From contig OZ246404.1 of NCBI GenBank assembly GCA_965230955.1, positions 500,995 to 564,994 of the forward strand: a stretch of 64,000 nucleotides of DNA, written 5' to 3'. The notes below the pieces were generated by a model, which saw nothing but the letters and a program-made list of their open reading frames with translations, was not told where the DNA came from and did not search any database. Made by a program: the position numbers and the translations under genes. This DNA comes from an uncultured Candidatus Saccharibacteria bacterium. GTDB taxonomy: Bacteria > Patescibacteriota > CALEFQ01. This document shows positions 1 to 64,000 of the stretch, piece by piece; positions within the stretch are counted from its first letter, which is position 1; every line of letters starts with the position of its first letter.

Positions 1-869
1 GTAGATTTGGCGCCAAAATTGCCGAAAATCCTCTGAAAACCGCTGAAGCCGGTAAGGCGGCGGCTCTCAAACTTGCCACGGGCGAACTGGTGGCCATTAT
101 CGATTCCGATAATATTATGCCGGATCCGAATTGGCTACAGCGTATGGTTGAACCGTTTCGAGATGCCTCTATCGTTGCCAGTGAACCATGGGAATACACC
201 TATCGCAAAAATGATCCGGCTTTGACCAGGTATTTTGCCATGATCGGAATGAATGATCCGCTGGTGTTGTTTCTTGGGAATTACGATCGCCGCAATTTTA
301 TTACCGGGCGTTGGACTGGCTTGCCCGTCAAAACAGAGGACAAGGGCAACTATTTGAAGGCTTATCTCCGGGAAGATACTCTGCCGACGATCGGCGCTAA
401 TGGTTTTATTATTCGTAGAGCGGAACTTCTAAAATGTACCGTCGATAAGTATGTCTTTGATATCGACTTGCTCCATGAGCTTATCAAGCTCCGAGGCGGC
501 CAGGTGATTGCGGCTAAGGTCAAAACCGGAATCGTTCATCTCTATTCTGGAACGGTCCGCACTTTTATCACAAAACAGAAGCGGCGCGTCAAGGATTTTC
601 TTCATTTCGGTGAGCAGAAAAAGGACACTGGCTATCCCTGGATGAAAAGATATTTAGCTCGAGTGGTTTTGTTTGCGTTGGCCTGTCTGACGGTAATTCC
701 GTTGCTGATCCAGTTGCTCATTGGCTATACGCGTAAACCTGATTGGATTTGGTGGTTTCATCCGGTTGCCTGTTGGATTACCCTGTGGGTATACGGCTGG
801 GGCGCGCTAACCAGCTTCTTGACGGGCCGGAAGATCGCTGACCGGGCCGAGTGGAAGCAGACCACTTAA
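1..869 (+). CDS. GT2 family glycosyltransferase, 5' partial (runs off the window start)
   Basis: Frame open from nt 3 with no stop before ATG at 90, so the N-terminus lies upstream. Has the GT2 acidic donor-binding stretch (LATGELVAIIDSDN). C-terminal hydrophobic helices present. Confidence 0.75.
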   Translation, partial: RFGAKIAENPLKTAEAGKAAALKLATGELVAIIDSDNIMPDPNWLQRMVEPFRDASIVASEPWEYTYRKNDPALTRYFAMIGMNDPLVLFLGNYDRRNFITGRWTGLPVKTEDKGNYLKAYLREDTLPTIGANGFIIRRAELLKCTVDKYVFDIDLLHELIKLRGGQVIAAKVKTGIVHLYSGTVRTFITKQKRRVKDFLHFGEQKKDTGYPWMKRYLARVVLFALACLTVIPLLIQLLIGYTRKPDWIWWFHPVACWITLWVYGWGALTSFLTGRKIADRAEWKQTT

Positions 870-877
870 TTGGATTT

Positions 878-1822
878 ATGAATCCTGACATAACAATTAT
901 CGTACCGGTTTATAACGAAGAGAAAAATATCGAGCCGCTTTATCGCGAGCTGGATAGTGTTCTGGCTAAAATATTCATTTCCGCTGAAATAATTTTCATA
1001 AATGACGGCAGTACCGATGGATCACTGGAAAAATTGCAAAGGATCCACCAGAACGATTCCCGTGTCATAGTTATAGATTTTCGTAGAAATTTCGGCCAGA
1101 CGGCATCCCTGATGGCGGGGTTTGATTTGGCGCGCGGGAAAATAGTAATTACACTTGATGGTGACGGCCAGAACGACCCAGCCGATATATCGAAGTTATT
1201 GCAAAAAATTCACGCTGGATTCGATGTCATTAGTGGTTGGCGTGCGCATCGGCAGGAGCCGGCTCTAACGCGGCGTTGGCCCTCGAGTTTGGCCAATAAA
1301 TTAATCAGTCGCTTGACCGGCCTGTATCTTCATGATTACGGTTGCTCCCTAAAGGCTTATCGGGCTAATTTTGTGAAAGAGATCAGACTATATGGCGAGA
1401 TGCATCGCTTCATTCCGGCTTTGTGCGCCTGGAATGGTGCCCGGGTGACCGAAGTGGCGGTCAATGATCGGCCGAGGAAATTTGGCCATTCAAAATACAA
1501 TTTGAGTCGAACCGGTAGAGTAATTTTAGATTTATTTACCGTAAAATTCTTGATTGGGTTTTCGACGCGGCCAATCCAAATTTTCGGACGGATTGGAATA
1601 GTTTCTTTTATCCTGGGATTGATTTCTTTGATTGCTGTTATTGTTCTAAAGTTGGCAATAAATTTTGACATGTCTGGAAATCCGCTTTTGATTCTGGGGA
1701 TATTGTTTATATTAGTCGGTATCCAATTCGTAGTCATGGGGTTATTGGCGGAGATAAATATCCGCACGTATCATGAATCACAGGATAAAAAAATCTATAA
1801 AATCAGACAGATCTTGAAATGA
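878..1822 (+). CDS. GT2 polyprenyl-phosphate sugar synthase (GtrB/ArnC/DPM1-like) with two C-terminal TM helices
   Basis: IIVPVYNEE...INDGSTDGS...DGDGQNDP motifs. C-terminal helices ILGLISLIAVIVL and LILGILFILVGIQFVVMGLL. ATG at 878 lies 9 nt after the upstream stop (alternative GTG at 851). Confidence 0.8.
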   Translation: MNPDITIIVPVYNEEKNIEPLYRELDSVLAKIFISAEIIFINDGSTDGSLEKLQRIHQNDSRVIVIDFRRNFGQTASLMAGFDLARGKIVITLDGDGQNDPADISKLLQKIHAGFDVISGWRAHRQEPALTRRWPSSLANKLISRLTGLYLHDYGCSLKAYRANFVKEIRLYGEMHRFIPALCAWNGARVTEVAVNDRPRKFGHSKYNLSRTGRVILDLFTVKFLIGFSTRPIQIFGRIGIVSFILGLISLIAVIVLKLAINFDMSGNPLLILGILFILVGIQFVVMGLLAEINIRTYHESQDKKIYKIRQILK

Positions 1823-2964
1823 AAATTTTATTATTAAACTTTGAGTATCCGCCCGTCGGCGGCGGCGGAGGAGTCGCGACCAAAAATTATGCTGAAGAAT
1901 GGGCTCGAAAAGGGCATCAGGTGGAAGTTATCACCAGTAATTTCTCCGGATTGCCCGCGCAAGACACGAAGAATGGAGTCAAGGTTATCAGATTGGAAGT
2001 GCCCCAACGATCTTATCGTGCGACCGCCAGTTTCCGCGCTATGCTTGGTTACATCGTTTCGGGGGGGAGGTTGGTCTGGCGGAAGAGAAAATATTATCGC
2101 CAATTCGATATTATTAATACTCATTTTGCCTTGCCGACTGGCCCATTGGGAGTCCTGGCAAAAATAATTTTGAAAGTTCCCAATGTTCTTACTATAATTG
2201 GTGGGGACATTTATGATCCGTCTCTGAAGAGATCCCCGCATCGGAATTTTTTTTATCAGCGAGTTAATCGTTATATTATCAATGCGGCTGATTCGGTCAT
2301 CGCTATTTCAAATGATATTAAGAACAGGGCCCGAGAATATTATAAAATTACCCGGCCGATCAAGGCGGTTAATATTGGTTTTCGGTTAGTTGGAAGAGCA
2401 AAGCGTGATCGGCAGCGGTTAAAACTTGACGAATCTAAATTTTATCTGATAGCCGTTGGTCGCTTGGTGGGGCGTAAGGGATTTCCCTACGCCATTACGG
2501 CGTTGAAGTATCTGCCGGAAATGATTAGCCTACTGATTATCGGTGATGGGCCCGAGATGAATGATTTAATGGAAATAGCTAAGCATGAGGGCGTGAGCCA
2601 ACGAGTCATCTTTTTGGGTTATCATGTGTCAGATATCAACCGCTACTTAGCCTGTGCCGATATTTTTATACTATCTTCGCTGCACGAGGGTATGGGGATT
2701 GTGATTCAAGAGGCAATGGCGGCGGGACTGCCGGTAATTTCTACCAATATTGGCGGCCAGACAGATTTGATAAAAGATCAGATAAATGGTTTGCTGGTTA
2801 GTCCTGGTAGCTCCAGGGAAATTGCCCTGGCAGTCAAGGCATTGGCGGAAAATCCGGCTTTACGAGAAAAAATGTCAGCCAATAATTTGCGTGACATAAA
2901 AAAATACGATCTGACCGACAACGCCGAAGTTTACGTACAAATATTTCGCAGTTTGATTGCTTAA
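1819..2964 (+). CDS. GT4 (group 1) glycosyltransferase
   Basis: N-terminal FEYPPVGGGG, C-terminal GDGPE...SSLHEGMGIVIQEAMAAGLPVIST (EX7E-like). ATGA overlap with upstream gene. Confidence 0.85.
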   Translation: MKILLLNFEYPPVGGGGGVATKNYAEEWARKGHQVEVITSNFSGLPAQDTKNGVKVIRLEVPQRSYRATASFRAMLGYIVSGGRLVWRKRKYYRQFDIINTHFALPTGPLGVLAKIILKVPNVLTIIGGDIYDPSLKRSPHRNFFYQRVNRYIINAADSVIAISNDIKNRAREYYKITRPIKAVNIGFRLVGRAKRDRQRLKLDESKFYLIAVGRLVGRKGFPYAITALKYLPEMISLLIIGDGPEMNDLMEIAKHEGVSQRVIFLGYHVSDINRYLACADIFILSSLHEGMGIVIQEAMAAGLPVISTNIGGQTDLIKDQINGLLVSPGSSREIALAVKALAENPALREKMSANNLRDIKKYDLTDNAEVYVQIFRSLIA

Positions 2965-2966
2965 TT

Positions 2967-5483
2967 ATGTCTAAAATAAAAAAATTGCTTTCGCGTCCTT
3001 ATTTTTGGCTGGCCATGGTGATTTTATTGGCCGCCATTCTGCGCCTCTGGGGGACCGGATATGGATTGCCCGGGTATGCGTATCATACCGATGGGTCATT
3101 ATATATTCGCGGCGTACTGAGTTGGCTGGAAGGGGATTCCGCTGAACTGTCAGCACGTTCGGATTTCCCGTCATTGTTTTTTGGTTTATTGTTTGTGTTA
3201 TTTGGTACTGTTCGATGGATAAGTTCCTGGTTTGCTTCCACCTCGCCGGCATTCAGTGACTATATTTTTGTCGGACGGGTTGTCTCGGCGTTTTTTTCCG
3301 TATCGACGGTCGGTTTGATTTATCTATTAGCCCGGCGATTGTTTAATCGCACGGTTGGCTTGTTGTCGGCTTTAGCACTGGCGGTAACATTTTTAGACGT
3401 CCAGATTTCCCATTATGTTAAGCATGACGTTTATGTCGAGTTTTTCGGAGTGCTGGCGCTATTTTTTACTTGGCTGCTCTATGAAAAAAAGAAATGGCTA
3501 TATCTCTGGCTGGCTTTGGGGACAATCGTTTTAGCGGGAACGACGAAGTTATACGGATTTTTATTTTTGTTGCCGTTATTGCTGGTAATAATGGCCGTAG
3601 GCTGGCGGGCTAAAAAAGATCGTGATTGGTCAGCGCTTTGGCGTTCGCTTGCCTGGCTGCTTGTTATCATCGTTGTTTTGGCGATATTTTTAGGTATTTA
3701 TACACAGCGGTCTTCAACCAATGCTCCTGAGGTGGAGGTATTTGAGTCGAAATACTTTGGGCGTCTCGTTGATCGTTTGCTTAATCCGTTTCGCGATGTC
3801 GATATGGTGCTGGCGAGTGATGCCGACGGTATTCCCAATTACTTGTGGTGGCCGCAGTATTTAGCCATGGTAGGTGTCTATTATCCTTTGTTTATAAGTG
3901 CGATAGCCGGAATTATTCTGTTGTTGCGTAGGATATCTTTTAAGGTTATTTGGTTGCTTAGCTTTCCGGCGGTTTATGTCGTGGTCTTGTGCTTGCAAAC
4001 GGTTCGCTTCGATCGTTGGGCTTCTGTTTTGACTCCCTTTCTAGCGGTGGCGGCCGGATTTTTTGCTTATTGGTACCTGCAGAAAACAAAAACCTTAGGA
4101 GTGATATTTAGGTACTGCATGGGGATCGGTTTATTTTTGGTTTTATTTGCTTGGCCGGGCATACGCGTGTCACTTTTTGACTATATTATCAGCCAACCGG
4201 CAACTCGCGAAGAAGTATCGGAATATGTCGGCAATAATACTGATCCCGGACACGTTGTTTTTTCCTATGGTTCGTCCGCCACCGCGCAGATGCTTATCCG
4301 TGATTACCCGGGGTTTAGTTTGCAGGAAATCGACGGCTGGATCGATGGCCAAAAGAATATTTTCAGGTTTCATGGCGAGAAGATGATTCTAGATAAAAGC
4401 CAGTATGATATTGCTTATAATTACCGAGCTACAGATCGATATCGTTTAGCTTATAAAACATTGGAATTGATATCAAGTCGCTCCGTTCCTGAAAAGATTT
4501 TTAGTTACCAGCTTTTTGATAATGGTTTATTTTCACCAACGAATTTGGAACACGGTTCAACTGTAAATAATTACCATCAGCCGCCGATGTATTTATTTAC
4601 TATTCCTGATGTTCCCGATCTTGAATTGCCTCCTTTTGAAAAAATTTACTCGGCTGAAAGCATGGCCGATATTTCAAGCGCTAAGTTTTCGGAAGTCGGG
4701 GATCGGAGACGTCTGGTTCTTGATCCTGATGTCGCTGATGGAATTGCTGGTGGAAGGGAGGCTATGCCGGCCGGTACTTATCAGGTTGAATTCGCACTGG
4801 CTGCGGAAAGTCCGGCTAAATCTGAGACCATTGCTACCGTCAGCCTACGCGATTTTGGTCTCAATTCTTCTATTATTTCCTCGACGGTTGGCAGTGAACC
4901 TGACCATTTGACAGGTCAGACTTTTCACGTCACTCTGCCATTGAAGTTGACCCGAGCTACATTGGTTGAATTTACGGTGAATGATCAGGATCTGCCAGGG
5001 ACCAAGATTTGGTTGGAACAAGTGAAAATCATCGAGGCTCCAATCGATGAGGAAGATTTCACTCGTCGGCAAGACGAGCTTGTTAATACTAATCGGTCGG
5101 GAACTTTTTCTGCCCAACAGATTGCCAATTTTACTAACATTTCGACCGTGACGGATTCGCGAGCGACGAACGGTTTTGTGATAAAAAATAAGCCAACCGG
5201 GGGGCCTTATTTAGAGTTGCCGCCGGGTGACTACCAAGCAGTTTTTTCCTTGATTTATGATATTCCCGATAATCAGGATTGTGCCAATCTCGATGTGGTT
5301 ACGGGCGGAGGGGGACAAACACTTGCCAGTCAAACAATTACCGGTTCTAGTGCCGAGCTTTTGGCCGAAAAAACACTGGATTTTTCTCAGGATACGCCGG
5401 GGCAGATCGAGGCCCGGCTCAACTATCTTGGCTGTGGCCAGGTTATGCTCGATCAACTGGAAATAAAATCTCGCTACCCCTGA
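2967..5483 (+). CDS. GT-C fold membrane glycosyltransferase (ArnT/PMT-like, GT39/GT83-like) with about 400 aa C-terminal extracytoplasmic domain containing two tandem beta-rich repeats
   Basis: About 12 N-terminal TM helices. First loop carries YAYHTDGSLY, an acidic/aromatic motif as in PMT_2/ArnT. The C-terminal soluble region has two repeats carrying P(A/P)G(T/D)YQ(V/A).F(A/S)L. Confidence 0.6.
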   Translation: MSKIKKLLSRPYFWLAMVILLAAILRLWGTGYGLPGYAYHTDGSLYIRGVLSWLEGDSAELSARSDFPSLFFGLLFVLFGTVRWISSWFASTSPAFSDYIFVGRVVSAFFSVSTVGLIYLLARRLFNRTVGLLSALALAVTFLDVQISHYVKHDVYVEFFGVLALFFTWLLYEKKKWLYLWLALGTIVLAGTTKLYGFLFLLPLLLVIMAVGWRAKKDRDWSALWRSLAWLLVIIVVLAIFLGIYTQRSSTNAPEVEVFESKYFGRLVDRLLNPFRDVDMVLASDADGIPNYLWWPQYLAMVGVYYPLFISAIAGIILLLRRISFKVIWLLSFPAVYVVVLCLQTVRFDRWASVLTPFLAVAAGFFAYWYLQKTKTLGVIFRYCMGIGLFLVLFAWPGIRVSLFDYIISQPATREEVSEYVGNNTDPGHVVFSYGSSATAQMLIRDYPGFSLQEIDGWIDGQKNIFRFHGEKMILDKSQYDIAYNYRATDRYRLAYKTLELISSRSVPEKIFSYQLFDNGLFSPTNLEHGSTVNNYHQPPMYLFTIPDVPDLELPPFEKIYSAESMADISSAKFSEVGDRRRLVLDPDVADGIAGGREAMPAGTYQVEFALAAESPAKSETIATVSLRDFGLNSSIISSTVGSEPDHLTGQTFHVTLPLKLTRATLVEFTVNDQDLPGTKIWLEQVKIIEAPIDEEDFTRRQDELVNTNRSGTFSAQQIANFTNISTVTDSRATNGFVIKNKPTGGPYLELPPGDYQAVFSLIYDIPDNQDCANLDVVTGGGGQTLASQTITGSSAELLAEKTLDFSQDTPGQIEARLNYLGCGQVMLDQLEIKSRYP

Positions 5484-5520
5484 TGAACCGGATCGGCTGT
5501 TTATGCCAGAGTTTCCCAAA

Positions 5521-5549
5521 TTGACAAAACGTTTATTCTACGGTTTAAT
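5521..5549 (+). promoter_or_regulatory. sigma70-like promoter TTGACA-17-TTTAAT
   Basis: ttgaca (5521-5526), 17-nt spacer, tttaat (5544-5549); lies in the 364-nt gap before the GT2 gene at 5860. Confidence 0.5.
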
Positions 5550-5859
5550 GCTATTAGTGTGGCGGTCATGGCAGATCCCCAATTGTGCTATTTTATTGCG
5601 GCCAAGGATTGTTTCCGAGCAGCTAAAATGATTCATCGGAAACTTTTCGATTGACCGAATTGGCGGATTCAAGCCAGTTTAAAAGACCGCTCTTTTTTCT
5701 GCTTTATACGGCATACTGGTCCGTATTTTGATAATATTTAAAATAATACGGCGGAATTTTCCAGCCCTTTGCCAGTTATTGTATCAGAAAATAATTATCT
5801 ATGAGGCCTTCGGCGGATAATTTCCCGAATGGGTAGTAGTAAATCAGTTGTATACATTT

Positions 5860-6759
5860 ATGAGCACTTCTATTATCGTGACATCGTACAATCGAGGGCC
5901 GGACGTGGAAAAGCTGATTGGTATTTGTCGCGAAATCACATCCCCGATCATGGAAATTATCGTTATCGATGACGGCTCGACTGATAATTCCCGGGAAATA
6001 TATAAAAAGCTTCAGGTTCAAGTATTGCCCTTTGACCTAAGGATACTTTACAACGACAAGAATCGCGGTGCGTCTTACTCGCGCAATCGCGGAGCTAGTG
6101 AATCGCGCGGAGAGATTTTGATTTTCATTGATTCCGATGTAATTTTCACCCCAGCCGTTATTGAGTTCCTGCTGACCAAAATGTCGACAGGCGATTATGA
6201 TATTTGTTTTCCGCAAGCTTTATATCAGGACGGTAGTCGGTTGAATCCCTTGTCTGCTTTTGACGAACGGCGCTGTATGAATTCGATAATGTTTTTGATT
6301 AAAAAGAAAGCCCTGAGCCGAATGGATATGTTTTTCGACGATGCCATAATGGTGTATACCGACGATGCTGATTTTTTCTTGCGGGCCTATACCCTCGGCT
6401 TAAAAATACAATACATTCCAGAAGTTAAAATATATCATCCGAAGCCTGTTTCATTGTCCGGGATATCGTATTATTACCGGTGGCGGCATATAATATATTT
6501 TTACCTGAAACTGCACGGTTTGGTTGAGTATCATATTCCTTTCATATTTTATATTGCCGGGAATATGATAACTTATTTGCTTATATCTCTGACAACTCAT
6601 CATTTCCACGGTTTCCACATGACGCCGGTTCGCTATCGATCGACCAGGCGTCAGTTGTTGAAATATTATTTTCAGGCCTTCGGTTGGAATCGGAAAAGGT
6701 CGAAGCAGATTCATGATCGTCGCCAACTGCTTTATCTCAAGATAAAAGAAAGCAAATAG
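5860..6759 (+). CDS. GT2 family glycosyltransferase
   Basis: SIIVTSYNRG...IIVIDDGSTDNS...DSD motifs. ATG at 5860; the ORF track start at 5848 is TTG. Confidence 0.75.
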   Translation: MSTSIIVTSYNRGPDVEKLIGICREITSPIMEIIVIDDGSTDNSREIYKKLQVQVLPFDLRILYNDKNRGASYSRNRGASESRGEILIFIDSDVIFTPAVIEFLLTKMSTGDYDICFPQALYQDGSRLNPLSAFDERRCMNSIMFLIKKKALSRMDMFFDDAIMVYTDDADFFLRAYTLGLKIQYIPEVKIYHPKPVSLSGISYYYRWRHIIYFYLKLHGLVEYHIPFIFYIAGNMITYLLISLTTHHFHGFHMTPVRYRSTRRQLLKYYFQAFGWNRKRSKQIHDRRQLLYLKIKESK

Positions 6760-6765
6760 TACTTT

Positions 6766-7464
6766 ATGGCCAGCGGTAAATTAAACTATGTATCATCCAT
6801 TGATACCGGCGCTCCGACTTTGGTGCAACGGTCGTCTTTTGACAATTATGTTTCTTACTTTCGGGGGAAAAAAGTCTTGGATGTCGGGTGCTGGACCGGC
6901 GGCTTTGAACACTATTTACAAACGGCGACGGATCAGGCTTATGCGATCGAATTGGAGCCGGCCGCTCTAAAGATTGCCCAGAAGCGCTATCCAAAAGTGA
7001 AGTTCCAACGGGGCACTGTTTTTTCCATTCCATATCCGGACAGTACTTTCGATGTTGTTACCTTGTGGTGGGTAATGGAGCATCTGCCGATCGACTCCGA
7101 GATTCGAGCTTTCAAGGAGATTCGTCGAGTACTAAAATCCCGAGGACACTTCATTTTGAGTGTCCCGCATTGGCATTGGTTTAATAATATCCTCGATCCG
7201 GCATTTTGGCTGAAAGGTCATCGCCACTACCAGGCGCGGCATGTCACTCAAATGCTGAAATCTGCCGGATTGGAAGCCAAGCAAATTAGGATTCAGGGAA
7301 GGTTTTGGTATTGTTTTTCCGTCGATGTTTTTTATTTCTGGAAGCATATTTTGCGCCGGCCGATGCCCGCCCGTTGGCAAAATTGGTTTGATCGACGGAT
7401 TGAAAAGGAATTACGCCGGGTGGGCTACGGCGATTTGTATATATTATCGCAAAAAGATGAATAA
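6766..7464 (+). CDS. class I SAM-dependent methyltransferase (Methyltransf_11/23-like)
   Basis: Glycine-rich SAM motif KVLDVGCWTGGF; acidic motif II region. 232 aa. Confidence 0.8.
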   Translation: MASGKLNYVSSIDTGAPTLVQRSSFDNYVSYFRGKKVLDVGCWTGGFEHYLQTATDQAYAIELEPAALKIAQKRYPKVKFQRGTVFSIPYPDSTFDVVTLWWVMEHLPIDSEIRAFKEIRRVLKSRGHFILSVPHWHWFNNILDPAFWLKGHRHYQARHVTQMLKSAGLEAKQIRIQGRFWYCFSVDVFYFWKHILRRPMPARWQNWFDRRIEKELRRVGYGDLYILSQKDE

Positions 7465-8386
7465 CTTAAAGATATCGGTTATTATCCCGGTTTATAATCG
7501 ACGGGAGGAAGTTGCCGAATGTCTACGGACCGTTTTTTCCAGTGATTATGATAATTACGAGGTCGTTGTTGTCGATGATTGTTCTCGGGACGGTACCGTT
7601 GCTTACTTGTCGCGGAATTTCCCCGCGGTTAAGCTTTTGGCCAATAAGGAAAATCACGGTGCGGCTTTTTCTCGAAATGCCGGGGCTCGTGTGGCCAGTG
7701 GGCAAATTTTATTCTTCCTGGACTCCGATACCGCCATTGCTCCCGACACATTGTCAAAAACGGCCGAGATCTTTGCTCGCTATCCCGATGCCGGCTTGGT
7801 TGCGCCGATAATTTATTATTTTTGCGATCCGAAAAGAATTTGGTATGCCGGAGCTTTTATCGACCAGTGGACCAGTCGAGCTCACTACCGCGGGATCAAT
7901 GAAATTGATCGGGGTCAATATCGCGAAGGCGAAATACCGAACGGCCACGCGCCGACGGCCTCGGCGATTAAGCGCGAAGTCTTGTTTCGCGCCGGTTTAT
8001 TCGAGGAAAGAGAAGACTTTTATATGGGGTTTGAAGAGCCGGATTTGGCCAAAAGGATTGAACGGCAGGGAGGACGATTGATTTTTGCTCCGGCGGTAAA
8101 GGTTTGGCACAAAATTCCCGTCCCGGAATTTAAGGACAGCCGAGCCCGGGAATTCTTGTTCTATATCAGCTTTCGCACGCCGAAAGTCGCTTATACCACT
8201 TCGCGCAATCGAGTTACATACATGCGAAGATATGCTCCTAAGTTTAATTATTTTGTTTTCCGTTTGGTTTTTCTGCCGCTTAGTCTGGCGATTTATTGGT
8301 TAAAGAGCGTTTGCTCTCATCAGCCGGATATGTGGAAGAATATCTGGCGGGGTACGCGAGCCGCTTTAAAACAAAAAAATGTTTAA
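7457..8386 (+). CDS. GT2 family glycosyltransferase
   Basis: ISVIIPVYNRREE...VVVDDCSRDGT...FLDSD. ATG at 7457 overlaps the upstream stop by 8 nt; the longer 7325 ORF extension overlaps the methyltransferase gene and was rejected. Confidence 0.8.
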   Translation: MNNLKISVIIPVYNRREEVAECLRTVFSSDYDNYEVVVVDDCSRDGTVAYLSRNFPAVKLLANKENHGAAFSRNAGARVASGQILFFLDSDTAIAPDTLSKTAEIFARYPDAGLVAPIIYYFCDPKRIWYAGAFIDQWTSRAHYRGINEIDRGQYREGEIPNGHAPTASAIKREVLFRAGLFEEREDFYMGFEEPDLAKRIERQGGRLIFAPAVKVWHKIPVPEFKDSRAREFLFYISFRTPKVAYTTSRNRVTYMRRYAPKFNYFVFRLVFLPLSLAIYWLKSVCSHQPDMWKNIWRGTRAALKQKNV

Positions 8387-9857
8387 AGTACTATTTGTCA
8401 TTCCCAGGAGTAAAAATTTGTTTGGCGACGAGGTGAAGACCAAACAAGGTGAAATTGTATTTGGCGGACATCCCCATGTTGGGATTGCCTATTTGATTGC
8501 CGTATTGCGCCAAAATAACATTGAGGCGAAGGTTTTTGATACGTTGGTCGAGAATGACGACCGAAAATTGCTTCAACTGATGAAAGATTATCAGCCGAAT
8601 TTGATTGGCATCACCGGTTTCAGCTATAGTTACGGCTATGTCAAAGCTATTATCGATCTGGTCACTGATCAAGCCGATTGTCCGGTAGTGCTGGGAGGCC
8701 CACATGTTTCCGCTACCAAAAAACTCTGTTTTAAGGATAATCGCGCCTCCCTGGCGATCAAGGGCGAGGGGGAAGTCACCTTTTTGGAATTAATCCGGGA
8801 ATTACAAAAGCCCGTCTCGGATTTTTCAAAAGTTGACGGGTTGATTTGGCGCCAAGATGGCGAAATAATCGAAAACAGAGACCGTCCTTTTTTGCGCGAT
8901 TTGGACAGTTTGCCGATTCCGGCCTATGAAGCTTTTAAGTTGGATCGCTATTTATACACCAAGCAACACAAGATGCCGATTATTACCTCGCGCGGCTGTC
9001 CTTATGGCTGTAATTATTGTTCGGTGCGTCTTTCGATGGGGCGTAATTTCCGCCCCCGCAGTCCGGAAAACGTAGTGGGGGAAATTGAGCATTGGTACAA
9101 GCGCGGGTGGTGTAATTTTGAATTTAATGATGATTGTTTCAATGTCGACATGGATCGAGCGAAAAAAATTTGCGATTTAATCATCGGTAAAAAGCTGAAG
9201 ATAAAATATGAGTTGTACAACGGGATTCGGGTCGATCGGATTGACGAGGAATTATTACGAAAGATGAAAGCCTCCGGCTGTATTTTCATTTCTTATGGCT
9301 GTGAATCCGGCAGCCAAAAAATTCTCGACCGAATCGGCAAAAAGATAAAATTGCCCCAGGTGCGCCAGGCGGTTCAATTGACCAACAAGGTTGGTATCAA
9401 AAATTCCGTTAACTTTATTATCGGCCATCCGGGCGAGACTATCGAAACAGCGATGGAGTCGATCCGTTTTGCCGATTCTCTGCCGACCAATTTCGTCAAT
9501 TTCTATAATCTGGTGCCTTATCCCGGCACGGAATTATTTGAATGGGTGGATAAAAATGCACGGTTTTTGGTGCCAAAGAAGACTTACCTGGAAAGCATAT
9601 CTTATCGCGATAATAAGCCCGTCTTTGAAACTCCGGAATTTTCGCGCCGAGAACGCATGAAAGTGATAAAGAAAGGCTTCAATTTGTACGAAAAGAAAAT
9701 ACTGGAATTTCGCCTGGGCAAAGCCGGTGGTCGGATAATGTACGGTCTGACTCGGCTCGGTCCGATCGGTAAATGGGCGAGGCAATTTGCCCTAGAAAGC
9801 AAATTTGGTAATAAAATCTATCAGATGCTTTCCGCGAATTCTCGCGCCAGTGACTGA
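8379..9857 (+). CDS. B12-binding domain-containing radical SAM enzyme (class B rSAM)
   Basis: N-terminal Rossmann-like cobalamin-binding region (IGITGF...VVLGGPH) followed by CxxxCxxC rSAM motif SRGCPYGCNYC and the GHPGET stretch. 492 aa. Confidence 0.85.
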   Translation: MFKVLFVIPRSKNLFGDEVKTKQGEIVFGGHPHVGIAYLIAVLRQNNIEAKVFDTLVENDDRKLLQLMKDYQPNLIGITGFSYSYGYVKAIIDLVTDQADCPVVLGGPHVSATKKLCFKDNRASLAIKGEGEVTFLELIRELQKPVSDFSKVDGLIWRQDGEIIENRDRPFLRDLDSLPIPAYEAFKLDRYLYTKQHKMPIITSRGCPYGCNYCSVRLSMGRNFRPRSPENVVGEIEHWYKRGWCNFEFNDDCFNVDMDRAKKICDLIIGKKLKIKYELYNGIRVDRIDEELLRKMKASGCIFISYGCESGSQKILDRIGKKIKLPQVRQAVQLTNKVGIKNSVNFIIGHPGETIETAMESIRFADSLPTNFVNFYNLVPYPGTELFEWVDKNARFLVPKKTYLESISYRDNKPVFETPEFSRRERMKVIKKGFNLYEKKILEFRLGKAGGRIMYGLTRLGPIGKWARQFALESKFGNKIYQMLSANSRASD

Positions 9858-9913
9858 TCCGACCGGTTTCGGCTGGCGAAGTTAAATCATTACATTTGAA
9901 TAAGCTGAGAGAT

Positions 9914-10675
9914 ATGAATAAATGGCAAAACATCCAACAGGAGCATACCGACGAATTGGTTCGGCAGGGTACGTATCATCACGATCGTGATGTTTTTTCA
10001 CAATCTCCCGCCCAGAAACGTAAGCTAGATAATTTTTTTAGAATTGCCGATTTTCCGCCCAAGAGTCATTTGCTTGAGGTTGGTGGGGGCACGGGCAAGT
10101 ATACTATACCGGCTCTTCAACGAGATTATCGCGTCACGGCCAGTGATATTTCCATGTCGGCATTAAAACAATTGCGACATGACGCTCAAGAGCTGGGGGT
10201 TGATCGAAGGTTAGTCGCAACTGTTTGTCGACCGACAGAGCAATTCGATTGGTCGAACAATTTTGACGGCGGTTTTTGCGTGGACGTACTCCATCATCTC
10301 AGCAGTATTGAATTGGGGCTGGAACGAATTTTTAACGCCTTGAAACCCGGAGCGAAATTTGTAGCCTACGAACCAAATGGCGCTAATCCGATTTGGCGCA
10401 TCGCGGGGGCGGTTTGGCCGCCGTTTGATTGGAAATATGAAAAAGGATTAGTCCGTTGTACTTCCCGAAACTTGTTTAACTTGTTTACCAAGATTGGATT
10501 TCGCGATGTCAAAATTACCTATATGTCATTGTTTCCCCGTTTTTTGCATGATCGCTTTCGATTTCTTAATTCTTGGGAAGATAAGATCCTGGGCCATTCT
10601 TTTTGGCGTAAACTGGGAGGATTGATTATTGTCCAGGGTAAAAAACCGCATGAAAATACTGATCTTAAATCCTAA
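9914..10675 (+). CDS. class I SAM-dependent methyltransferase
   Basis: LLEVGGGTGKYT glycine-rich motif; VDVLHHL. ATG at 9914 (ORF track start 9896 is TTG). Confidence 0.75.
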   Translation: MNKWQNIQQEHTDELVRQGTYHHDRDVFSQSPAQKRKLDNFFRIADFPPKSHLLEVGGGTGKYTIPALQRDYRVTASDISMSALKQLRHDAQELGVDRRLVATVCRPTEQFDWSNNFDGGFCVDVLHHLSSIELGLERIFNALKPGAKFVAYEPNGANPIWRIAGAVWPPFDWKYEKGLVRCTSRNLFNLFTKIGFRDVKITYMSLFPRFLHDRFRFLNSWEDKILGHSFWRKLGGLIIVQGKKPHENTDLKS

Positions 10676-11855
10676 TATCTGGATGGGCGGAGGCGCTCAA
10701 AAAGCCCTGATCCGCCAAGCTCTTGGTTTGCAAGAATTGGGGCACCAGGTTTTTATATTAACGACCAGGATTGATCGCCGGGAGCGGCCGGATATTCTGA
10801 ATCGATTAAATATCACCGTCGCGGATATCCCGCTGGTTTTTTATCGGGATAACCAGTATTTGCCATTAGAAAATAAATTGGTTTTGCTTAGGAATTTTTT
10901 CCGGCTGAAGAAAGCGATTAAGAAATTTGTTCGACAGCATCAAATTGACATTGTCAATCCTCAGCAAACGCCCATGCACTGGCTCTGCGGCGGCTTATCG
11001 GTTCCGGTTGTTTGGACGTGTTATGAGCCGATATCTTTGTGGCCTTCAAACAAGCCTTATTTCATAATCGGCGCCAAGAAGTTGACGGTCTTTGGCCGAC
11101 TTGCCCGATATATCTTTGAAAATTTCGACCGTCGATATGTGCGACGGCATGTCAGGAATATAATCGCCATTTCAGAAATGGTTCAGCGTGATATCAAGAT
11201 TCTATATGGATTATCCGCCCGGGTGGCTTATTTGCCTGTCGATACCGAGCTGTTGGCGACGGCCGATCCGGAGCGGGCACGCCGCCGTCTGAATATTAAA
11301 TCGTCCGATTTTGTCGTCACTCAGGTTGCCCACTTAAAGCCGGTAAAAAATCAGCGTTGTACGATCGATACCGCTAAATTGTTATTGAACAAAATTTCCA
11401 ATCTTAAAATTTTGTTGGTTGGCGGCGGACCGGATCATCAACCCTTGCTTGATTACGCCAATCGGCAAGGGCTGGCCGATCGGACAATTTTCGTTGGTCC
11501 ACAGACTGATATTCAAACAGCTGACTGTTTAGCGGCTAGCAATGTTCTGATTTTACCCGCGCGACATCAGACTTGGGGATTGGTTATATTTGAAGCTTTG
11601 TCGGCTGGGGCTTTGCCGGTCGTGGCCAATGATTGCGGGGCCAGAGTCGTTATCGAAAAAGAAAAAATCGGCTTATTGTCGGAACCGCGGCCGGAAAGTT
11701 TTGCCGCGATGATTTTTAAAGCTTATTCCGATAAAGAAAAGATGGCGGAATTGGTGCAGAGAGGAAAAAAATATACCCAGCGATATTTGAGTTACACCGG
11801 TTATGCTCAGAAAATTGATGATATTTTCCGGGAAATTGTTAACAAGGCCAGTTGA
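10650..11855 (+). CDS. GT4 (group 1) glycosyltransferase
   Basis: MKILILNPNIWMGGGAQK N-terminus. C-terminal LVGGGPD...LILPARHQTWGLVIFEALSAGALPVVAND. ATG at 10650 overlaps the upstream stop. Confidence 0.8.
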   Translation: MKILILNPNIWMGGGAQKALIRQALGLQELGHQVFILTTRIDRRERPDILNRLNITVADIPLVFYRDNQYLPLENKLVLLRNFFRLKKAIKKFVRQHQIDIVNPQQTPMHWLCGGLSVPVVWTCYEPISLWPSNKPYFIIGAKKLTVFGRLARYIFENFDRRYVRRHVRNIIAISEMVQRDIKILYGLSARVAYLPVDTELLATADPERARRRLNIKSSDFVVTQVAHLKPVKNQRCTIDTAKLLLNKISNLKILLVGGGPDHQPLLDYANRQGLADRTIFVGPQTDIQTADCLAASNVLILPARHQTWGLVIFEALSAGALPVVANDCGARVVIEKEKIGLLSEPRPESFAAMIFKAYSDKEKMAELVQRGKKYTQRYLSYTGYAQKIDDIFREIVNKAS

Positions 11856-11880
11856 CATCGAGCCGCTTTTTTACGATAAT
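11852..11880 (+). promoter_or_regulatory. sigma70-like internal promoter TTGACA-17-GATAAT overlapping the GT4 stop codon
   Basis: ttgaca 11852-11857 (contains TGA stop of upstream gene), 17-nt spacer, gataat 11875-11880; 30 nt upstream of the GT2 ATG at 11910. Confidence 0.5.
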
Positions 11881-11909
11881 GTATCAGTTAGTCCTGGTAA
11901 CAAATAGCC

Positions 11910-12575
11910 ATGAAAACTACTGCCTGTATACCAACAAAAAATGAAGCAAAGGGGATAAAACAGGTTATCGCCGGAGTTCAGCCGTATGTCGACGAAATTC
12001 TAGTCGTCGATGGTCATTCTAGTGATCAAACCCGTGATTTGGCCCGAGAGTGCGGAGCGAGAGTTTTATTGGATAATTGCCGCGGTAAAGGCGCTGGTTT
12101 GCGTTTGGGTTTGCGGGAAGCCGGTGGAGATATCGTGGTTTTTATTGATGCGGATGGTTCGCATGACCCGAAGGATATTCCACAATTAATAGCTCCGATC
12201 AAGGAAAACAAGGCTGATTTAGTGGTTGCGTCTCGAGCGAAAGGCGGAAGTGATGAGTATCACATGAAATTTGGCCATTTGATCAGGCAATGGGGCAGTG
12301 AGTTTGCGGCGCTGACTATTAATTATCGCTGGAAAGTTGATTTGACCGATGTCCAGAATGGTTTCCGCGCCATCAAAAAAACGGTGGGATTAAAAATAAA
12401 TCTCAATGCCAACGATTTTGATATTGAGCAGGAAATGGTTATGAAAACCCTGAAGAATGGCTACCGTATTGTCGAAATCGGCAGCCATGAATCTTCACGC
12501 AGTTGGGGCAGTTCAAAACTGCCTACCTCCAAAGCCTGGAAATTCTTATATCGATTACTTAAGGAACTATTTTGA
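11910..12575 (+). CDS. small soluble GT2 glycosyltransferase (DPM1/GtrB catalytic-domain-like, no TM anchor)
   Basis: CIPTKNEAKGI...VVDGHSSDQTRD...FIDADGSHDP. 221 aa without C-terminal helices. Confidence 0.75.
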   Translation: MKTTACIPTKNEAKGIKQVIAGVQPYVDEILVVDGHSSDQTRDLARECGARVLLDNCRGKGAGLRLGLREAGGDIVVFIDADGSHDPKDIPQLIAPIKENKADLVVASRAKGGSDEYHMKFGHLIRQWGSEFAALTINYRWKVDLTDVQNGFRAIKKTVGLKINLNANDFDIEQEMVMKTLKNGYRIVEIGSHESSRSWGSSKLPTSKAWKFLYRLLKELF

Positions 12576-14014
12576 TGAAAGTTTATCTTATCAATCCGCC
12601 CGCGGTTAAGGGCGTGCGTATGGTACGCGAAGGCCGTTGTATGCAACGCGAAGGGGCTTGGACGGCAGTCTGGACTCCAATTTCGTTGGCATTGTGCGGA
12701 GCGGTGCTGGAAAAGTATGGGATGGAGTGTAAATTAACTGATTGCATTGTCGAGGAAATTGATTTGGCAAAATTGCAATCATTGGTTTCTGAGTTCAAGC
12801 CTGATTTGGTGGTTCTTAACACGGCAACTCCGTCTATTAACGGAGATTTGAAAGTCGGATCTTATTTGAAAAAAGTTTGTCCCTCGGTCAAGGTCGCGGC
12901 CATCGGCATCCATGTTACCGCAATGCCGGAGGATTCATTAAAAATTTCCAGCGGGCTTGATTATATCGTGAGCGGTGAGCCGGAGTATACCATTTTGGAG
13001 TTGGCCCGGAGACTGAAAACAAAGGCTTCTCCCGATGATATCAAAGGAATTATTTTGTCTCGGCAGGGCAAGATGATTGTAAATCCGCCTCGCCCCTATA
13101 TCGATAATCTGGATGAACTTCCTTTTCCGGCTTGGCACCTGATCGATAAAACCAAATACAAGATGCCTTTTTTGAACCGACCGTTTTTTCTTATTGCCAC
13201 CGGCCGGGGTTGTCCTTATAAATGCACTTTTTGCGCCGATTGCGCCTACTACGGTAAAAAATTGAGGCTCCGCACGCCAAAAAATATCGTTGATGAACTG
13301 GAATGGGCCGGCAAAAAACACGGGGTGATTGATTTTCTTTTTTGGTCCGAGTCATTCACGATCAATCGGCAATTTGCCAAAGATGTGGCTGATGAAATTT
13401 ACCGCCGGAAGCTGAAAATCCACTGGGTTTGCAATAGTCGCGTGGATAATGTTGATGAGGAATTGCTTCGTAAAATCAAACGGGCCGGTTGTTGGATGAT
13501 CGGCTATGGCTTAGAGTCGGCCAATCAAAAAATTCTCGACTCGGTCAAGAAGGGGATTAAGGTTGAGCAGACTATTCGGGCGGTAAAACTTTCTAAAAAA
13601 GCCGGCCTGGATGTTACGGCTCATTGCGTTCTCGGTTTCCCCGGCGAAACCGAAGAAACTATCAAGGAAACGATTCGACTGACCAAGAAGTTGCCTGTGG
13701 ATTTTGCGCAGTATTATTGTTCGGTTCCTTTCCCGGGATCGGAATTATATCAACAGGCGATTGATAGCGGTTGGGTCAATACGGACAACTGGGAACGTTT
13801 CGAGCAGAATTTTTCTATCATTGATATGCCCGGACTTTCATCCGAACGTGTAATGCAACTGCGGAAACAGGCTTATAAAGAATTTTATGTTCGCCCGCGG
13901 ATCGCGCTAAAGACACTGGGGCGAGTTCGGAATTTACACGACTTCTTGGAATTATTCCGGATGGTTCGGGCTTTCACCGATTGGACAAAAAAGGAAGATC
14001 AATGCGCCAGCTAA
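12575..14014 (+). CDS. B12-binding domain-containing radical SAM enzyme (class B rSAM), paralogue of 8379-9857
   Basis: TGRGCPYKCTFC rSAM motif. Shares ELLRK(I/M)K(R/A)(A/S)GC and (F/H)PGET(E/I)ET blocks with the first rSAM. TGATG overlap with upstream GT2 stop. Confidence 0.85.
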   Translation: MKVYLINPPAVKGVRMVREGRCMQREGAWTAVWTPISLALCGAVLEKYGMECKLTDCIVEEIDLAKLQSLVSEFKPDLVVLNTATPSINGDLKVGSYLKKVCPSVKVAAIGIHVTAMPEDSLKISSGLDYIVSGEPEYTILELARRLKTKASPDDIKGIILSRQGKMIVNPPRPYIDNLDELPFPAWHLIDKTKYKMPFLNRPFFLIATGRGCPYKCTFCADCAYYGKKLRLRTPKNIVDELEWAGKKHGVIDFLFWSESFTINRQFAKDVADEIYRRKLKIHWVCNSRVDNVDEELLRKIKRAGCWMIGYGLESANQKILDSVKKGIKVEQTIRAVKLSKKAGLDVTAHCVLGFPGETEETIKETIRLTKKLPVDFAQYYCSVPFPGSELYQQAIDSGWVNTDNWERFEQNFSIIDMPGLSSERVMQLRKQAYKEFYVRPRIALKTLGRVRNLHDFLELFRMVRAFTDWTKKEDQCAS

Positions 14015-17000
14015 TAAAAATTTTGTTGCCAATCGTGATCACGGTTGGTCTGGCTATTGTTTTTGTAGTCATCGCTTTTGATCGGCCGGCCGGCAATAGG
14101 TTGGCCGATTTTGATGTCTCAGCCTCAAATAACAGCTGCCAATCGCAATTTGATTCGCGGGGCAATGTCGGAATTTCTTATTCTCGGGCCGATGACTGTA
14201 ATGTGGAATTCACGGCAAAGTCACGGCTTTTGATTGAAAATATCGATCGAATAGATATGAAATACCTGGTTGCTGAAAATATAATTAAGGACGATCTGGT
14301 CAATATCGAAGTTTTCGGTCCGAATTGGAAGTTGATCAGCAAGAATAATTATCGAATCAGTTCCGGCATGGATTCAATCCCAGTTGACTTGCCTCAGCAG
14401 TTCAACGGTGAAATCAGTGTCATAAGATTTATTTTTTACCGCAGTGCTTTTACCGACCCGGCCGAGATAGATATTCGGTCGCTACAGTTTAGCTCCGATA
14501 ATTCTCCGAGCTGGTTTTCTGTTGTCCCGCAAATCGCCAATAAATTTGTTACCGCCGGGGCAATGATAAAAGTAGGTTTAATCAGTTTTGCCTATTATTT
14601 TTCTCGCGCCTTAAATATCCCCGTGCTGCTAAATACGATTTTGGGATTAAGCGGCATTCTAGTCTGCTTTCTTAGCGGTTGGATTATGGCGCGTCGGCTT
14701 TTTCATCAGTCTGAATTTTTACCGGCTGTATTGGCGGCTTTGCTGTTGGGTTTGGCTCAACTGACTCTGACCATGCTGGCTCTATCCTTGTTTCATCTCA
14801 TGTTTGCCGGCCCGGTCTTGGGTCTCAATTTGGCTTGTCTCGTTTTCTTGATAATCAGATATCGGTATCGATTTAGCTGGTCGCGCGCTCTGTTGCCGGT
14901 GCAAGGTTTACTACAGAAAGCTAGAAAAAATTTGTTTGTGTTTCTGGGGGTCACCATGGTTGCTGGCTTACTCCTAATTACTCTGATTCAAGCTTTGAAC
15001 GCCGCACCTTTTGGTTATGACGCCTTGGCTTATCATTTACCGATGGCGGTAGAATGGTCTGAATCGGGTCAAGTTTTCCCTATCAGTTTATCTAGTTTTC
15101 TCAGTTATATGCCCGGGGGTGCGGAATTGCTGATGTCGTACATAATCATGGCTTTTCGAAGTGACTTATTGACCAGTCTTATTCAATTGCCATTTCTTAT
15201 TATAACGGCTTTGGCGGTATATCAAATTGTCAGGAACCTCGGCGTTAGGCGAGTTGGCGCCATGATTGGAGCGCTGTTGGTTTTTTGCATTCCTGTTTTC
15301 ATCAAGGAAACTCAGCGGGCTTATATCGATTTAATTTTTATGGCGCTGGTGATGCTGGCGCTAAACTATGGTATTCAGTTTTGGCGCCGATTGGATCGAG
15401 CCAGCCTGCTTCTCGGAGCCATAACTGTCGGTTTGGCCATAGGCATGCGCTACACGGCTTGGCATTTTTTACTACCAATCTTGATTTTGTATTTGGTTGC
15501 GATGATTCGTTTTGTTCGTCAAAAGGCTTCATCGCGCCTGTTTCATTTCATTAAATTGTTATTAATTTTTATCGGCGCGGTTCTAATCTTCGGAGGATAT
15601 TGGTATATCAGGAATTGGATTATAACCGGCAATCCTATCTATCCTTCCGCTTTAGCGCCTGGAGGTTTTACTCTTTTTGATAGCGGAGTCAGCACGTCTT
15701 ATGCGAATTTTTTGTCGAGCATGACTATTTTCCCAAACTTCGGCGATATTAATTGGACGGCGCATCGCGAAGCGATTCTGACTGCCTTTGGAGCTCCTTT
15801 TCTGTGGGCGATGATGATTATTCTGATAGGCGGTTTGGTTGGTAATTTTATAGTCAAAAACACTTGGTCGGAAAAAATACTGCGGCTGTTTTTGATTTTG
15901 TTGCCTATTTATTCTATCTTCATATTCACGACCATTCCTTTTAGCTCTATTATCAATCAGTCGATGCGTTATGTTTTTGTTTTTGTTCCCCTGACAGCGG
16001 CCGTTTTGGGTTTTATTGCCGGTTGGCACAAGGTTTTTACCTGGCTGGCCGGTCTTTCCGTCCTAGGCCTTTTGATTAGTTCCTTCTGGCCGCTAGCGTT
16101 GTTTGATAAGAATAATACTATCAACTTTCCTTTTTCCGGTACAAAATTATTGGTTATTCTGTTGGTTGTTGCCTGGCTGTTGTTCCTTTTTTGGCCAATC
16201 CTTAATAAAATAATGGCCAATCGCTGGGGAAAAAATATATTACTGATTGCGATTTTGATTGGTAGCCTGGGCTTCATTGTGGGTTTTACCAATGATTATC
16301 AGATCAATAAATATTCGTGGTATCAATCGAATTACTATCAAGTTGGACAAGCGGCAAATTGGATCGATCAGAATGCCGACGGAGAGGGAATTAACCTGAT
16401 CGGTATAGATCGTCCATATCCTTTTTACGGCCGTAATTTCAAGAACAAGATTTATCAATTAAACTCGAATTCCGATCGAGATCTTCTTTATCATGAGTAC
16501 CGACGACCGTTTAAAGAAGATTGGCGAGATTACGGGCAATTAAATGTTCGACTGACTCGAAGTGGGCCGAATGATGATTCGCCTCTGCATTTAAAGCTTA
16601 ATTTTTATTCTACCGACGACAAAAATAACTATGTCCAGCTTGGTTCTTTGTCTGGGGAAATCACTGTCGGTACCAATGATTTCAGTCTGGATTTAGCCGA
16701 GTTATCGGCGCGCGACCGGGTCGTTATTATGGAATGGCAAATGACCGGTTTGGGCGATTCGGATGAATTGAAAATTGATGAGTTGGTGCTGACCGATCGT
16801 TCGTCTAAATCACCCAATTTTCCCGAAGATTTAGCAATTTTACCTAACACCTGGGAGGTAGGCGGGGAATGGCAAAATTCCGATTCAGTCTATTATGCTA
16901 CGCTTGATCGTGATTACCTTCTGCGAGTCGATTCGCCGGCAGGTGATAATGATACCGGCCGAAGTGGATATATTAAAGCCTATTTCAATACCAATGAATT

Positions 17001-17202
17001 TGGGCACATTTACGAAAATCCCAATAAAGAAATCTGGCTCCGCAATTTAAAAGAGAATGACATTAGATTTGTGGTTTCCACTTATAGCTCGACTGGAAAT
17101 GAGCGGCCGGAAATGCAGTGGATCGGCCAGCAGCCCGATATTTTTTCGGAAGTTTATTCAAATGACATGATCAAAATATTCAGGATTGATTGGCCTAATT
17201 GA
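14002..17202 (+). CDS. giant (1066 aa) polytopic membrane protein, GT-C-like. N-terminal TM, then about 170 aa ecto-domain, about 14 TM core, then about 400 aa C-terminal ecto-domain
   Basis: Hydrophobicity pattern. First-loop acidic/aromatic motif PFGYDALAYHLPMAVEW resembling GT-C first-loop motifs. RBS AAGGAAG 3 nt upstream of ATG 14002 (TTG at 13981 also in frame); stop of rSAM at 14012-14014 overlaps. Confidence 0.5.
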   Translation: MRQLIKILLPIVITVGLAIVFVVIAFDRPAGNRLADFDVSASNNSCQSQFDSRGNVGISYSRADDCNVEFTAKSRLLIENIDRIDMKYLVAENIIKDDLVNIEVFGPNWKLISKNNYRISSGMDSIPVDLPQQFNGEISVIRFIFYRSAFTDPAEIDIRSLQFSSDNSPSWFSVVPQIANKFVTAGAMIKVGLISFAYYFSRALNIPVLLNTILGLSGILVCFLSGWIMARRLFHQSEFLPAVLAALLLGLAQLTLTMLALSLFHLMFAGPVLGLNLACLVFLIIRYRYRFSWSRALLPVQGLLQKARKNLFVFLGVTMVAGLLLITLIQALNAAPFGYDALAYHLPMAVEWSESGQVFPISLSSFLSYMPGGAELLMSYIIMAFRSDLLTSLIQLPFLIITALAVYQIVRNLGVRRVGAMIGALLVFCIPVFIKETQRAYIDLIFMALVMLALNYGIQFWRRLDRASLLLGAITVGLAIGMRYTAWHFLLPILILYLVAMIRFVRQKASSRLFHFIKLLLIFIGAVLIFGGYWYIRNWIITGNPIYPSALAPGGFTLFDSGVSTSYANFLSSMTIFPNFGDINWTAHREAILTAFGAPFLWAMMIILIGGLVGNFIVKNTWSEKILRLFLILLPIYSIFIFTTIPFSSIINQSMRYVFVFVPLTAAVLGFIAGWHKVFTWLAGLSVLGLLISSFWPLALFDKNNTINFPFSGTKLLVILLVVAWLLFLFWPILNKIMANRWGKNILLIAILIGSLGFIVGFTNDYQINKYSWYQSNYYQVGQAANWIDQNADGEGINLIGIDRPYPFYGRNFKNKIYQLNSNSDRDLLYHEYRRPFKEDWRDYGQLNVRLTRSGPNDDSPLHLKLNFYSTDDKNNYVQLGSLSGEITVGTNDFSLDLAELSARDRVVIMEWQMTGLGDSDELKIDELVLTDRSSKSPNFPEDLAILPNTWEVGGEWQNSDSVYYATLDRDYLLRVDSPAGDNDTGRSGYIKAYFNTNEFGHIYENPNKEIWLRNLKENDIRFVVSTYSSTGNERPEMQWIGQQPDIFSEVYSNDMIKIFRIDWPN

Positions 17203-17207
17203 CAAAC

Positions 17208-19946
17208 ATGCCAACCCCTAGTCGAAAATTGTTTTTCCTGATATTTATCGGCATCGTAATCGCGTTGGGTTATTTTGCTTTGCGCCAGACGTTCGTCAAT
17301 CCCGGCACCTTGGGTCATAATTGGGACTGGTCATTTCCCGCTCTCGCATCGCAATTAGCCACAGCTATGCCGAAGATGTTTTCCAGCTGGTCATACACCA
17401 GTCTGGGATCGCCCGCAATTTTAAGCATTCCGGTCAATCTGTTGCTGGCGGTTTTTTTCTCCTTTGGAACGATCGGTATCTCCGGAGAACTTGTCTCTAA
17501 AGCTGTAGTATTCAGCACCTTGATTATTGGCAGTATCGGGATGTATCTCTACCTGGGGCTGTTCTTTTTGAGATCGGCCAAACCCACTTGGCTCGGTGTT
17601 TTACCGGTTTTTCTGGGTGCCGTCTTTTTCGGATTCTCTCCATTCATCTTTAGTGAATTTATTGGCGGGGCGGTGTCGCAGTTCATTTCTTATGCCGTCA
17701 TTCCTTTCGCTTTGTTTTTTTTCGCCTTGTCGCAAAATTCTGCCAAATTTCGTTGGTTTTTGATATTCGCTACAGCCTTGGTTTTATCGATACTCACGAT
17801 TTCGACCCATAATTTGATCATCGCGGTTGTTTTAACGGTTCTCTTGATTGTCGTTTCCGAGAATCGCCGCCGATACTTCTGGAGCTTGATCGGATTGGCT
17901 GCGTTTTATATCCTGATGAATTTATACTGGATGATTCCGTTTGTTTCAGAATTATTTTTTGCTCAGACCTTTTTTGAATCTGAATCATTTTTGTCGCTGA
18001 TCAATGTCATTAAGGCGGCCCCGAATATTGCCCGAGCTTGGTTTCAGATCGGTTATGCCCGACTCTTTTTTGAAAACATCATGTCGGTTGCCTGGCTGCC
18101 TTGGTGGATCTTGGGTGTCGGCGGTTTCTGTGCGGTGCTTATCGGTTCGGTTTTAAAATCAAAAAACAAGTACGCAAATTTTTGGTTATTGTTATTTCTC
18201 GGGGCACTGGTTTTCGTCACGGCCGGTGTGGCGCCGCTCGGGGAGCAAGTGGTTTGGTTATTCCAAAATGTTTCAGTAATTCGAGGTTTTAGATCAATTC
18301 AGCATTTCATTCCAGTCAGCGTCTTTACCTTTTCGGTTGTATTGGCTTTTGGTGTTAATTTTATCTTGATCCGCCTGAAACCGGCTAATAAATTTATCGG
18401 CCAAGCGGTGATAGCCGTGCTAGTTTTGGGCACGGCGGTCTGGATCGCCCCTTTTATCATCAGCGGCGATATTGGCAGTGCCAAGCTGGCTGAACGAGAG
18501 ATGAGCTATATTGATAGTTTCCAATTGTCGCCCGGCTATATCAAGGCGCACCAATTAATCAACGAGGAAAAAGAAACTGTCAGATTTTTGCCTTTGCCGG
18601 CCGCATTTTCTCCTGTTTATCTGCCGACTGAATATCAAGCCTATGCCCAGGGCGGCGATCCTACACTGTCCACGTTTGCTATTCCGGCTGTTGTGGCAGA
18701 TTTCGCGCCACAGGGGCATCCCAAGAAAATGATGCAGGTTTTTGAAAAGAATATTTGCGAGGAAAACCTTTCGCCGTCCGAAAACAATCAGTTGCTGTCC
18801 TTGCTAAATATCAAATATATAATGCAGCGGCAAGATCTCGAACCCAACCCCGGCAGTCTCTGCAGTAAACGTTGGTTTCCTGATTTAATTGATGATTATT
18901 TGCGATCCGATCCGGGCTTAAAATCTGTTTTTAGTGAAGATTACATCAAGCTTTACCAGTTGTCCGATTATTTTCCGAGAATTTATGCCGCAAATCGTAA
19001 CCTCATGATTGATGGTCCGGTCGATACGCTAAATGACGTTATTAAACATGATGATCTGCAGTTATCCACTAATATTTTTTTTACTGATCTGAAACCTTCT
19101 CCTCGGCCAGACCAGATTTCCACTAATTACCTTCGGCAGAGTTTTGAGGTCGAAGATACCCAGTTTCTAGAGGCTTCCGGTATATGGTCGAGTGACAAAG
19201 GCAGTACCACCAGAGATATAATTTATCCGGCCAGCGGGTCGGAATTCAACGAGCTGGTTTATAAAATACCGATTAAGGAATCCGGGCAATACGAGTTATA
19301 TGTTAAAATAAGACATGACACCGACGAAGGTCTGCTGCAAGCGACGATCGATGGGGAAAAAATAGGCCAACCGCTCGATGTCTATTACAAAAGTCCTTAT
19401 TCGGCTGAAGGCAAAAGTTCATATTACTACCAATCGGTAAAAGTTGGAGATGTGGACCTGGCTGCCGGCGATCATCAGTTTAGCTTTGCCAGTCTACCCG
19501 CTCTGGATAAAAGGCTCGAAAAATACAAGCAGAGCCTGGACATGTTTTATCTGGTGAAAATAGAAAATTCTTTTATAGAGTCGGAACAAGGCGCTCTGCC
19601 CGCTGTGCAATTTTCGCAAACCAGTCCGACGACCTACCGGGTTAGTGTCTCCGGCGCCAACGCCCCGTACTACCTTAATTTCTTGGAAACATATAATTCC
19701 AACTGGAAATTACGGATAAATGGACAAGAAATTTCTGCGGATAAACATTTCGTTGTTAATGGCTATGCCAATTCTTGGCGTATAGACAATCAACAAGATT
19801 GGCAGGGTGAAATAGTGTATCGGACCCAAGAGTTGTTTTATCTCGGCCTGTGGTTGTCCGGCTTGGGGGCTCTGGCCTTGCTGATGTTAACTTTATCTCT
19901 GCCGTATTTTGCGAAGAAGCCTAAGCAAATCGACTATGCCAAGTAA
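17208..19946 (+). CDS. YfhO-like GT-C membrane glycosyltransferase (about 12 TM, C-terminal ecto-domain, terminal TM helix)
   Basis: N-terminal loop GHNWDWSFPAL; C-terminal module SNWKLRINGQEISADKHFVVNGYANSWRI...YLGLWLSGLGALALL (pattern W-K-x-x-x-N-G ... N-G ... terminal TM) as in YfhO-family proteins. Contains AAGDHQFSFASL beta-module motif. Confidence 0.5.
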   Translation: MPTPSRKLFFLIFIGIVIALGYFALRQTFVNPGTLGHNWDWSFPALASQLATAMPKMFSSWSYTSLGSPAILSIPVNLLLAVFFSFGTIGISGELVSKAVVFSTLIIGSIGMYLYLGLFFLRSAKPTWLGVLPVFLGAVFFGFSPFIFSEFIGGAVSQFISYAVIPFALFFFALSQNSAKFRWFLIFATALVLSILTISTHNLIIAVVLTVLLIVVSENRRRYFWSLIGLAAFYILMNLYWMIPFVSELFFAQTFFESESFLSLINVIKAAPNIARAWFQIGYARLFFENIMSVAWLPWWILGVGGFCAVLIGSVLKSKNKYANFWLLLFLGALVFVTAGVAPLGEQVVWLFQNVSVIRGFRSIQHFIPVSVFTFSVVLAFGVNFILIRLKPANKFIGQAVIAVLVLGTAVWIAPFIISGDIGSAKLAEREMSYIDSFQLSPGYIKAHQLINEEKETVRFLPLPAAFSPVYLPTEYQAYAQGGDPTLSTFAIPAVVADFAPQGHPKKMMQVFEKNICEENLSPSENNQLLSLLNIKYIMQRQDLEPNPGSLCSKRWFPDLIDDYLRSDPGLKSVFSEDYIKLYQLSDYFPRIYAANRNLMIDGPVDTLNDVIKHDDLQLSTNIFFTDLKPSPRPDQISTNYLRQSFEVEDTQFLEASGIWSSDKGSTTRDIIYPASGSEFNELVYKIPIKESGQYELYVKIRHDTDEGLLQATIDGEKIGQPLDVYYKSPYSAEGKSSYYYQSVKVGDVDLAAGDHQFSFASLPALDKRLEKYKQSLDMFYLVKIENSFIESEQGALPAVQFSQTSPTTYRVSVSGANAPYYLNFLETYNSNWKLRINGQEISADKHFVVNGYANSWRIDNQQDWQGEIVYRTQELFYLGLWLSGLGALALLMLTLSLPYFAKKPKQIDYAK

Positions 19947-21474
19947 TTTCAGACAATTTTTATCGAATCAGCGCTTGTTTTTATTCTGGGGCGGTTTGCT
20001 TATTTGGTTACTGGCCATGTGGGTGTTTAACTTTGATCTTTTGGGTGCGGCGGCCGGCTTTCTTTTGTATTTCGCTCTCGTCTATAAAATTTCTCAGAAA
20101 TACATTTTATTGGCGTGTGCCGCCTTTGGTGCCGCCAGTTTAGTTAGTTTTTTTATTGTCGGCTTGGATTCGGTCGTTGGAAATTATTCCCTAATCATAG
20201 CCTTCTTTTTGTTAGCAATATCGGTTTTGATAATTATGCGCGAATCGCTTATCAAGCGGCCCCGCTGGGTGATTGATTTTTCCGGTCGCCAAACAGCTTG
20301 GCTGGCGGTAATAATTTTGATTTTCATTGCTTTTTTCATTGTTCAACCGGTCTTGAGCCAACCGGGGTATTCATTTTCCGGTGATTTTTCTTTTCCTTTC
20401 TCTTTGGAGAATTACTGGCAAAACCGAATCAATACCTGGAGTGTTTCTCACAGTGCTAGCGTCTTTGGAGACTTGGGGCATCTGTTTTATCTCAGTCCCG
20501 GGATTGGGCTGGCACTGGCCAGTGGAGGAGGAATGGCGCTGCTATTAAAAATTTTAATTGTTATTCCTTTTATCGTTTCCGGGCTGGGTATGTTTTTTCT
20601 GGCTCGAATGATTTTTCGGTCAATCTATCCCGGATTAAACAAATATATAGTCCCGGCGGCGCTGGTCGCGGCTGTCATTTATCAATTTAATCCCTGGGTC
20701 CTCGATCATCAGCCCCATTATTTTTTGCTGGTCGGGTATTCATTTTTGCCGTTAACGCTGATGTTTGCCGTGCTGGCCTGGGAAAAACAACGATTTCTTT
20801 GGATTTTTCTGGCCGCTTTGTTTTTTGCAATCACGACCGTGACCCCTCATTACATGGTTTATACGGCGATCGTTTTACTGATAGTATTTTTGATCTATCT
20901 CGTGGCCGATATCTGGCGTCGACGCTGGGCGCTGGCCGGAAAGCGATTTGTAATCAGTATTATGCTTTTATTACTGGCCATTATTTTTTCATCTTTTTGG
21001 CTTTGGCCGCTCGTTAGCGTGCAACTTGATACCGGTGAAAAATTAGCACCTGATTACGTATTGCGAGTGGATGATATCGTGGCCGCCAATTCTAATTTGT
21101 CAGTGGAAGCCGTATTTCAATTAAGCACGCCGGATCTGAAAAATACCGACAGCCAATGGCTCTGGCGTTTGGCGGCCTTTAGCCTGCCGGCCCTGGCCCT
21201 GACCGGTTTTGTTCTGAATTATAAGCGTCGCTGGGCCTTAACTCTGTTGATTTTACTTCTGGCCGCCTGGGTTATTCCATTGGTATTTTTGTTTTTACCT
21301 GGAGTCTATTCCGATCTGATATATCGACTGCCTTTTTCATGGATTCTGCATGATCCCAGCCGAACGCTTGGCTTGGCTTGCCTCGGGTACGGACTGCTGA
21401 TTGGTCTGTTTATCCTTCGCCTGACGGATCACTGGTCCAAAAAAATGTCAGTTAAAGATAATTATGCTAAATAA
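19936..21474 (+). CDS. polytopic membrane protein (about 14 TM) resembling the TM core of a YfhO-like GT-C enzyme, no ecto-domain
   Basis: All-hydrophobic 512 aa. Loop motif SGDFSFPFSLENYWQN, which parallels the first-loop motifs of the two upstream proteins. ATG 19936 overlaps the upstream stop. Confidence 0.45.
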   Translation: MPSNFRQFLSNQRLFLFWGGLLIWLLAMWVFNFDLLGAAAGFLLYFALVYKISQKYILLACAAFGAASLVSFFIVGLDSVVGNYSLIIAFFLLAISVLIIMRESLIKRPRWVIDFSGRQTAWLAVIILIFIAFFIVQPVLSQPGYSFSGDFSFPFSLENYWQNRINTWSVSHSASVFGDLGHLFYLSPGIGLALASGGGMALLLKILIVIPFIVSGLGMFFLARMIFRSIYPGLNKYIVPAALVAAVIYQFNPWVLDHQPHYFLLVGYSFLPLTLMFAVLAWEKQRFLWIFLAALFFAITTVTPHYMVYTAIVLLIVFLIYLVADIWRRRWALAGKRFVISIMLLLLAIIFSSFWLWPLVSVQLDTGEKLAPDYVLRVDDIVAANSNLSVEAVFQLSTPDLKNTDSQWLWRLAAFSLPALALTGFVLNYKRRWALTLLILLLAAWVIPLVFLFLPGVYSDLIYRLPFSWILHDPSRTLGLACLGYGLLIGLFILRLTDHWSKKMSVKDNYAK

Positions 21475-23821
21475 ACCAACAGCCATACAGCTTTTTATGT
21501 TTCTCGTCGGTGCAATCGCGACGCTATTATTGATTTGGGCCGCGCCTGTCTATCTTAATTTTTGGGTACCGGATTTCTCCCCGAAAGTTTTACCGGCAGA
21601 ATTTGAACACGAGAGCCAGCTACAGTTATCGGACAGCGGAACTGGTCGGTATCTTAATTTGCCGGTTGTCTTCAATGCTAAGCAATTTGAATGGAGTAAT
21701 GAAAAAAAAGTCTATGATTTTCCGGCTTTTCTTTCAAACAAACCTTCTTTCTCCTCTCAAAATAGCTATGCCAGAAATTTTTTACTTTTTTTGCAAGAAA
21801 AATGGCAACAAGGGCAGAGACTCAGTCCTTATTTCAATCTAGCCGGGGTCAGTCGAATTGTATTTCGAACTGATTTGAAAAATAATGAATTGTCCGAACC
21901 GGACAAGATGAAATTGCGAGAGGTATTATTGAGGGACGATGGCTTGACCAGTGGCGAACGCCGAGGATTCATCACGGAATTCACCAATGCTTCGCCCAAT
22001 GAAATTGTTTATGCCAATGAACAGACTTTATTGGTTTGGGGCGGTCTAGATACTATACAAAGCCTCCGAGCGGCCCAAAATTTTGATCCGGCTAAAACCA
22101 ATTTATTGTTTGCTCATCAGTATCTGAATCCTGGCCAAATCGAAAGGTTGGCTGATTTTTCCGATGCTCTGGTGATAAAGAACGGTACCCGTCGCGATGA
22201 TCTGATCCCCAGTTTTATTGATCCTGATTTTTTCATCCGCCCGTATAATTACCTCAATTCGCTGGAAAATCAGACCTCTTGGAACAAGGCCAGCGTTTAT
22301 GAGCCTTTGCATGGCGAATGGCACAAAACATTGCGCGAGAGTCTTCAATTGCAAGATTGGGACTTTGATTACGGTCAGGGGCTGGTTTATTCGATGAGAT
22401 CGGGAGAAGGAGAATCTTTTTTCCCGACAGTAATGAATCTGGATTTCCAAGTCCGGGAACCGGGCGATTATTATTTATTGATCAGGCAGTTTGTCAACAA
22501 TCGCGGCGAGCAGATGTCTTATCGAATCGACAACTCTGATCGTAAAAAAATAAGCAGCTATTCACCGATCGGGCAATGGCAATGGCAAAAAGTCGAGACT
22601 GTCTCGTTAACAGCCGGCCAGCACAAAATAACTCTGGAGAACACCGATGGATTTTATGCCGTCAATTTGATGGCTTTTGTTCCGAAAGCGGCCTATGACC
22701 GAGCCCTGGAAAAAGTCGATGACTATTTGGCTCAAAAAAAGATTATCTATACCCAGGAGTTAAATGTCGCCCGGCTCTTGGCCGGCATTGAGACTGAATT
22801 ACCGATCAAATCCGGATCGGAGTTTAACCTCTCGTGTCCGACTTCAGAATGTCAAAACTATAACCTGGTTTCCGATAATGACGAAAAAATAATGGCGGCA
22901 TCTGAGTACGTTAAAAAAGATAAATTTGATCTTTTGCGATACTTCCCGGGCGGTTCCTTTGATAAACTGAGGCTGGAATTCAATGAAACGGAATCAGTTT
23001 CCGGGATAACTTTGAAAATTCATGATCCCGCCGGCATTAAGCTGAATATTCAGGATGGGAAAAAATGGTTCGAAATATCTTCCCAGGCAAAAAGTAAGCA
23101 TTTCAGAGTCTTATCCGAGCCTATTGCCGTCAAGCCTGACAGTACCTATGCTTGTGATCTGGAATTTCAGTTGGAAAATATCAAAGATTTGTCGGTCAGA
23201 GTTTTGCAGTATGACAAAATTGATGATATTGGCAAAAATAGTCCGAAACGAAGTGATAAAATTTCAACGAAACTGACCGAGGATAATCAAGCGGTTGTAA
23301 TAATCGACGATATTATAACTCGCCCCGACGTAAACTATGTCGTATTTGAGTTTTCTGCGGAGCAAAATAAATTGAAAGACAGTCGATGGGCATTGACCGA
23401 TTTTGCCCTGGCCAAAGTGGATGACGGGGTCACTGAGAAAACATCGTCAATGGTTATCATGCCGCCAGATTTTGAGTTTTCCAATAAGCAATACCCGATA
23501 ACTTTTGACAAGAACAGCGGCATAAATTATTCGGTTGATTTGCCCGAAAAAACCAGTTTGCTTTTGACTGTCACCGAAAGCTATGACGATTTGTGGCATG
23601 CCGGCTGCGGTACGGATCAATCGTTCGACCATGTCATGAACTATGGATTTATGAATGGGTTTTTGATTGGTGAGGGATGCCCGGGGTCGGTCGAGATTAC
23701 CTACGTCCCGCAAAAATGGTATCGATACGGAATTTGGGCGAGTTTAATATCAATCTTCCTGGGTGCGATTTTTTCCTTAATTCTATGGCGCAAACGGAAA
23801 AATCATGATCACCGCGAATAG
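21464..23821 (+). CDS. bitopic envelope protein: N-terminal TM, about 730 aa ecto-domain ending in a YfhO-C-terminal-like module, then a C-terminal TM anchor with basic tail
   Basis: N-terminal helix LFMFLVGAIATLLLIWAAPVYL. C-terminal SYDDLWHAGCG...NYGFMNGFLIGEGCPGSVEITYVPQKWYRYGIWASLISIFLGAIF...RKRKNH. Contains TAGQHKITLEN motif. Its frame opens directly after a stop at 21422-21424, so it is not a frameshifted continuation. Confidence 0.45.
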   Translation: MLNKPTAIQLFMFLVGAIATLLLIWAAPVYLNFWVPDFSPKVLPAEFEHESQLQLSDSGTGRYLNLPVVFNAKQFEWSNEKKVYDFPAFLSNKPSFSSQNSYARNFLLFLQEKWQQGQRLSPYFNLAGVSRIVFRTDLKNNELSEPDKMKLREVLLRDDGLTSGERRGFITEFTNASPNEIVYANEQTLLVWGGLDTIQSLRAAQNFDPAKTNLLFAHQYLNPGQIERLADFSDALVIKNGTRRDDLIPSFIDPDFFIRPYNYLNSLENQTSWNKASVYEPLHGEWHKTLRESLQLQDWDFDYGQGLVYSMRSGEGESFFPTVMNLDFQVREPGDYYLLIRQFVNNRGEQMSYRIDNSDRKKISSYSPIGQWQWQKVETVSLTAGQHKITLENTDGFYAVNLMAFVPKAAYDRALEKVDDYLAQKKIIYTQELNVARLLAGIETELPIKSGSEFNLSCPTSECQNYNLVSDNDEKIMAASEYVKKDKFDLLRYFPGGSFDKLRLEFNETESVSGITLKIHDPAGIKLNIQDGKKWFEISSQAKSKHFRVLSEPIAVKPDSTYACDLEFQLENIKDLSVRVLQYDKIDDIGKNSPKRSDKISTKLTEDNQAVVIIDDIITRPDVNYVVFEFSAEQNKLKDSRWALTDFALAKVDDGVTEKTSSMVIMPPDFEFSNKQYPITFDKNSGINYSVDLPEKTSLLLTVTESYDDLWHAGCGTDQSFDHVMNYGFMNGFLIGEGCPGSVEITYVPQKWYRYGIWASLISIFLGAIFSLILWRKRKNHDHRE

Positions 23822-24896
23822 AATTTTAGTTATCAAGCGCGACGCTTTGGGCGACGTTATTTCCGTCACCCCGTTTTTAGAAGTTCTGCGTCGTAATTTT
23901 CCCGCAGCCCATATTACTTACCTGGTTGGATCATGGTCGCAAGCTGTCCTGAAAAACAATCCCAGTATCGATGAATTGGTTGTGGTTGATTCTAAAACTT
24001 GGCAGAACCCGATTAAAAAATTCCTGGCCCGGGCTAAATTGGGCAAACGATTGCAGTCGCAAAATTTTGATACAGTGTTTATTCTCCAAGGACCGGCGCC
24101 GTTTCGCTTTTGGGAAAACTTCGCTCTAGCCTTAGGAGCGGTAAATCGATTGGGATTCAAAAAGCACGGAGCCTCTTCCTCCTTGACTGGTTTGATTGAA
24201 TTGCCGGTTTATACCGATCACCTTTTTAAAGTCCTCAGGCGGAATCGGGCTGAATACTATCTAGATTTGCTTATCCGGGCCGGCGTCCGAGATACCACTA
24301 ACGACGGAAATAAGCTGTATGCGACTGCCGAAGACCGACATTTTGCAGAAAATTTTTGGACCAAAAATAATTTGGCCGGTAAAAAAGTCATTACTATCGC
24401 TCCCGGCGGGGCAGTGAATCCCGGGATGAAGCAACTGGCGAAACGCTGGCCGGCAGATTGTTACGCGCAAGCCATAGATCGATTAACCGATCAGCCTTCC
24501 GTCCGGATTGTATTTGTCGGCGGTCCCAGTGATAAATCATTGATCGAAGAAATTACCCGGAAATTGACGCCGATCAAACAACGCCAGATCCTTAATACGG
24601 CCGGATTAACAAATATCCACCAAACGGCCGAATTAATCGCCAGATCAGCGCTATTTATCGGAAATGACTCTGGCACTATCCATATTGCTTCCACGACCAA
24701 AACGCCTATAATTGGCTTGTATGGCCCCACAAACCCTGTGGTTGATGGTCCATATAAGGCCCGGGGTATCAATTTGTTCCATAAAACGTCGTTTTCACCG
24801 TGCTACACCATGGACTGTTCCGGCCACAAACCTTGTATTGAAAATATCACCGTCGAAGAGGTGATTACCACCGCTCAAAAAATCCTAGAACCTTGA
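23805..24896 (+). CDS. GT9 family glycosyltransferase (heptosyltransferase-like)
   Basis: ILVIKRDALGDVISVTPF N-terminal motif and GNDSG...H, typical of WaaC/WaaF/WaaQ-type GT9. 17-nt overlap with upstream gene. Confidence 0.85.
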   Translation: MITANRILVIKRDALGDVISVTPFLEVLRRNFPAAHITYLVGSWSQAVLKNNPSIDELVVVDSKTWQNPIKKFLARAKLGKRLQSQNFDTVFILQGPAPFRFWENFALALGAVNRLGFKKHGASSSLTGLIELPVYTDHLFKVLRRNRAEYYLDLLIRAGVRDTTNDGNKLYATAEDRHFAENFWTKNNLAGKKVITIAPGGAVNPGMKQLAKRWPADCYAQAIDRLTDQPSVRIVFVGGPSDKSLIEEITRKLTPIKQRQILNTAGLTNIHQTAELIARSALFIGNDSGTIHIASTTKTPIIGLYGPTNPVVDGPYKARGINLFHKTSFSPCYTMDCSGHKPCIENITVEEVITTAQKILEP

Positions 24897-24935
24897 TTGT
24901 ATTCCGACTCTTGTTTTTCTTAATATCTTACTCCG

Positions 24936-26402
24936 TTGTCTACCATCAAGCGTGTCGCGAAAAATACACTCTGGCTGACAATCGCCGAAATCGGCGCCAA
25001 GGGACTTGGTTTTGTCATTGCCATTATTATCGCCCGGTATCTCGGTCCGGAGGATTATGGCAGTTATGCTTTTGCCATATCATTCGTGACATTGTTTTTG
25101 GTCTTGGCTGATTTTGGCATGCGGCCCCTGCTGGTGCGTGAAGTGGCGCGAAACAACCAGTTGGCGGAAAAATATCTGGCCAATTTTTTGACTCTCAAAA
25201 TCTGGCTGACTTTTTTGCTTTTCGGCGCCGTGGCGCTGGCCTTGTGGATTTACGGTACGCCGCTAAATTTATTTATCCTAACCATGGTGGCGGCGGTCGA
25301 AATCGGGGTCAATAGCTTTTCGGAAATATTTCGGGGAGTTTTCCAGGCTTTTGAACGCATGAAATTCGAAACCACTTCCCGGATTCTAAATAAGTTTTTG
25401 ATACTCGTTGGGACAATCGCTGTGATTGTTCTGGGCTTGCGCACGCTGTCGATTATGCTGGTTCTGTTAATCGCCGGGATAGTCACGGCCGTCTATACCG
25501 TGATCGTTTGTCGAAAATACTTCGTCAAAATCAAACTGGCCTTTGATAAAGTGTTTATCAAAGAAGCGCTGAAGCAAAGCTTGCTTTTTGCAGTGACGAA
25601 TATTTTTATTTCCATTTATTTCAAGATAGATAGCGTCATGCTGGAAAAAATGCGCTCAGTCACGGAAGTCGGGTACTACAATACCGCCTATGAACTGGTT
25701 TTCGCTTTTATGTTTGTGCCGACTGTATTTTCAGCCGCTGTGTACCCGGTCTTATCACGGTTCTTCAAAGACAGTCCCGGAAAAATCCAAGCTTTGGTGG
25801 CGCGATTCACCAAATACTATTCACTGACGGCGATGGCTCTGGTGGTTTTTCTGATGTTGCTGGGCGGTCCTTTGATAAAATTATTTTTTGGGATTCAGTA
25901 CGAACCATCGATTATACTGTTTCAGCAGTTGGTGGTGGTTTTGGTCTTTGTATTTCTCAATTATCTCGGCGGTACTTTGCTCAATGCCTCGAATAAGCAA
26001 ATTGTTTCCACAATTGCCTCGGGAGTTTGCGCCGGGGTGAATATCGGTCTGAATCTCTGGCTGATCCCGGCCTATGGCGCTTCCGGAGCGGCAGTAGCGA
26101 CGATAATTACGGAAGCGATATTATGCTTGATTACTTTTATATATATTGACCGCCGGCTCTACCGGGTTTTTACCCGAGAAAACTGGTTCAAGGGTTTTAA
26201 AGTTGCCGTTATGGTGGTAGCGACCGGCGTATTGGCTTATTATTTGGCTAAAGTAAACATCTATCTTAGTTCGGTCGCCAGCTTGGGATTGTTTATCGGC
26301 TTGATTTTTGTTCTGCGCCTCTATAATCCGCAAGACCGCGAATATCTCCGAGTAATACTTAGGCGCCCAAACAAAACCGGCCCGGATGAGCCGATCGAAT
26401 AA
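24936..26402 (+). CDS. Wzx-type oligosaccharide/polysaccharide flippase (MOP superfamily)
   Basis: LWLTIAEIGAKGLGFVIAIIIARYLGPEDYG N-terminus; about 14 TM. TTG is the first in-frame start after stop at 24921; no ATG before residue about 61. Confidence 0.8.
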   Translation: MSTIKRVAKNTLWLTIAEIGAKGLGFVIAIIIARYLGPEDYGSYAFAISFVTLFLVLADFGMRPLLVREVARNNQLAEKYLANFLTLKIWLTFLLFGAVALALWIYGTPLNLFILTMVAAVEIGVNSFSEIFRGVFQAFERMKFETTSRILNKFLILVGTIAVIVLGLRTLSIMLVLLIAGIVTAVYTVIVCRKYFVKIKLAFDKVFIKEALKQSLLFAVTNIFISIYFKIDSVMLEKMRSVTEVGYYNTAYELVFAFMFVPTVFSAAVYPVLSRFFKDSPGKIQALVARFTKYYSLTAMALVVFLMLLGGPLIKLFFGIQYEPSIILFQQLVVVLVFVFLNYLGGTLLNASNKQIVSTIASGVCAGVNIGLNLWLIPAYGASGAAVATIITEAILCLITFIYIDRRLYRVFTRENWFKGFKVAVMVVATGVLAYYLAKVNIYLSSVASLGLFIGLIFVLRLYNPQDREYLRVILRRPNKTGPDEPIE

Positions 26403-26436
26403 AGTGTAGTCTGTCACACTTTGAAATCTATTAAAA

Positions 26437-26473
26437 AACCCCGCGAATCTCTGAACTATCAGGACCTGGGGTT
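26437..26473. terminator. putative bidirectional terminator between convergent flippase (+) and GT9 (-) genes
   Basis: aacccc / ggggtt stem enclosing a 25-nt loop, flanked by AAAAAA (plus side) and ATTTTAT; an additional weak hairpin aaagtgt / acacttt sits at 26401-26422 on the flippase stop. Stems are weak. Confidence 0.35.
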
Positions 26474-27503
26474 ATTTTATATACTGTTCAACCGTCCGAA
26501 GAACATCGAGAACCGAAATATTGTCCAGACAGCCATGATTGAAAGTATCACAAATAGTTTTATAGCAAGGATACTTGGGGCAATCCTGGGCGCGGGTCAG
26601 AATAGTATAATGCTCGCACCAAGGATGCCACATTGACGGGTAATCTGTCCCACTGTGCAAATCAATGACCGGCGTGCCGACCGCGGCGGCAATGTGCATC
26701 GGGCCGGAGTCGTTCGAAATATAGAGATCAAGCTCGGCCAATAGTGCAGCCAGTTGACGCAAATCGGTTTGTCCGGCAACGATAAACGCCGGTTTAATCA
26801 ATGTAGATGAAATTTTTTGAGCCAATCCCAGATCGGAATTGCTGCCGGTAATAACAATCGTGCCTTGGTATTTTTCCTGCAATTTTCGCGCCACTTCAGC
26901 AAAACGAGCGATTGGCCAGCGCTTTGCTTCGGTTCCGGCGCCGGGATTAAGTCCGATTATCGGCCGAGGTAGGTCGCGTAGAGAATTGTGAGCTTTTGCT
27001 TGTTCCGCTTCGGTTATCGTCCAAATCAGTCTTGGCTGGCTAATATCGGCGCCCAGTCGCTCCGCCAGACGCAGATTTCGAAGGACGACATGCTCTTGGG
27101 GATTACTTTGCCTGACTTTTGTGGTCAGTAGTTGATCCTTTCCCGGCACGAAGAAACCGATTCTCTGTTTTGCCCCCAAAGCCCAGGATAATAGCCTGAT
27201 TACACGATTGCGACTGCGTCCCAAAACCGCCAAGTCATATTTATTCGACCGTAATTTCCGGAAAGTACTGATTGGCCGGCAGGATTTGGCCTTACCGCGA
27301 TTAAATTGGCGCAGATTTAATGTGTAGATCTGATTAATATCGGAATTAGATTCCAATACCGGCTTGGCCCAGCTCCCGACAACCGCGTCGATTTGCGCAT
27401 CGGGGAAATGTCGGCGCAGTGCGTGAATCATCGGCGTAGCCAGCAAAACATCGCCGATATGATCGGGCTGAATGACTATAATTTTTTTATACCGATCAAT
27501 CAT
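26472..27503 (-). CDS. GT9 family glycosyltransferase (heptosyltransferase-like)
   Basis: IIVIQPDHIGDVLLATPMIHAL...SNDSGPMHIAAAVGTPVI. 8-nt overlap with downstream GT4. Confidence 0.85.
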   Translation of the reverse strand: MIDRYKKIIVIQPDHIGDVLLATPMIHALRRHFPDAQIDAVVGSWAKPVLESNSDINQIYTLNLRQFNRGKAKSCRPISTFRKLRSNKYDLAVLGRSRNRVIRLLSWALGAKQRIGFFVPGKDQLLTTKVRQSNPQEHVVLRNLRLAERLGADISQPRLIWTITEAEQAKAHNSLRDLPRPIIGLNPGAGTEAKRWPIARFAEVARKLQEKYQGTIVITGSNSDLGLAQKISSTLIKPAFIVAGQTDLRQLAALLAELDLYISNDSGPMHIAAAVGTPVIDLHSGTDYPSMWHPWCEHYTILTRAQDCPKYPCYKTICDTFNHGCLDNISVLDVLRTVEQYIK

Positions 27504-28665
27504 GTTTATTCGAAATAATTTCTTTATAGGTGTCCAGTGTCAGACCGGCGGAGCGGGTCCAGGAGAATTTTTCCGCCTGTGATATGCCTCGGGTAATTAA
27601 TTCCCGCCTTAATTTTTCATCATAAATTATTTTTTTCAGTCCGGCGGCAATACTCCCGACACTAAGCGGATCGACGTAGACAGCGGCCGTACCGGCTATT
27701 TCCGGCAGAGATGAAATAGAGCTGGTCACAACCGGCAGACGGTTGCTCATGGCATCCAGCACGGGCAAGCCGAAGCCTTCGGCCAGAGATGGATACACAA
27801 AACCCAGAGCGTTGGAATAGAGCCAGCTTTTTTGGGCCGGGGAAATATAATCGGTGAAAATAATTCTACTTTTAAAATTTTTTGCGCCGGCCAAAATAGA
27901 TTCATATTTCCAGCCGAATTTACCGGCCAAGACCAGTTTCAGAGAATGCTCTTTCTCGGTGGCCAGCGCGAAGGCTTCAATCAGACGGGTCAGATTTTTG
28001 CGAGGCTCGATTGTCCCCACGTACAGCAAGAATTTTCCCGAACAGATTTTTCCCTTCAATGACTCGATTTCCGAACCGGCCGTCGTATCATCGGACCGGG
28101 CCGTGGTCGCGCCTTCGGGTACCACTGAAATTTTGTCGGGAGAAACATCAAATTGCTCGACCACCTGACGCTTGGTGGCCCGCGAGACCGCGATTATTTT
28201 ACTGGCGTGATTTATCGAATTTGGGACCAAGCTGTGGCGCCAAAAATAGTCAGACAAGCCTCCCGGGAACCATTCCGGATGCTCATAGATTATCAAATCA
28301 TGAATCGTAACCACGGTCGGCGGGCGGTAGAAAAGGGGAGTGACATTAGCCGGACCGTGAAATAAATCCAGTTTTTCCGCCAGTAAAAAATTAGCCTGCC
28401 GACGATATTTACCATACGGCCACAAACCGGAGCGCTGCATGGTTTCTCGGGGCCAAAATCTTATCTCCGTCTTCGAGCCCAGATTCAAATTTTTGAGCCA
28501 AGAGGTTTTCTCGATCGCCGGGTGAAAATATAGCTTAAAATCACAAAAGGGATCTTTGATTTTCGCCAAATTTAAAACCAGATGATAGGTATAATGCTCG
28601 ATTCCGGCACCGCCGCCGGTGGGAGAGAGAATTTTTTGGCAGTCAAGGCCGACAACAGGTCGCAT
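27496..28665 (-). CDS. GT4 (group 1) glycosyltransferase
   Basis: LLYVGTIEPRKN...PSLAEGFGLPVLDAMSNRLPVVTS. Confidence 0.85.
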   Translation of the reverse strand: MRPVVGLDCQKILSPTGGGAGIEHYTYHLVLNLAKIKDPFCDFKLYFHPAIEKTSWLKNLNLGSKTEIRFWPRETMQRSGLWPYGKYRRQANFLLAEKLDLFHGPANVTPLFYRPPTVVTIHDLIIYEHPEWFPGGLSDYFWRHSLVPNSINHASKIIAVSRATKRQVVEQFDVSPDKISVVPEGATTARSDDTTAGSEIESLKGKICSGKFLLYVGTIEPRKNLTRLIEAFALATEKEHSLKLVLAGKFGWKYESILAGAKNFKSRIIFTDYISPAQKSWLYSNALGFVYPSLAEGFGLPVLDAMSNRLPVVTSSISSLPEIAGTAAVYVDPLSVGSIAAGLKKIIYDEKLRRELITRGISQAEKFSWTRSAGLTLDTYKEIISNKHD

Positions 28666-29790
28666 TTATTTTTTTAATAACTTTTTGAAAAAATTATCCG
28701 TCCGTTCCGCCAGCTTTTCATTGGTAAAGAGGCTCCGGACTCTGGCCAGACCGGCTTGTCCAAGTTTTTCCGCCAGCCCTGGATCGGCCTGGAGTTGTTT
28801 TAAGTGCGCGGCCAGCTTATTCACGTCGCCTTCGGGGAAAATCAAGCCCGCGCTGTCAATCACGTTCGGAATCTCTCCCGAAGCGCTGCCGATAACCGGC
28901 ACGCCGCAAGCCATGGCCTCGATCAAGACTCGGCCGAATTGTTCCTTCCATTTAGCGGTGGCGATTGACGGTAAAACCAGCGCGTCGAAGAGATTGAAAT
29001 ATTGGGGCATTTCTTCGTACTTGATCGCGGGAATGAACTTGACTTGCCGGTCCAATCGTAATTTTTGGCTCAAACCCTCCAGTGCTGCCCGCTCCGGGCC
29101 GTTCCCGATCAGAAGTAGGGTGGTGTTTTCCGGCAAAAGTGCCAGGGCCTGCATTATGGTAGCAATATTTTTCTCCGGCAACAGTCGACCGACATAACCA
29201 ATGATGAATCGGGCCTCGAGTTTTAGCTTCTCTCTCAAGCAGGTAGCGTCTTGCGGTTGGAAAAAATCGGGATCGATTCCGTATTGTGGTATCACTTCCA
29301 CCGGCTTTTTATAGCCGTTTTTTTGTAAAATTTCGCGGCCGTCTTGATTGCCGACGATAGCGCCGTCGGATTGCCGGTATACCCGGGTCTCAATTTCCTT
29401 TTTCCAGCCTTGATAAATTTGGCGTATATTTTCCCAGGTGAAAAAAACAAATCTGGCTCCCTGTCGGTGCGCGATATGGCAGACCTGATTGGTAACCTGC
29501 GCCTGAGGTTCTTCTTCGGCATAAATTAAGTCGGGCTTGATCTTCTTGGCGACAGACGACAGCCCCAAATAAAAATGGCTACGCAATCGCGGCCGCAGTA
29601 AACAAGTCAAAGCCAGGACTGTCAGATTGCCTTTCTGGCGATTCGCCCCGCGGACCAATTGCTGTCCGCCTTCCAGCCACGCTTTGGGAATGATCAGCCA
29701 AACCTTGTGACCGAGCTTATTCGCCAAAAAATCAAATTTTTGCTGATAACGCTCGATGACAGCCGAATGAGAGATGACTAAAATCTTCAT
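28666..29790 (-). CDS. GT4 (group 1) glycosyltransferase
   Basis: GYVGRLLPEKN...PSIATAKWKEQFGRVLIEAMACGVPVIGS. Confidence 0.85.
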   Translation of the reverse strand: MKILVISHSAVIERYQQKFDFLANKLGHKVWLIIPKAWLEGGQQLVRGANRQKGNLTVLALTCLLRPRLRSHFYLGLSSVAKKIKPDLIYAEEEPQAQVTNQVCHIAHRQGARFVFFTWENIRQIYQGWKKEIETRVYRQSDGAIVGNQDGREILQKNGYKKPVEVIPQYGIDPDFFQPQDATCLREKLKLEARFIIGYVGRLLPEKNIATIMQALALLPENTTLLLIGNGPERAALEGLSQKLRLDRQVKFIPAIKYEEMPQYFNLFDALVLPSIATAKWKEQFGRVLIEAMACGVPVIGSASGEIPNVIDSAGLIFPEGDVNKLAAHLKQLQADPGLAEKLGQAGLARVRSLFTNEKLAERTDNFFKKLLKK

Positions 29791-29791
29791 A

Positions 29792-31744
29792 CTATTCCTT
29801 TTCTAATTGAAAAATTTTCAATGACACCGTTTCGGTATTGATTATCGCCGGCGGCAATTGAGTTTGCTGGCGATGCCAATCGTAAACATCTATCCAGCCG
29901 TTGCTTTTATCAATAATCGCACTCATGCCCCAGAAAGGTTTGTCGATCGATGGGTATTCCAGTATCAAGTCTTTGATCGGTTTCAGTTTGGCATCGCTAT
30001 AATACGGATAATACTGGCCGGCGCGATCACTGATCACAAAAACGCGTTCATAGCTATTTACCAGTTCAAAGAAATCCTGATTGTCTTCAAAGCCTTCCAA
30101 CGACGGCAATACGTTTAGACCATACAAATACTTCAAGTAGTAGGCCCATTTTTGCCATTCCCAACCGGGCGTCATCAGGATCAAATCCCGATCAGTAAAA
30201 TTTTGTGCCAAGGCCTCGACTTGCTTTTGACTGCTCCGGTATTCGCGAAAAGCTAAAATCGGCCAGCTGGCGGAAATATTCACGGCTACCAAGATAAAGA
30301 CCGCGCCGATCAACGCCGAGCGTTTCCAGGGCCAGCGGGCCAGGACTATCGCCGCCAAAATAAAGATTAACGGGAAAAAAACCGCCACGAAACGGCGCAG
30401 AAACCAGGGATGATCAAGCGCGATATAAGGATCAAGAATAAAGATGATTGCCGGCACCGCCAAAAGAACCAGCAAATAAGCCAGGCGCGGAAATATCCTT
30501 TTTACGATTCCCAGATAAATTACCGCGAAAAAAATAGTCAGATAATAACAATGAAATATTTCCAAGACAAAAAGGGGACGGTAGTTAGACCATTTAATCA
30601 AAGGGATCTGGCGCGAGTACCACCACCAGGCAGCCAAGCCGGTAATTACCGCCAGCCCGAGCACTATCCAGATTGTTTGCCAGAGACTCTGCCTAAAAAC
30701 CGGTGATTTTCGGGTCAGCAGCATTTTTCCGCCCAACGCGACCAAAAGAATAAACAAGAGTCCGATAACCAAAAGCCAGGGCGAGAATTTGCCCAGCATG
30801 GATATCAGAGCATTCCCGATGCTTTCGCCTTGTTCGAAAACATAACCGCTGCCGTATTTGGTGCTATAAAGCTGGAAGGCGATAAAAGGAAAGACCGGCA
30901 AAATCAATAACCACCAAACTCGTCGAGCCGACCAATTAAACTGTCGGCGCCACCAGACCAAAGCGATAACCGCCGCTAAAACGTAAAAACCAAAATACAA
31001 AAGTCCTTCGCCGCGCACCAAGATAGAAAAGGAAGCCGGTAGCGCTCCTGCCAGCAACCACGAAATTTTTCGCTCCCTTATACCCAAAACGAGAAAAGCC
31101 GCACTGGCGTAAAACGACAGGGCTAGTAAATTTTCCGAGGCCCATTCGCGGCTGAACCACAGCCAAGCATAGAATGTGGCCGTAAACATCACCGCCGCTG
31201 TACCACCAAGTCGCGACGATAATCGCGCAGCCACCAAATAAATTGCCAAGAGTGACAAGAATACCAGAAGAGTATTGGCCGCTAGCAGTCCCGGTAAACC
31301 GCCCAGGGCATACCAAATGGCCAGATACACATTATAGCCAGGTAAAAATTGTGAGGTAAAATTATCATTTCCGAGACTGTTAAAACCATGGTAAGGCCGA
31401 GTCAATATATCGTTAAATCCCAGACTTCCGGTTTCGGCGATTTTTATGCCAGCCACGGAGTAACTGACCGGATCTCGTCCCAGTGGCAAATCATGAAAAT
31501 ACAAACCGATAAAAGCGGTCAGCGCGGCGATAATTATCACCACCGCCAGATCTTTTTTGGTCAATGCCCAAGTGCACGGCCAGACAAAAAAAGAAATTAC
31601 GAACAAGGCTCCGGTCAGAACCGATACGATTATCATGGCGCTAAATGTCAGCCAGCCCGGTATCGCCAAAAATATTGCGGCCAAAAGCCAACTGAAAAAA
31701 GCCAGAAAGATCCTTAAAGCGAGTTTTTCGAGAGTGAGAAACAT
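29792..31744 (-). CDS. ArnT-like GT-C membrane glycosyltransferase (GT83/GT39-like) with about 170 aa C-terminal soluble domain
   Basis: First loop RDPVSYSVAGIKIAETGSL matches the ArnT-type RDE..YA..A..M...G pattern. About 12-13 TM. Confidence 0.6.
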   Translation of the reverse strand: MFLTLEKLALRIFLAFFSWLLAAIFLAIPGWLTFSAMIIVSVLTGALFVISFFVWPCTWALTKKDLAVVIIIAALTAFIGLYFHDLPLGRDPVSYSVAGIKIAETGSLGFNDILTRPYHGFNSLGNDNFTSQFLPGYNVYLAIWYALGGLPGLLAANTLLVFLSLLAIYLVAARLSSRLGGTAAVMFTATFYAWLWFSREWASENLLALSFYASAAFLVLGIRERKISWLLAGALPASFSILVRGEGLLYFGFYVLAAVIALVWWRRQFNWSARRVWWLLILPVFPFIAFQLYSTKYGSGYVFEQGESIGNALISMLGKFSPWLLVIGLLFILLVALGGKMLLTRKSPVFRQSLWQTIWIVLGLAVITGLAAWWWYSRQIPLIKWSNYRPLFVLEIFHCYYLTIFFAVIYLGIVKRIFPRLAYLLVLLAVPAIIFILDPYIALDHPWFLRRFVAVFFPLIFILAAIVLARWPWKRSALIGAVFILVAVNISASWPILAFREYRSSQKQVEALAQNFTDRDLILMTPGWEWQKWAYYLKYLYGLNVLPSLEGFEDNQDFFELVNSYERVFVISDRAGQYYPYYSDAKLKPIKDLILEYPSIDKPFWGMSAIIDKSNGWIDVYDWHRQQTQLPPAIINTETVSLKIFQLEKE

Positions 31745-31746
31745 AT

Positions 31747-32913
31747 TTAGCTATTAAATATTTTTGATATCGCCGCGATAACTTCATCGGTTGTAATTAG
31801 TTCCAGACAGCTCGGCCGGCGCTCACATTTGGTTTGCGGACAAGGCGAGCACTCGACGGGATGGTAGATCGTAATATTTCTATTTTGCCATGGACCGTAA
31901 CGTTTCGGCGTATTTTGACCAAATAGCGCGATAGCCGGTGTCTGGGTGGCACAAGCAATATGCAGGGGACCGGAATCGTTGCCGATGAATAATTTAGCTC
32001 CGGCAATTACCGCCGCGGTGGCTTTCAAATCCAAGTAACCGGCCAAATTGAAAGCTTGCCGGCCGGCGGCGCGAACAATTTCTTGCGCTGCGTTCTTTTC
32101 TTTCTCCGTCCCGATGACCATGACCGTTTGGCGGTAATCCGTCACCAGTGATTTCGCAATTTGGGCAAATCGATTTGCCGGCCATTCTTTCGGCTTCCAG
32201 CCGGCAAAAGGATGGATGACCGTGTAATTATCGCCCGGGTGAATCCCGCATTGACTCAATGCTTCCGCGGCTCGGTTTTTAGCGTGAGAATCCAGGGCTA
32301 TTTCTAGTTTCAAATTTTTCGGTAGTGCTACTGTCGGGCGCAACGAGCGGACTAGGCCGAGTTTCCTTTCCGCTTCGTGCTGTAGGCCATGATAGGGCGC
32401 CACTCCGGTCAACCAGAAACCGCCGCCACGAATCGCCTGTGAAACCCGTTGGGGAATGCCGAGCTTTTTCAAGAGATAAATTGTCCGCAAATCGGCGCGC
32501 AAATCTAGGCCTAAATCAATCGAAGCCGGGAGCTCTGCTTTAATTTTAGGCAGTGCTTGCCTGATTAGATTGAAATCCGTCTTCATTCCGCCGGTAGTTG
32601 CACTAAACCGAGGTAAATCAACTAAATGCAATTGATCGATATCGGGATTCCCGCTCAAAATCTCATAGCCGGGTCGGCGGACTGCCACGATAATTTTAGC
32701 CTTGGGGTAAATTTGTCTCAGTAGCCGGAGTGCCGGAGTAGAAAGTAAAACATCGCCGATTTCATCCAATTGCAAAACCAGGATATTTTTTGGATCGAAG
32801 TTTTTTGGCCACTGGCGACCGATCTTGGACCAGCCCCAAATCAAATATCCGGCGGCATTGATCAGGCCGAGCAGTATCCGCTGGCGACGATTTTTTAGTT
32901 TATATGTAGCCAT
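31747..32913 (-). CDS. GT9 family glycosyltransferase (heptosyltransferase-like)
   Basis: ILVLQLDEIGDVLLSTPALRLL...GNDSGPLHIACATQTPAIALF. ATG at 32913 (ORF track start 32922 is TTG). Confidence 0.85.
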   Translation of the reverse strand: MATYKLKNRRQRILLGLINAAGYLIWGWSKIGRQWPKNFDPKNILVLQLDEIGDVLLSTPALRLLRQIYPKAKIIVAVRRPGYEILSGNPDIDQLHLVDLPRFSATTGGMKTDFNLIRQALPKIKAELPASIDLGLDLRADLRTIYLLKKLGIPQRVSQAIRGGGFWLTGVAPYHGLQHEAERKLGLVRSLRPTVALPKNLKLEIALDSHAKNRAAEALSQCGIHPGDNYTVIHPFAGWKPKEWPANRFAQIAKSLVTDYRQTVMVIGTEKEKNAAQEIVRAAGRQAFNLAGYLDLKATAAVIAGAKLFIGNDSGPLHIACATQTPAIALFGQNTPKRYGPWQNRNITIYHPVECSPCPQTKCERRPSCLELITTDEVIAAISKIFNS

Positions 32914-33013
32914 GGTGATCAACTCATCAGATCATTTGTCTCGCCAAGGTAATTATTCTTTTAAGCATGGGAGATCCCATTCGGGAAATACTTAAAAGAA
33001 TAATTAGCTTGGC

Positions 33014-34087
33014 TCAAATCACGTGTCGCTTAACTGCGGCAAAAACCTGGTCGACAGTGATCCGGTCGAAGCAACCCTGCGCCGCGCGCGGATCTAATTT
33101 AGCGGAAGTCGTAGTAAATGGGTACTGGAGCAGGGAATTGTGATCAGGATCGGTGATAACTTCCGCTCGATCGGTGTAGGGACGGGTGCGGCTGATTGAC
33201 GTTGGGCCGAAAATCGCCACCACGGGAGTTTGCATCGCTACCGCCAGGTGCATCAAGCCGGAATCATTCGAAATAAATAATCGGCATTTTTTGATCAACG
33301 CGGCAGCATTAGGGAGAGAGTCGGTAGCTACTACCGGCTTGGTCTTCATCATTTTTATCATCTCGGCCACGTCGGATTTTTCATCCGGCCCCGCCACAAT
33401 CAAAACTTTGGCATACAGCTCTTTTTGAATTTTATCAGCCAGCTGGGCGAAACGATCCAGCGGCCAGCGCTTGGACGAAAAAGAAAAATCTTGGCTGGAG
33501 CCGATATGCAGGCCGACGATTATTTTTCCCGATTCCAGATTACTAGCGCAAAAACTTTCCGCCCAGCGGTCATTATCAGCGGTAGTCTGGAAAAACAATC
33601 GTCGATTGGCTGTCCCGGGATCTATCCCCAGCGGCTTTAATAAATTAAGGTTTTGATCGACATCATGTAATTGGGAATCGGCCGCGATTCTGACATTTTG
33701 CAATCCGGACAAAGTTCTGATAGCGGGAGTGGCATATTGATGGGTAATCCTTTTTTTCGCGTGGACCAGCCAGGCAAACACATTGAAAAACCATTTATTC
33801 GAAGGAAAAACCGTCAGGCAATAATCGTACTTCTGGCGGCGCAATTGCCTGATTAGCTTTAAACGAGATCCGAGTTTTTTTATGCTGAAAAGTGAAGTTT
33901 TCGCAAAATCAAACACCTTGGTTTCGTCGATCAAATCACTTCCTTTGACCGGTGCGACAAATGAGCTTGAGGTCCCTAAGAAAGTTATCCGAGCATCGGG
34001 AAATTTCTGACGCAAAGCACGCAAAGTCGGAGTGAACATGATTGTGCACCCCATACCGGAAGCGGAAATTATCAAAAATTTGGCCAT
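33014..34087 (-). CDS. GT9 family glycosyltransferase (heptosyltransferase-like)
   Basis: FLIISASGMGCTIMFTPTLRAL...SNDSGLMHLAVAMQTPVVAIF. ATG at 34087. Confidence 0.85.
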   Translation of the reverse strand: MAKFLIISASGMGCTIMFTPTLRALRQKFPDARITFLGTSSSFVAPVKGSDLIDETKVFDFAKTSLFSIKKLGSRLKLIRQLRRQKYDYCLTVFPSNKWFFNVFAWLVHAKKRITHQYATPAIRTLSGLQNVRIAADSQLHDVDQNLNLLKPLGIDPGTANRRLFFQTTADNDRWAESFCASNLESGKIIVGLHIGSSQDFSFSSKRWPLDRFAQLADKIQKELYAKVLIVAGPDEKSDVAEMIKMMKTKPVVATDSLPNAAALIKKCRLFISNDSGLMHLAVAMQTPVVAIFGPTSISRTRPYTDRAEVITDPDHNSLLQYPFTTTSAKLDPRAAQGCFDRITVDQVFAAVKRHVI

Positions 34088-34155
34088 AAATACACAAATA
34101 GTGGTCTGAATAAAAATCAAGAATCTAACGCTTATTTTAGCCCAAAGTTACCATT

Positions 34156-34184
34156 TTGGCAAACCCTTGACGGGATCACCGATA
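34156..34184 (+). promoter_or_regulatory. sigma70-like promoter TTGACG-17-TAGAGT
   Basis: ttgacg 34156-34161, 17-nt spacer, tagagt 34179-34184; followed by SD and GTG 34226. Confidence 0.4.
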
Positions 34185-34225
34185 TTCCGTAGAGTGATAG
34201 GAACTTCGGCTGAAAGGAGGGAAAT

Positions 34226-34810
34226 GTGGAAAATAATTCAATGTCAGTAAATGATCTGTTGCTGGCGACATTGGGATCAATCATCCATAGGTTAAAAGGG
34301 CAATGCGTAACCCTGGGCGAACCGATACTGAAAGAAGGAATATTCATAAGTCCATTGCCGGAAACTCCGGCAGATGGCTTTCTTCATCAGAAACTCTGGG
34401 TTGTGGATATCGGTTCCAAATGCTATGTCTTTTCCCTGGGCGATGCCACCGGTTCCAATACCTCTCAAATTTTCACTTGCGAATTGATCGTCATCACCGA
34501 CGCCCGTCGAGCCACCAATCAGGAAATGATCAGTTTGGCAATCAGGAATTCGCGTGGAGGATTCCGTTGCACCATCTTGCTTGGCTATAACAACGGAGGG
34601 TTACTGATTCCCAAGGACGGTTACTATCATCAGGTTGCGAACGACCATCACTTATCGGATTTTCCGGAAGAATACTTGGAAAGAATAAAAGATCAGGCTG
34701 CAGAAAATGAAAGCCCGGGACGTCCCCAGCCGTGTCGCTTATTATACCGTCCGCCGGCTGTCCGACATCTGATGCAGAATCTCCTTGACATTTTTCAAAA
34801 TGCACCATGA
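34226..34810 (+). CDS. hypothetical protein (194 aa), no recognisable domain, GTG start
   Basis: SD AAAGGAGGG 4 nt upstream of GTG 34226 (ATG at 34241 is too far from the SD). Own promoter upstream and own terminator downstream. Confidence 0.5.
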   Translation: MENNSMSVNDLLLATLGSIIHRLKGQCVTLGEPILKEGIFISPLPETPADGFLHQKLWVVDIGSKCYVFSLGDATGSNTSQIFTCELIVITDARRATNQEMISLAIRNSRGGFRCTILLGYNNGGLLIPKDGYYHQVANDHHLSDFPEEYLERIKDQAAENESPGRPQPCRLLYRPPAVRHLMQNLLDIFQNAP

Positions 34811-34824
34811 TTCTCATCGTCGCC

Positions 34825-34853
34825 AAAGGCTCTAGTGAAACAGAGCCTTTTTG
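34825..34853 (+). terminator. Rho-independent terminator
   Basis: aaaggctct / agagccttt 9-bp stem, 8-nt loop agtgaaac, then TTTTG; 15 nt after the stop of 34226-34810. Confidence 0.7.
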
Positions 34854-34854
34854 A

Positions 34855-34883
34855 TTGACAGCAAGCGCGAAACGGATGATAAT
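34855..34883 (+). promoter_or_regulatory. sigma70-like promoter TTGACA-17-GATAAT
   Basis: ttgaca 34855-34860, 17-nt spacer, gataat 34878-34883; SD AAAGGAGG and ATG 34921 downstream. Confidence 0.6.
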
Positions 34884-34920
34884 ATGAAGTCACATCGAAT
34901 TCATCGAAAGGAGGACAAAG

Positions 34921-35652
34921 ATGAATCACACTAATGCCAAACTGGCAGCGTCTTCGATTGCCGAATACCTGCTTGGCCGACAAGGTCAAGAACTCTTAGC
35001 CAAATTGCGCCAACGCAGTCTGGTAATTCCATTGGCACAACTTGGGATTATTACCGAGCATGAACACAACTGGAAAAGGATTGCCGCCCTTGATTGTACT
35101 GGTCAGATTCTGATCCTGACCGTCCGGCAAGATGTCCTGTTGGACACGGTTGTCGAAATGGAAGCGGTGGCCGACCAGCCCAAAATGACCATCTTTGATG
35201 TTGTCAGTAGTATCTGGCGACAAAGCAAAACCGAACCGGATCTTCTGACCAGGTTAGAAATTGCGGCCACTAAAGTTTTGAAGATGCATGATCTGCCAGA
35301 TCTGTCTGAAGCGAAAATCAACTATATACGTAAATTAGAACAATATTTCGCCCAGATCCGGATCAGCGACATGTCCCGAGACCGGATAAAAAGATTTGGC
35401 ATTGTTGCTCGAGTGGCGAATCTGGTGCCCGAAGGAGCGACTGAAAGAGTTGCCAAAGCCTGTTTGGTCGTATCGGATACCAATTGGTCGCTGCTGGCAG
35501 TTGAAGTTTTCCAGCAATACCAGTTAAAATCTGATCCGCCGACCGGACCGTTTTGCCAAGTTCCTGGTCTATTCCTGGTGCCAGGCACAGCTGACCGGCT
35601 GAAAAAATACCATATTGTCGAGCATTGCGATCCACTGACTTTGTCATGGTAA
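34921..35652 (+). CDS. hypothetical protein (243 aa), no recognisable domain
   Basis: SD AAAGGAGG 6 nt upstream of ATG; preceded by a TTGACA-17-GATAAT promoter and followed by a strong terminator. Confidence 0.6.
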   Translation: MNHTNAKLAASSIAEYLLGRQGQELLAKLRQRSLVIPLAQLGIITEHEHNWKRIAALDCTGQILILTVRQDVLLDTVVEMEAVADQPKMTIFDVVSSIWRQSKTEPDLLTRLEIAATKVLKMHDLPDLSEAKINYIRKLEQYFAQIRISDMSRDRIKRFGIVARVANLVPEGATERVAKACLVVSDTNWSLLAVEVFQQYQLKSDPPTGPFCQVPGLFLVPGTADRLKKYHIVEHCDPLTLSW

Positions 35653-35672
35653 CCGCAGATTCAGTCCAAATC

Positions 35673-35710
35673 AAAACCGACAGAAATTTCTGTCGGTTTT
35701 CTTTTTTTAT
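35673..35710. terminator. bidirectional Rho-independent terminator between convergent genes
   Basis: aaaaccgacag / ctgtcggtttt 11-bp stem, loop aaattt, followed by CTTTTTTTATT; abuts the gmhB stop (35710) and lies 21 nt after the stop of 34921-35652. Confidence 0.8.
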
Positions 35711-36318
35711 TAGCGTGGTTTTAGCCACCATTTGACTCCGTCGAGCAAGTCCGCCGCGACATAATCAGGCTTGACCTCGTAGCGATCCCTTTCTTCCTTT
35801 CCGCCGTAGCCTGTCTGAACCAGGACGCCGAGGCAACCGGCGTTTTCTGCCATTTTAACTTCCGCCGTCTTGTCGCCGAAGCAACAGCTGTTTTTTAGAT
35901 CGATCGCGATCCCTTGCTTCGCAAAATGGTCAATCGCTTGTTTGATCATGCCGATTCGCGGTTTGCGGCAGTCGCAAGAAATATTATATGGCGGTATCGC
36001 CTTATGGAGATCCTCCAGGTCCGGATGGGGGCAAAAATAGATGCCATCCAGCCGAACGCTTTTGCCGATTAAATCGGCTCTGACGCGATTCATCAATTCC
36101 CAGAAATCGGCTTCGGTATATTTTCCCCGGCCGATACCGGATTGGCCCGTGATGATAATTACCAATAGATCCGGCGTCTCGGAGAGGATTTTCAAGGCTT
36201 GGGATGAGCCGGGGATATATTCCCAGTCTTCCCAGCGATATAAGTATTTTTTGTCTTGGTTAATGACACCATCTCGGTCAATAAAAGCCGCTCGTTTTAT
36301 CACTTTGTTATTTTCCAT
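35710..36318 (-). CDS. gmhB: D-glycero-D-manno-heptose 1,7-bisphosphate phosphatase (HAD-IIIA, GmhB)
   Basis: FIDRDGVIN HAD motif I, CDCRKP motif, GDK..D. 202 aa. Confidence 0.85.
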   Translation of the reverse strand: MENNKVIKRAAFIDRDGVINQDKKYLYRWEDWEYIPGSSQALKILSETPDLLVIIITGQSGIGRGKYTEADFWELMNRVRADLIGKSVRLDGIYFCPHPDLEDLHKAIPPYNISCDCRKPRIGMIKQAIDHFAKQGIAIDLKNSCCFGDKTAEVKMAENAGCLGVLVQTGYGGKEERDRYEVKPDYVAADLLDGVKWWLKPR

Positions 36319-37285
36319 CGTTCTTGATCACTTGTTTTAATTCGCTGGTATCAAGTGTAGCCGTACCGACTTTTCCCACCACCACTCCCGCCGCATAATT
36401 CGCAATCTCGGCCGCGTCGAGGAGGGAAGCGCCGCTAACTAAGGAGAGCGCCAGAGTTGATACGACGGTATCGCCGGCACCGCTGACATCAAAAATCTCC
36501 CGAGCTTTTGTCTTTATAACTACCGGCTTCCGGCCGATTTCAAAAATAGCGACGCCGTCTTCGCCCTGGGTCAGGACGATATTACTTTCCAGTTCTTCTT
36601 GAAGCTGCCGGCCGGCGTCCAAGACGGATTCGGCTCCCGACATCTCCCTGGCTTCTTTTTTGTTCGGCTTGATTACCGTCGCCCCGCGATAATAATCTTT
36701 ATGAGACGGCTTAGGATCGACGACCACCGGGATTTTTCTCTGTGCCGCCAGTGAAATTATTTGCTGGGCGATCTTGAGGGAAATCATTCCCTTGGCATAA
36801 TCGGAAATAATCACCGCTCCGACCTGCGGAATGTTTTTTTTGATCTGCGTCAGAATCTTTTTTTCCAGGAAATCGCCAATCGGTTTTATTTCTTCTTCGT
36901 CGATGCGCAAAAGCTGATGCTGAGGAATCGCCATGATACGATTTTTCCTGATCGTGGGGCGTTTGGAATCGGGTAATAAATAGCCGGCTTTTATCTTTTT
37001 ATCCTTCAAAACTTTTTTGAAAATTTCGCCGTTACGATCAGCGCCTATCAGTCCCATCAGCAGGGCTTGTCCGCCCAAAGCATTGATATTGTTGGCAACA
37101 TTGGCCGCCCCGCCGGCGGTATACGTTTCGCGTTGTACTTGAACTACCGGGACCGGCGCTTCAGGCGAAATACGCTCGACTTTACCCCAAACCGCGCTAT
37201 CCAGCATAACATCACCCACCACCAAAATCTTCTTGCCTCTAAACTTGTCGATATTTTTTAGTAGTTTGGTGTTTTTGTGGGACAT
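36308..37285 (-). CDS. hldA: D-glycero-beta-D-manno-heptose-7-phosphate kinase (PfkB family, HldE kinase-domain-like, stand-alone)
   Basis: PfkB signature DVSGAGDTVV; GKKILVVGDVMLD; 325 aa = kinase domain only, no adenylyltransferase domain. Confidence 0.8.
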   Translation of the reverse strand: MSHKNTKLLKNIDKFRGKKILVVGDVMLDSAVWGKVERISPEAPVPVVQVQRETYTAGGAANVANNINALGGQALLMGLIGADRNGEIFKKVLKDKKIKAGYLLPDSKRPTIRKNRIMAIPQHQLLRIDEEEIKPIGDFLEKKILTQIKKNIPQVGAVIISDYAKGMISLKIAQQIISLAAQRKIPVVVDPKPSHKDYYRGATVIKPNKKEAREMSGAESVLDAGRQLQEELESNIVLTQGEDGVAIFEIGRKPVVIKTKAREIFDVSGAGDTVVSTLALSLVSGASLLDAAEIANYAAGVVVGKVGTATLDTSELKQVIKNDGK

Positions 37286-37288
37286 ATT

Positions 37289-37903
37289 TTACCTTTTGCC
37301 TTTAGCCTTTTGCTTTTTGGCGATTTTTTCCTCTGCCAACTCGCAAATAATATGCAAAATCGTCTCGTGGCACTCCTGGATTCTGGGAGTATCTTTTGAC
37401 GGAGCCTTCAGAGCTAAATCCACCATTTTTATTACATCAACGCTTTTATCGCTGAATAAACCGATAATTTTCATCTTTTTACGTCGCGCTTCTTGAAGAG
37501 CATAAGCAATATTGGCGGAATGCCCGTGTTCGCTCAGCTCCACATCACTGGTGGTAATGGCAATGGCAATATCTCCCGCTTGCCCAAAGGCCGAAATCCA
37601 TTTCTGAAAAGTCAGATGATAGCCGTCATCATTGGCGATCGCCGTCAGGACCGAAGTGTCTGCATGCAAAGCCAGTGCCGGCAGGGGAGTGCGAGCAATC
37701 TTGAACTTGTTCACAAATTCGCCGGCAAAATGCTGGGCATCCGCCGCACTGCCACCATTGCCGAAGATCATTATTTTTTTACCCTGGTGCATGGCAACGA
37801 CAATCATGTCAACAGCTTTAACCACGCTTTTACTCAAAACATCAGCCGCCTTAACTTTGACCGCCGCACTTTCCAGAAATATTTTCTTGATTTGTTCTTT
37901 CAT
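37289..37903 (-). CDS. gmhA: phosphoheptose (sedoheptulose-7-phosphate) isomerase, SIS domain
   Basis: IFGNGGSAADAQHFAGEFVNKF and SIS-domain layout, 204 aa. Confidence 0.9.
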   Translation of the reverse strand: MKEQIKKIFLESAAVKVKAADVLSKSVVKAVDMIVVAMHQGKKIMIFGNGGSAADAQHFAGEFVNKFKIARTPLPALALHADTSVLTAIANDDGYHLTFQKWISAFGQAGDIAIAITTSDVELSEHGHSANIAYALQEARRKKMKIIGLFSDKSVDVIKMVDLALKAPSKDTPRIQECHETILHIICELAEEKIAKKQKAKGKR

Positions 37904-37933
37904 GTCGATTTTATTAATTTTGCGTTTTAGGTT

Positions 37934-38434
37934 TTATTGTCGACTTGGATTGTCGGCGGACGAGACGCCGGAAACGGCGGCTCTTTTAATTTTTCTCCGC
38001 CGGACTAGATAAAAAATTATTGCCGCGACCGCCAGAAACGGCGCTACGTACAACGGATCCTCCGGCCAAAACAGCCCCCAACCGGTTCCGTAAAAAGAAA
38101 ACGGGAAGAGCCAGGGATAGGAGAATTGACTGAGATGGCGCTGAAAGACATCCAGTAACAAATGCAGGCCAATTCCGTAGAGCATCCATAACCAGGCGGA
38201 TTTCCTGATTTCCGGCGCGAAAAAGAACACCAGCAACAAGGTCAATAATACCAAACCCGCCGGACTATGCAATGCCGAAAAAAACCAATAAGCGCTGTGA
38301 TTGTTTGGGATAAAAAGGAAAAACAGTCGGGTCACATCCGGCAGAACGGCGCCGGCAAATAAAAAGAAAACCCACCGATATTTTCTATCGGCAAAAAATG
38401 AAGCAAAAGCGACATGGGTAATAAGATCGGGCAT
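37934..38434 (-). CDS. membrane-bound metal-dependent hydrolase-like protein (YdjM/DUF457-like)
   Basis: MPDLITHVAFA N-terminus with histidines in short hydrophobic helices. 166 aa. Confidence 0.5.
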   Translation of the reverse strand: MPDLITHVAFASFFADRKYRWVFFLFAGAVLPDVTRLFFLFIPNNHSAYWFFSALHSPAGLVLLTLLLVFFFAPEIRKSAWLWMLYGIGLHLLLDVFQRHLSQFSYPWLFPFSFYGTGWGLFWPEDPLYVAPFLAVAAIIFYLVRRRKIKRAAVSGVSSADNPSRQ

Positions 38435-38481
38435 ATAATAATTAGAAATTCAAAATTAAAAATGCAGAATTAATCAAATAA

Positions 38482-38967
38482 TTAGGCATTCTGAATTTTG
38501 CATTTTGCATTATTTGGGTCCTTCTCAAAAAACTCAAGTTTCCGCCAATTAAATCGATACTTTTTGAACAACAAATATAGCACGAAGAAAACTGCCGGTA
38601 GGGAAAAATAATATTTTAACGGCCGAGCGGGATGCAAGTGCCACGATGAAGCTTCCACCAAATCCGACTCGATGACCACACCCGACAAACTAAGGTTCTG
38701 CCCGATCCGAGCCGACGGCATTTCTTTAAAGCTGGCGGTAAATTCATGTCCTTCGGTTTTTAAAACCATGGTGGCGGATTCAGGATCTATACTCATGATC
38801 TCGGTATATTGAGTGTCAATCGGGGCGGGGAGACCTCTTTGGCCGGTCAACTTTTCCGCTGGCGGAATATCGATTTTCGGCCCGGCGGAGGCAGCATACC
38901 AACATAAACCAAAAACAATCCCGCCCAATGCAATTATTTTCAGCAGGCGGGATTTATCGGAAAACAT
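38482..38967 (-). CDS. hypothetical bitopic membrane protein (N-terminal and C-terminal TM helices flanking about 100 aa ecto-domain)
   Basis: Hydrophobic segments IIALGGIVFGLCWYAA and LPAVFFVLYLLF. 1-nt start/stop overlap (CATTAA) with GT2 upstream. Confidence 0.5.
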   Translation of the reverse strand: MFSDKSRLLKIIALGGIVFGLCWYAASAGPKIDIPPAEKLTGQRGLPAPIDTQYTEIMSIDPESATMVLKTEGHEFTASFKEMPSARIGQNLSLSGVVIESDLVEASSWHLHPARPLKYYFSLPAVFFVLYLLFKKYRFNWRKLEFFEKDPNNAKCKIQNA

Positions 38968-39923
38968 TAATTTTTCTCTTTATTTTTGCCCAAGGATTCG
39001 CGCTTGACCCAGTAGAGGACTTCTTCGATGATCTTTCGATTCCAACCGACAGCGGAAGCAATCAGTCCCATGATGCCGATTTGAAATCCCAGGATCATCA
39101 TGACCGCGGCTAAAATCAGAGACTGAATATGACCGGATCCGTCACCGGTAAAATAAAAATACAGAAAACGAATACCCAAAGCGGCGCCGACAGCAAAAAT
39201 AATTACGCCGATCGAAAGAAAGACTTTGAGCGGTTTGTAAAGCAGTGTCATGCGGAAAATCACGGTCAGCGAACGCCGAATATGACTGGAAATACTTTTG
39301 ATGAGACGCGATTTACGTTTTACCGGCCGAGCCTTAATCGGAATTTCAACTATTCGCAGGCGCAAATCGGCTAATTGGAAAAAAGTTTCGTGGGTATAAG
39401 TGTGGTGTGACAGAATATTGATCCGCATAGCCGCTTCACGCGTGTAAGCGCGAAAACCGGTCGACGCATCCAGTTTCGGGACATCAGCCAATTTACAAAC
39501 TACGTAACTGCCGACCATATTGCCGTATTTATTGGCAAATGGCATTTTTTCCAGCTTCTCGATTTCTCGGCTACCGATAACAACATCCGCCATCTGATCA
39601 AGCAGGGGACGGATCAGATCGCCGATTTTGGATTGATTGTAATGGTTATCGCCATCAGTATTAACAACGATATCGGCGCCCAGTCGCAAGCATTCCTCGA
39701 TACCTTGTTTAAAAGTCTGGGCCAGGCCGCGATTAATTTTGCGATCGATCACAAAATCAGCGCCGGCATTTTTTGAGCGTTCCACCGTGCGATCTTTTGA
39801 GCCATCGCTGATAACCAGAACTTTAACCTCGGTAATTCCGGGAATATTTCGGGGAATTTCACGGATCACGTCGGCGATATTTTGTTCCTCGTTATAAGCG
39901 GGGATTTGGACGAATAGCTTCAT
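38967..39923 (-). CDS. GT2 polyprenyl-phosphate sugar synthase (GtrB/ArnC/DPM1-like) with C-terminal TM helices
   Basis: IPAYNEEQNI...ISDGSKDRT...DGDNHY; C-terminal helices. Conserved 25-nt leader motif 6 nt upstream of ATG. Confidence 0.8.
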   Translation of the reverse strand: MKLFVQIPAYNEEQNIADVIREIPRNIPGITEVKVLVISDGSKDRTVERSKNAGADFVIDRKINRGLAQTFKQGIEECLRLGADIVVNTDGDNHYNQSKIGDLIRPLLDQMADVVIGSREIEKLEKMPFANKYGNMVGSYVVCKLADVPKLDASTGFRAYTREAAMRINILSHHTYTHETFFQLADLRLRIVEIPIKARPVKRKSRLIKSISSHIRRSLTVIFRMTLLYKPLKVFLSIGVIIFAVGAALGIRFLYFYFTGDGSGHIQSLILAAVMMILGFQIGIMGLIASAVGWNRKIIEEVLYWVKRESLGKNKEKN

Positions 39924-39929
39924 ATGATG

Positions 39930-39954
39930 GTCTTTAGTCTATAGTCTTTGGTCT
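39930..39954 (-). promoter_or_regulatory. conserved 25-nt leader motif AGACCAAAGACTA-nnn-ACTAAAGAC, 6 nt upstream of GT2 start (copy A, minus strand)
   Basis: Minus strand reads ggctatAGACCAAAGACTAtagACTAAAGACcatcatATG. An upstream complementary segment (plus 39969-39995, ggctaaagacaaaagaccaaagg) can pair with the motif to form a leader hairpin. Confidence 0.5.
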
Positions 39955-40067
39955 ATAGCCGTAAAATTGAGGGCTAAAGACAAAAGACCAAAGGCTAACG
40001 ACTTTTTTGATCAGCTATAACATACCCGAAAAGACAGAAAGAATCAAGCCGATTTAATAAATAAACG

Positions 40068-40096
40068 CCCCGAGCTGAGATAAATCCAGCTCGGGG
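40068..40096 (-). terminator. Rho-independent terminator for the minus-strand gene 40103-40501
   Basis: ccccgagctg / cagctcgggg perfect 10-bp stem, 9-nt loop, followed on the minus strand by CGTTTATTTATT; 7 nt after the stop. Confidence 0.7.
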
Positions 40097-40102
40097 TATT
40101 GG

Positions 40103-40501
40103 CTAGGAATGGCGTACCAAAACCGTGAACCGTACCAATCCGGACAAATCACCTTCCGGTATAAATTGCCTTAAGGCCTTGGCGACCAAATAAGCTTTCT
40201 GCAGGCAAAAAAGAAGGTGCTGAATTTCAAGATGCATAGCATGTACGATCAAGGTTCCGGAAACCGGCAAATCGCCGACATAAACTACGGGAATATTGCG
40301 ACCCAGGTAGTAGGCAATGACATCAAGACTGTCGGTCAACGCCACATCCTCATCTTCTTCCAGATCGGTGATACCCCAGGGGGCAATGGAAAGTTGATCG
40401 GGCCACAATTTCTGGTTGTTGATTTGGCGAAAAATAGTGTTTCCCTTCCGGCGATCTTTAAAATAAACATAGACACCAACCGGTTTCCGCTGATTATTCA
40501 T
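40103..40501 (-). CDS. hypothetical protein (132 aa)
   Basis: Perfect SD AAGGAGGT 7 nt upstream of ATG 40501; terminator hairpin directly after stop. The longer 40636 start would overlap the flippase gene. Confidence 0.55.
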   Translation of the reverse strand: MNNQRKPVGVYVYFKDRRKGNTIFRQINNQKLWPDQLSIAPWGITDLEEDEDVALTDSLDVIAYYLGRNIPVVYVGDLPVSGTLIVHAMHLEIQHLLFCLQKAYLVAKALRQFIPEGDLSGLVRFTVLVRHS

Positions 40502-40565
40502 TTTTACCTCCTTGAAAATTTCGCATGATTGCGAACGGTGTATGTTACAACACTCAAACCATATG

Positions 40566-42047
40566 TCAATTTCCAGACTGAACACGATCGGGTTTTTTCG
40601 TCCGAACAAACAATAGTTTAAACTTTGACCATTCACTGCGTTTTAGAAATCCCAAGGAATAAAGGACGACCAGGAATAAGGCCAATAACCCACACTTAAT
40701 CAAAACGGAAAGCCAAATATTTCCCACGCCGATAAATAAACTCAAGCTGTAAATCAACGCTGCCAGTCCGAAAATCGCCCACATTTTTTTCCACTCGTAC
40801 TTGATTGGGTAAAATTTCTGCGCCATCAGGTAGGTCAAGACGCAGACAAAAATATAGCAAGCGAAAGTCGTGACGGCCGCACCAAGCATGCCATAAACAG
40901 GCACGATAAAATAATTGAGCACCAAATTAGCAATGGCCGGAACGACAATCAGCCACGGATAGTATTTTGTATTATTGGTGATATGAATTCCCGGCGCCAG
41001 GACAAAATGCATGCCGTAAAAGACATAAGAAATCGCCACCAACATTACCACTTGCGCCGCGCCCCAATAAGCCGGATCGGCGATCAGCTTGACGCCTTCC
41101 GGCGCCAGCACCCCGAGAATCAACGCGACAAAAGTTCCGATCAAGACAAAATAAGTTAAAACTTTGCTATATATTTGCTGGGCGTCATTGCGCTTGGATA
41201 CATCAAAATACATAGTCGGCCAAGCCAACTGGAAAGGAGCCACAATCAAAACATCGACGATCATACCGATTTTGTAGCCCAGGGCGTAAATTCCCACTTC
41301 GGTCGGATCGCGAAAGATTTCGATGAAATATCGATCGGATAAATCCATTACCCAAACCGCAATGGAAGCCGGAATAATCGCCATGCCAAAGCCCCACAGT
41401 TTCCTCAAGTAAAAGCGAGAAAAACTCCAACTGGCGGCCTTGATGACGTCCGGAATCAGCGAAAGAGCGACTAAAGCAAAAGAAATTAAATTGGCCCAGA
41501 GAATCCCGGCGGCGTCGAGCTTGAGCCCCATGATAAAATAAAAGTTCAGGCCCAGTACGATACCGAAACGAAGCAAGAAAAGAACGGTATATTTTTTGGA
41601 ACGTTCTTCCACCCGGAGAAGGGCGAAAGCCATATTCATGAAAATGGTGAAGAACGTGGTGGAAAGCAAAATTTGAAACAGAGAAGCGAATTGGGCATCA
41701 CCCAGCAACCAGCGGCTCAATTGCGGCGCGATCAAGAGCAAGACCGCGAGGATCGCAAAAGCAATCGGGATGACAAAAATAAACATCGTGCCCACCAGTT
41801 TTTTTCGTTCTTCCGTGTTATGTGCATCCCGGAAATATGTTTTCATCAAGGCCGAGCTGAAACCAAAGGTGATCAGCATCAGGATGATCGAGCCAAAAGT
41901 ATTGACGATCTCCAGGCGGCCATAACTGGCCGGCACCAAGTAATTGGTATAAAGGGGGATCAATAAAAAAGCTACGGCGCTTTGCGCGACGGAGCCGATA
42001 GCATAAATAGCGGAATGCTTAAAGAGGCGTTTAAATTGGGAGAACAT
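40566..42047 (-). CDS. Wzx-type oligosaccharide flippase (MOP superfamily), second copy
   Basis: KHSAIYAIGSVAQSAVAFLLIPLYTNYLVPASYG N-terminus; about 14 TM; 493 aa. Confidence 0.8.
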   Translation of the reverse strand: MFSQFKRLFKHSAIYAIGSVAQSAVAFLLIPLYTNYLVPASYGRLEIVNTFGSIILMLITFGFSSALMKTYFRDAHNTEERKKLVGTMFIFVIPIAFAILAVLLLIAPQLSRWLLGDAQFASLFQILLSTTFFTIFMNMAFALLRVEERSKKYTVLFLLRFGIVLGLNFYFIMGLKLDAAGILWANLISFALVALSLIPDVIKAASWSFSRFYLRKLWGFGMAIIPASIAVWVMDLSDRYFIEIFRDPTEVGIYALGYKIGMIVDVLIVAPFQLAWPTMYFDVSKRNDAQQIYSKVLTYFVLIGTFVALILGVLAPEGVKLIADPAYWGAAQVVMLVAISYVFYGMHFVLAPGIHITNNTKYYPWLIVVPAIANLVLNYFIVPVYGMLGAAVTTFACYIFVCVLTYLMAQKFYPIKYEWKKMWAIFGLAALIYSLSLFIGVGNIWLSVLIKCGLLALFLVVLYSLGFLKRSEWSKFKLLFVRTKKPDRVQSGN

Positions 42048-42075
42048 GAATATTTAAAAGCAAAAGCTAAAAATT

Positions 42076-42148
42076 TAAAAGAAATTTAAAGGCAAAAATT
42101 TAAATATTGTTAACAATGCTTTAAATTTTGAGCTTTAAATTTCTTTTA
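42076..42148. repeat. 73-bp nested palindrome in a divergent promoter region (16-bp perfect inverted repeat arms around a 12-bp perfect palindrome)
   Basis: taaaagaaatttaaag (42076-42091) and ctttaaatttctttta (42133-42148) are exact reverse complements. Concentric palindrome attgttaacaat at 42106-42117. Intervening arms are near-complementary. AT-rich. Confidence 0.7.
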
Positions 42149-42198
42149 TGCTTCCAACTTTAAGCTTTTCTCCTTTTCTGAGTATACCTCCAAACCGC

Positions 42199-42227
42199 TT
42201 GAAAATCCAGCCTTTTTCTGTTATTCT
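42199..42227 (+). promoter_or_regulatory. possible promoter TTGAAA-17-TATTCT for the GT4 operon starting at 42240
   Basis: ttgaaa 42199-42204, 17-nt spacer, tattct 42222-42227; would give a very short leader. Confidence 0.3.
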
Positions 42228-42239
42228 ACTAATCGTATT

Positions 42240-43388
42240 ATGCGAAAGACCTTGCTGGTTACCAGCCAATTTCCGCCCGCCTTTGGCGGGGTGGAAACAC
42301 ATCTTTATAATTTCGCCAAGCGGCTCAATCCGGCGAAATTATTGGTATTGGCCTCTGAGCAAGAAAATGCCGGCAATTTTGATAAAAAGCAAAATTACCA
42401 AACCATTCGGGCTGAATTTCTGTATCCCTCCAAATGGATCTGGCCACAGTGGCTGCCCTTGCTGAAAAAGATCAAACAGCTGGTTAAGCAAGAAAAAATC
42501 GAGCATATCCTAGCGGGACAGGTCTTGCCAGTCGGCACCGCCGCCATGATTGCCGCCCAAACCTTTGATATCAGTTATTCCGTTTATACCTATGCCTTGG
42601 ATATCGAACTGCCGAAACAAAATCCTCGTCATCGCCATACCCTGAAAAAGGTTCTGGGCAACGCTTCCAGGATTTTCACGATCAGCGAAGACACGAAGCG
42701 TCGAATCAGGGAATTAGATATTCCCGAGAAAAAAATCATCAAAATCACTCCCGGACTAGACTTGGCGGAATTTTTGCCGCCAGCCAGCCGTTTGGCCGAG
42801 CAAACAGAACAATTGCGCCAACGCTATAATTTAGCGGGCAAAAAAGTGATCCTGACTATCGGGCGCCTGGTCGCTCGTAAAGGACAGGATACGGTCATTC
42901 AAGCTCTGCCGGCTATTCTGAAAGAGGAACCCCTGGCGCATTACGTGATTGCCGGCGGGGGCGAATTCGAATCCCGGCTCAAGAAATTGGTGCGGCAATT
43001 AAACCTGTCCGACCACGTTACTTTTACCGGGAAGTTTAGAGACGAGGAAAAAGCGGCCTGGTATAATTTGTGTGATATTTTCGCCATGATCAGTCGGGTA
43101 GAGCAAAAAACCGATATCGAGGGTTTCGGTATAGTTTATTTGGAAGCCAATGCGCTCGGCAAACCGGTCGTAGCGGGACGTAGCGGCGGGGTAGAAGACG
43201 CGGTGATTGGCAATCAAACCGGACTTTTGGTTCAGGATCCGACCAACATCCATGAAACAGCCCGATCAATCCTAAACGTCTTGCACGATCCCGAACTGGC
43301 TTCCCGCTTGGGACTCAACGGCAAAAAACGCGTTTCCGCCGATTTTGACTGGAACAATTTAGCTAAACGACTGGAATCATATCTTTAA
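42240..43388 (+). CDS. GT4 (group 1) glycosyltransferase
   Basis: LLVTSQFPPAFGGVETH...GRLVARKGQD...EGFGIVYLEANALGKPVVAG. Confidence 0.85.
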   Translation: MRKTLLVTSQFPPAFGGVETHLYNFAKRLNPAKLLVLASEQENAGNFDKKQNYQTIRAEFLYPSKWIWPQWLPLLKKIKQLVKQEKIEHILAGQVLPVGTAAMIAAQTFDISYSVYTYALDIELPKQNPRHRHTLKKVLGNASRIFTISEDTKRRIRELDIPEKKIIKITPGLDLAEFLPPASRLAEQTEQLRQRYNLAGKKVILTIGRLVARKGQDTVIQALPAILKEEPLAHYVIAGGGEFESRLKKLVRQLNLSDHVTFTGKFRDEEKAAWYNLCDIFAMISRVEQKTDIEGFGIVYLEANALGKPVVAGRSGGVEDAVIGNQTGLLVQDPTNIHETARSILNVLHDPELASRLGLNGKKRVSADFDWNNLAKRLESYL

Positions 43389-43418
43389 TTTAAGCTGCAA
43401 AAGTTAAGGAAAGGATTA

Positions 43419-44639
43419 ATGATAATGCGCGATCTGATAATTTTCAACATGAGCCACTGGAAAACATGGCAACAATACGTCGGCCAAACCCGAAGGCCTT
43501 TGATTTTCCAGCAAACCGGATTAGTCAATCGTAATTACCATATTTTGCACCAGCTTCTGAAACGACCCGACATCCGCCGGGTGCTAATTGTCGATCTGAT
43601 TCCATTTACCGCCAAGCGGACTCTTCGGGTCTGGTGGGAAAGCATTTTAGGAGATGTCCCCGGGAAAAATGTCACTCCGCATTATTTTGTTCACGGCGGC
43701 CGCTCCAAAGTTACCGAAATTGCTCCCGGGCGATATGTTTACTCCACTTCACGTAACTTAATTCAAGCCGGCGAAGCGGAGGCTGTCTGGACTGAAATTT
43801 CCAGCATTATCAAGACCGCTCAATTTGAAAATTTATTGCTCTGGTCCTATTTCCCTATGTACGCCAAACCTTTCCAGGAATTAACCGGTCTGAAGGTATT
43901 TGACGCGGTCGACGACTGGCGGGAACATCCTTATTGCCGAGCCTGGAAAACAATGTTGGACAAAAATTACCGCCTGATCGATGAAAAGGCCGGGGCGATT
44001 TTCACGGTTTCACCCCAGGTCAAGAAAATATTTGGTACTAATCCAAACGTCAGCTGGCAACCTAACGGCATCGATTATAATCATTTCCAAAAAATCGGCC
44101 ATAATCTGAAAACTCGACTGGCTAAAATCAAACATCCCGTCATCGGCTATCTGGGCATCATTGAAAGCCGTCTTGATTTCGATCTGCTCGAAAAAATACT
44201 GCAACATTTCCCCTCGGCTTCTTTGGTTCTGGCCGGGCCGGTCTGGGACAAAACGGCGATTCGGCGCTTCAAAAAGTATGCCAATCTGCACCTATTGGGT
44301 CCGATCGCTTACCATGATTTGCCGGAGCTTTACCATTCTTTTGATATTGCCATCATTCCTCATAGAATTACCGCTTTCACCAAATCGATGAACCCGTTGA
44401 AAATGTACGAGTACCTGGCTTGCGGCCTGCCGGTGATAACCACGCCGGTGGCGGGCACCGAGCAGTTTCCCGGCCTGGTCAAACAGGCGCAGAGCCACGG
44501 CGAATTTTTAGACGCGATAAAGTTTTATCTGGATCACCCGTTATCGTTGACCGAACAAAACCGCCGACGCGCCGCGGTCCGGTCCTACACCTGGGAAAAC
44601 AGAGTTGAAGAAATGTTTAAGCACTTGCCCCATGACTAA
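43419..44639 (+). CDS. GT4-like (group 1) glycosyltransferase
   Basis: C-terminal LVLAGPVWD...IIPHRITAFTKSMNPLKMYEYLACGLPVITTPV. AAGGAAAGGA SD upstream. Confidence 0.7.
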   Translation: MIMRDLIIFNMSHWKTWQQYVGQTRRPLIFQQTGLVNRNYHILHQLLKRPDIRRVLIVDLIPFTAKRTLRVWWESILGDVPGKNVTPHYFVHGGRSKVTEIAPGRYVYSTSRNLIQAGEAEAVWTEISSIIKTAQFENLLLWSYFPMYAKPFQELTGLKVFDAVDDWREHPYCRAWKTMLDKNYRLIDEKAGAIFTVSPQVKKIFGTNPNVSWQPNGIDYNHFQKIGHNLKTRLAKIKHPVIGYLGIIESRLDFDLLEKILQHFPSASLVLAGPVWDKTAIRRFKKYANLHLLGPIAYHDLPELYHSFDIAIIPHRITAFTKSMNPLKMYEYLACGLPVITTPVAGTEQFPGLVKQAQSHGEFLDAIKFYLDHPLSLTEQNRRRAAVRSYTWENRVEEMFKHLPHD

Positions 44640-45501
44640 ACTTTCCATAATAATTGTTTCCTGGAATGTCAGAGAACTGCTGAAAAAATGCCTGACTTCC
44701 ATTTATGACCAAACGAAAATTTCTTTCGAGATTTTTGTAATCGATAATGCTTCGAATGACGGCAGCGCCGATATGGTCGAAAAGTATTTTCCTGCCGTGC
44801 ACTTGATTCGAAATCAGCGCAATAAAGGGTTTGCCAAGGCCAATAATCAAGGGGTCAAATTGGCCCGGGGCGAATATGTAATTTTTCTCAACGATGATAC
44901 CGAAATAAAAGACGGCGCGCTGGACAAAATGGTGGATTTCTTGGACCATCGGCGCGATGTCGGAATTGTCGGCGCCCGGCTGCTGAATGCCGACGGGACT
45001 TTACAGCAGGGGACAGCTCGGAAATTTCCGACATTCAGAGTCTTGGCCACGATGCTTTTGGGCTGGCATTCTTTTTTGCTCAAAAAACCCTGGCTGCGCC
45101 GTTATTACCTACTGGGTGAAACATTTACGGCCGACACCGAGGTGGATCAGGTAATGGGCGCTTCGCTGATGACCAGGCGCGATTTACTCGGAAAATTAGG
45201 ATCATTTTGTGAAGAATTTTGGATCTGGTTTGAAGAAGTCGATTTATGCCAGAGATTCCACGAGGCCGGGCACAAGATAGCCGTCGTCGGTTCCGCGGAA
45301 ATCATACATCATCAGGGGAAAAGTTTTGTACAGGTTCTAAAAATGAAAAAGTTTTTTCAGCTTTCCCGCAGTCTGCTTATTTACAGCCGTAAACATCTCT
45401 TGCCTTATCAGTCTGTTTTTTTAATTTTGCTTTGGCCGCTGGGATTTCTCGATGCCGGAATTATTCAGCTCCTGGGACTAAAGCCTAAAAAACTCGTATG
45501 A
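44632..45501 (+). CDS. GT2 family glycosyltransferase
   Basis: LSIIIVSWNVRE...FVIDNASNDGS...FLNDDTE. ATG 44632 overlaps upstream stop. Confidence 0.8.
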   Translation: MTKLSIIIVSWNVRELLKKCLTSIYDQTKISFEIFVIDNASNDGSADMVEKYFPAVHLIRNQRNKGFAKANNQGVKLARGEYVIFLNDDTEIKDGALDKMVDFLDHRRDVGIVGARLLNADGTLQQGTARKFPTFRVLATMLLGWHSFLLKKPWLRRYYLLGETFTADTEVDQVMGASLMTRRDLLGKLGSFCEEFWIWFEEVDLCQRFHEAGHKIAVVGSAEIIHHQGKSFVQVLKMKKFFQLSRSLLIYSRKHLLPYQSVFLILLWPLGFLDAGIIQLLGLKPKKLV

Positions 45502-47072
45502 CTTTATTTTCGAAGCTAACTTGGTGGCTGGCGGCGGCCGGATTGATCATTTACGGTCTGTCGTTTGTCGGTTATATCTTTCCACTGATAAACCTGATCT
45601 TGTTTTTCGCGGTCATAATCGCGGTCTTGAATCTGACACTGAAAAAGCTCGAGTACGGCGTTTTGATTATATTATTTGAATTAATCCTGGGACATAAGGG
45701 CTATCTTTTTTCATTGGATATCGGCGGAAATTTCGTACTGTCGTTGCGACTGGCTATTTTCCTGATTGTCATGGTTGTTTGGCTGATCGGTGTCATTCGC
45801 CGAAAACAAATGGCTCTGGCGAAAACTCCTTATTTTTTACCATTGATTGCCTTTGCCGCCATCATCGTCGGCGGTGTCATTATCGGCTATCTCAATGGCC
45901 ACGACTGGAGCGCCAGTTTCTTTGACTGGAACGGATATCTCTATCTGGCCCTGGCTTTCCCTCTTTTTGAAGTCATTAATAAGGCGGATTTTACCAGAAA
46001 ACTACTGTCGGTTTTTGTCGGTGGCATTATCGCCATGAGCTTGTTGTCGCTACTGCTCTTCGGCGATTTCTTTTTTACCAAGCAATGGGCTCGGCCGGAT
46101 CTGACCTCGTCCATCGCCACCGAGAGCGCTACGGCTGAAGAAGCCGCCGCCGGCCAATACGCTTTTAGCGGAATAACCAATCGTCTTTACGACGAATCGG
46201 GGAAGCCGGTTGAATATCGCTGGCAAAAAGACTTGGGGCTCGGAATGATCTCTTACGTCGGCGGCCGGTTTTTCCGTGTTTCTTCCGCGGGGCAAACCTG
46301 GACACTGGCCGGATTTTTGTTGGCTCTATATCTTTTATTGCGACGCCCATGGCGCGCCCCGGAAACCAAAGCAATGATCGGATTCCTTGTTCTCTGCGGC
46401 TTGGCTTTGGCGGTGAGTTTTTCGCGCAGCTTATGGATCGGAATCGGAGGAGGATTGTTGGTGATGCTCTTTTTGCTCCCTCGGAAGAAAACTCTGATCC
46501 TGGTGGCCGGACTGATCGGCTTGATCCTGCTCGGCACCGCCGGAGTATTCTTGTTTGATCCGGGCACTTTTCAGACAATTGGCGATCGGCTCTCTAGTAT
46601 TATTAATCCATCGCAAGAATTAGCCGGACAAAATCGGCTGAATCTACTGGAGCCGATTATGGTCAAAATAAAAAACAAACCCCTCAGCGGTCACGGTTTC
46701 GGAACGCCGATTGTCTACGAAAGCGTTGTGCCGGAAAAGCAGGGATATATAAAAGTTTTTATGTATGAATGGGGCTACCTTGATCAACTGGTAAAATACG
46801 GGTTGCTTGGTCTTGGTGTTTTCACCTGGTTGCTGGTTTCGATTTTCCGGACGGCGAAAAAAGCGGTAAAAAATCTGGCTCGACCCGAGCAAGCCGATGA
46901 AAAATACATCATTATCGGATTGATAATCGGAGTCGTGGGATTGCTATGCACTCATATCACCAGTCCCTACCTCAATCATCCCTTAGGGATCGGTTTGATT
47001 TTGATTACGGCGGCCCTCGCTTTTCGATATACTAACGGTATCTCGCATGAACCAACCGTCGCCCCAAATTAG
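45498..47072 (+). CDS. O-antigen ligase/polymerase-like membrane protein (Wzy_C/WaaL-like GT-C)
   Basis: About 12 TM with large loop containing FSRSLWIGIGGGLLVMLFLL, typical of the Wzy_C domain. ATGA overlap with upstream gene. Confidence 0.6.
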   Translation: MTLFSKLTWWLAAAGLIIYGLSFVGYIFPLINLILFFAVIIAVLNLTLKKLEYGVLIILFELILGHKGYLFSLDIGGNFVLSLRLAIFLIVMVVWLIGVIRRKQMALAKTPYFLPLIAFAAIIVGGVIIGYLNGHDWSASFFDWNGYLYLALAFPLFEVINKADFTRKLLSVFVGGIIAMSLLSLLLFGDFFFTKQWARPDLTSSIATESATAEEAAAGQYAFSGITNRLYDESGKPVEYRWQKDLGLGMISYVGGRFFRVSSAGQTWTLAGFLLALYLLLRRPWRAPETKAMIGFLVLCGLALAVSFSRSLWIGIGGGLLVMLFLLPRKKTLILVAGLIGLILLGTAGVFLFDPGTFQTIGDRLSSIINPSQELAGQNRLNLLEPIMVKIKNKPLSGHGFGTPIVYESVVPEKQGYIKVFMYEWGYLDQLVKYGLLGLGVFTWLLVSIFRTAKKAVKNLARPEQADEKYIIIGLIIGVVGLLCTHITSPYLNHPLGIGLILITAALAFRYTNGISHEPTVAPN

Positions 47073-48072
47073 TATCGGACTGGTTGTTTGGAACGGCCTA
47101 AAATATCTCCCGGCCTGCCTGGCCAGCGTACTTGCCCAAAAACAAGTGAGTTTTGAAATTATCGCCATCGACAACGCCTCGAATGACGGCAGCCGAGAAT
47201 ACATCACTAAGAATTTCCCGGGAATAAAATTAGTCAAAAACACTTCCAATCGCGGATTTACCGGGGGACACAATCAAGCTATTTCGCTTAGTCGGGGCAA
47301 ATATTATTTGGCTCTAAACCAGGATACTATTCTGGAACCTAATTATTTAGCTAATTTAGCCCAATACCTTTCGAATAACCCTAAAGTCGGAGCGGTTCAA
47401 GGCAAACTGAAAAGGTTGACAAATGGGGATAAATCTAATAAAATCGACAGTCTGGGATTGCTTTTACACCGAAGCGGCCAAGTTACCGATTGGGGTGAAA
47501 TCGAAGAAGATCGCGGCCAATATAGCGCACCGTTTGAGGTATTTGGAGTGTCGGGCACTATGCCGCTGTACCGAAAAGAGGCACTGGAAGACACCGCTCA
47601 AATTGATGCCAATGGCCAAAAAGAATATTTTGACTCGGATTTCTTCGCTTACAAAGAGGATATAGATCTGGCTTTTCGCTTGCGTTGGCACGGTTGGATT
47701 GCCGCTTGTGTTCCGTCCGCGGTGGCCTACCATAATCGTTCAGTCAGGGGAGAGGGGACAGTCGAGCAGGGAAACTTAGCCATTGCCAAACAGCGCCAGG
47801 AAAAATCGAAATTCAGCCGCCAGCGGTCATTTTCCAATCATCATTTCGTTTACCTAAAAAATCTGCCTTGTTCAATATATTTTCGGATCTGGCCATTCTT
47901 TTCCTGGTATGAAATCAAAATGTGGGGATATGCTTTGATCAGAGAGCCGTTCGTAATCCCCGATATGCTCAAAGTTTTTCGACTCGGCCCGCGGATGCTA
48001 AAAAAACGCCGCCGCATCATGTCACGGCGCTCAATCAAGCCCCGGGCGCTATATCGATGGTTTATTAAATAG
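47047..48072 (+). CDS. GT2 family glycosyltransferase
   Basis: ISIGLVVWNGLKYL...IAIDNASNDGS...LNQDT. 26-nt overlap with upstream gene. Confidence 0.8.
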   Translation: MNQPSPQISIGLVVWNGLKYLPACLASVLAQKQVSFEIIAIDNASNDGSREYITKNFPGIKLVKNTSNRGFTGGHNQAISLSRGKYYLALNQDTILEPNYLANLAQYLSNNPKVGAVQGKLKRLTNGDKSNKIDSLGLLLHRSGQVTDWGEIEEDRGQYSAPFEVFGVSGTMPLYRKEALEDTAQIDANGQKEYFDSDFFAYKEDIDLAFRLRWHGWIAACVPSAVAYHNRSVRGEGTVEQGNLAIAKQRQEKSKFSRQRSFSNHHFVYLKNLPCSIYFRIWPFFSWYEIKMWGYALIREPFVIPDMLKVFRLGPRMLKKRRRIMSRRSIKPRALYRWFIK

Positions 48073-48127
48073 TTTCGCATTTTCGTCCTAGGTCTCACGG
48101 TATTAAATTTGCGATCTAGCCGGCCTC

Positions 48128-48152
48128 AGACCAAAGACTAAAAACTAAAGAC
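48128..48152 (+). promoter_or_regulatory. conserved 25-nt leader motif AGACCAAAGACTA-nnn-ACTAAAGAC, 5 nt upstream of GT2 start (copy B)
   Basis: cAGACCAAAGACTAaaaACTAAAGACtctttATG. 22 of 22 non-spacer positions identical to copy A, although the two downstream GT2 proteins are unrelated in sequence. Confidence 0.5.
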
Positions 48153-48157
48153 TCTTT

Positions 48158-48997
48158 ATGGATCTTTCTCTCGTCATCGTCCACTACAAAGCTCCGGATC
48201 TGCTGGAGCAATGTATAAAATCAATTACCGCCAAATATCCTGATTTGCGCGGCCATTTTGTGATTGTGGATAATTCTCCGAACCAAAAGACATCCAAGCA
48301 AATAAAAGCCACTTTCCCACACGAGCGCTATATCCCATCGCGCCAAAATGTCGGATTCGCTAAGGCGATCAACTGGGGAATATACAATTCTCAATCAAAA
48401 TATATCCTGATACTAAACCAGGACATTATCATGCGAGATGACGCCGTTCAGAAAATGTACAACTACCTGGAAGCTCACGCCGATGCCGCTTTGTGCGCGC
48501 CGAAACTGATTTATACCGACGGATCCGTCCAGCCCAGCTGCTGCCGTTTCTATACGCCGGGAGTAATTCTTTATCGCCGCACCTGGTTCGGGAAATTGCC
48601 CTTTGCCAAAAAATCAACCGCGTCTTTTACCATGGCCGATTATGACCATATGTCAACCAAAGAAGTTGATTGGGTGACCGGCGCCGCCATGATGATCAGG
48701 CGTTCCGCCATTGAAAAAGTCGGGCCGATGGACGAAAGATTTTTCTTCTACTTTGAAGATGTAGATTGGTGCCGACGTTTTTGGGAAAACGGCTGGCGGG
48801 TTATTTACCTGCCGGAGGCTCAAATGACCCACTACCACAGCCGCGAGAGCGCGGAAAAAACCGGATTTTGGTCGCTCACCAAAAAAATGACTCGCATTCA
48901 TATCAAAAGTGGTGTAAAATATTTCATGAAGTACCGCAAACATAAAACAGCCCCGCGGGAAGTTTTTAATAAAACCAAACTGAAAAACCATGCCTGA
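48158..48997 (+). CDS. GT2 family glycosyltransferase
   Basis: LSLVIVHYKAPDLL...VIVDNSPN...LNQDI. Conserved 25-nt leader motif 5 nt upstream of ATG. Confidence 0.8.
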   Translation: MDLSLVIVHYKAPDLLEQCIKSITAKYPDLRGHFVIVDNSPNQKTSKQIKATFPHERYIPSRQNVGFAKAINWGIYNSQSKYILILNQDIIMRDDAVQKMYNYLEAHADAALCAPKLIYTDGSVQPSCCRFYTPGVILYRRTWFGKLPFAKKSTASFTMADYDHMSTKEVDWVTGAAMMIRRSAIEKVGPMDERFFFYFEDVDWCRRFWENGWRVIYLPEAQMTHYHSRESAEKTGFWSLTKKMTRIHIKSGVKYFMKYRKHKTAPREVFNKTKLKNHA

Positions 48998-50936
48998 AGA
49001 AAATGAAATCAGCCTCACTTATCCTTTAGACAAAAAAAGTAAACCGAAGAAATCTCGAAAGAAAATGTGGCTCATCATCGGAGTCGCTGTTTTGATTTTT
49101 GTTATCCTAGGAGTAGTCAGCGGCTATCAGGTCAAAGCCGCCTACGGCTTGATTATGGAAGGCAAGGATCATCTCTCAGCCGTTCAAGATATGGCTATGC
49201 AACAAGACCTGAAAAAGGCCGAGGCGGAAATCCTATTGGCGGAAGAAAAATTTTCCGCCGCCCAGACCAAATTTAATACGGCTCGCTGGGCGGTGATTAT
49301 TCCTTATGTCGGCACCCAAATTTCCGCGGCCGGCACCATTCTGGATGCCGCGGTGGCACTCACGTCGGATATGTCTCGAGCGGTTTCGGCCGGGCTGGAA
49401 ATTTTAGAACCGCTGCAATCATCGGAAACAACCAGTTTTAATCAATTGACTACCGCTCAAAAGAAAGACGCGCTCGATAAGCTGAGTGCTTCCGAACCGA
49501 TGTTTGATCAAATCTCCGCCGACATGGCGAGAATCAGGAAAACCCTGGCGGACATGTCTGATTTTGGAGTCATGGAACAAATCAAATCAGCCAAAAATTT
49601 GATTATTGAGAAACTGCCGATTGCCGAAAGTTTCATAAATGAATTAACACTGGGCGCCAAAATTCTACCGAAAATCGGCGGCCATCCCCAAGAACAACAG
49701 TATTTGTTTGTTTCCCAAAACAACAATGAACTTCGCGCTTCCGGTGGTTTTATCGGAAACATCGGCACAATCAGAATTTACGAAGCCGAGATAAAAGAAT
49801 TCAATACCAAAGGTATTTATAATCTTGATGCCGAAGCACCGGTAAAGATAGAACCGCCGGATTATCTCCGCGAATACCTGAGCGCCTCGACCTGGTTTTT
49901 GCGAGATGCAAACACCTGCGTCGGCTGCGTTGATTTCGGTGTCGCGGCCAGAAAAGTCCTGGAATTTTACAAAATCGAGACCGGCAACGAAAATTTTGAC
50001 GGTGTGATTTCAATTACCCCGACCTTCCTCGAGGATTTACTGAAAATCACCGGTCCGGTCACCGTGCCGGGCTACCCGTATAAATTCGAATCGGCCAATG
50101 TCACCGAAACGATCCAGCAGCACGTCGAATACAATTACGCCCAGATGGGCATCCCGATGGCTGATCGTCAATCGATCGTCAGTGATTTGAGCAATGTTTT
50201 ACTTCAAAAAGTGATGACTTTGCCCAAGGAAAAATGGCTAGATCTTTTCAAAGTTCTTCAGCAGGCCTTCCAGGAAAAACACGCCATGATCTACGCCAAG
50301 AATCCGGCAGCCCAGGCAACCTTGCGAGAGCAAGGCTGGACCTCAGAATTACGCAATGAGTATCCGCAAGATTTCGTGACAATCGCGGACAACAACATGG
50401 CTGCCCTGAAGACCGATCGCGTTATGGATCGAGCGATAAATTATGAAGTGGATTTAACTAATCCCCAGGAACCAACGGCCAAATTACAGATCACCTATAT
50501 CAATAACGGTAAATTTACCAATCTAACTACTCGTTATCGAACCTGGGCTCAAGTTTACGTACCCGCGGGCGCCACTTTGATTTCCTATGAGGGTACTGAG
50601 ATCACCGACAAATCTACCGCCAAAGGCGAATTGCTCGAAGAAATAGACCCCAATTCCGGACGAAAAGTTTGGTCATATTTCAAGTCGATTGAACCGGGAA
50701 CCCAAGAAACGATCACCATTAATTATCGTCTGCCGAAAGATGTCTTGGATAAAAATGCATACGCCTTGCTTTTCCAAAAACAGCCCGGGACGCCACAATT
50801 CAAATTAAATATTGATGTCAAAAGCAACCGCACGCCGAAAGAAGTGTTGCCCGTCGACAACAGCCAGATAGAAACCAATAATGTCTCGTTCGATTCCGAT
50901 CTTTTAATTGATCGCGAATTCCGAGTGACTTACTAA
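48990..50936 (+). CDS. membrane-anchored extracytoplasmic protein, DUF4012-like
   Basis: Basic N-terminus, single TM (MWLIIGVAVLIFVILGV), large alanine-rich ecto-domain. Overall resemblance to the DUF4012 proteins often found beside envelope glycan loci; assigned from memory. Confidence 0.4.
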   Translation: MPEENEISLTYPLDKKSKPKKSRKKMWLIIGVAVLIFVILGVVSGYQVKAAYGLIMEGKDHLSAVQDMAMQQDLKKAEAEILLAEEKFSAAQTKFNTARWAVIIPYVGTQISAAGTILDAAVALTSDMSRAVSAGLEILEPLQSSETTSFNQLTTAQKKDALDKLSASEPMFDQISADMARIRKTLADMSDFGVMEQIKSAKNLIIEKLPIAESFINELTLGAKILPKIGGHPQEQQYLFVSQNNNELRASGGFIGNIGTIRIYEAEIKEFNTKGIYNLDAEAPVKIEPPDYLREYLSASTWFLRDANTCVGCVDFGVAARKVLEFYKIETGNENFDGVISITPTFLEDLLKITGPVTVPGYPYKFESANVTETIQQHVEYNYAQMGIPMADRQSIVSDLSNVLLQKVMTLPKEKWLDLFKVLQQAFQEKHAMIYAKNPAAQATLREQGWTSELRNEYPQDFVTIADNNMAALKTDRVMDRAINYEVDLTNPQEPTAKLQITYINNGKFTNLTTRYRTWAQVYVPAGATLISYEGTEITDKSTAKGELLEEIDPNSGRKVWSYFKSIEPGTQETITINYRLPKDVLDKNAYALLFQKQPGTPQFKLNIDVKSNRTPKEVLPVDNSQIETNNVSFDSDLLIDREFRVTY

Positions 50937-50940
50937 ATTC

Positions 50941-52161
50941 ATGCCTTCAGAACAGCCCAAGCGCCACCTGGCCGTATATTTTTTCATAATTTTCTTATTG
51001 GTTAGTTTCGGAATCGGCATCTGGACCGGTAAGGTTTTGTACTCCGGCAAAAAAGAGACTACTTACGTCGATGTTGTTAATCGCGACACTCCGGATACCA
51101 AAAGTTTGGATTTCAGCCTGTTCTGGCGAGTGTGGGACACCGTCGCCGCCAAGGCCTACAAACAGCCGGTTGATCAGGAAAAAATGTTCTACGGCGCGAT
51201 CAAAGGCCTGGTTTCATCCTTGGGTGACCCTTATTCCTCGTTCCTCGATCCCGCGGAAACCAAAGAATTCAATAAAGAACTCGCCGGGACTCTCGAGGGC
51301 ATCGGCATCGAGATCGGTATCAAGAAGCAAAAACTGACAGTCATTGCTCCAATCGAGGGAACACCGGCCGATCAAGCCGGCCTGCGCGCTGGAGATTGGA
51401 TTTTGAAAATCGGCGATGAACCGACCGTTGACATGACACTGGACACAGCCGTCCAAAAAATTCGCGGCTCCAAAGGAACATCGGTCAAGCTGACTATTTC
51501 CCGAGGCGGTACCGCCGAACCGACCGAACTGGAAATTCCGCGCGATCGGATTACGGTCAAATCGGTAAAATTTAAAATGCTGGATAATAAGATCGCCTAC
51601 ATCGAGCTCAATCAATTCGGCGATGACACTGTTCGCGAATTCGATCGGGCGATACGAGATCTGCAGGCGCAAAATGCTCGAGGATTAATTCTTGACTTGC
51701 GTAATAATCCCGGGGGATTACTGGATGATGCCATCAAAATCGGCGGAGAATTTGTCGAACAAAAAGTCATCGTGAAGGAACGCGATGCCGATGGCGCCAC
51801 TCTTGATTTAAAATCGGAAGGAACCGCCAGGCTCAAAGACCTGCCGGTGGTGGTATTGGTTAATGAGGGGAGCGCGTCCGCTTCCGAAATTTTGGCCGGC
51901 GCCCTGCGCGATCATCGCCAAGTTCCGCTAATCGGCACGAAAACTTTCGGCAAGGGGTCGGTTCAGGATCTGGAAAATTTACCTCAAGAAACAAGTTTGC
52001 GAATCACCGTGACTCACTGGCTCACCCCCAATGGCGGTGAAATAGACGAAAAGGGACTGGAGCCCGATATCAAAATCGAACTGTCCGACGACGATTACAA
52101 CAACGACCGAGATCCTCAGCTGGACAAGGCCAAAGAGATTATCGAGCAAAAGAACCCTTAA
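50941..52161 (+). CDS. ctpA: carboxy-terminal processing protease (S41 family, CtpA-like) with PDZ domain
   Basis: PDZ GLRAGDWILKIGDEP; catalytic Ser region NEGSASASEILAGAL and Lys region TFGKGSVQ. Confidence 0.85.
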   Translation: MPSEQPKRHLAVYFFIIFLLVSFGIGIWTGKVLYSGKKETTYVDVVNRDTPDTKSLDFSLFWRVWDTVAAKAYKQPVDQEKMFYGAIKGLVSSLGDPYSSFLDPAETKEFNKELAGTLEGIGIEIGIKKQKLTVIAPIEGTPADQAGLRAGDWILKIGDEPTVDMTLDTAVQKIRGSKGTSVKLTISRGGTAEPTELEIPRDRITVKSVKFKMLDNKIAYIELNQFGDDTVREFDRAIRDLQAQNARGLILDLRNNPGGLLDDAIKIGGEFVEQKVIVKERDADGATLDLKSEGTARLKDLPVVVLVNEGSASASEILAGALRDHRQVPLIGTKTFGKGSVQDLENLPQETSLRITVTHWLTPNGGEIDEKGLEPDIKIELSDDDYNNDRDPQLDKAKEIIEQKNP

Positions 52162-52164
52162 AAC

Positions 52165-52193
52165 TTGTCATTTTTTCGACTTTCGGATATACT
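52165..52193 (+). promoter_or_regulatory. sigma70-like promoter TTGTCA-17-TATACT upstream of rplI
   Basis: ttgtca 52165-52170, 17-nt spacer, tatact 52188-52193; about 58-nt leader to ATG 52251. Confidence 0.5.
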
Positions 52194-52250
52194 CAATTCA
52201 GTCGAGTTATACATTAACTACGGCGTTATTTTTAAAGTTGTATCAACCGT

Positions 52251-52709
52251 ATGAAAGTCATCTTAGCGCAAACTGTTAAACATTTAGGCTCAAAAAATAC
52301 AATAGTTGATGTCAAAGACGGATACGGACGAAATTTCTTATTGCCCAAAAAGTTGGCCGTTCTGGCCACTCCGGGCGCGATGCGCCACCAGGAAATGCTG
52401 AAAGGCAAAGAATCAAAGGCCGCTATAATGATCGGCGCCAAAGCTAAGGAATTCGCAAAAAAATTAGACGGTCACGTAATCGAAATTTCCGCCAAGGCCG
52501 GCGCCAAAGGAAAGCTTTTCGGATCGGTGACCGCCGAAAAATTAGCCACCGCCGTCAGCCAAGTGTTGGAAACGAAAATCCCGGAAAAAATGATTGAGCT
52601 CAGCGAAGAACTCAAAACTACCGGCCAGCACACCGCCAAACTCAAGCTCAATGCCGACACCGCCGTAACTCTCAGTATCTCCATCACTCCGGAACCAGAA
52701 AAGAAGTAA
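52251..52709 (+). CDS. rplI: 50S ribosomal protein L9
   Basis: MKVILAQTVKHLGSKNTIVDVKDGYGRNFLLPKKLA matches the L9 N-domain; 152 aa. Confidence 0.9.
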   Translation: MKVILAQTVKHLGSKNTIVDVKDGYGRNFLLPKKLAVLATPGAMRHQEMLKGKESKAAIMIGAKAKEFAKKLDGHVIEISAKAGAKGKLFGSVTAEKLATAVSQVLETKIPEKMIELSEELKTTGQHTAKLKLNADTAVTLSISITPEPEKK

Positions 52710-52715
52710 TCGACT

Positions 52716-52745
52716 CCCTGCACCCTCCGGTGCAGGGTTTTGTAT
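52716..52745 (+). terminator. Rho-independent terminator after rplI
   Basis: ccctgcacc / ggtgcaggg perfect 9-bp GC-rich stem, loop ctcc, then TTTTGTAT; 7 nt after the rplI stop. Confidence 0.8.
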
Positions 52746-52748
52746 AAT
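52741..52748 (+). promoter_or_regulatory. possible extended -10 element (TGTATAAT) 9 nt before pyrG ATG, suggesting a leaderless or near-leaderless pyrG transcript
   Basis: tgtataat at 52741-52748 overlaps the terminator T-tract; no convincing -35. Confidence 0.3.
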
Positions 52749-52756
52749 GCAAATAT

Positions 52757-54397
52757 ATGCCAAAGTCTAAACAAAAGTTTATTTTTATTTCCGGCGGAGT
52801 AATTTCCGGCCTGGGCAAAGGGGTGACCTCGTCAGCCATAGCCAAGATTTTGCAAAGCTATGGACTGCGCGTCACTCAAATCAAGTGCGAGATGTACGTC
52901 AATGTTGATGCGGGAACTATCCGACCGACCGAACACGGCGAAGTCTTTGTCTGCGCCGACGGCACCGAAACCGATCAAGATCTCGGAACCTACGAACGTT
53001 TCTCCGATTTAACACTGGGCAAAGACAATTTTATTACCACCGGCCAAATTTACCAGGCGGTGATTCAACGCGAGCGAAATTTGGAGTACGATGGCGAAGA
53101 CGTCGAAGTTGTGCCCCATGTCCCGTTGGAAATAATCGCTCGGATCAAAAGGGCGGGCCGCAAAGACAAAGCCGACATTGTGATCGTGGAGTTGGGCGGA
53201 ACTGTCGGCGAATATCAGCAAGTGCTGTTTTTGGAAGCGGCCAGAATGCTCAAGCTGGAAGAAAACGGCAACGTGATTAATATTCATATCGCTTACCTGC
53301 CGATTCCGGCCAGTATCGGTGAAATGAAATCGAAGCCGGCTCAATATTCCGTCAAGACTTTGTATTCCGCCGGCATCGTTCCCGATATTTTCATCGGCCG
53401 CGCCGAACGCCCGCTGGATAAACCGCGGATAAATACCTTATCGCGCAACACCGGTATTATCACCAAATCGATTTTTTCCAATCCGGACGTTAAATCAATT
53501 TACGAAGTACCGATCCTGCTAAATCAACAGCGGATAGGGGAGCGTATTCTGGAATTATTCGGCTATCCGAAAAATAAGCACCCCCGATTAAAGGATTTCG
53601 AAAAGCTTCTACGGGTGATAAAATCTCCCAAACCGGCGGTCAAGATCGCGATTGTGGGCAAGTATTTCGATACCGGTAATTTTGCCCTGGCGGATTCATA
53701 CGTTTCCGTTATTGAGGCCATCAAACACGCCTGTTGGCACTTTCAACGCGAACCAAAAATTCAGTGGATAAATTCAAAAGATTACGAAAAAGATCCCCGG
53801 CGCGTCAAAGAACTCTCGGAATTTGACGGGGTGATCATCCCCGGCGGTTTCGGAAAATCCGGGGTGGAAGGCAAGATTAAAGCAATAAAATACCTGCGCG
53901 AGAACAAAATTCCGTACCTGGGCTTGTGCTACGGCCTGCAAATGGCCGTGATTGAGTTTTCCAGAAATGTCTGCGGCTTCAAACGGGCGCATACGACCGA
54001 AGTCGACCCCAAAACCAGCTACCCGGTTATCGACATTTTGCCGGAGCAAAAAGAAAAACTGGCTCACAAGCAATATGGCGCCACCATGCGTCTCGGCGAC
54101 CACAAGGCCGTCCTCGAGCCCCAGACAATAGTGTCCCAAGCTTATGGTAAACGGGTTATAACCGAACGGCACCGCCACCGGTATGAAGTCAATCCTAAAT
54201 ACATCAAGAAACTGGAAGCGAAGGGCGCGATTTTTTCGGGCAAATCACCGGACCGTCGGTTAATGGAATTTTTCGAACTCGCCAAAAGCCAGCATCCTTT
54301 CTTTGTCAGTACCCAGGCTCATCCGGAATTTCTCTCTCGGCCCACCGTACCGCATCATCTCTTTCGAGAATTCATTAAAGCCAGCATGAAAGATTAA
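52757..54397 (+). CDS. pyrG: CTP synthase
   Basis: FISGGVISGLGKG P-loop, GATase domain with LGLCYGLQMAV catalytic Cys; 546 aa. Confidence 0.95.
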   Translation: MPKSKQKFIFISGGVISGLGKGVTSSAIAKILQSYGLRVTQIKCEMYVNVDAGTIRPTEHGEVFVCADGTETDQDLGTYERFSDLTLGKDNFITTGQIYQAVIQRERNLEYDGEDVEVVPHVPLEIIARIKRAGRKDKADIVIVELGGTVGEYQQVLFLEAARMLKLEENGNVINIHIAYLPIPASIGEMKSKPAQYSVKTLYSAGIVPDIFIGRAERPLDKPRINTLSRNTGIITKSIFSNPDVKSIYEVPILLNQQRIGERILELFGYPKNKHPRLKDFEKLLRVIKSPKPAVKIAIVGKYFDTGNFALADSYVSVIEAIKHACWHFQREPKIQWINSKDYEKDPRRVKELSEFDGVIIPGGFGKSGVEGKIKAIKYLRENKIPYLGLCYGLQMAVIEFSRNVCGFKRAHTTEVDPKTSYPVIDILPEQKEKLAHKQYGATMRLGDHKAVLEPQTIVSQAYGKRVITERHRHRYEVNPKYIKKLEAKGAIFSGKSPDRRLMEFFELAKSQHPFFVSTQAHPEFLSRPTVPHHLFREFIKASMKD

Positions 54398-54402
54398 AAA
54401 AA

Positions 54403-54431
54403 CTGCCCGCCGAGTCGGTGGGCAGTTTTAG
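54403..54431. terminator. bidirectional Rho-independent terminator between pyrG (+) and rpmA (-)
   Basis: ctgcccgcc / ggtgggcag stem (one G-U), loop gagtc, flanked by AAAAAA upstream and TTTTAG downstream. Confidence 0.75.
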
Positions 54432-54446
54432 TATTGGCCGGAATAA

Positions 54447-54725
54447 TTAAGCAGTTTTCACGCTAACAAAACGAGTCAAACGGAGCAAACCGTTGAACTT
54501 TCTCTTTTTGAGAACTTTAAATTCAATTACGCCGTCAGCCATAGCGAACAAGGTATCATCTTTCCCGCGCTTGACGTTCTTGCCGGGGTGAAATTTTGTG
54601 CCGTGTTGCCGAATGATGATATTGCCTTTTTTGACTTTTTCACCGCCAAAAAGCTTCACGCCTAAACGCTGGCCGGGACTATCTTTTAAGTTTTGGGCGG
54701 TACCGCCCGCTTTTACATGTGCCAT
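54447..54725 (-). CDS. rpmA: 50S ribosomal protein L27
   Basis: [24 protein letters not shown]; 92 aa. Confidence 0.95.
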
Positions 54726-54758
54726 ATTTGTACGTTACCAACCTGGCTGATTCGCGGA

Positions 54759-56090
54759 TTATTTCCCGAAAACAGCTACCTCACGACCGACAATTTGACG
54801 CGGCCGTTCGTAGAGGAGAGTCCCTCTCGGTTCAGGTTTATAGTTAATAATCTTAGCTAATTCCTCACTAAATAAGCTGACCTGAGTATACCCAAGCTGC
54901 TTGATATTGTCAATAACGGGTAAGAAGTCCCGTTGTCCATCGGTAGAGATGTAATACGGGAGAACTGCCACCACCCGGCCACCGGGAGCCAATAACCGTC
55001 GATACTGCTCAAAAGCTTTGAGATAGAGACGACTTAATTGCCCAAAATACTTAGCCCTTAAATTGGCGTTCGGCACTCGAGAAAGCGGGGGACCCAGCGT
55101 ACCTTCGGTAATTATGGCATCGGCCGTATTGGGATGAAAATGACGTCCCAGAAAATGCACATCAACTTCCTGCATAGCCAAAATACTGGACGGGTTCAGC
55201 TTATATTTAGCTATCAGCCATACCAGATTTTTCTTGGCCAATTTTACCGAGTCCGATGACGCATCGGTACCAATCACTTTATACCCCAGTAATAATGATT
55301 CCTGTAAAATCGTCCCCAGCCCGCAAAAGGGGTCAAACACAACATTGCCGGGCTTCAACTCGGCCAAATTTATCATGATCTGAGCCAGCTTTGGCGGCAA
55401 CATACCTTTTTTTGGATCCGCCACCGGACGCCCGTAATCACGTAATCCGTAATTCTCAAAATCTTGGATAGCGATGGTTTTTCCCAGCGCCAAATAGTGG
55501 TCATCATAGATCACGTCTATTTCCGCCCCGCGCGTCAATAATCTATTCTTGGTCACCACCACCGACGACAACTGCGCCTCATTGCTAACCACCAGCCGGC
55601 TGGAAATCTCGTGTTGCCGCAAACCCTGTTTTAAATCTATACCGAAAGTGCGTAAAAATACTTGTAAATCCTTCGCGCTGTACTTGGCCAATAACGGATA
55701 GACACTGAAACCAAAATCGACTTTTTGCTTTGACTGCGCCAGATACAATTTGACGAGATTCTCAACGGTCACTTCCTCGGTAATAACCTTGCGAATCGAA
55801 GACAGGGAGGGAAAGAACTCGCCAATCAACAGAATGATCTTAATCGTCCCGCCCAGCCGGTTGAGCCATTTCTGAGGTTCCAGTAACGGTTCCGTCAACT
55901 CGATTATAAAAACACCGTTGCCAAAACGGACCGGCTTCCAGCCGGGAAATTTATTGAGGGCAACCGCCAATTCGGCCAAAGAGAGTAGAGGACGATGCCC
56001 CAAAATGAAGGCGTAGCGATACATAAAGGAGGCCTTAATTAACCTCAGTGTAGCTGATATGTCCTGATCTGTAAACCACTTGACAATCAT
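54759..56090 (-). CDS. THUMP-domain / class I SAM-dependent RNA (guanine-N2) methyltransferase-like protein
   Basis: DPFCGLGTIL motif (Trm11/RlmL-type N2-G MTase). N-terminal region consistent with a THUMP-like domain. Start uncertain: ATG 56090 or ATG 56024. Confidence 0.65.
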   Translation of the reverse strand: MIVKWFTDQDISATLRLIKASFMYRYAFILGHRPLLSLAELAVALNKFPGWKPVRFGNGVFIIELTEPLLEPQKWLNRLGGTIKIILLIGEFFPSLSSIRKVITEEVTVENLVKLYLAQSKQKVDFGFSVYPLLAKYSAKDLQVFLRTFGIDLKQGLRQHEISSRLVVSNEAQLSSVVVTKNRLLTRGAEIDVIYDDHYLALGKTIAIQDFENYGLRDYGRPVADPKKGMLPPKLAQIMINLAELKPGNVVFDPFCGLGTILQESLLLGYKVIGTDASSDSVKLAKKNLVWLIAKYKLNPSSILAMQEVDVHFLGRHFHPNTADAIITEGTLGPPLSRVPNANLRAKYFGQLSRLYLKAFEQYRRLLAPGGRVVAVLPYYISTDGQRDFLPVIDNIKQLGYTQVSLFSEELAKIINYKPEPRGTLLYERPRQIVGREVAVFGK

Positions 56091-56136
56091 CCTGAAAAAG
56101 ATATACTACATCTAGTATAACATTAAACTAATCATC

Positions 56137-56373
56137 ATGCCGCAACAACTGGAAAAATATACCAATCAAAACGAGCTGAAAATCAAAACTAAGGATATCA
56201 TCAACGATACCGCCGGGGGAAATCGTTACATTGTCTTGCGCTATTCGAAACCGGTCGCAGTGCTTTTGGGAATTGAAGAATATTGCAAATTAACCGGGCA
56301 AACACCGAAGAATTGCAATCTATGCCAAAAAGTAATCGGCCAAGCTTTGGCTAAACTAACAAAAAACAAATGA
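56137..56373 (+). CDS. Phd/YefM-family antitoxin-like protein (solitary)
   Basis: YIVLRYSKPVAVLLGIEEY fits the Phd/YefM N-domain signature (R.GKP.AV..S.EEY). No toxin ORF adjacent; ATGA overlap with iscS. Confidence 0.55.
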   Translation: MPQQLEKYTNQNELKIKTKDIINDTAGGNRYIVLRYSKPVAVLLGIEEYCKLTGQTPKNCNLCQKVIGQALAKLTKNK

Positions 56374-57545
56374 AAAAGATTTACTTAGACCATGCCGCCA
56401 CCACTCCGGTTGATTCCCGAGTTTTGGAAAAAATGCTCCCGTATTTCCAAGGCAAATTCGGTAATGCTTCGTCGGTTCACAGCTTCGGGCAAGAAGCGGC
56501 TCAGGCAGTGGAAAAGGCACGGGAACAGGCCGCCGACTTTCTGGGCGCAAAAAACACCGAGATAATTTTCACCAGCGGTGCGACTGAAGGCAATAACACC
56601 ATTATCAAAACCGTCGCTCGGCAATTGAGACAGCAAAAAGGACTCGATCATTTAATCACTTCCTCCATCGAGCATCACTGTGTTTTGGAAAGCATGCAGG
56701 CGCTGGAAAAAGAAGGTTTTAAGGTCACCTACTTACCGGTAGACAATTCGGGGATTATCGATCCGGAAATTTTCCGACAAGCCCTAACCCCAAAAACCTC
56801 TTTGGCCTCCATAATGTATGCCAATAACGAAGTTGGGACTATCCAACCAATCAAGGAATTGGCCGCCCTGGCCAAGAAAAACCAGGTTCTATTCCACACC
56901 GACGCCGTGCAAGCCGTAAACTATCTGGACTGCCGGGTTGATTACCTGGGAGTGGATTATTTGACGCTATCCGCCCACAAATTTTACGGACCCAAAGGTG
57001 TCGGACTGATTTACCGCCGTACCGGAGCACCGCTGTCGCCATATATCCACGGTGGGGCTCAGGAAAATCATCTGCGCGCCGGAACGTTAAATGTTCCCGG
57101 AATCGTAGGACTGGGCGAAGCGATCGCTCTGACCAAAAACGAACAGTCAGCGCGTACCAAGCATGCCCAAAACTTGCGCGACAAATTAATTACCGATTTA
57201 GAAAAATCCATTCCGGACATAATAATCAATGGCGATCGCCAAAATCGCTTGCCTAATAACGTTAATGTTACGATCAAATACGTGGAAGGCGAGAGCTTAT
57301 TGCTAAGCCTGGATATGCAAGGCCTGGCGGTATCAACCGGATCCGCCTGCTCTTCCGGCTCGCTCGAGCCATCTCATGTTATTCTGGCTCTGGGCGTTCC
57401 CAAGGAATTCAGCCATGGTAGTTTACGGTTTACTTTTGGAAAGGATAATAGCGCCGACGATGTTCTGGCCGTTTTGAAAATTTTGCCGCCCATAGTAACT
57501 CGGCTGAGAAAAATGTCACCAATCGCTCCTTCGAAATATCATTAA
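56370..57545 (+). CDS. iscS: cysteine desulfurase (NifS/IscS)
   Basis: PLP-lysine SAHKFYGPKGVG, active-site loop STGSACSSGS; 391 aa. Confidence 0.9.
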   Translation: MKKIYLDHAATTPVDSRVLEKMLPYFQGKFGNASSVHSFGQEAAQAVEKAREQAADFLGAKNTEIIFTSGATEGNNTIIKTVARQLRQQKGLDHLITSSIEHHCVLESMQALEKEGFKVTYLPVDNSGIIDPEIFRQALTPKTSLASIMYANNEVGTIQPIKELAALAKKNQVLFHTDAVQAVNYLDCRVDYLGVDYLTLSAHKFYGPKGVGLIYRRTGAPLSPYIHGGAQENHLRAGTLNVPGIVGLGEAIALTKNEQSARTKHAQNLRDKLITDLEKSIPDIIINGDRQNRLPNNVNVTIKYVEGESLLLSLDMQGLAVSTGSACSSGSLEPSHVILALGVPKEFSHGSLRFTFGKDNSADDVLAVLKILPPIVTRLRKMSPIAPSKYH

Positions 57546-57555
57546 ATTCAAAAAA

Positions 57556-57936
57556 ATGTACAACCAATATATCATGGACCATTTCAAAAATCCGCGAAAT
57601 CAAGGCGTAATCGATCGACCCGACGGAGAAGGGGAGGCGGGGAATCCAATGTGCGGCGACATGATGCACATATATTTGACGGTGAAAGATAATACTATTG
57701 CAGATATCAAATTTCAAACTCTCGGTTGCGGAGTAGCCATCGCCACCTCCTCAGTCTTAACCACTCTGGCCAAAGGAAAAACTCTGGAAGAGGCAGCCAA
57801 AATCAGCAAAATGGACATTATCAACGCTTTGGGCGGCAAGGATCAAATCCCGGCTCAAAAATTCCATTGCAGTTTGATTGCCGAGGAGGCCTTGAAAAAA
57901 GCCATTATTCAATACCAAAACAAAAAACAGAAATAG
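57556..57936 (+). CDS. iscU: Fe-S cluster assembly scaffold (IscU/NifU N-domain type)
   Basis: Three Cys (NPMCGD, LGCGVAIATSS, KFHCSLIAEEALKKAI), matching IscU. Confidence 0.85.
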   Translation: MYNQYIMDHFKNPRNQGVIDRPDGEGEAGNPMCGDMMHIYLTVKDNTIADIKFQTLGCGVAIATSSVLTTLAKGKTLEEAAKISKMDIINALGGKDQIPAQKFHCSLIAEEALKKAIIQYQNKKQK

Positions 57937-57960
57937 GGTTTTGCGCCGCTGATTGAAAAA

Positions 57961-57969
57961 TGTTATAAT
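57961..57969 (+). promoter_or_regulatory. extended -10 promoter element TGTTATAAT upstream of prsW-like gene
   Basis: Exact TGnTATAAT at 57961-57969, 24 nt before ATG 57993. Confidence 0.45.
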
Positions 57970-57992
57970 AACCAACAGAAAAATAGGTTCTT

Positions 57993-58955
57993 ATGATGGC
58001 GTCATTTTCTGTTATTTTCTTGGCTGTTTTCCTGGGATTTTCACCGGGTTTGTTTTGGTTATGGTTTTATCGCCAGCGTGACAAAAAGAATCCCGAGCCG
58101 AACAAGTTGATGATCTACCTCTTCTTGGGCGGTATGGCCGCGACAATTCCGGCTGCTTTATTGCAAAAATTAGCCCAAGAATTCATCCCGTCTCAATTCT
58201 TGCTGTGCTTGGACAATTCCTGCAATCTCAATTTTGGCGGAAACGCTCTTTTTTTGCTGGGATTCATGTTTCTGATCGTGGCCCCCAGCGAAGAAATATT
58301 CAAGTTTTTGTTCGCCCGGTGGATCTCGTTTCGCTCAAACTCTTTCGATCAAATCATCGACGGCATCAAATACAGCGTCGCGGTTGCCCTGGGATTTGCT
58401 TCTTTGGAAAACGCTCTCTATCTCATCGGCTCACTGCAAATTGCCGACTTTGACAACGTCGTGTCGACACTTTTGACCCGCTTTTTCATTTCTACCCTGG
58501 CTCACACCCTTTATGCCGGGATCAGCGGATATTACCTCGGCCGCGCTCGTTTTGATACATACAACCGGCGGCGCTTGCTCTGGACCGGTTTAATCTTAGC
58601 GATAATCGCTCACGGAGCCTTCAACTTTATGTTGTATGCCGGGATCGGATTCTATTCGATTCTACTGGTAGCTTTGATTTTTTTGATACTGCTTCAGAAA
58701 TTTCGCAGTAAGGAGTTGACCCGCGTCCAGCAGATTGCCGTCTCAACCGGCAGCCAGCGCATCGCTTCAGCCGCCCTGCCAATAAGCGGAGTGGGGGAAA
58801 AGGGTGTCGATGAACTAATCAAAGCCAGCCGGGAACAATCAGCCGGAATGCAGGTGACGGTGTCGGAATTCTGCCCGCGCTGTTTCAAAAAGAATATCTA
58901 TCATTCAAAATTCTGCCCTAACTGCGGAGAAAAACTCTATATTAAAGTCCGCTAA
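57993..58955 (+). CDS. PrsW-family intramembrane glutamic protease with C-terminal zinc-ribbon
   Basis: LFWLWFYRQRDKKNPEP (PrsW W-Y-R-D-x-EPEP block), SEEIFKF (EExxK), HTLYAGISGYYLG (HxxxxG). C-terminal CPRC...CPNCGEK. Confidence 0.7.
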   Translation: MMASFSVIFLAVFLGFSPGLFWLWFYRQRDKKNPEPNKLMIYLFLGGMAATIPAALLQKLAQEFIPSQFLLCLDNSCNLNFGGNALFLLGFMFLIVAPSEEIFKFLFARWISFRSNSFDQIIDGIKYSVAVALGFASLENALYLIGSLQIADFDNVVSTLLTRFFISTLAHTLYAGISGYYLGRARFDTYNRRRLLWTGLILAIIAHGAFNFMLYAGIGFYSILLVALIFLILLQKFRSKELTRVQQIAVSTGSQRIASAALPISGVGEKGVDELIKASREQSAGMQVTVSEFCPRCFKKNIYHSKFCPNCGEKLYIKVR

Positions 58956-58961
58956 GGAAAA

Positions 58962-59822
58962 ATGAAAAAGATCCCGCCAATTATCTGGGGTATCATTCTC
59001 ATCACTATCATATTCAGCATGATAGTGATTTTGATCAATGGGATCGGTTCTCTTCGCCAAGTATTTTCGCGACCGGCGGAAACGACTCCGATCGCCGAGA
59101 ATACCCGGCCGGCATCGATAGACTCCACCGCGCTACCGTCACCAACCCCGGCCGACAATCGCTCCTGGGTAAATCAGCGAACGGTCTTGTTCTTCCCGGC
59201 TCTGCCGATGAACATCTACCAATACTCATTGATTCAAATAAAAAACACCGACGCCGCTGGCGCCAGTGATATCAAAGTTTCACTCCTTAATCGACTCGGA
59301 GAAAGCCGAACCTACCCGGTCAGTAATCTTGACCCGGGATCGATTAATCGATTCAGCCTAACGAACTTAGCCGAGCTGCCCCTTAATTTTAGCCCCGGAC
59401 TGGTTATCATCTCCTCAAACAGCAATCTGGCCGCCGTCGCTGAAATATTCCCCGCCAATTCCGAAGAAAAAATTCCCAGTGAATCTTTGTCGCCGTTTAG
59501 CGAATTACCCAGTGATTTGAATTATACCGTTTACCCAAGCACGGACAACGAGCCATCGCAAAACCAATTGGCTATCACTAACCCTTCGAATAAATTAATC
59601 GAGGCGCAGGTGACGGTCACCACGCCCGAGGAGGGTAGTCGAATTATATTTACCGATGAGTTATCTCCCTGGACCACCAGAATCATTGAATTACCGATAC
59701 CAAAATTCAAAAGTTTTGATCAGACCGCAACGGTTATCGCTTCCAGCACTGACCGCATTATCGGAGTTATTTATCACCTTGACAAAGACGGCGGATTGAT
59801 GAGTAATATTAATACCAAGTAG
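58962..59822 (+). CDS. hypothetical secreted/membrane-anchored protein
   Basis: N-terminal TM/signal IIWGIILITIIFSMIVILI, Pro/Thr-rich linker, beta-rich C-terminal region; no recognisable domain. Confidence 0.5.
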   Translation: MKKIPPIIWGIILITIIFSMIVILINGIGSLRQVFSRPAETTPIAENTRPASIDSTALPSPTPADNRSWVNQRTVLFFPALPMNIYQYSLIQIKNTDAAGASDIKVSLLNRLGESRTYPVSNLDPGSINRFSLTNLAELPLNFSPGLVIISSNSNLAAVAEIFPANSEEKIPSESLSPFSELPSDLNYTVYPSTDNEPSQNQLAITNPSNKLIEAQVTVTTPEEGSRIIFTDELSPWTTRIIELPIPKFKSFDQTATVIASSTDRIIGVIYHLDKDGGLMSNINTK

Positions 59823-60240
59823 AGAAGTGCGCGCCGGATGAAAACAAACTGATTACGAAATACTATAGTGAAGGGAGGTGATCAAGGCACTACATAAAAT
59901 GAAATAAATAATTAATTAATAATTGCCATAAAAGAAGCTAGCTATACAAGCGCTCGAAGCGAGGTATTGTGTCGCACAATAAATCTTATGCGACACGTAT
60001 ATCCATTAGGACCAATTAGATAAGCCAGGACATAGCCTCATTATCCATTCGCGATTTTCATCCTCTCGCTGTTCACCGCCCAGCCCCTTCTCTGTGGATT
60101 CGGAACTCGTCCAAACCCATCCACTAAAATAATAATAGTAATAATAATTCGCGGGCATATATTCTTCGACCATGACGGCCGAGCTTTATAGCGCCTGACA
60201 TCCACGACCGGTATAACCAATCATACCGTTTTTTATTACG

Positions 60241-60266
60241 AAAAAACCGCCCACAGGCGGATTTAT
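60241..60266 (-). terminator. Rho-independent terminator for the M23 gene 60295-61605
   Basis: ccgcc / ggcgg stem with loop caca; on the minus strand followed by TTTTTT (plus aaaaaa 60241-60246); about 35 nt after the stop. Confidence 0.6.
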
Positions 60267-60294
60267 TAGTTATAGCACCAAATATAATTGATGA

Positions 60295-61605
60295 CTAGAA
60301 CAGCCCCATTGGCGAAACAGTTTTTTCCGGCGCGTACCAGGGCGATTCGCCGTAAGTCGTTTTTACCGTCGCCATTTGGGTATAGACTGCAAAGTGCAAA
60401 TGACAACCGGTCGAGAATCCAGTCGTTCCTTCAAAACCTATCGTATCGCCTTGCTTCAAAACTTGGCCCGCCGCCACGGCCGTTCGGCTCATATGACCGT
60501 ACAAAGTATAAAGATTCAGCTTGGGATGAAATAAAACGATCCAATTACCGAAACCATACGTCAAACTACCGGCACCGAAGACCTGGCCGTCAGCCGCCGC
60601 CACAATCGCCGTACCGCACGGCTGGGCAAAATCTATTCCGGCATGAATTCTGGGTGAACCATCACTGCTATATCCATAAACACCGCTCTTGGCATAACTA
60701 GTCAGGCCGTATGATTGACTGATTGAGGACAAGGCACCCTTCATTGGTTCACGAAGTAAACCGGCTCCGATAGCCGGAGGACCGGCCGGGGTCGTTCCAC
60801 CTCGACTATTCATGAGTTCCTGTTCCAGCGTTTGGATCTCAGACGCGAGTTTTTTTTGCTTTTCAGCCGACTCCCCGATCAATTCCTGGTATTTATCTTC
60901 ACGTTTTTCCGTAGTCGCCAACAAAGACTCATTATCTTTCCGCTGGCGCTCCAATTCACTGTGTTGTTCGTCTAATTGACCTTTAAGAGCCACTTGAGAC
61001 TGTTGCTTGTCTTCCAATTCGTATTTTTTGGATAATAAATCATCTTTCAAGGCCTTGACCTTGTCGTACATATTCTTGACATCTGACTGATATGACAATG
61101 TTTGCTGCTGAAACTTCAGGAAATCGGAAAAGGTGGAACTGCGCAAAATCATATTGAGCGAAGAACGATTGTCATCAAAATGCCGGAGATCCCGGATTAA
61201 GCCGGAAAGTATTTCCCGCTGATACTGCAGATCCTTTTCTTTTTCTTCGACCTGCTGCTTGGTTAATTGGATTTGAGCGTTAGTCTGCTCAATTTCCGCA
61301 CCTGTTTTTTCGATAGCCAGATTGGTAATTTCAATTTCATCGGCGCTGATTTTTATTTTCAAATCCAAAGTAGTGGCTTCCTGATCCAAACGAGCCATAT
61401 CGCCGGTATAGCGCCTGATTTCAGCTTGAACTTCCTCGATTTTTTTCTTTTTATCATCAATGACCGCCTGGGTATTATCGCCGGATTTAGCATCTTTTTT
61501 GCCAGTGGTATCTTCTTGCGCCCAAACGAAAAAACCGGCGGCCATACCCAGCCCGACTAAAAATGAGACAAATAGTATTTTTGTTCCTATTTTTGATCGA
61601 TTCAT
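60295..61605 (-). CDS. M23 family peptidoglycan metalloendopeptidase with N-terminal signal and long coiled-coil (EnvC-like architecture)
   Basis: Coiled-coil about residues 40-280. C-terminal HAGIDFA...YGHMS...GCHLHFAVY (M23 HxxxD / HxH). Confidence 0.8.
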   Translation of the reverse strand: MNRSKIGTKILFVSFLVGLGMAAGFFVWAQEDTTGKKDAKSGDNTQAVIDDKKKKIEEVQAEIRRYTGDMARLDQEATTLDLKIKISADEIEITNLAIEKTGAEIEQTNAQIQLTKQQVEEKEKDLQYQREILSGLIRDLRHFDDNRSSLNMILRSSTFSDFLKFQQQTLSYQSDVKNMYDKVKALKDDLLSKKYELEDKQQSQVALKGQLDEQHSELERQRKDNESLLATTEKREDKYQELIGESAEKQKKLASEIQTLEQELMNSRGGTTPAGPPAIGAGLLREPMKGALSSISQSYGLTSYAKSGVYGYSSDGSPRIHAGIDFAQPCGTAIVAAADGQVFGAGSLTYGFGNWIVLFHPKLNLYTLYGHMSRTAVAAGQVLKQGDTIGFEGTTGFSTGCHLHFAVYTQMATVKTTYGESPWYAPEKTVSPMGLF

Positions 61606-61647
61606 ATTATCTAATTATATCACGACGCAACATCACTGTCAAATCCA

Positions 61648-63171
61648 TCAAAGTGATAGGCCGCTGACATTAGTACCATTACGAAAATTTCCGGTATATG
61701 GTAAAAACTCCGACAGTATCTCGCGCTGAACATTGTATTTGTAAACTTTTACCCGGGCCGTGCTTTGGCCGCTACTGCCGATGATGATCTCTGATTTGCC
61801 ATTTGAATCATAATCAATCGTGCCGACATCTACCCCCTCTCGAAAATCGGCCCCAAAGGGGAAGAAATCAATCCCGCGCGGCGCGCCATCTTTGGCTTCC
61901 AGCAATCGCACATGACCGCCCTTGGACGCCGCCCCGACCACAATTTCCGCTTCCGGGTCACTATCGACATTACCGGCCGATACTCGCACTCCGCCGCGGA
62001 AATTTGCATTAAAGGCCAGAAAATCACTATAGAGATTATGTTCCATTTGAGGTTTGTAGATTTTCACCAATGGCTGATAACCGCTCTCCGGCGCTACGAT
62101 AATTTCATCTTTGGTCGGCGTTGACAAGTCGACATTGGCAGACGCGACATCAACTCCGCCACGGAAAGCCGGACCGTAGGGCCAAAACTCCAAAGAACGC
62201 TTGGTACCATCGGCTTCAAAAATCCGAACTTGACCGCCGCCGCCCTTGCGGGGCGCGGTGATTATTTCGTCTTTCCCGTCGCCATCAACATCGCCGGCCG
62301 CCACCCGGATACCGCCTCGGAAATTTTTATCATAAGCCAGGAATATCGAGATTTCTTGATTGGACTGATTACGCACGCTGACTTCCGGTTTTGCTCCCGG
62401 ACCGGCGCCAAAAATCAATTCTTCATGCCCATCACCATTGGTGTCACCCGCCGCCACATCGGCTCCGCCCCGGATTTTCGGATCTAGAACCAGGCTGTTA
62501 ATTTCCGCCACCTCTCCATTTAAGTAAAACGATCTAAGGTGGGAAGTACCAACCGGCCCGGGACCGGTCAAAACTCTTTTGCCGGAATCGGCTAATTGAC
62601 TGTGAGTGATGATAAAGTCAGTCGGATTATACCAGTCGTTAAGTAATGTTTGGTCGCCCAAGCCCCAGTATACCCAAGTGGTTTTGACGTCAACATAGGC
62701 TCCTTTGCGAATTCCGAAATGCAAATGTTCGCCCCAGCCGCCATTTTCCGAGCGATTGCCCAGATAGCCAAGAGTCTCACCGGCAGACACCGCCTGGCCC
62801 TCGCGGACACTGACGTCATACCGGCGTAAATGGCCGTATAAAGACACGACCGAACTCAAATCCGGTAATTGATGCTCAATCAATACAACCGTGCCAAAGC
62901 TGGTATGCTCGCCGATGTGTCGCACAATACCATCGCCGGTCGCATAAACCGGGGTCCCTGCCGGCCGAGAAATATCAACCCCCAGATGCCATTTGCCGCC
63001 ACTCCGGACTTCGCCAAAATTTTCAAAACTGTATTGGGTATAATTATCCAGCGGAAAACTAAAACTATATGTAATACGAGCCCGGGTCGCCGGCGGATTC
63101 ACGAAAAAAGCAGCTGCGCCCAAAACCAGAATCATGACGACCGGCAAAATTTTAGCACGAAATAATTTCAT
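61648..63171 (-). CDS. M23 peptidase fused to about six FG-GAP (integrin-alpha-like) repeats
   Basis: HLGVDISRPAGTPVYATGDG...LYGHL...GEHLHFGIR, then repeats GDTNGDGHEELIFGAG, GDVDGDGKDEIITAP, KDEIIVAPESG, EAEIVVGAAS, KSEIIIGSSG. Confidence 0.75.
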   Translation of the reverse strand: MKLFRAKILPVVMILVLGAAAFFVNPPATRARITYSFSFPLDNYTQYSFENFGEVRSGGKWHLGVDISRPAGTPVYATGDGIVRHIGEHTSFGTVVLIEHQLPDLSSVVSLYGHLRRYDVSVREGQAVSAGETLGYLGNRSENGGWGEHLHFGIRKGAYVDVKTTWVYWGLGDQTLLNDWYNPTDFIITHSQLADSGKRVLTGPGPVGTSHLRSFYLNGEVAEINSLVLDPKIRGGADVAAGDTNGDGHEELIFGAGPGAKPEVSVRNQSNQEISIFLAYDKNFRGGIRVAAGDVDGDGKDEIITAPRKGGGGQVRIFEADGTKRSLEFWPYGPAFRGGVDVASANVDLSTPTKDEIIVAPESGYQPLVKIYKPQMEHNLYSDFLAFNANFRGGVRVSAGNVDSDPEAEIVVGAASKGGHVRLLEAKDGAPRGIDFFPFGADFREGVDVGTIDYDSNGKSEIIIGSSGQSTARVKVYKYNVQREILSEFLPYTGNFRNGTNVSGLSL

Positions 63172-63177
63172 TTTGGA

Positions 63178-64000
63178 TCAAATAGACTGTTTTAGTTTTG
63201 CCAAACCGGCCTTGATGCGTTCCAGTGAACGGGGCTGTCCCAAGACACCCATAATTTCAAACGGTGAAGGACTGTGATCCTTACCGGACAAGCAATATCG
63301 AATAGGCCAAAACATGGTTCCGTTATCAATCCCCTGCTCTTTGGCAAAAGCCAGCATGGCCGGTTCCAATTTGGCTTTGACGAAATCACCGGCCGGAAAC
63401 GAAGACAAACGGGTCAGGGCTTTTTCCAGAGCCACGACGGTTTTCTCTCGGTCGGATTTGCGCCAAATTATCTTAGCCGAATCATACTCAAGCTTGGGGC
63501 TGAAAAAGAAACCTATCGCTTCCGGAAAATCAGACAGTTTCTTGACCCGGGGTTGTTCCAGCACCAAGGCGTCTTCGACAAATTTTGCGTTCAGCCGATA
63601 TTCATCATACCCAGGGACTGAACATAAATAAGGTTCAGCAAGTTCACGCACCCGAGCCGGCGGCAAAGTCCGAATATACTTGCCGTTGATCCAATCCAGT
63701 TTTTCCAGATCAAAAACCGCTGCGGCCTTATGCACCTGAATCAAGTCAAAACGCTTCACCAGTTCCGGCAGATTAAATATTTCTTCCTCCGTCTTCGGAT
63801 TCCAGCCAAGTAAAGTGATGAAATTAAGCAGAGCATCTTTGAGATAACCCTTTTTGATGTAATCATCCACCGCCACATCGCCGCGCCGTTTAGATAACTT
63901 TTTTCTTTCCCGATCAACCAATAATGGTAAATGGGCGTAAGACGGAACCGACCAATCGAAAGCCTGGTACAAAATAATATGCTTCGGCGTTGAAGGAAGC
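63178..64000 (-). CDS. gltX: glutamate--tRNA ligase, C-terminal portion (N-terminus beyond window end)
   Basis: KLSKRRG (class I KMSKS variant typical of GluRS), LGWNP. Reading frame stays open to nt 64000 (PSTPKHIILYQA...), so the TTG at 63972 is not the true start. Confidence 0.85.
   Translation of the reverse strand, partial: LPSTPKHIILYQAFDWSVPSYAHLPLLVDRERKKLSKRRGDVAVDDYIKKGYLKDALLNFITLLGWNPKTEEEIFNLPELVKRFDLIQVHKAAAVFDLEKLDWINGKYIRTLPPARVRELAEPYLCSVPGYDEYRLNAKFVEDALVLEQPRVKKLSDFPEAIGFFFSPKLEYDSAKIIWRKSDREKTVVALEKALTRLSSFPAGDFVKAKLEPAMLAFAKEQGIDNGTMFWPIRYCLSGKDHSPSPFEIMGVLGQPRSLERIKAGLAKLKQSI

What the first reader, a model, noticed from the sequence alone, without database searches (positions are those of the whole stretch)
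8379..14014. Two paralogous cobalamin-dependent radical SAM enzymes plus two SAM methyltransferases embedded between glycosyltransferases
8379-9857 and 12575-14014 both carry an N-terminal B12-binding Rossmann region and a CxxxCxxC motif, and share several blocks (ELLRK.K..GC, .PGET.ET). Class B rSAM enzymes typically methylate unactivated carbon (for example GenK, Fom3, HpnP). Here each is flanked by GT2/GT4 genes and a class I methyltransferase (6766-7464, 9914-10675), and the second is translationally coupled to the giant GT-C block. This predicts C- and/or O-methylated (or otherwise radical-modified) sugars in the surface glycan. It also implies cobalamin dependence, notable if the host is a reduced-genome organism.
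Basis: partly seen in the sequence, partly recalled or inferred. Interest (0 to 1): 0.65.

Follow-up and report, generated by a model that had tools for sequence, protein, structure and literature searches.

The report
Sugar-editing radical enzymes paired with glycosyltransferases
Two B12-type radical SAM enzymes in a tiny-genome (CPR) bacterium each sit directly behind their own glycosyltransferase in gene cassettes conserved across many uncultured bacteria and archaea, which suggests an undescribed way of chemically editing sugars, probably while lipid-linked, before they reach the cell surface.

Summary
8379-9857 (rSAM1) and 12575-14014 (rSAM2) both have a B12-binding domain, a radical SAM domain and a CxxxCxxC motif. 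They are 36% identical and lie in one tightly overlapping plus-strand glycan operon.

They belong to two separate, widespread, uncharacterised orthologous families, each 45-60% identical across phyla. No curated family cut-off is reached.

Each family has a conserved partner:
- **Cassette A (6766-10675):** methyltransferase, GT2, rSAM1, methyltransferase. The same order occurs in a Methanolobus MAG and in Omnitrophota.
- **Cassette B (11910-21474):** a Dol-P-Man-synthase-like GT2, rSAM2, then GT-C membrane transferases.

A GT2 lies directly upstream of 63% of orthologues, against 9% of other genes in the same loci. Some orthologues of both families are fused to a class I methyltransferase.

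My best reading is that rSAM2 edits a polyprenyl-phosphate-linked sugar before GT-C enzymes transfer it. This resembles ArnC/ArnD/ArnT and hpnI-hpnJ. C-methylation is the most likely chemistry but is unproven. The nearest named relatives, HpnJ and BchE, and the best fold match, AprD4, are not methylases.

The host is a Patescibacteria genome on a 1.14 Mb contig. No cobalamin gene or riboswitch is in the window. Actual cobalamin use could not be tested.

The parts
6766..7464 (+). MT1, a class I SAM methyltransferase and first gene of cassette A
   Evidence: Pfam Methyltransf_11 at 69.5 bits. Its stop overlaps the ATG at 7457 of the next gene. MT1-like genes recur upstream of rSAM1 orthologues. 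The methyltransferase domain fused to rSAM1 orthologue P0144 is 26% identical to MT1, E 8e-17.
7457..8386 (+). GT2c, a family 2 glycosyltransferase and the dedicated partner of rSAM1 (the ORF can be read from 7325; the likely start is ATG 7457)
   Evidence: Pfam Glycos_transf_2 at 116.7 bits. No TM segment, and the stop overlaps the rSAM1 ATG by 8 nt. The gene directly upstream of rSAM1 orthologues is a GT2 in 49 of 71 loci. Best PDB relatives are chondroitin synthase and PglI-type GT2s. No RxxGxSK motif.
8379..9857 (+). rSAM1, a B12-binding-domain radical SAM enzyme (B12 domain about nt 8469-8792; CxxxCxxC at nt 8997-9020)
   Evidence: Its orthologous family is 49-74% identical in bacteria and archaea. 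AF2 model pLDDT 88.7. Best fold matches are CysS, MgmA, TsrM and AprD4. All NCBIfam hits are far below cut-off.
9914..10675 (+). MT2, a class I SAM methyltransferase and last gene of cassette A (the ORF can be read from TTG 9896)
   Evidence: Pfam Methyltransf_12/11. The gene directly downstream of rSAM1 orthologues is a class I methyltransferase in 30 of 58 loci. An MT2-like domain is fused to the C-terminus of rSAM2 orthologues in Planctomycetia loci L054 and L065.
10650..11855 (+). GT4b, a GT4 glycosyltransferase between the two cassettes (the ORF can be read from 10629)
   Evidence: Pfam Glycos_transf_1 at 93.3 bits. The same GT4-GT2s-rSAM2 order occurs in the 84%-identical relative L176.
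11910..12575 (+). GT2s, a short soluble Dol-P-Man-synthase-like GT2 (a putative polyprenyl-phosphate sugar synthase) and the dedicated partner of rSAM2
   Evidence: Best PDB match is P. furiosus Dol-P-Man synthase 5mlz, E 1.2e-17, over the whole catalytic domain, with the DAD, D...GF and R..G.SK motifs aligned. NCBIfam AglJ 125.7 bits and PpgS 83.2 bits, both below cut-off. No TM segment. Orthologues 42-61% identical lie upstream of rSAM2 orthologues in 46 of 61 loci. R..G.S is invariant in 40 of 40.
12575..14014 (+). rSAM2, a B12-binding-domain radical SAM enzyme, HpnJ/BchE-like (B12 domain about nt 12668-13003; CxxxCxxC at nt 13211-13234)
   Evidence: NCBIfam HpnJ 281.7 bits (cut-off 577.6) and BchE 221.9 bits. 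30% identical end to end to a true HpnJ, E 6e-61. Its orthologous family is 44-84% identical across at least 10 phyla. AF2 pLDDT 90.8. Best fold match is AprD4, TM 0.77-0.83.
14002..17202 (+). GTC1, a large polytopic membrane protein (GT-C type), translationally coupled to rSAM2
   Evidence: About 17 predicted TM segments and an ATG that overlaps the end of rSAM2 by 13 nt. Pfam PMT_2 26.7 bits against a cut-off of 26.1. Synteny with L176.
17199..19946 (+). GTC2, a GT-C type membrane protein (AftD-like N-terminal domain)
   Evidence: Pfam GT-C_AftD 26.2 bits against a cut-off of 26; about 14 TM segments.
19909..21474 (+). GTC3, a polytopic membrane protein with weak PMT_2 similarity
   Evidence: About 15 TM segments. 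Pfam PMT_2 E 0.0076, below cut-off.

Best explanation
The region holds two conserved glycan-tailoring cassettes. Each is built around a class-B-architecture radical SAM enzyme and its own family 2 glycosyltransferase.

Cassette B (GT2s, rSAM2, GT-C genes):
1. GT2s, a soluble Dol-P-Man-synthase-type enzyme, loads a monosaccharide onto polyprenyl phosphate at the cytoplasmic face.
2. rSAM2 cleaves SAM to a 5'-deoxyadenosyl radical and abstracts a hydrogen from the lipid-linked sugar. Using the cofactor in its B12 domain, it modifies that carbon. C-methylation via methylcobalamin is the most likely outcome.
3. The edited lipid-linked donor is flipped, and the downstream GT-C enzymes transfer it to the surface glycan.

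Cassette A (MT1, GT2c, rSAM1, MT2): an ordinary GT2 adds a sugar to a growing glycan or lipid-linked intermediate. rSAM1 and the two class I methyltransferases then decorate that residue.

Shown: domain architecture, family identity, conserved adjacency, fusions, the Dol-P-Man-synthase-like nature of GT2s, and enrichment of GT-C genes. Inferred: the substrate, the order of steps, the chemistry, and actual cobalamin use.
For: - **Domains and motifs:**
- **Families:** rSAM1 and rSAM2 are two distinct, strongly conserved orthologous families. Each was monophyletic in all 87 valid replicates of a rough NJ bootstrap.
- **GT2 partner:** a GT2 is the immediate same-strand upstream neighbour of 77 of 123 orthologues (63%), against 94 of 1008 (9%) other genes in the same 160 loci. 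GT2s orthologues lie within 3.2 kb upstream in 46 of 61 rSAM2 loci, and 27 are directly adjacent. A GT2 lies upstream of rSAM1 orthologues in 49 of 71 loci.
- **Operon structure:** start and stop codons overlap throughout.
- **GT2s identity:** it aligns over its full length with P. furiosus Dol-P-Man synthase, including the DAD, D...GF and R..G.SK motifs. R..G.S is invariant in 40 of 40 orthologues, while the strict R..G.SK motif is absent from 77 GT2c-like genes.
- **GT-C association:** the gene after rSAM2 orthologues is a polytopic membrane protein in 22 of 57 loci, against 1 of 57 for the gene before. Large polytopic proteins occur at 1.23 per 10 kb within 5 kb, against 0.55 further away.
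- **Minimal modules:** MT-MT-GT2s-rSAM2-PMT_2 in Omnitrophota L164, and GT2s-rSAM2 alone in L177.
- **Methyltransferase link:** MT-GT2-rSAM1-MT keeps the same order in a Methanolobus MAG and in Omnitrophica. Both families include class I methyltransferase fusions.
- **Precedents:** hpnI (GT2), hpnJ (B12 rSAM), hpnK share the same gene order, and HpnJ is thought to act on a lipid-linked glucosamine (PMC13459092). Auxiliary enzymes act on lipid-linked donors in three-component systems (PMC11127046).
Against: - No biochemical data exist for either family.
- About a quarter of rSAM2 loci lack a GT2s within 3.2 kb upstream (15 of 61). Several Omnitrophota and Planctomycetales loci instead carry a GT9 gene upstream, in two cases with an MT2-like gene directly before rSAM2.
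- The GT-C neighbours are not orthologous between loci. No GtrA- or MATE-type flippase lies next to the cassette.
- The nearest named relatives of rSAM2 (HpnJ, BchE) and its best fold match (AprD4, which binds no cobalamin) are not methylases.
- The residue aligned with the hydrophobic lower-axial Trp76 of TokK is Pro86 in rSAM2.
- rSAM1 loci show no GT-C enrichment, so its substrate level is less constrained.
- The strict R..G.SK motif is present in only 16 of 39 GT2s orthologues.
Confidence: 0.5

Rival explanations
1. rSAM2 (and possibly rSAM1) is not a methylase. Like HpnJ or calditol synthase, it rearranges a lipid-linked hexose, for example by ring contraction to a cyclitol or carbasugar, or it carries out another redox-neutral or oxidative radical reaction. 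The class I methyltransferases then O-methylate the product.
For: HpnJ is the best curated match: 281.7 bits over the full length, against at most 149 bits for any methylase family. rSAM2 is 30% identical end to end to a true HpnJ, with a shared N-terminal motif and a shared 'DLVV..T.TPS' loop. The gene order GT2 then B12-rSAM is the same as hpnI-hpnJ. The NJ tree places the rSAM2 family next to the HpnJ clade. HpnJ and Cds are proposed to contract lipid-linked sugars (PMC13459092).
Against: The HpnJ score is half the family cut-off. The tree node joining the two has no support. BchE scores almost as well by BLAST. The HpnJ reaction itself has never been reconstituted. Every characterised group in the class B network includes C-methyltransferases (PMC12931638).
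Confidence: 0.25
2. The radical SAM enzymes act after glycosyl transfer, on a sugar already in the glycan or on an undecaprenyl-diphosphate-linked repeat unit, or before it, on a nucleotide sugar. They do not act on a polyprenyl-monophosphate sugar. The GT2 adjacency then only reflects 'add this sugar, then decorate it'.
For: The partner of rSAM1 (GT2c) is an ordinary GT2 without the R..G.SK motif, and its loci show no GT-C enrichment. Some rSAM2 loci have GT9 instead of GT2s. The known sugar-directed class B enzymes GenK, GenD1 and Fms7, listed in PMC12931638, act on free pseudo-oligosaccharides (my own knowledge).
Against: For rSAM2, the partner is specifically a Dol-P-Man-synthase type and GT-C genes follow. 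The minimal module GT2s-rSAM2-PMT_2 in L164 carries no other glycan genes apart from two upstream class I methyltransferases.
Confidence: 0.3
3. The N-terminal Rossmann domain does not bind cobalamin. The enzymes are AprD4-like cobalamin-independent radical sugar dehydratases or deoxygenases.
For: AprD4 (6fd2) is the best sequence hit in the PDB for both proteins. It is also the best fold match for rSAM2, TM 0.77-0.83 over the full length. It acts on an aminoglycoside sugar. The host is a CPR organism with no cobalamin gene in this window.
Against: The AprD4 family profile matches only the radical SAM core (profile positions 161-400 of 456) and scores 95-111 bits against a cut-off of 500. The Pfam B12-binding profile matches both N-terminal domains above its gathering score over nearly its whole length. 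Cobalamin-binding OxsB, TsrM, MgmA, CysS and TokK give comparable fold scores. No AprD3-like reductase partner was seen.
Confidence: 0.1
4. The enzymes modify a lipid (the polyprenyl carrier or a membrane lipid) or a peptide (RiPP-like, as ApyD does), not a sugar.
For: Class B enzymes modify lipids (GDGT, hopanoids, ladderanes; PMC13459092). The best NCBIfam hit of rSAM1 is the RiPP enzyme ApyD, 174.6 bits.
Against: All scores are far below cut-off. The conserved neighbours are glycosyltransferases, methyltransferases and nucleotide-sugar enzymes. No precursor-peptide or lipid-synthesis gene is conserved nearby.
Confidence: 0.07

Closest known systems
HpnI / HpnJ / HpnK (bacteriohopanetetrol cyclitol ether synthesis)
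   Same: A GT2 gene is followed directly by a B12-binding-domain radical SAM gene. rSAM2 is 30% identical to HpnJ over its whole length, with shared N-terminal and Rossmann-loop motifs. The proposed substrate is a sugar attached to a lipid (PMC13459092).
   Different: rSAM2 scores 281.7 bits against a cut-off of 577.6. There are no hopanoid genes in the window. The GT2 partner is Dol-P-Man-synthase-like, not HpnI-like (HpnB and HpnI hits are only E 1e-6 to 1e-4). No HpnK deacetylase is present. GT-C transferases follow instead.
Three-component extracytoplasmic glycosylation systems (GtrA/GtrB/GtrX; ArnC/ArnD/ArnT; polyprenyl-phosphoribose synthase + epimerase + GT136; DprE1/E2 + Aft/Emb)
   Same: A polyprenyl-phosphate sugar synthase-type GT2 occurs with GT-C transferases. 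Auxiliary enzymes are known to edit the lipid-linked donor before transfer: the epimerase in PMC11127046, and ArnD and DprE1/E2 from my own knowledge. The window also holds a classical ArnC/PgfS-like GT2 (851-1822, 203 bits) near a PMT-type GT-C.
   Different: As far as I could find, no described system uses a radical SAM or B12 enzyme as the editing step. No GtrA- or MATE-type flippase is adjacent. GT2s lacks the membrane anchor of GtrB and ArnC.
Characterised class B radical SAM C-methyltransferases acting on sugars or small molecules (GenK, GenD1, Fms7, Fom3, TokK, CysS)
   Same: The architecture is the same: an N-terminal B12 Rossmann domain and a CxxxCxxC TIM barrel. Folds are similar (TokK, CysS and MgmA matches). 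No DxHxxG motif, consistent with base-off/His-off binding (PMC12931638).
   Different: Only 17-22% identity to any solved member. No curated methylase family cut-off is met. Those enzymes belong to secondary-metabolite clusters, not to cell-surface glycan operons with GT-C enzymes.
AprD4 (radical SAM 1,2-diol dehydratase of apramycin synthesis, PDB 6fd2)
   Same: It is the best PDB sequence hit for both proteins and the best fold match for rSAM2, at similar length. Its substrate is a sugar.
   Different: AprD4 binds no cobalamin (PMC12931638). Its family profile matches only the radical SAM core here, at 95-111 bits against a cut-off of 500.

Membership tests
Class B (cobalamin-dependent) radical SAM enzymes | CxxxCxxC motif for the radical SAM [4Fe-4S] cluster within a Radical_SAM (PF04055) domain | tested here: met
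   CPYGCNYC (residues 207-214) and CPYKCTFC (residues 213-220). PF04055 scores 76.9 and 101.9 bits against a cut-off of 29.5. The cysteines are invariant in both family alignments.
Class B (cobalamin-dependent) radical SAM enzymes | N-terminal Rossmann-type B12-binding domain recognised by profile | tested here: met
   PF02310 scores 53.3 and 52.9 bits against a cut-off of 32.1, covering profile positions 11/12-120 of 121. The AF2 models show the alternating strand-helix N-terminal domain.
Class B (cobalamin-dependent) radical SAM enzymes | Overall fold matches solved cobalamin-bound members | tested here: met
   Foldseek matches to TsrM, MgmA, CysS, OxsB and TokK at E 1e-19 to 1e-27, TMq 0.62-0.74. 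The cobalamin-free AprD4 matches as well or better.
Class B (cobalamin-dependent) radical SAM enzymes | Cobalamin is actually bound and required | not testable with these tools
   No sequence motif is diagnostic, because binding is base-off/His-off (PMC12931638). No DxHxxG motif. Purified protein is needed.
Class B radical SAM methyltransferases (functional subset) | Methyl transfer to substrate via methylcobalamin, or membership of a curated methylase family | tested here: not met
   PhpK, Sden_1168, HpnR, KedN5, RiPP C-methyltransferase, Trp 2-C-methyltransferase and MgmA profiles all score far below their cut-offs, for example PhpK 154.8 against 600. This tests only membership of known families. 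The chemistry itself cannot be tested here, and structure does not separate methylases from other members (PMC12931638).
HpnJ (TIGR03471) | Score at or above the curated cut-off of 577.6 bits | tested here: not met
   rSAM2 scores 281.7 bits and rSAM1 151.5 bits. rSAM2 is 30% identical to a true HpnJ.
HpnJ (TIGR03471) | Hopanoid gene context (hpnI, hpnK, shc) | tested here: not met
   No hopanoid-related family was found among the window ORFs. Compare the true operon in L172.
BchE (TIGR02026) | Score at or above the curated cut-off of 481.35 bits | tested here: not met
   221.9 bits (rSAM2) and 154.8 bits (rSAM1). No bacteriochlorophyll genes in the window.
AprD4 family (NF033070) | Score at or above the curated cut-off of 500 bits over the full length | tested here: not met
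   110.7 and 94.7 bits, matching the radical SAM core only.
Three-component (polyprenyl-phosphate sugar) glycosylation system | Polyprenyl-phosphate sugar synthase of the DPMS/GtrB/ArnC type | tested here: inconclusive
   GT2s aligns over its full length with Dol-P-Man synthase 5mlz (E 1.2e-17), with the DAD, D...GF and R..G.SK motifs aligned. However, the AglJ and PpgS profiles score below cut-off (125.7 against 325; 83.2 against 370), and the acceptor has not been shown.
Three-component (polyprenyl-phosphate sugar) glycosylation system | GT-C fold transferase encoded with the synthase | tested here: met
   GTC1 matches PMT_2 at 26.7 bits (cut-off 26.1) and GTC2 matches GT-C_AftD at 26.2 bits (cut-off 26). 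Each has 14-17 predicted TM segments, and the genes overlap. Polytopic proteins are enriched next to rSAM2 orthologues.
Three-component (polyprenyl-phosphate sugar) glycosylation system | Dedicated small flippase (GtrA, MATE or similar) | tested here: not met
   None lies adjacent. Only Wzx-type genes are present, at 24936-26402 and 40566-42047.

The most novel reading that the evidence does not exclude
A widespread, undescribed 'four-component' surface glycosylation pathway. A Dol-P-Man-synthase-like GT2 makes a polyprenyl-phosphate sugar. A dedicated B12-radical SAM enzyme (the rSAM2 family) remodels its carbon skeleton while it is lipid-linked, by C-methylation or by HpnJ-like ring contraction to a carbasugar or cyclitol. 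GT-C enzymes then install this unusual sugar on the envelope. The pathway would operate in CPR bacteria, DPANN archaea, Omnitrophota, Elusimicrobia, Planctomycetota and Thermoleophilia. It would make ultra-small symbionts depend on scavenged cobamides to build their cell surface.
Probability: 0.3. Interest if true: 0.75.

Novelty: new variant of a known kind. Interest (0 to 1): 0.55.

Why it matters
- **A testable function for large unexplored groups.** Class B radical SAM enzymes form a large superfamily whose biggest groups are functionally unexplored (PMC12931638). This analysis gives two sizeable uncharacterised families a concrete hypothesis: sugar editing tied to a dedicated glycosyltransferase, in one case at the polyprenyl-phosphate donor level.
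- **New chemistry for a known system.** If correct, it adds radical chemistry to the three-component glycosylation paradigm and predicts unusual sugars (C-methyl, branched or carbocyclic) on the envelopes of uncultured lineages.
- **A possible symbiosis dependency.** It implies a cobamide requirement for envelope synthesis in organisms with roughly 1 Mb genomes, which bears on how episymbiotic CPR and DPANN cells depend on their hosts.
- **A route to experiments.** Related clusters on plasmids of cultured Lawsonia and Solidesulfovibrio make experiments possible.

Tried and rejected
- **tRNA and Rfam scans of the window.** Nothing was found, including no cobalamin riboswitch.
- **Cobalamin genes.** Pfam scans of the window ORFs found no cobalamin synthesis or uptake gene. 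The rest of the 1.14 Mb genome could not be reached with the tools.
- **Deciding methylase or not from the lower-axial residue.** TokK Trp76 aligns with Pro86 in rSAM2. By eye it aligns with Tyr83 in rSAM1. This is too uncertain to use.
- **NJ phylogeny with HpnJ, BchE and plasmid homologues.** The first run timed out. The second shows that both families are monophyletic, but the deep nodes are unsupported. Thirteen of 100 bootstrap replicates failed on saturated distances. No characterised methylase sequence was available to include.
- **Literature searches.** I searched for radical SAM with polyprenyl phosphate or GT-C, with CPR, and with O-antigen. No paper described such cassettes.
- **Which window methyltransferase matches the fused domains.** In rSAM1 orthologue P0144 the fused domain is closer to MT1 than to MT2. 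In rSAM2 orthologues it is MT2-like. There is no one-to-one assignment.
- **RiPP or mycofactocin-like reading.** Rejected: the MftF, MftM and ApyD hits are weak and generic, and the context is entirely glycan genes.
- **GT-C orthology between loci.** tblastn found almost none, so only the protein class is conserved.

Full report
**1.
The window carries a long plus-strand operon of glycan genes. The ORF at 8379-9857 (rSAM1, 492 aa) and the ORF at 12575-14014 (rSAM2, 479 aa from the ATG) each match Pfam B12-binding. The scores are 53.3 and 52.9 bits against a gathering score of 32.1, over nearly the whole 121-position profile. Each also matches Radical_SAM, at 76.9 and 101.9 bits. Each has one CxxxCxxC motif, at nt 8997-9020 and nt 13211-13234. 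The two proteins are 36% identical over 377 residues, E 3e-67. The two class I methyltransferases and the GT2 and GT4 genes are as described. rSAM2 overlaps the ATG (14002) of a 1066-aa protein with about 17 TM segments by 13 nt.

The other junctions also overlap: MT1 stop with GT2c ATG at 7457, GT2c stop with rSAM1 ATG at 8379, and GT2s stop with rSAM2 ATG at 12575. The genes are therefore co-translated units. The GT2 before rSAM1 most likely starts at 7457 rather than 7325.

**2. Two different, widespread, unnamed families.**
rSAM2 has more than 100 listed relatives of about 471 aa at 50-59% identity, plus two closer ones at 84% and 72%. A scan of one genome per species found 80 loci at 44-58% identity. 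They come from Nitrospirota, Elusimicrobia, Patescibacteria, Thermoleophilia and other Actinomycetota, Planctomycetota, Omnitrophota, Clostridia, Desantisbacteria, and Woese- and Nanoarchaeota. Nearly all are metagenome-assembled. rSAM1 likewise has more than 100 relatives of about 483 aa at 52-61% identity, including archaeal metagenome-assembled genomes labelled Methanolobus, Halobacteriota and Aenigmarchaeota.

No curated NCBIfam family is reached:
- rSAM2 best hits: HpnJ 281.7 bits (cut-off 577.6), BchE 221.9 bits.
- rSAM1 best hits: ApyD 174.6, PhpK 154.8, BchE 154.8, HpnJ 151.5 bits.

In a rough NJ tree each family is monophyletic, in all 87 valid bootstrap replicates. rSAM2 sits next to an HpnJ clade, but without support. 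A profile of the rSAM2 family finds 24,510 cluster representatives at E ≤ 1e-30 in a 1.84-billion-protein library. This reflects the size of the surrounding superfamily.

**3. Each enzyme has its own glycosyltransferase.** This is the main new result.
- In 61 rSAM2 loci with at least 3 kb of upstream sequence, 46 have an orthologue of the small GT2 at 11910-12575 (GT2s, 42-61% identical) within 3.2 kb upstream on the same strand. Of these, 27 are directly adjacent. In Thermoleophilia one extra B12-rSAM paralogue lies between the two genes.
- In rSAM1 loci the immediately upstream gene is a GT2 in 49 of 71 cases. The immediately downstream gene is a class I methyltransferase in 30 of 58 cases.
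- Over all 160 loci, a GT2 is the upstream neighbour of 63% of orthologues, against 9% of other genes in the same loci.
- The order MT-GT2-rSAM1-MT in the window (6766-10675) recurs unchanged in a Methanolobus MAG and in an Omnitrophica genome.
- Some rSAM1 orthologues are fused to a class I methyltransferase: P0134, P0144, P0192 and P0214. Some Planctomycetia rSAM2 orthologues carry a C-terminal MT2-like domain.
- The 84%-identical relative keeps the whole order GT4-GT2s-rSAM2 followed by proteins of 1070, 913, 513 and 784 aa.
- Minimal versions exist: MT-MT-GT2s-rSAM2-PMT_2 flanked by unrelated genes in Omnitrophota, and GT2s-rSAM2 alone in another Patescibacteria genome.

**4. What the partners are.**
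GT2s (221 aa, no TM segment) aligns over its whole length with the catalytic domain of Pyrococcus furiosus dolichol-phosphate mannose synthase (5mlz, E 1.2e-17). The DAD, D...GF and R..G.SK motifs align. R..G.S is invariant in all 40 GT2s orthologues. The strict R..G.SK motif is absent from 77 GT2c-like genes. Within the window it occurs only in GT2s and in the ArnC/PgfS-like GT2 at 851-1822. That this motif marks polyprenyl-phosphate glycosyltransferases is my own recollection of the DPMS, GtrB and ArnC families. No tool tested it.

GT2c resembles ordinary glycan-extending GT2s such as chondroitin synthase and PglI.

The gene after rSAM2 orthologues is a polytopic membrane protein (at least 380 aa and 7 TM segments) in 22 of 57 loci. 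The gene before it is polytopic in only 1 of 57. Recognisable PMT_2 and YfhO GT-C families are among these downstream genes. Large polytopic proteins are about twice as dense within 5 kb as further away. rSAM1 loci show no such enrichment.

**5. Structure.**
The AlphaFold models are confident, at pLDDT 90.8 and 88.7. Both match solved class B enzymes (TsrM, MgmA/9ccb, CysS, OxsB, TokK) at E 1e-19 to 1e-27. For rSAM2 the top match is AprD4, a cobalamin-free radical sugar diol dehydratase, at TM 0.77-0.83. The AprD4 family profile matches only the radical SAM core here, whereas the B12-binding profile matches the N-terminal domains. I therefore consider loss of cobalamin binding unlikely, but it is not excluded. 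There is no DxHxxG motif. That agrees with the base-off, His-off binding seen in all solved members (PMC12931638). The same review states that non-methylating members show no structural feature that separates them from methylases. The chemistry therefore cannot be settled in silico.

**6. Mechanism proposed.**

*Cassette B:*
1. GT2s makes a polyprenyl-phosphate sugar.
2. rSAM2 edits it at the cytoplasmic face.
3. The donor is flipped.
4. GTC1-3 transfer it to the surface glycan.

The logic follows known systems in which an auxiliary enzyme acts on the lipid-linked donor between synthase and GT-C. One is the epimerase of the pentofuranose three-component systems (PMC11127046). ArnD and DprE1/E2 are others, from my own knowledge. 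It also follows hpnI-hpnJ-hpnK. There a GT2 gene is followed directly by a B12-radical SAM gene, and the enzyme is thought to contract a lipid-linked glucosamine (PMC13459092). rSAM2 is 30% identical to a true HpnJ from end to end.

*Cassette A:* GT2c adds a sugar, and rSAM1 with MT1 and MT2 decorates it.

I rate C-methylation as the most likely chemistry. It is the commonest class B reaction, and the conserved or fused class I methyltransferases point to a heavily methylated residue. A non-methylating rearrangement is a serious rival for rSAM2.

**7. Host and cobalamin.**
The window's CTP synthase is 100% identical to a protein found on an NCBI contig of 1,136,458 bp. The nearest named relatives are 'Patescibacteria group bacterium' at 79% and ACD_63C at 75%. 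The host is therefore a reduced-genome CPR bacterium. No cobalamin synthesis or uptake gene and no cobalamin riboswitch is present in the 64 kb. The rest of the genome could not be examined.

**8. Comparison and novelty.**
The proteins are new members of the class B radical SAM architecture. At the system level, a Dol-P-Man-synthase-like GT2 joined to a B12-radical SAM enzyme and GT-C transferases, and the MT-GT2-rSAM-MT cassette, were not found in the searchable literature. I classify the finding as a new variant of a known kind.

Analogous but non-orthologous clusters lie on plasmids of Lawsonia intracellularis and Solidesulfovibrio carbinolicus. The Lawsonia cluster includes a GT2s-like gene (32% identical, E 6e-23) followed by two DUF2304 genes. 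These offer experimental entry points.

**9. Verdict.**
The glycan-tailoring role is well supported by conserved context. The lipid-linked substrate for rSAM2 is a reasoned inference at about 50%. Methylation and cobalamin use are untested.

Noticed in passing
window 851-1822 (+), 11910-12575 (+), 38967-39923 (-); GT-C genes at 2967-5483, 14002-17202, 17199-19946, 19909-21474: The window encodes three polyprenyl-phosphate-sugar-synthase-like GT2s: one ArnC/PgfS-like with two C-terminal TM segments, one short DPMS-like, and one AglJ-like. It also encodes at least four GT-C membrane transferases. Several lipid-linked donors are therefore probably used, and only one synthase is paired with a radical SAM enzyme.
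   Followed up: partly
window 23805-24896 (+), 26472-27503 (-), 31747-32922 (-), 33014-34120 (-); 35710-36318 (-), 36308-37285 (-), 37289-37903 (-): A Patescibacteria genome carries four GT9 'heptosyltransferase' genes next to GmhA-like SIS, PfkB kinase and HAD phosphatase genes. This suggests a heptose-containing surface glycan in an organism not expected to make LPS. GT9 genes also recur next to rSAM2 orthologues.
   Followed up: no
L054 10001-12175; L065 59-2269; proteins P0134, P0144, P0192, P0214: Orthologues of both radical SAM families occur as fusions with a C-terminal class I SAM methyltransferase domain. These are Rosetta-stone links between the two enzyme types.
   Followed up: partly
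L170 (Lawsonia intracellularis plasmid 1, NC_008012.1, 7091-26518): A 27-kb plasmid of an obligate intracellular pig pathogen is largely a glycan cluster. It holds a GT2s-like gene (32% identical to GT2s), two DUF2304 genes, SIS, a B12-radical SAM gene (31% identical to rSAM2), five class I methyltransferases, a second radical SAM gene, HAD, a GHMP kinase and DUF2142.
   Followed up: partly
L171 (Solidesulfovibrio carbinolicus pDCAR1, NZ_CP026539.1): This plasmid of a cultured sulfate reducer has five places matching rSAM2, next to glycosyltransferase, epimerase, acyltransferase and SIS genes.
   Followed up: no
L002 10311-11393 and 15031-16104; L176 6099-7124; L177 8430-9324: Smaller radical SAM genes without a B12 domain (Fer4_12 or SPASM type) lie directly beside GT2 genes in CPR glycan loci. 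In L002 and L176 the radical SAM gene follows the GT2 (GT2 301 aa then rSAM 341 aa in the near relative of this window). In L177 it precedes it. The pairing of a GT2 with a radical SAM gene is therefore not restricted to class B enzymes.
   Followed up: no
proteins P0383 (2331 aa), P0392 (2096 aa), P0413 (2633 aa), P0423 (2279 aa): The representative library contains giant proteins with three to six separate stretches matching the rSAM2 profile. They may be multi-domain B12-radical SAM fusions or mis-called genes.
   Followed up: no
window 21464-23821 (+), 29792-31744 (-), 34226-34810 (+), 34921-35652 (+), 58962-59822 (+): Several ORFs within or beside the glycan island have no Pfam match at all. 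They include a 785-aa protein with terminal TM segments that overlaps the last GT-C gene, and a 650-aa protein between GT4 and GT9 genes.
   Followed up: no
L003-L163 (160 loci): Besides the anchors, the loci hold 131 further B12-radical-SAM-like paralogues, up to four per 20 kb. These glycan islands of uncultured lineages are unusually rich in class B enzymes.
   Followed up: partly

Follow-up and report, generated by a model that had tools for sequence, protein, structure and literature searches.

A run of mostly overlapping genes on the + strand of a 64,000-nt stretch of DNA (the window) encodes three GT-C glycosyltransferase units from two families, preceded by a radical SAM enzyme with a cobalamin-binding domain and a small GT2 gene. 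The neighborhood of GT2, radical SAM enzyme and GT-C enzyme recurs in other loci. The enzyme types are known, whereas their recurring combination appears to be undescribed: in line with the first-pass annotation, which had stated that this is not a described cassette, we found no description of the GT2/B12-radical SAM/GT-C combination in the literature searched. On balance, we read the operon as a multi-enzyme form of the known three-component systems for extracytoplasmic glycosylation, assembled from two modules.

Extent and conservation of the operon

The five genes reported at first pass are present on the + strand at 12575-14014, 14002-17202, 17208-19946, 19936-21474 and 21464-23821, and public gene calls made independently on this sequence agree on the protein lengths (479, 1066, 912, 512 and 785 aa). 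We refer to their products as rSAM2, P2, P3, P4 and P5. Overlaps of 4-17 nt had been claimed for the whole series. The coupled junctions are real, but the sizes need amending: on the original coordinates, rSAM2 and P2 overlap by 13 nt, and P3/P4 and P4/P5 by 11 nt each, while P2 and P3 are separated by a 5-nt gap that becomes a 4-nt overlap only with TTG at 17199 as the start. The 17-nt overlap belongs to P5 and the following gene, a GT9 at 23805.

The coupled block is longer than five genes, because the upstream gene for a small soluble GT2 (11910..12575, +, 221 aa) also overlaps rSAM2, its stop running 1-4 nt into the rSAM2 start. The functional unit begins at this GT2, one gene earlier than first described, and extends into the GT9 and a flippase gene. 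The genes form a real operon, in the order promoter-like site, GT2, rSAM2, P2, P3, P4, P5, GT9 and Wzx-like flippase, as supported by the overlapping junctions, the location of the best promoter-like site just 5' of GT2 and an identical gene order in a related locus (L012). The promoter-like site (TTGACA-17-GATAAT, 11852..11880, +) is a consensus match at 11 of 12 positions in the 54-nt gap 5' of GT2. As the best + strand match within 8-27 kb, it is likely to be the start of the transcription unit.

The GT9 (23805..24896, +, 363 aa) is a heptosyltransferase-like enzyme, scoring 137.9 bits with TIGR02195 against a cut-off of 134.6. The candidate translocase, a MOP flippase of 488 aa (24936..26402, +), starts 39 nt downstream; it matches Pfam Polysacc_synt and scores 100 bits with NCBIfam Wzx_EPS, below that model's cut-off, which makes its Wzx assignment weak. 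No GtrA/GtcA-type flippase, nor any small GtrA-like gene, is present in the block.

The operon sits in a glycan island of ~50 kb that contains a second GT2/B12-radical SAM pair (7457..9857, +), in which a GT2 (7457-8386) overlaps rSAM1 (8379-9857) by 8 nt; rSAM1 is 53% identical to an Aenigmatarchaeota protein with the same GT2 neighbor. The window also encodes a GT2 with C-terminal TM helices that resembles ArnC/GtrB-type polyprenyl-phosphate glycosyltransferases (851..1822, +; 203 bits with the NCBIfam ArnC model and 160 bits with PgfS, neither reaching its cut-off). Its homologues (43-57% identity) lie near P3-family genes in three other loci (L005, L008 and L012), and it is a possible second donor synthase for the GT-C enzymes. 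The co-occurrence with GtrB-like genes, put forward as a check at first pass, holds, with both GtrB/ArnC-like and AglJ/PpgS-like GT2 genes found alongside. The annotated parts of the window contain no DPA-pathway genes among their annotations.

The cassette is conserved beyond this genome. In L012, a relative at about 60% identity, the whole gene order is kept, the division between P4 and P5 included (513 + 784 aa, 59-64% identity), with rSAM2 being 84% identical. Another locus, L013, keeps a P3-like gene, P4P5 and GT9 without rSAM or P2. In both loci the GT9 directly follows the P4P5 homologue (73% identical in L012, 83% in L013). The block looks composite, with GT2-rSAM-P2 as module A and P3-P4/P5-GT9 as module B.

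The GT-C enzymes

P2, P3 and the P4/P5 pair are GT-C glycosyltransferases, not transporters. Hydropathy and AF2 helices give P2, P3 and P4 the 8-13 or more TM helices and large outer loops of the GT-C fold, there is structural similarity to solved GT-C enzymes, and each has a conserved acidic residue in the first outer loop of its core (P2 D340, P3 D40, P4 D150), the outside location following from the positive-inside rule and helix count only. An acidic/aromatic motif shared by the first loops of these proteins had been noted at first pass. All three strings are indeed present at family-conserved residues, but in P2 and P4 extra TM helices precede them, so that the loop is the first of the GT-C core and not of the protein. 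The proteins had further been described as four paralogous GT-C proteins. They are all GT-C, but they make up three units, since P4 and P5 belong together, and P2 comes from a different family.

P2 (14002..17202, +, 1066 aa) is of the PMT_2/ArnT type. It consists of an N-terminal TM helix, a beta-sandwich ecto-domain, a polytopic core with D340-x3-Y-H and a C-terminal beta-rich ecto-domain. The N-terminal ecto-domain, correctly recognized at first pass, is modeled as a beta-sandwich at residues 37-164 (pLDDT about 70-83), in an AF2 model of only moderate quality (pLDDT 65). Like that of P3, the Pfam hit is right at threshold: PMT_2 (PF13231) gives 26.7 bits, marginally above the gathering cut-off of 26.1, and 4 of 13 family members match it (best E 5e-11). 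Foldseek agrees on the fold, with ArnT (5f15) as the top match (E 1.2e-5, TMt 0.57) and further matches to EmbA/B/C, STT3, ALG9/12, Pmt4 and CBM6/29/86 modules. D340, Y344 and H345 are fully or almost fully conserved across 13 sequences, D340 being nearly invariant. Judged by profile comparison (hhalign probability 32%), P2 is in a different GT-C family from P3 and P4/P5.

P3 (17208..19946, +, 912 aa) is an AftD-like GT-C: besides its TM core (1-423), it has an ecto-domain with a CBM35/6-like module and a C-terminal beta module followed by a single TM helix at the end. Its best structural match is AftD, the mycobacterial arabinofuranosyltransferase (PDB 6W98/6WBX), and it reaches 26.2 bits with GT-C_AftD (PF11847, formerly DUF3367; cut-off 26.0), a profile that neither P4 nor P5 matches and that only 2 of the 18 P3-family members hit (E<=0.01). 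G36, H37, N38, W39 and D40, in the first outer loop, are invariant in the 18 sequences, and a GH..D motif is found in 127 of 159 wider P3-family representatives at a median position of 36. The invariant Asp in the first outer loop of the core falls where AftD has its essential D41 (10.1101/2019.12.22.885152). For the C-terminal module, AftD is the sole PDB relative, at a marginal E of 0.01. P3 is not an AftD by architecture, however. AftD has 16 TM helices, three CBMs and an acyl carrier protein-binding helical bundle at its C terminus (10.1101/2019.12.22.885152); in P3, a single helix (872-901) takes the place of the bundle and there is one CBM35/6-like module. P3 is also shorter (912 aa versus about 1400 aa), and the two proteins are only 10-13% identical.

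P4 (19936..21474, +, 512 aa) and P5 (21464..23821, +, 785 aa) are, on their alignment to a single longer relative, the two halves of one enzyme paralogous to P3. This 1254-aa relative (P0026) spans both, P4 aligning to residues 15-490 (E 5e-34) and P5 to 554-1236 (E 7e-44). P4 is the N-terminal, polytopic half with the catalytic loop. P5 is bitopic, with one TM helix at either end of a ~720-aa ecto-domain, and supplies this ecto-domain and the last TM helix. In hhalign, the P3 and P4 families match with a probability of 99.9% (E 6e-31), and P5 matches the P3 family with a probability of 99.3%, its residues 13-205 pairing with P3 400-616. D150 of P4 lies opposite D40 of P3 in the P3/P4 alignment, within a G-D150-F-S-F-P motif in the first loop of the core (G149, D150, F153 and P154 are invariant in three sequences). 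The PMT_2 score of P4, 16.7 bits, is below threshold.

Two of the proteins had been said to end in a YfhO-like module. The module and its terminal TM helix are real and homologous between P3 and P5, but the YfhO label is not supported. PF09586 has no match at E<=1 in P2, P3, P4 or P5 and none at E<=0.01 among the 18 P3-family members. In related loci (L014 and L031) this profile picks up genuine YfhO proteins.

The radical SAM enzyme and its neighbors

The first gene had been called a B12 radical SAM enzyme, and the profiles bear this out. rSAM2 (12575..14014, +, 479 aa) scores 52.9 bits with B12-binding (PF02310; cut-off 32.1) and 101.9 bits with Radical_SAM (PF04055; cut-off 29.5), and its CX3CX2C motif lies in GRGCPYKCTFCA (C-PYK-C-TF-C). 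An N-terminal B12-binding domain followed by a radical SAM core with this motif predicts a cobalamin-dependent, class B enzyme of HpnJ/BchE-like type; PDB relatives are AprD4, TokK, CysS, TsrM-type and OxsB. The best NCBIfam match is HpnJ (TIGR03471), over the full length (281.7 bits, E 1e-83). This is only about half of the cut-off of 577.6, and the window has no hopanoid gene context; rSAM2 was therefore rejected as an HpnJ equivalog, and its chemistry cannot be read from the HpnJ family. The proposed substrate of HpnJ itself is the lipid-linked glucosamine of bacteriohopanetetrol, and in a similarity network the enzyme co-localizes with Fom3 and MoeK5 (fosfomycin and moenomycin), which are listed, with GenK and GenD1, as methylating carbon centers (PMC9204698). 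These class B C-methyltransferases share the B12-binding domain and radical SAM core with rSAM2, but they belong to antibiotic pathways and not to envelope glycan operons with GT-C enzymes, and rSAM2 is closer to the non-methylating HpnJ/BchE group.

The small GT2 upstream has AglJ (125.7 bits), PpgS (83.2) and a Dol-P-hexose transferase (65.3) as its three best NCBIfam matches. All three are polyprenyl-phosphate monosaccharide synthases, and all scores are below the equivalog cut-offs. Among 71 rSAM2 orthologues (>=44% identity), 49 loci could be assessed for adjacent genes, and in 23 of these the same AglJ/PpgS-like GT2 (45-61% identity) is directly upstream; in some loci a methyltransferase or GT9 takes its place. 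A polytopic protein lies within 5 kb downstream in 23 of 31 loci, and one of >=400 aa lies within 3 kb in 18 of the 22 loci having 3 kb on both sides. Seven of ten downstream polytopic representatives match PMT_2, YfhO or Alg9-like Pfam models. The exact order GT2, rSAM, polytopic protein occurs in only 9 of the 22 fully assessable loci, so the trio is frequent and not universal. GT2-rSAM pairs often overlap, and L014 has alternating YfhO and B12-rSAM genes. From the side of the GT-C enzymes, an rSAM lies no more than 10 kb away in 11 of the 17 P3-family loci. The P3 family is found in uncultured bacteria and archaea, including Methanocaldococcus, and not in Actinobacteria.

Since such islands are dense in glycan genes, part of the raw rSAM/GT-C adjacency could be hitch-hiking. 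The radical SAM enzyme would then tailor a nucleotide sugar or cytoplasmic intermediate, for example by C-methylation, for Leloir GT2, GT4 or GT9 enzymes, and the GT-C enzymes would use ordinary polyprenyl-phosphate hexoses with no specific link to it. The window is crowded with GT2, GT4, GT9 and methyltransferase genes; GT2 is the tightest and most frequent partner of the rSAM, including an rSAM-GT2 fusion (L016); and 6 of the 17 P3-family loci lack an rSAM, with L013 keeping the AftD-like pair in its absence, so that the AftD-like enzymes do not need one. We nonetheless regard this explanation as rather unlikely. The partner GT2 resembles polyprenyl-phosphate monosaccharide synthases and not chain-extending enzymes, and HpnJ, the closest functional precedent in one review (PMC9204698), is proposed to act on a lipid-linked sugar. 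Furthermore, a polytopic, mostly GT-C-family protein directly follows the rSAM in 22 of the 49 loci, and these proteins come from at least 10 unrelated sequence clusters, which points to selection for the pairing and not to shared descent.

It seems improbable that, instead of decorating or polymerizing a glycan, the GT-C-like proteins O- or N-glycosylate envelope proteins such as S-layer proteins or pilins, in the way of PMT, PglB or AglB. AftD, the best structural match of P3, acts on glycans, P2 and P3 carry CBM6/29/35-like modules typical of polysaccharide binding, and the Wzx, Wzy_C-like and heptose enzymes of the island are typical of polymer assembly. Least probable is that the rSAM modifies the polyprenyl carrier or another membrane lipid, much as HpnP/HpnR methylate hopanoids and the ladderane/tetraether rSAM enzymes modify lipids, with the GT-C enzymes glycosylating lipids or proteins independently. 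Reviews list many lipid-modifying rSAM enzymes, and rSAM2 matches a lipid-biosynthesis B12-rSAM model (126.7 bits) and HpnR (97.5 bits), but these scores are far below those of HpnJ and BchE and below the models' own cut-offs. The genes conserved beside the rSAM encode a probable sugar-loading GT2 and GT-C enzymes, not isoprenoid or lipid synthesis, and no lipid biosynthesis genes were seen in the window.

Proposed function and relation to known systems

Under the two-module reading of the operon, we infer the donor lipid, the substrate and chemistry of rSAM2, the order of steps, the flippase and the acceptor as follows. In module A, the AglJ/PpgS-like GT2 would put a sugar on polyprenyl phosphate at the cytoplasmic face, and rSAM2 would tailor the lipid-linked sugar by C-methylation or radical rearrangement. 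Once the donor had been flipped across the membrane, P2 would attach the rSAM-modified sugar to a glycan or protein at the surface, with the acceptor held by the CBM-like ecto-domains of P2. In module B, P3 and the two-gene P4 + P5 enzyme would add further sugars from lipid donors outside the membrane, and GT9 would make a heptose-containing acceptor in the cytoplasm.

Known three-component systems include GtrA/GtrB/Gtr(type), CsbB/GtcA/YfhO for LTA, and polyprenyl-phosphoribose synthase/MATE/GT136 with an auxiliary epimerase (PMC5836110, PMC8035078, PMC11127046). What the operon shares with them is a GT2 resembling polyprenyl-phosphate sugar synthases that is encoded together with GT-C enzymes, a candidate flippase and CBM-like modules on the ecto-enzymes. 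Auxiliary enzymes that alter polyprenyl-phosphate sugars also exist in such systems (PMC11127046), and the epimerase is a precedent for an additional donor-tailoring enzyme. Here, in contrast, the auxiliary role would fall to a cobalamin radical SAM enzyme, the operon has three GT-C units with one split into two genes, no GtrA/GtcA-type flippase is encoded, and the GT2 adjoining the rSAM has no TM helices. ArnC/ArnT and PpgS/Rv3779, too, are two-enzyme systems, in which a GT-C of the PMT_2/ArnT fold receives its donor from a polyprenyl-phosphate sugar synthase; P2 matches ArnT best in structure, and PpgS ranks among the best hits of the GT2. P2, however, is twice as large as ArnT, carrying a beta-sandwich ecto-domain at each end and additional TM helices at the N terminus, and the rSAM gene is inserted between the synthase and GT-C genes. 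HpnI (GT2)/HpnK/HpnJ, of bacteriohopanetetrol cyclitol ether synthesis, likewise pair a GT2 with an HpnJ-like cobalamin rSAM, and for HpnJ a rearrangement of lipid-linked glucosamine has been proposed. Our operon, however, has an AglJ/PpgS-like GT2, GT-C genes come after the pair, no deacetylase gene adjoins it and the window has no hopanoid genes.

More tentatively, we propose that GT2 -> cobalamin rSAM -> GT-C is a widespread, undescribed class of extracytoplasmic glycosylation system that occurs in uncultured bacteria and archaea with small genomes and has relatives in Methanocaldococcus. In such a system the rSAM would rewrite a sugar carried on polyprenyl phosphate, which a GT-C enzyme would then place on the cell surface. 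Candidate products are a sugar with a C-methyl branch and, following the proposal for HpnJ, a ring-contracted or carbocyclic one. The cultivable Methanocaldococcus indicus carries a related cluster that could be used for experiments, and the natural two-gene split of a GT-C enzyme will be useful for dissecting domain roles. The AftD-like GT-C family is large (13,759 cluster representatives) and mostly missed by Pfam.

Almost nothing is known about the glycans on the surface of uncultured bacteria and archaea with small genomes, although they probably mediate host attachment and phage recognition. If the coupling that we propose is true, this would be the first radical SAM/B12 chemistry on a lipid-linked sugar donor feeding GT-C transferases, and unusual sugars, branched or ring-contracted, would be predicted on these cells. 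The class as a whole, if borne out, would bring radical chemistry on lipid-linked donors into the repertoire by which surface glycans are known to be diversified.

Gene layout and conservation of the block

The block comprises five ORFs on the forward strand: a B12-binding radical SAM protein (rSAM2, 12575-14014, 479 aa) and the membrane proteins P2 (14002-17202, 1066 aa), P3 (17208-19946, 912 aa), P4 (19936-21474, 512 aa) and P5 (21464-23821, 785 aa). All lie where the first-pass annotation had placed them. Their lengths agree with those predicted independently on public contigs of identical sequence, namely Logan SRR10083292-4 and an NCBI contig of 1,136,458 bp. The annotation had reported overlaps of 4-17 nt throughout. 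Three junctions do overlap, by 13 nt (rSAM2/P2), 11 nt (P3/P4) and 11 nt (P4/P5), but P2 and P3 are separated by a 5-nt gap, which becomes a 4-nt overlap only with TTG 17199 as the start codon, and the value of 17 nt belongs to the junction of P5 with the next gene, a GT9 (23805-24896, +). A Wzx-like flippase (24936-26402, +) begins 39 nt after the GT9. Upstream, the stop codon of a soluble 221-aa GT2 (11910-12575; GT2 11910) overlaps the rSAM2 start by 1-4 nt. The 54-nt gap directly 5′ of this GT2 holds the best sigma-70-like match on the + strand within 8-27 kb (11852-11880, 11/12 matches, a consensus match only). The transcription unit therefore likely begins at the GT2 and runs through rSAM2, P2, P3, P4, P5 and GT9, then, after 39 nt, the flippase. 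Rfam searches of the window returned no RNA elements.

The cassette is conserved in one relative (locus L012), which keeps the whole order: GT4, GT2, rSAM, P2, P3, P4, P5, GT9. A second (L013) retains a P3-like gene, a fused P4P5 and the GT9, without rSAM or P2. From these two loci, the block looks composite, with GT2-rSAM-P2 as one module and P3-P4/P5-GT9 as another.

Conservation along the block is strongly asymmetric (window 12575-24896 against L012 5329-17692 and L013 13714-14829). In L012 the cytoplasmic enzymes share 72-84% identity with those of the window (GT2 72%, rSAM 84%, GT9 73%), and for the GT9 of L013 the figure is still 83%. Identities of the membrane and ecto GT-C proteins reach 41-64% in L012 (P2 only 41%, P3, P4 and P5 59-64%) and only 23-24% in L013, a pattern compatible with the surface-facing enzymes having been replaced or being under diversifying selection.

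Three GT-C units from two families

Hydropathy indicates that P2, P3 and P4 are polytopic, while P5 has only one N-terminal and one C-terminal helix. In Pfam, PMT_2 matches P2 (26.7 bits, cut-off 26.1), GT-C_AftD matches P3 (26.2 bits, cut-off 26.0), PMT_2 also matches P4, though weakly, and P5 has no match. The AlphaFold model of P3, built on an 18-sequence alignment (pLDDT 78, membrane core ~90), has mycobacterial AftD as its best Foldseek match (6w98, E 2.2e-14), with ArnT and PglB next, and includes a CBM35/CBM6-like module. The P2 model (pLDDT 65, core 80-90) matches ArnT (E 1.2e-5, TMt 0.57), EmbA/B/C, STT3, ALG9/12, Pmt4 and PimE, as well as CBM6/29/86 modules; the N-terminal ecto-domain proposed earlier appears in it as a beta-sandwich at residues 37-164. 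PDB sequence searches with P2, the P2 family and the P5 family gave non-significant matches only (Pmt1 E 0.05, AftD E 0.48). Pfam, profile and fold searches all point to GT-C, as the first-pass annotation had suggested, which rules out transporters or unrelated DUFs. Its YfhO-like label for two C-terminal modules does not hold: the YfhO profile (PF09586) matches none of P2-P5 at E<=1, and Pfam likewise gives no YfhO match at E<=0.01 among 18 P3-family members.

P4 and P5 are, on sequence comparison, one enzyme in two genes, paralogous to P3. A single 1254-aa protein (P0026) aligns to P4 over its residues 15-490 (E 5e-34) and to P5 over its residues 554-1236 (E 7e-44). Profile comparisons link the P3 family to the P4 family (99.9% probability, E 6e-31) and to the P5 family (99.3%, E 1.6e-20). 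Residues 13-205 of P5 match 400-616 of P3, a stretch that runs from the last core helix into the beginning of the ecto-domain, and there is homology between the C-terminal module of P3 and that of P0026/P5 (E 2e-12). The split is not a frameshift, pseudogene or assembly error, because L012 has the same pair (513 + 784 aa, 11-nt overlap) at 59-64% identity; some other family members, P0154 among them, are likewise standalone halves. The idea of a single paralogous set of four fails on P2, which reaches only 32% hhalign probability against the P3 family and a BLAST E of 0.006 or worse; by these comparisons it shows no demonstrable relation to the P3/P4/P5 group beyond a common fold. In all, then, the block specifies three GT-C units, which fall into two families.

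The loop motifs noticed in the first pass sit on conserved residues. G36-H-N-W-D40 of P3 is invariant across the 18 aligned sequences, and GH..D recurs in 127 of 159 wider family representatives (median position 36), the rest being mostly N-terminally truncated or carrying G-x-x-x-D variants. Profile comparison places P3 D40 opposite P4 D150, and D340, Y344 and H345 are conserved in P2. The essential residues of AftD include K39 and D41 (10.1101/2019.12.22.885152), and their loop may be the equivalent, by position only, of the P3 motif loop. The ecto-domain of P5 has a motif of its own (residues 273-310; gene 21464-23821), SW-x-KASVYEPLHGEWHK...WD-x-D-x-G-x-GLVYS, which does not vary among the four P5-family sequences, although their overall identities are 23-59%, and has no counterpart in P3.

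The P3 family is large. With clustering at 50% identity, it accounts for 13,759 cluster representatives at E<=1e-3; at E<=1e-30 the number is 3,091. GT-C_AftD matches only 2 of 18 members, so that Pfam mostly misses the family; P3 itself is a borderline member of AftD and lacks its ACP-binding architecture. Carriers among species representatives include Aenigmatarchaeota, Moranbacteria, WWE3 and Methanocaldococcus indicus.

The radical SAM enzyme and its recurrent partners

rSAM2 combines a B12-binding domain with a radical SAM core bearing CX3CX2C. Among curated families it scores highest with HpnJ (281.7 bits, full-length alignment) and next with BchE. rSAM2 is not HpnJ, because this score is half the equivalog cut-off; score and gene context together rule out HpnJ orthology or a hopanoid pathway. 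For GT2 11910, the top three NCBIfam matches (AglJ, PpgS and Dol-P-hexose transferase) each belong to the polyprenyl-phosphate monosaccharide synthases, and the expected co-occurrence with GtrB-like genes is borne out by an ArnC/GtrB-type GT2 at 851-1822 in the same island.

Scanning metagenomes for rSAM2, we obtained 80 loci; an orthologue at >=44% identity is present in 71. A GT2 of the 11910 type (45-61% identity) lies directly upstream of the orthologue in 23 of 49 assessable loci, and a protein with at least five TM helices directly downstream in 22 of 49, or within 5 kb in 23 of 31. These 22 downstream proteins form at least 10 unrelated BLAST clusters. Among 10 representatives, PMT_2 matches six (one also Alg9-like), YfhO matches one, another is a methyltransferase fusion and the remaining two match nothing. 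Where 3 kb is available on both sides (22 loci), the GT2 is present in 14, a downstream polytopic protein in 14, a polytopic protein on either side in 18 and the exact GT2-rSAM-polytopic order in nine. This rSAM thus recurs, though not in every locus, beside a GT2 of the donor-synthase type and a GT-C whose family varies. The coupling argument is weakest here, since these are raw counts without a background rate for B12-rSAM in glycan islands. The enzyme might instead be hitch-hiking in the island and act on nucleotide sugars or cytoplasmic intermediates; set against the recurrence, we judge this unlikely, although it is the rival that survives best.

A functional coupling of rSAM, GT2 and GT-C remains our preferred reading, and P3-family loci display a similar neighbourhood: 11 of 17, counting the window, have a radical SAM gene within 10 kb, often directly beside a GT2.

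Several individual loci deserve description. L016 (1-2035, JGI 3300062532) carries one ORF of >=772 aa with Radical_SAM and GT2 domains, a natural rSAM-GT2 fusion of the pair adjacent elsewhere. In L014 (1-21735, Logan SRR26582958), YfhO or PMT_2 genes alternate with three B12-rSAM genes, in the order YfhO (762 aa), B12-rSAM, YfhO (915 aa), B12-rSAM, a 1003-aa CBM protein, an AftD-like protein (695 aa), a 109-aa ORF, a 995-aa protein, a 111-aa ORF, PMT_2, B12-rSAM, PMT_2 and a YfhO/PTPS-related protein. The GT2 at window 90-869 (+) shares 51% identity with a GT2 from Methanocaldococcus indicus (L011 7386-8405). The archaeal cluster, located in strain SL43 at about 1.147-1.170 Mb of NZ_CP186926, reads GT2, B12-rSAM, GT2, MT, GT2, P3-like GT-C; its B12-rSAM belongs to a separate, well-conserved subfamily (N-terminus MKIAxSYPPLESEKGVPLLSQNRQFQ) also present in WWE3 and other bacterial loci.

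The window has a second GT2-B12-rSAM pair of overlapping genes (7457-9857, +), followed by a methyltransferase (9896-10675). Its rSAM1 shares 53% identity with a protein from Aenigmatarchaeota, and the GT2 adjoining that protein is also conserved (31%; pair at L004 14785-17126, -), which suggests a pair shared across domains. The longest ORF of this GT2 (7325-8386) would overlap the preceding methyltransferase (6766-7464) by 140 nt. In public gene calls the start lies at ~7457 (309 aa), leaving an 8-nt overlap.

A predicted pathway in the glycan island

The operon structure, GT-C identity, P4/P5 split, P3-P4/P5 paralogy, cassette conservation and recurrent neighbourhood are established, and a pathway can be proposed around them. 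GT2 11910 would make a polyprenyl-phosphate sugar, which rSAM2 would tailor at the cytoplasmic face; the donor would then be flipped, possibly by the Wzx-like protein. P2 would bind a surface acceptor through its CBM-like domains and pass the sugar on to it, further sugars from lipid donors would be added by P3 and P4/P5, and GT9 would contribute a heptose-containing acceptor. For HpnJ, ring contraction of a lipid-linked glucosamine has been proposed, and the enzyme co-localises in a similarity network with Fom3 and MoeK5, both listed as carbon-centre methylases (PMC9204698). A three-component system in which an auxiliary enzyme changes a polyprenyl-phosphate sugar has been demonstrated (PMC11127046).

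The proposed acceptor draws on the surrounding genes. The window encodes four heptosyltransferase-like GT9 genes (23805-24896, 26472-27503, 31747-32922 and 33014-34120) and a heptose-nucleotide pathway at 35710-37903 with GmhB, an HldE kinase domain (369 bits, above the cut-off of 345) and GmhA. Together these genes imply a heptose-rich glycan, which need not be LPS. Glycosylation of proteins rather than decoration of a glycan is improbable, and modification by the rSAM of the lipid instead of the sugar is less probable still.

Two further large polytopic proteins, one of 838 aa (2967-5483, +) with a weak Agl23/PMT_2-type match and an L012 orthologue that matches PMT_2, the other of 650 aa (29792-31744, -) with no family match, mean that the island may hold five GT-C-type units. 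It continues at 40566-52161 with a second Wzx-like flippase, GT4 genes, a GT2, a Wzy_C/O-antigen-ligase-like protein (45498-47072) and a DUF4012 protein (48990-50936), in an organism whose genome is probably very small.

The first-pass annotation regarded the cassette as undescribed, and full-text searches for B12-rSAM with GT-C, YfhO, GtrB, CPR or DPANN, whose coverage was not exhaustive, found nothing relevant. All the proteins belong to known superfamilies: GT2, class B radical SAM, GT-C of the ArnT/PMT_2 and AftD types, GT9 and MOP flippase. The new element is the system-level arrangement, of predicted function, in which a donor-synthase GT2, a cobalamin rSAM and a GT-C are brought together and here enlarged by a split AftD-like paralogue pair.

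Follow-up and report, generated by a model that had tools for sequence, protein, structure and literature searches.

Two overlapping genes in a 64,000-nucleotide stretch of DNA from an uncultured Candidatus Saccharibacteria bacterium (contig OZ246404.1; hereafter the window) raise the question of whether one membrane enzyme can be naturally encoded as two chains, or whether a single gene has been broken by a frameshift. The original prediction described the pair as a split YfhO-like enzyme. Here, we examine whether the split is real, to which family the pair belongs, and what the two products may do together.

Gene organization at the junction

The features that define the junction are the following:
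19936..21474, + strand: gene 1 (N-subunit, 512 aa, all membrane), open reading frame starting at ATG
21422..21424, + strand: TGA closing the gene 2 frame, 42 nt upstream of the gene 2 ATG
21439..21445, + strand: A7 homopolymer within the stretch where a 1-nt indel fuses the frames, absent as a conserved feature in the orthologues
21464..23821, + strand: gene 2 (C-subunit, 785 aa), from the open reading frame call, with its own ATG
21464..21474, + strand: 11-nt overlap ATGCTAAATAA, comprising the gene 2 start and the gene 1 stop

On re-checking, the open reading frames, their relative frames, the 11-nt overlap and the TGA were all as first described, with gene 2 lying in the +1 frame relative to gene 1. 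The public gene call P0005 corresponds to the 512-aa form of gene 1; a TTG-extended version of the frame begins at 19909. The overlap is kept as ATGCNAAATAA in three orthologous lineages. A Shine-Dalgarno motif is missing in 36 of the 37 open reading frames of the window, gene 2 among them, and its absence there is therefore uninformative on independent initiation. No RNA genes were found in the window with Rfam. One independent Logan assembly (L006) is 100% identical to the window locus over 8358 nt and possibly derives from the same sample. The A7 run had gone unmentioned in the original prediction.

Conservation of the split across lineages

Taken by itself, the window is compatible with a homopolymer error, since the A7 run lies inside the 50-nt stretch, from the gene 2-frame stop at 21422 to the gene 1 stop, in which the two frames can be fused; a 1-nt deletion there joins them via a plausible loop. 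If the split were a frameshift introduced by sequencing or assembly, or an inactivating mutation of very recent date, such as an extra A in this run, the true gene would be a single frame of about 1300 aa; the majority of relatives are indeed fused. Against this, two genes are present at seven other independent loci, which stem from different samples and assemblers and show five junction geometries (eight loci and six geometries with the window included), and L001 and L003/L004 have the same 11-nt overlap without any homopolymer. Further, both reading frames are retained at 59-66% identity to their orthologues with heavy synonymous divergence, a conservation similar to that of neighbouring intact genes; judging from these comparisons, purifying selection is acting on both halves. 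The orthologous loci thus exclude a homopolymer error and already effectively refute this explanation, to which we assign next to no probability. The split is conserved in related microbes and is therefore real, rather than a sequencing error or a dead gene, and the proposal of a natural two-gene arrangement is well supported.

At every split locus with enough sequence, the two genes lie side by side in a constant order, either overlapping or 8 nt apart, and such pairs are maintained across lineages down to approximately 25% identity. Adjacent, co-oriented separate reading frames thus occur in several lineages while fused homologues occur elsewhere: about 100 of the best 150 representatives are fused, and fused versions are found in more distant relatives. 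The comparison of fused and split forms at orthologous loci, suggested at the outset as a check, favoured the split. Unlike the window pair, P0004 (1254 aa), P0010 (1298 aa) and a 1056-aa reading frame of the Methanomassiliicoccales MAG MVRB01000209 are single polypeptides of the same uncharacterised family, and fused members carry a basic-rich loop of 11-24 residues in place of the stop and start at the window junction. They nevertheless share with the window pair the motifs GDFxFP, FNPW, SPHY, YEPLHGEWH, WDFDYG and YDPLW...NGF. The N-terminal four-helix extension of gene 1 is also found in fused P0004, P0010, P0015 and P0039, and P0004 has the same neighbours as the window pair (a GT-C_AftD paralogue upstream and a GT9 gene downstream). 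A homologue search with the N-subunit alignment added just three new proteins.

Three candidate loci were set aside. L005/P0003 had appeared to be a non-overlapping split, but its upstream 123-aa fragment is the N-terminus of the gene 2 homologue, broken by a run of N, which makes this locus uninformative on splitting; a full-length version of P0003 was found in L015. In L004, the gene 2 homologue ends after 74 aa, beyond which the sequence is divergent; we treated this as a chimeric contig end and not as biology. L008 (Brockarchaeota) was rejected as a gene 2-only protein: its reading frame extends beyond the start of the contig and shows no interruption at the split-site loop, and the protein is probably fused.

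A true split could still be bridged during translation. If ribosomes made a programmed +1 shift, for instance on the AAA-TAA-A that ends gene 1, they would yield a fused full-length enzyme instead of, or alongside, two chains. An A-site stop codon beside a shift-prone codon is the classical +1 context (prfB, Euplotes); gene 2 lies in the +1 frame in six overlapping junction types, and the three closest orthologues all keep the heptamer AAATAAA, with variation in the bases around it. This constancy, however, would also follow from the dual coding of these bases (K-stop and N-K), and the 8-, 17- and 20-nt junctions do not have AAATAAA as a common element. Moreover, the gene 2 ATG is kept at every junction while residues in the gene 1 frame change, and in L014 a stop codon lying 3' of the gene 1 stop closes the gene 2 frame, so that no frameshift could fuse these halves. 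We therefore regard programmed frameshifting as improbable.

Family assignment

In Firmicutes, teichoic acids are glycosylated by GT-C enzymes of the YfhO family (PF09586), in which a polytopic GT-C core at the N-terminus is combined with a large extracytoplasmic domain and a TM helix at the C-terminus. The window pair is alike in general topology, but the YfhO label could not be upheld: the PF09586 profile matched none of window genes 13981, 17199, 19909 and 21464 at E ≤ 0.1, and 0 of 28 relatives at E ≤ 0.01. The C-terminal module of gene 2 that had been called YfhO-type aligns with AftD residues 1193-1282 and with the C-terminus of a paralogue in the window.

Judged by profile searches and predicted structures, arabinofuranosyltransferase D of Mycobacterium (AftD; PDB 6W98, 6WBX and 6WBY; Pfam PF11847 GT-C_AftD, formerly DUF3367) is the nearest relative that has been characterised. 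Family profile A5 matched 6w98_A with an E-value of 3.6e-12, pairing profile positions 44-542 with AftD 47-543 and 960-1047 with 1193-1282, and profile A2 matched AftD at 2.8e-7. A profile of the six N-subunits alone matched no PDB entry at E ≤ 10, and the link to AftD hence rests on the deeper profiles and the predicted structures. Gene 1 had no match to PF11847 at E ≤ 0.1 and did not reach its gathering score, only 4 of 28 family members matched this model at E ≤ 0.01, and no Pfam domain scored above threshold in gene 1 alone or, likewise, in either half.

There are clear differences from AftD, to which sequence identity is only about 11-14%. AftD is one chain of approximately 1400 aa, whereas the window enzyme comprises two, broken apart between TM10 and TM11; in place of TM12-16 and the acyl-carrier-protein-binding bundle of AftD, the window enzyme has a single C-terminal TM helix; and the four extra N-terminal TM helices of gene 1 are absent in AftD. 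Since the family spans bacteria and archaea, the window enzyme likely uses a sugar other than arabinofuranose from decaprenyl-phospho-arabinose.

The membrane half

Two conserved motifs were located in gene 1:
20380..20397, + strand: GDFSFP, residues 149-154, in the first extracytoplasmic loop (alignments)
21349..21366, + strand: HDPSRT, directly before the last gene 1 TM helix, the TM10 equivalent (alignments)

Gene 1 had been described as purely polytopic with about 14 TM helices, and the hydropathy scan gave 14 hydrophobic segments, in agreement with the AF2 model. Four extra N-terminal helices precede the equivalents of GT-C TM1-TM10, in the helix arrangement of a GT-C membrane module. Within GDFSFP, D150 comes after the TM1 equivalent (residues 123-141) and before the helix that follows it, the loop 1 position at which GT-C enzymes have an acidic residue. 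It does not vary in an alignment of 28 sequences and is nearly invariant in one of 55. It is a candidate catalytic or donor-binding aspartate and may correspond in position to AftD D41, the alignments being only approximate here. Counterparts of the motif are NWDWSFP in the paralogue, GDLNFP in P0004 and GDFNTP in the archaeal L007 reading frame. In HDPSRT, which pairs with AftD 'PLRNVHK' in profile alignments, R476 is invariant in all six N-subunits, and R472 is nearly so across the 55 aligned family sequences.

The soluble half

The corresponding features of gene 2 are:
21479..21553, + strand: N-terminal TM helix, residues 6-30, equivalent to TM11 of the fused relatives and AftD (hydropathy; AF2 helix 7-37)
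22289..22324, + strand: ASVYEPLHGEWH motif, best-conserved block in the ecto-domain, invariant in gene 2, P0002, P0003 and P0004
22358..22393, + strand: WDFDYGQGLVYS motif, with W299, D302 and G306 invariant or nearly so
23579..23662, + strand: C-terminal module SYDDLW...NYGFMNGF, directly before the last TM helix (profile search, BLASTP)
23729..23785, + strand: C-terminal TM anchor, then a basic tail (RKRKNHDHRE) (open reading frame, hydropathy, AF2)

Both the N-terminal TM helix and the terminal anchor that had been claimed for gene 2 were seen by the hydropathy scan (two hydrophobic segments, residues 6-24 and 756-774) and in the AF2 model (pLDDT 86.8, pTM 0.86). The N-terminal helix matches the P0004 helix that follows the basic loop and, by profile alignment, AftD at about residues 400-430. 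It is followed by an alpha/beta soluble GT-C domain, beta-sandwich domains, the C-terminal module and the anchor, a single TM helix (residues 749-784) with an 11-residue tail. When the model was compared with the PDB using Foldseek, the top three matches were the AftD entries (E 8.6e-19 to 6.7e-18), and the next-best match (E 5e-9) was ten orders of magnitude worse. Gene 2 is thus modelled with the large extracytoplasmic region seen in AftD, made of an alpha/beta GT-C domain with beta-sandwich/CBM domains. The alpha/beta domain of AftD makes up one half of the active-site cavity and contains the essential D474, for which E80 or D85 of gene 2 may be the counterpart, again by approximate alignment. 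The C-terminal module pairs with AftD 1193-1282 ('ESINPGW...VNGWQQGW') by profile search and with the paralogue C-terminus. The orthologue P0002 is 59% identical to gene 2. Used as a search pattern, ASVYEPLHGEWH also recovered archaeal homologues in two archaeal MAGs.

The single-chain paralogue upstream

Upstream of the pair lies a further family member:
17208..19946, + strand: single-chain distant paralogue, 912 aa, with 11 TM helices, an ecto-domain and a C-terminal TM helix

This protein had been put forward as an intact version of the pair. It does hold both parts in one chain, but it is not a close comparator, being only 22-26% identical and without the N-terminal four-helix extension of gene 1. 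By BLASTP against its 915-aa open reading frame translation, gene 1 residues 136-455 align with residues 19-338 (26% identity, E 8e-6), and gene 2 residues 537-758 with 673-885 (22% identity, E 0.005); an HMM of gene 2 matches residues 498-906 at E 4e-12. Its score against PF11847 GT-C_AftD is 26.2 bits, at a cutoff of 26. A better comparison is offered by the fused proteins P0004 and P0010.

A proposed two-chain glycosyltransferase

Building on the gene structure, conservation, fused relatives, fold assignment and break position established above, we think it probable that genes 1 and 2 encode two subunits of one AftD-like GT-C glycosyltransferase, and that gene fission parted them within the short cytoplasmic loop linking core TM helices 10 and 11. 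Gene 1 would contribute TM1-10, the four extra N-terminal helices and the conserved loop 1 aspartate. Gene 2, starting at its own ATG, would enter the membrane as the TM11 equivalent, leaving its N-terminus on the cytoplasmic side, and would supply the soluble alpha/beta GT-C domain, the carbohydrate-binding-type beta-sandwich domains and the C-terminal anchor. The overlapping stop and start would keep the genes co-transcribed and probably translationally coupled. The chains may then assemble in the membrane, forming the active-site cavity between the helices of gene 1 and the soluble domain of gene 2, and could move a sugar from a polyprenyl-phosphate donor to the cell-surface glycan of the surrounding gene cluster of about 35 kb. 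GT-C enzymes are a class using lipid-linked sugar donors, and this cluster holds GT2 genes potentially making lipid-linked sugars as well as a Wzx-type flippase.

Alternatively, the halves may have become independent after fission, gene 1 as a minimal GT-C transferase or other membrane protein and gene 2 as an anchored glycan-binding surface protein. The CBM-like beta-sandwich domains found by structure matching in gene 2, and CBM_35 or CBM_6 matches in some relatives, would fit such a role. Yet the tight adjacency and fixed order of the genes at every sufficiently sequenced split locus, the retention in gene 2 of the TM11 equivalent and of the alpha/beta domain whose AftD counterpart carries D474, and the equal conservation of its top blocks, YEPLHGEWH and WDFDYG, in fused enzymes all speak for continued cooperation, and we consider independence rather unlikely.

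To our knowledge, every solved GT-C glycosyltransferase (STT3/PglB/AglB, ArnT, PMT, Emb, AftA/B/D and the ALG enzymes) has its whole catalytic unit on one chain, and a full-text literature search found no description of a split GT-C enzyme. Assembly of the chains would mean that the GT-C fold can withstand an interruption between TM10 and TM11, and would provide natural material for reconstitution and domain swaps. For annotation, such gene pairs are now labelled hypothetical or mistaken for frameshifted pseudogenes, because neither half carries an above-threshold Pfam domain.

Evolution of the split

We tentatively raise the possibility that the GT-C catalytic super-domain has a natural TM10/TM11 seam that was cut more than once in evolution; if true, a two-polypeptide AftD-type active site arose independently at the same loop. 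Such an enzyme would then be the first GT-C transferase known to occur naturally as two chains, and a ready system for studying how membrane and soluble halves cooperate. Neighbour-joining trees of the ecto-domain half and the membrane half, which are only indicative as they were built from simple corrected p-distances, both place split forms in two separate clades, A (window type) and B (P0012/P0013 type), with fused P0010, P0004, P0039, P0015 and P0049 falling between them. Monophyly of all split forms was recovered in 0 of 200 bootstraps in each tree. Within clade A, the window type is accompanied by P0008 and P0009 in the ecto-domain tree and by L012 in the membrane-half tree.

Gene structure and the question of error

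The overlapping genes examined here, the all-membrane gene 1 (N-subunit) and the ecto-domain-bearing gene 2 (C-subunit), taken as a whole are best explained as encoding two subunits of one split AftD-like GT-C enzyme, a reading we consider probable; AftD itself, the mycobacterial arabinofuranosyltransferase D, is a single chain. When the ORF map was redone, the ORFs, their overlap and frames, and the TGA position were as originally described:

19936 (ATG) to 21472-21474 (TAA), + strand: gene 1, 512 aa
from 19909, + strand: TTG-extended ORF of gene 1
21464 (ATG) to 23821, + strand: gene 2, 785 aa
21422-21424, + strand: TGA closing the gene-2 frame
21439-21445, + strand: A7 run, within a 50-nt stretch where a 1-nt indel fuses the two frames

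In the public gene call (P0005), gene 1 has 512 aa and lacks the TTG extension. The overlap is 11 nt (ATGCTAAATAA), with gene 2 in the +1 frame relative to gene 1, and a hydropathy scan found 14 hydrophobic segments in gene 1 and two in gene 2 (residues 6-24 and 756-774). The junction of gene 1 with its single-chain upstream paralogue is also an 11-nt overlap (19933-19946: gac TATGCCAAGTAA, ...DYAK*), near-identical in sequence to the gene 1/gene 2 junction (21461-21474: aat TATGCTAAATAA, ...NYAK*); since the paralogue/gene 1 overlap is 20 nt in the homologous contig L001, unlike the 11 nt here, this likeness may be chance.

Because the A7 run lies within the fusible stretch, a homopolymer error is a real possibility from the window sequence alone. 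Orthologues of both halves were retrieved by word-indexed protein searches and their contigs inspected; these loci exclude a sequencing error or fresh pseudogene, to which we give a negligible probability. L001 (Logan SRR22387775) shares the window's gene order (1070-aa protein, 913-aa paralogue, 513-aa gene 1, 784-aa gene 2, GT9) and likewise has an 11-nt overlap (ATGCGAAATAA), with the homopolymer absent. A third orthologue is found in L003 (JGI) and L004 (ENA), with the junction ATGCCAAATAA. An exhaustive profile search added distant gene-2-only proteins, whose N-terminus is a Met followed by several basic residues and a single TM helix, and on every one of their contigs a gene-1-like ORF lies directly upstream:

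L009: 17-nt overlap; upstream fragment 35% identical to the gene 1 C-terminus (E 8e-14)
L012 and L013: 20-nt overlap; upstream gene 506 aa
L010 and L011: 8-nt overlap; upstream gene 562 aa, 24% identity (E 2e-18)
L014: 8-nt gap; upstream gene 552 aa
L015: 8-nt overlap

The two-gene layout is kept in L001, L003/L004 and L009-L015; more distant relatives include fused forms. Between the window and L001, identity is 64% for gene 1 and 59% for gene 2. These values resemble those of the intact paralogue (61%) and of the GT9 gene (73%) and exceed that of the neighbouring 1073-aa protein (41%), and different codons encode about half of the conserved residues; the comparable identity and changed codons together indicate that both ORFs have long been under purifying selection. 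The original prediction of a natural two-gene arrangement rather than a fresh frameshift is borne out by the orthologous splits and this conservation. The gene for the 1073-aa membrane protein (13981-17202), a weak match to PMT_2 and to the LIC_10190 family, evolves faster than any other in its block (41% identity to its L001 orthologue versus 59-73% for neighbours).

Programmed +1 frameshifting could instead yield a fused enzyme, in keeping with an AAATAAA motif that is invariant across the three closest orthologues and with the +1 frame of gene 2 at every overlapping junction. Yet the motif is not common to the other junction types and its conservation is accounted for by dual coding, while every split locus retains an ATG for gene 2, preceded at 6-42 nt by a stop that closes its frame. 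In L014 this closing stop sits downstream of the gene 1 stop, so that no frameshift can fuse the pair there. We therefore regard frameshifting as very unlikely.

Two public contigs contain artefacts. L005 3-2303 was rejected as a two-gene locus, as its gene 2 homologue contains an N run and P0003 is a truncated product; the intact 781-aa version is found in L015. In L004 2344-2700, only 74 aa of the gene 2 homologue are encoded before a stop, beyond which the sequence is divergent; a chimeric contig end is the probable cause. The N-subunit of the P0012 lineage ends in an extremely Lys-rich tail of ~50 residues (L010 5850-6008; …KKAQKKKLKIEKLNSKIRKMKKKLQKVKNNTYV), absent from other N-subunits.

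Family assignment and proposed mechanism

The pair had been labelled YfhO-like, a name we abandon: the YfhO model matched none of the four large membrane proteins of the window at E <= 0.1, and none of 28 relatives in Pfam. Neither gene 1 nor gene 2 has a Pfam match above threshold, and the neighbouring paralogue (17208-19946, + strand) barely reaches PF11847 (GT-C_AftD); among the relatives, 4/28 match GT-C_AftD and a few CBM_35 or CBM_6. The sole convincing PDB match of the family profiles was M. abscessus AftD, aligned from a 51-sequence alignment over AftD 47-543 (E 3.6e-12); a second aligned stretch (1193-1282) comprises the C-terminal 'NPGW...NGW' module and the next TM helix.

In AftD, K39, D41, E251, K361 and D474 are all essential, D474 lying in the soluble part. 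Gene 1 supplies ten core helices preceded by four additional ones at the N-terminus, together with the invariant Asp of loop 1 (D150 in GDFSFP), and gene 2 the eleventh helix, an alpha/beta domain (residues about 45-300), beta-sandwich domains and an anchor; the fission therefore divides the catalytic super-domain between the two chains. Judged by this content, neither product alone should be a complete enzyme. We propose that the overlapping genes would be transcribed together, with probable translational coupling, and that their products would join in the membrane to form one enzyme whose active site is shared between the two chains. Functional independence of the two genes after fission seems improbable: they are strictly adjacent, gene 2 still carries TM11 and the alpha/beta domain, and its strongest motifs are just as conserved in fused enzymes.

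Genes are frequently split by fission, and breaks in loops are often harmless to membrane proteins. Nevertheless, we know of no split GT-C enzyme, and a full-text literature search found no description of one. Should its chains assemble, the pair would show that the GT-C super-domain can be broken at this seam and would provide a naturally split enzyme for reconstitution work; recognising it may keep such gene pairs from pseudogene annotation.

Fused relatives and number of fissions

A search with the gene 2 profile gave 3365 cluster representatives with E <= 1e-3, of which 320 reached E <= 1e-30. When the best 150 of the 3365 were re-scored with separate HMMs for each half, ~100 had both domains in a single chain of 1000-1450 aa, the gene-2-like domain beginning within 10-20 residues of the gene-1-like one. 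Six were complete split-type C-subunits and the remainder fragments. The fused P0004 (1254 aa) lies in a syntenic locus (920-aa GT-C_AftD gene, P0004, GT9), its C-terminal 750 residues aligning with gene 2 and its N-terminal 500 containing the gene 1 motifs. Fused homologues also occur in archaeal MAGs (Methanomassiliicoccales MVRB01000209, L007 4699-7869; Brockarchaeota JAFNIQ010000106, L008 3-2027, probably fused) with the same motifs as bacterial ones (YEPLHG.W, WDFDYG, YDPLW...NGF), and the AftD-like family thus spans bacteria and archaea.

The break falls in a short basic-rich loop between the penultimate and last membrane-core helices (KSSRFGARTKK in P0004), predicted by the positive-inside rule to be cytoplasmic because gene 1 has an even helix number (14) and the two chain ends that meet at the junction are basic. 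The four extra helices of gene 1 (residues 1-105; 19936-20250) precede the GT-C core, and the model is of low confidence there (pLDDT about 50-70). Among the best 150 relatives this extension is confined to split forms and to the fused P0004, P0010, P0015 and P0039; it is missing from AftD, from the neighbouring paralogue and from most of the family.

Neighbour-joining trees, a crude distance method, were built from 399 ecto-domain and, separately, 370 membrane-domain columns. Both recovered two split clades: clade A, with the window, L001, L003 and either P0008/P0009 (ecto tree) or L012 (membrane tree) (bootstraps 160/200 and 132/200), and clade B, with P0012/L010 and P0013/L014 (200/200 and 199/200). 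Fused proteins were placed between them, and no replicate of either tree (0/200 each) grouped all split forms as one clade. We treat recurrent fission as a tentative possibility and not as a result; a single fission with later re-fusion may also account for the pattern.

Surrounding glycan cluster

The pair sits within a very large cluster that also includes at least five GT2 and at least five GT4 genes, two methyltransferases and another PMT_2-type GT-C:

851-39923: surface-glycan gene cluster
23805-24896, 26472-27503, 31747-32922, 33014-34120: four GT9 (heptosyltransferase-like) paralogues
2967-5483, 13981-17202, 17208-19946, and gene 1 with gene 2: at least four GT-C-type membrane enzymes
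8379-9857, 12572-14014: two B12-binding radical-SAM enzymes
24936-26402: Wzx-type flippase

The assembled split enzyme would decorate the surface glycan made by this cluster. Two ORFs inside the cluster, of 650 aa (29792-31744, - strand) and 243 aa (34921-35652), matched no Pfam family at E <= 1e-5. The latter start (34921) is the one among 37 ATG- or GTG-start ORFs of the window with a clear upstream GGAGG-type Shine-Dalgarno sequence; start-proximal regions are A-rich, and translation initiation in the source genome seems to proceed largely without SD pairing.
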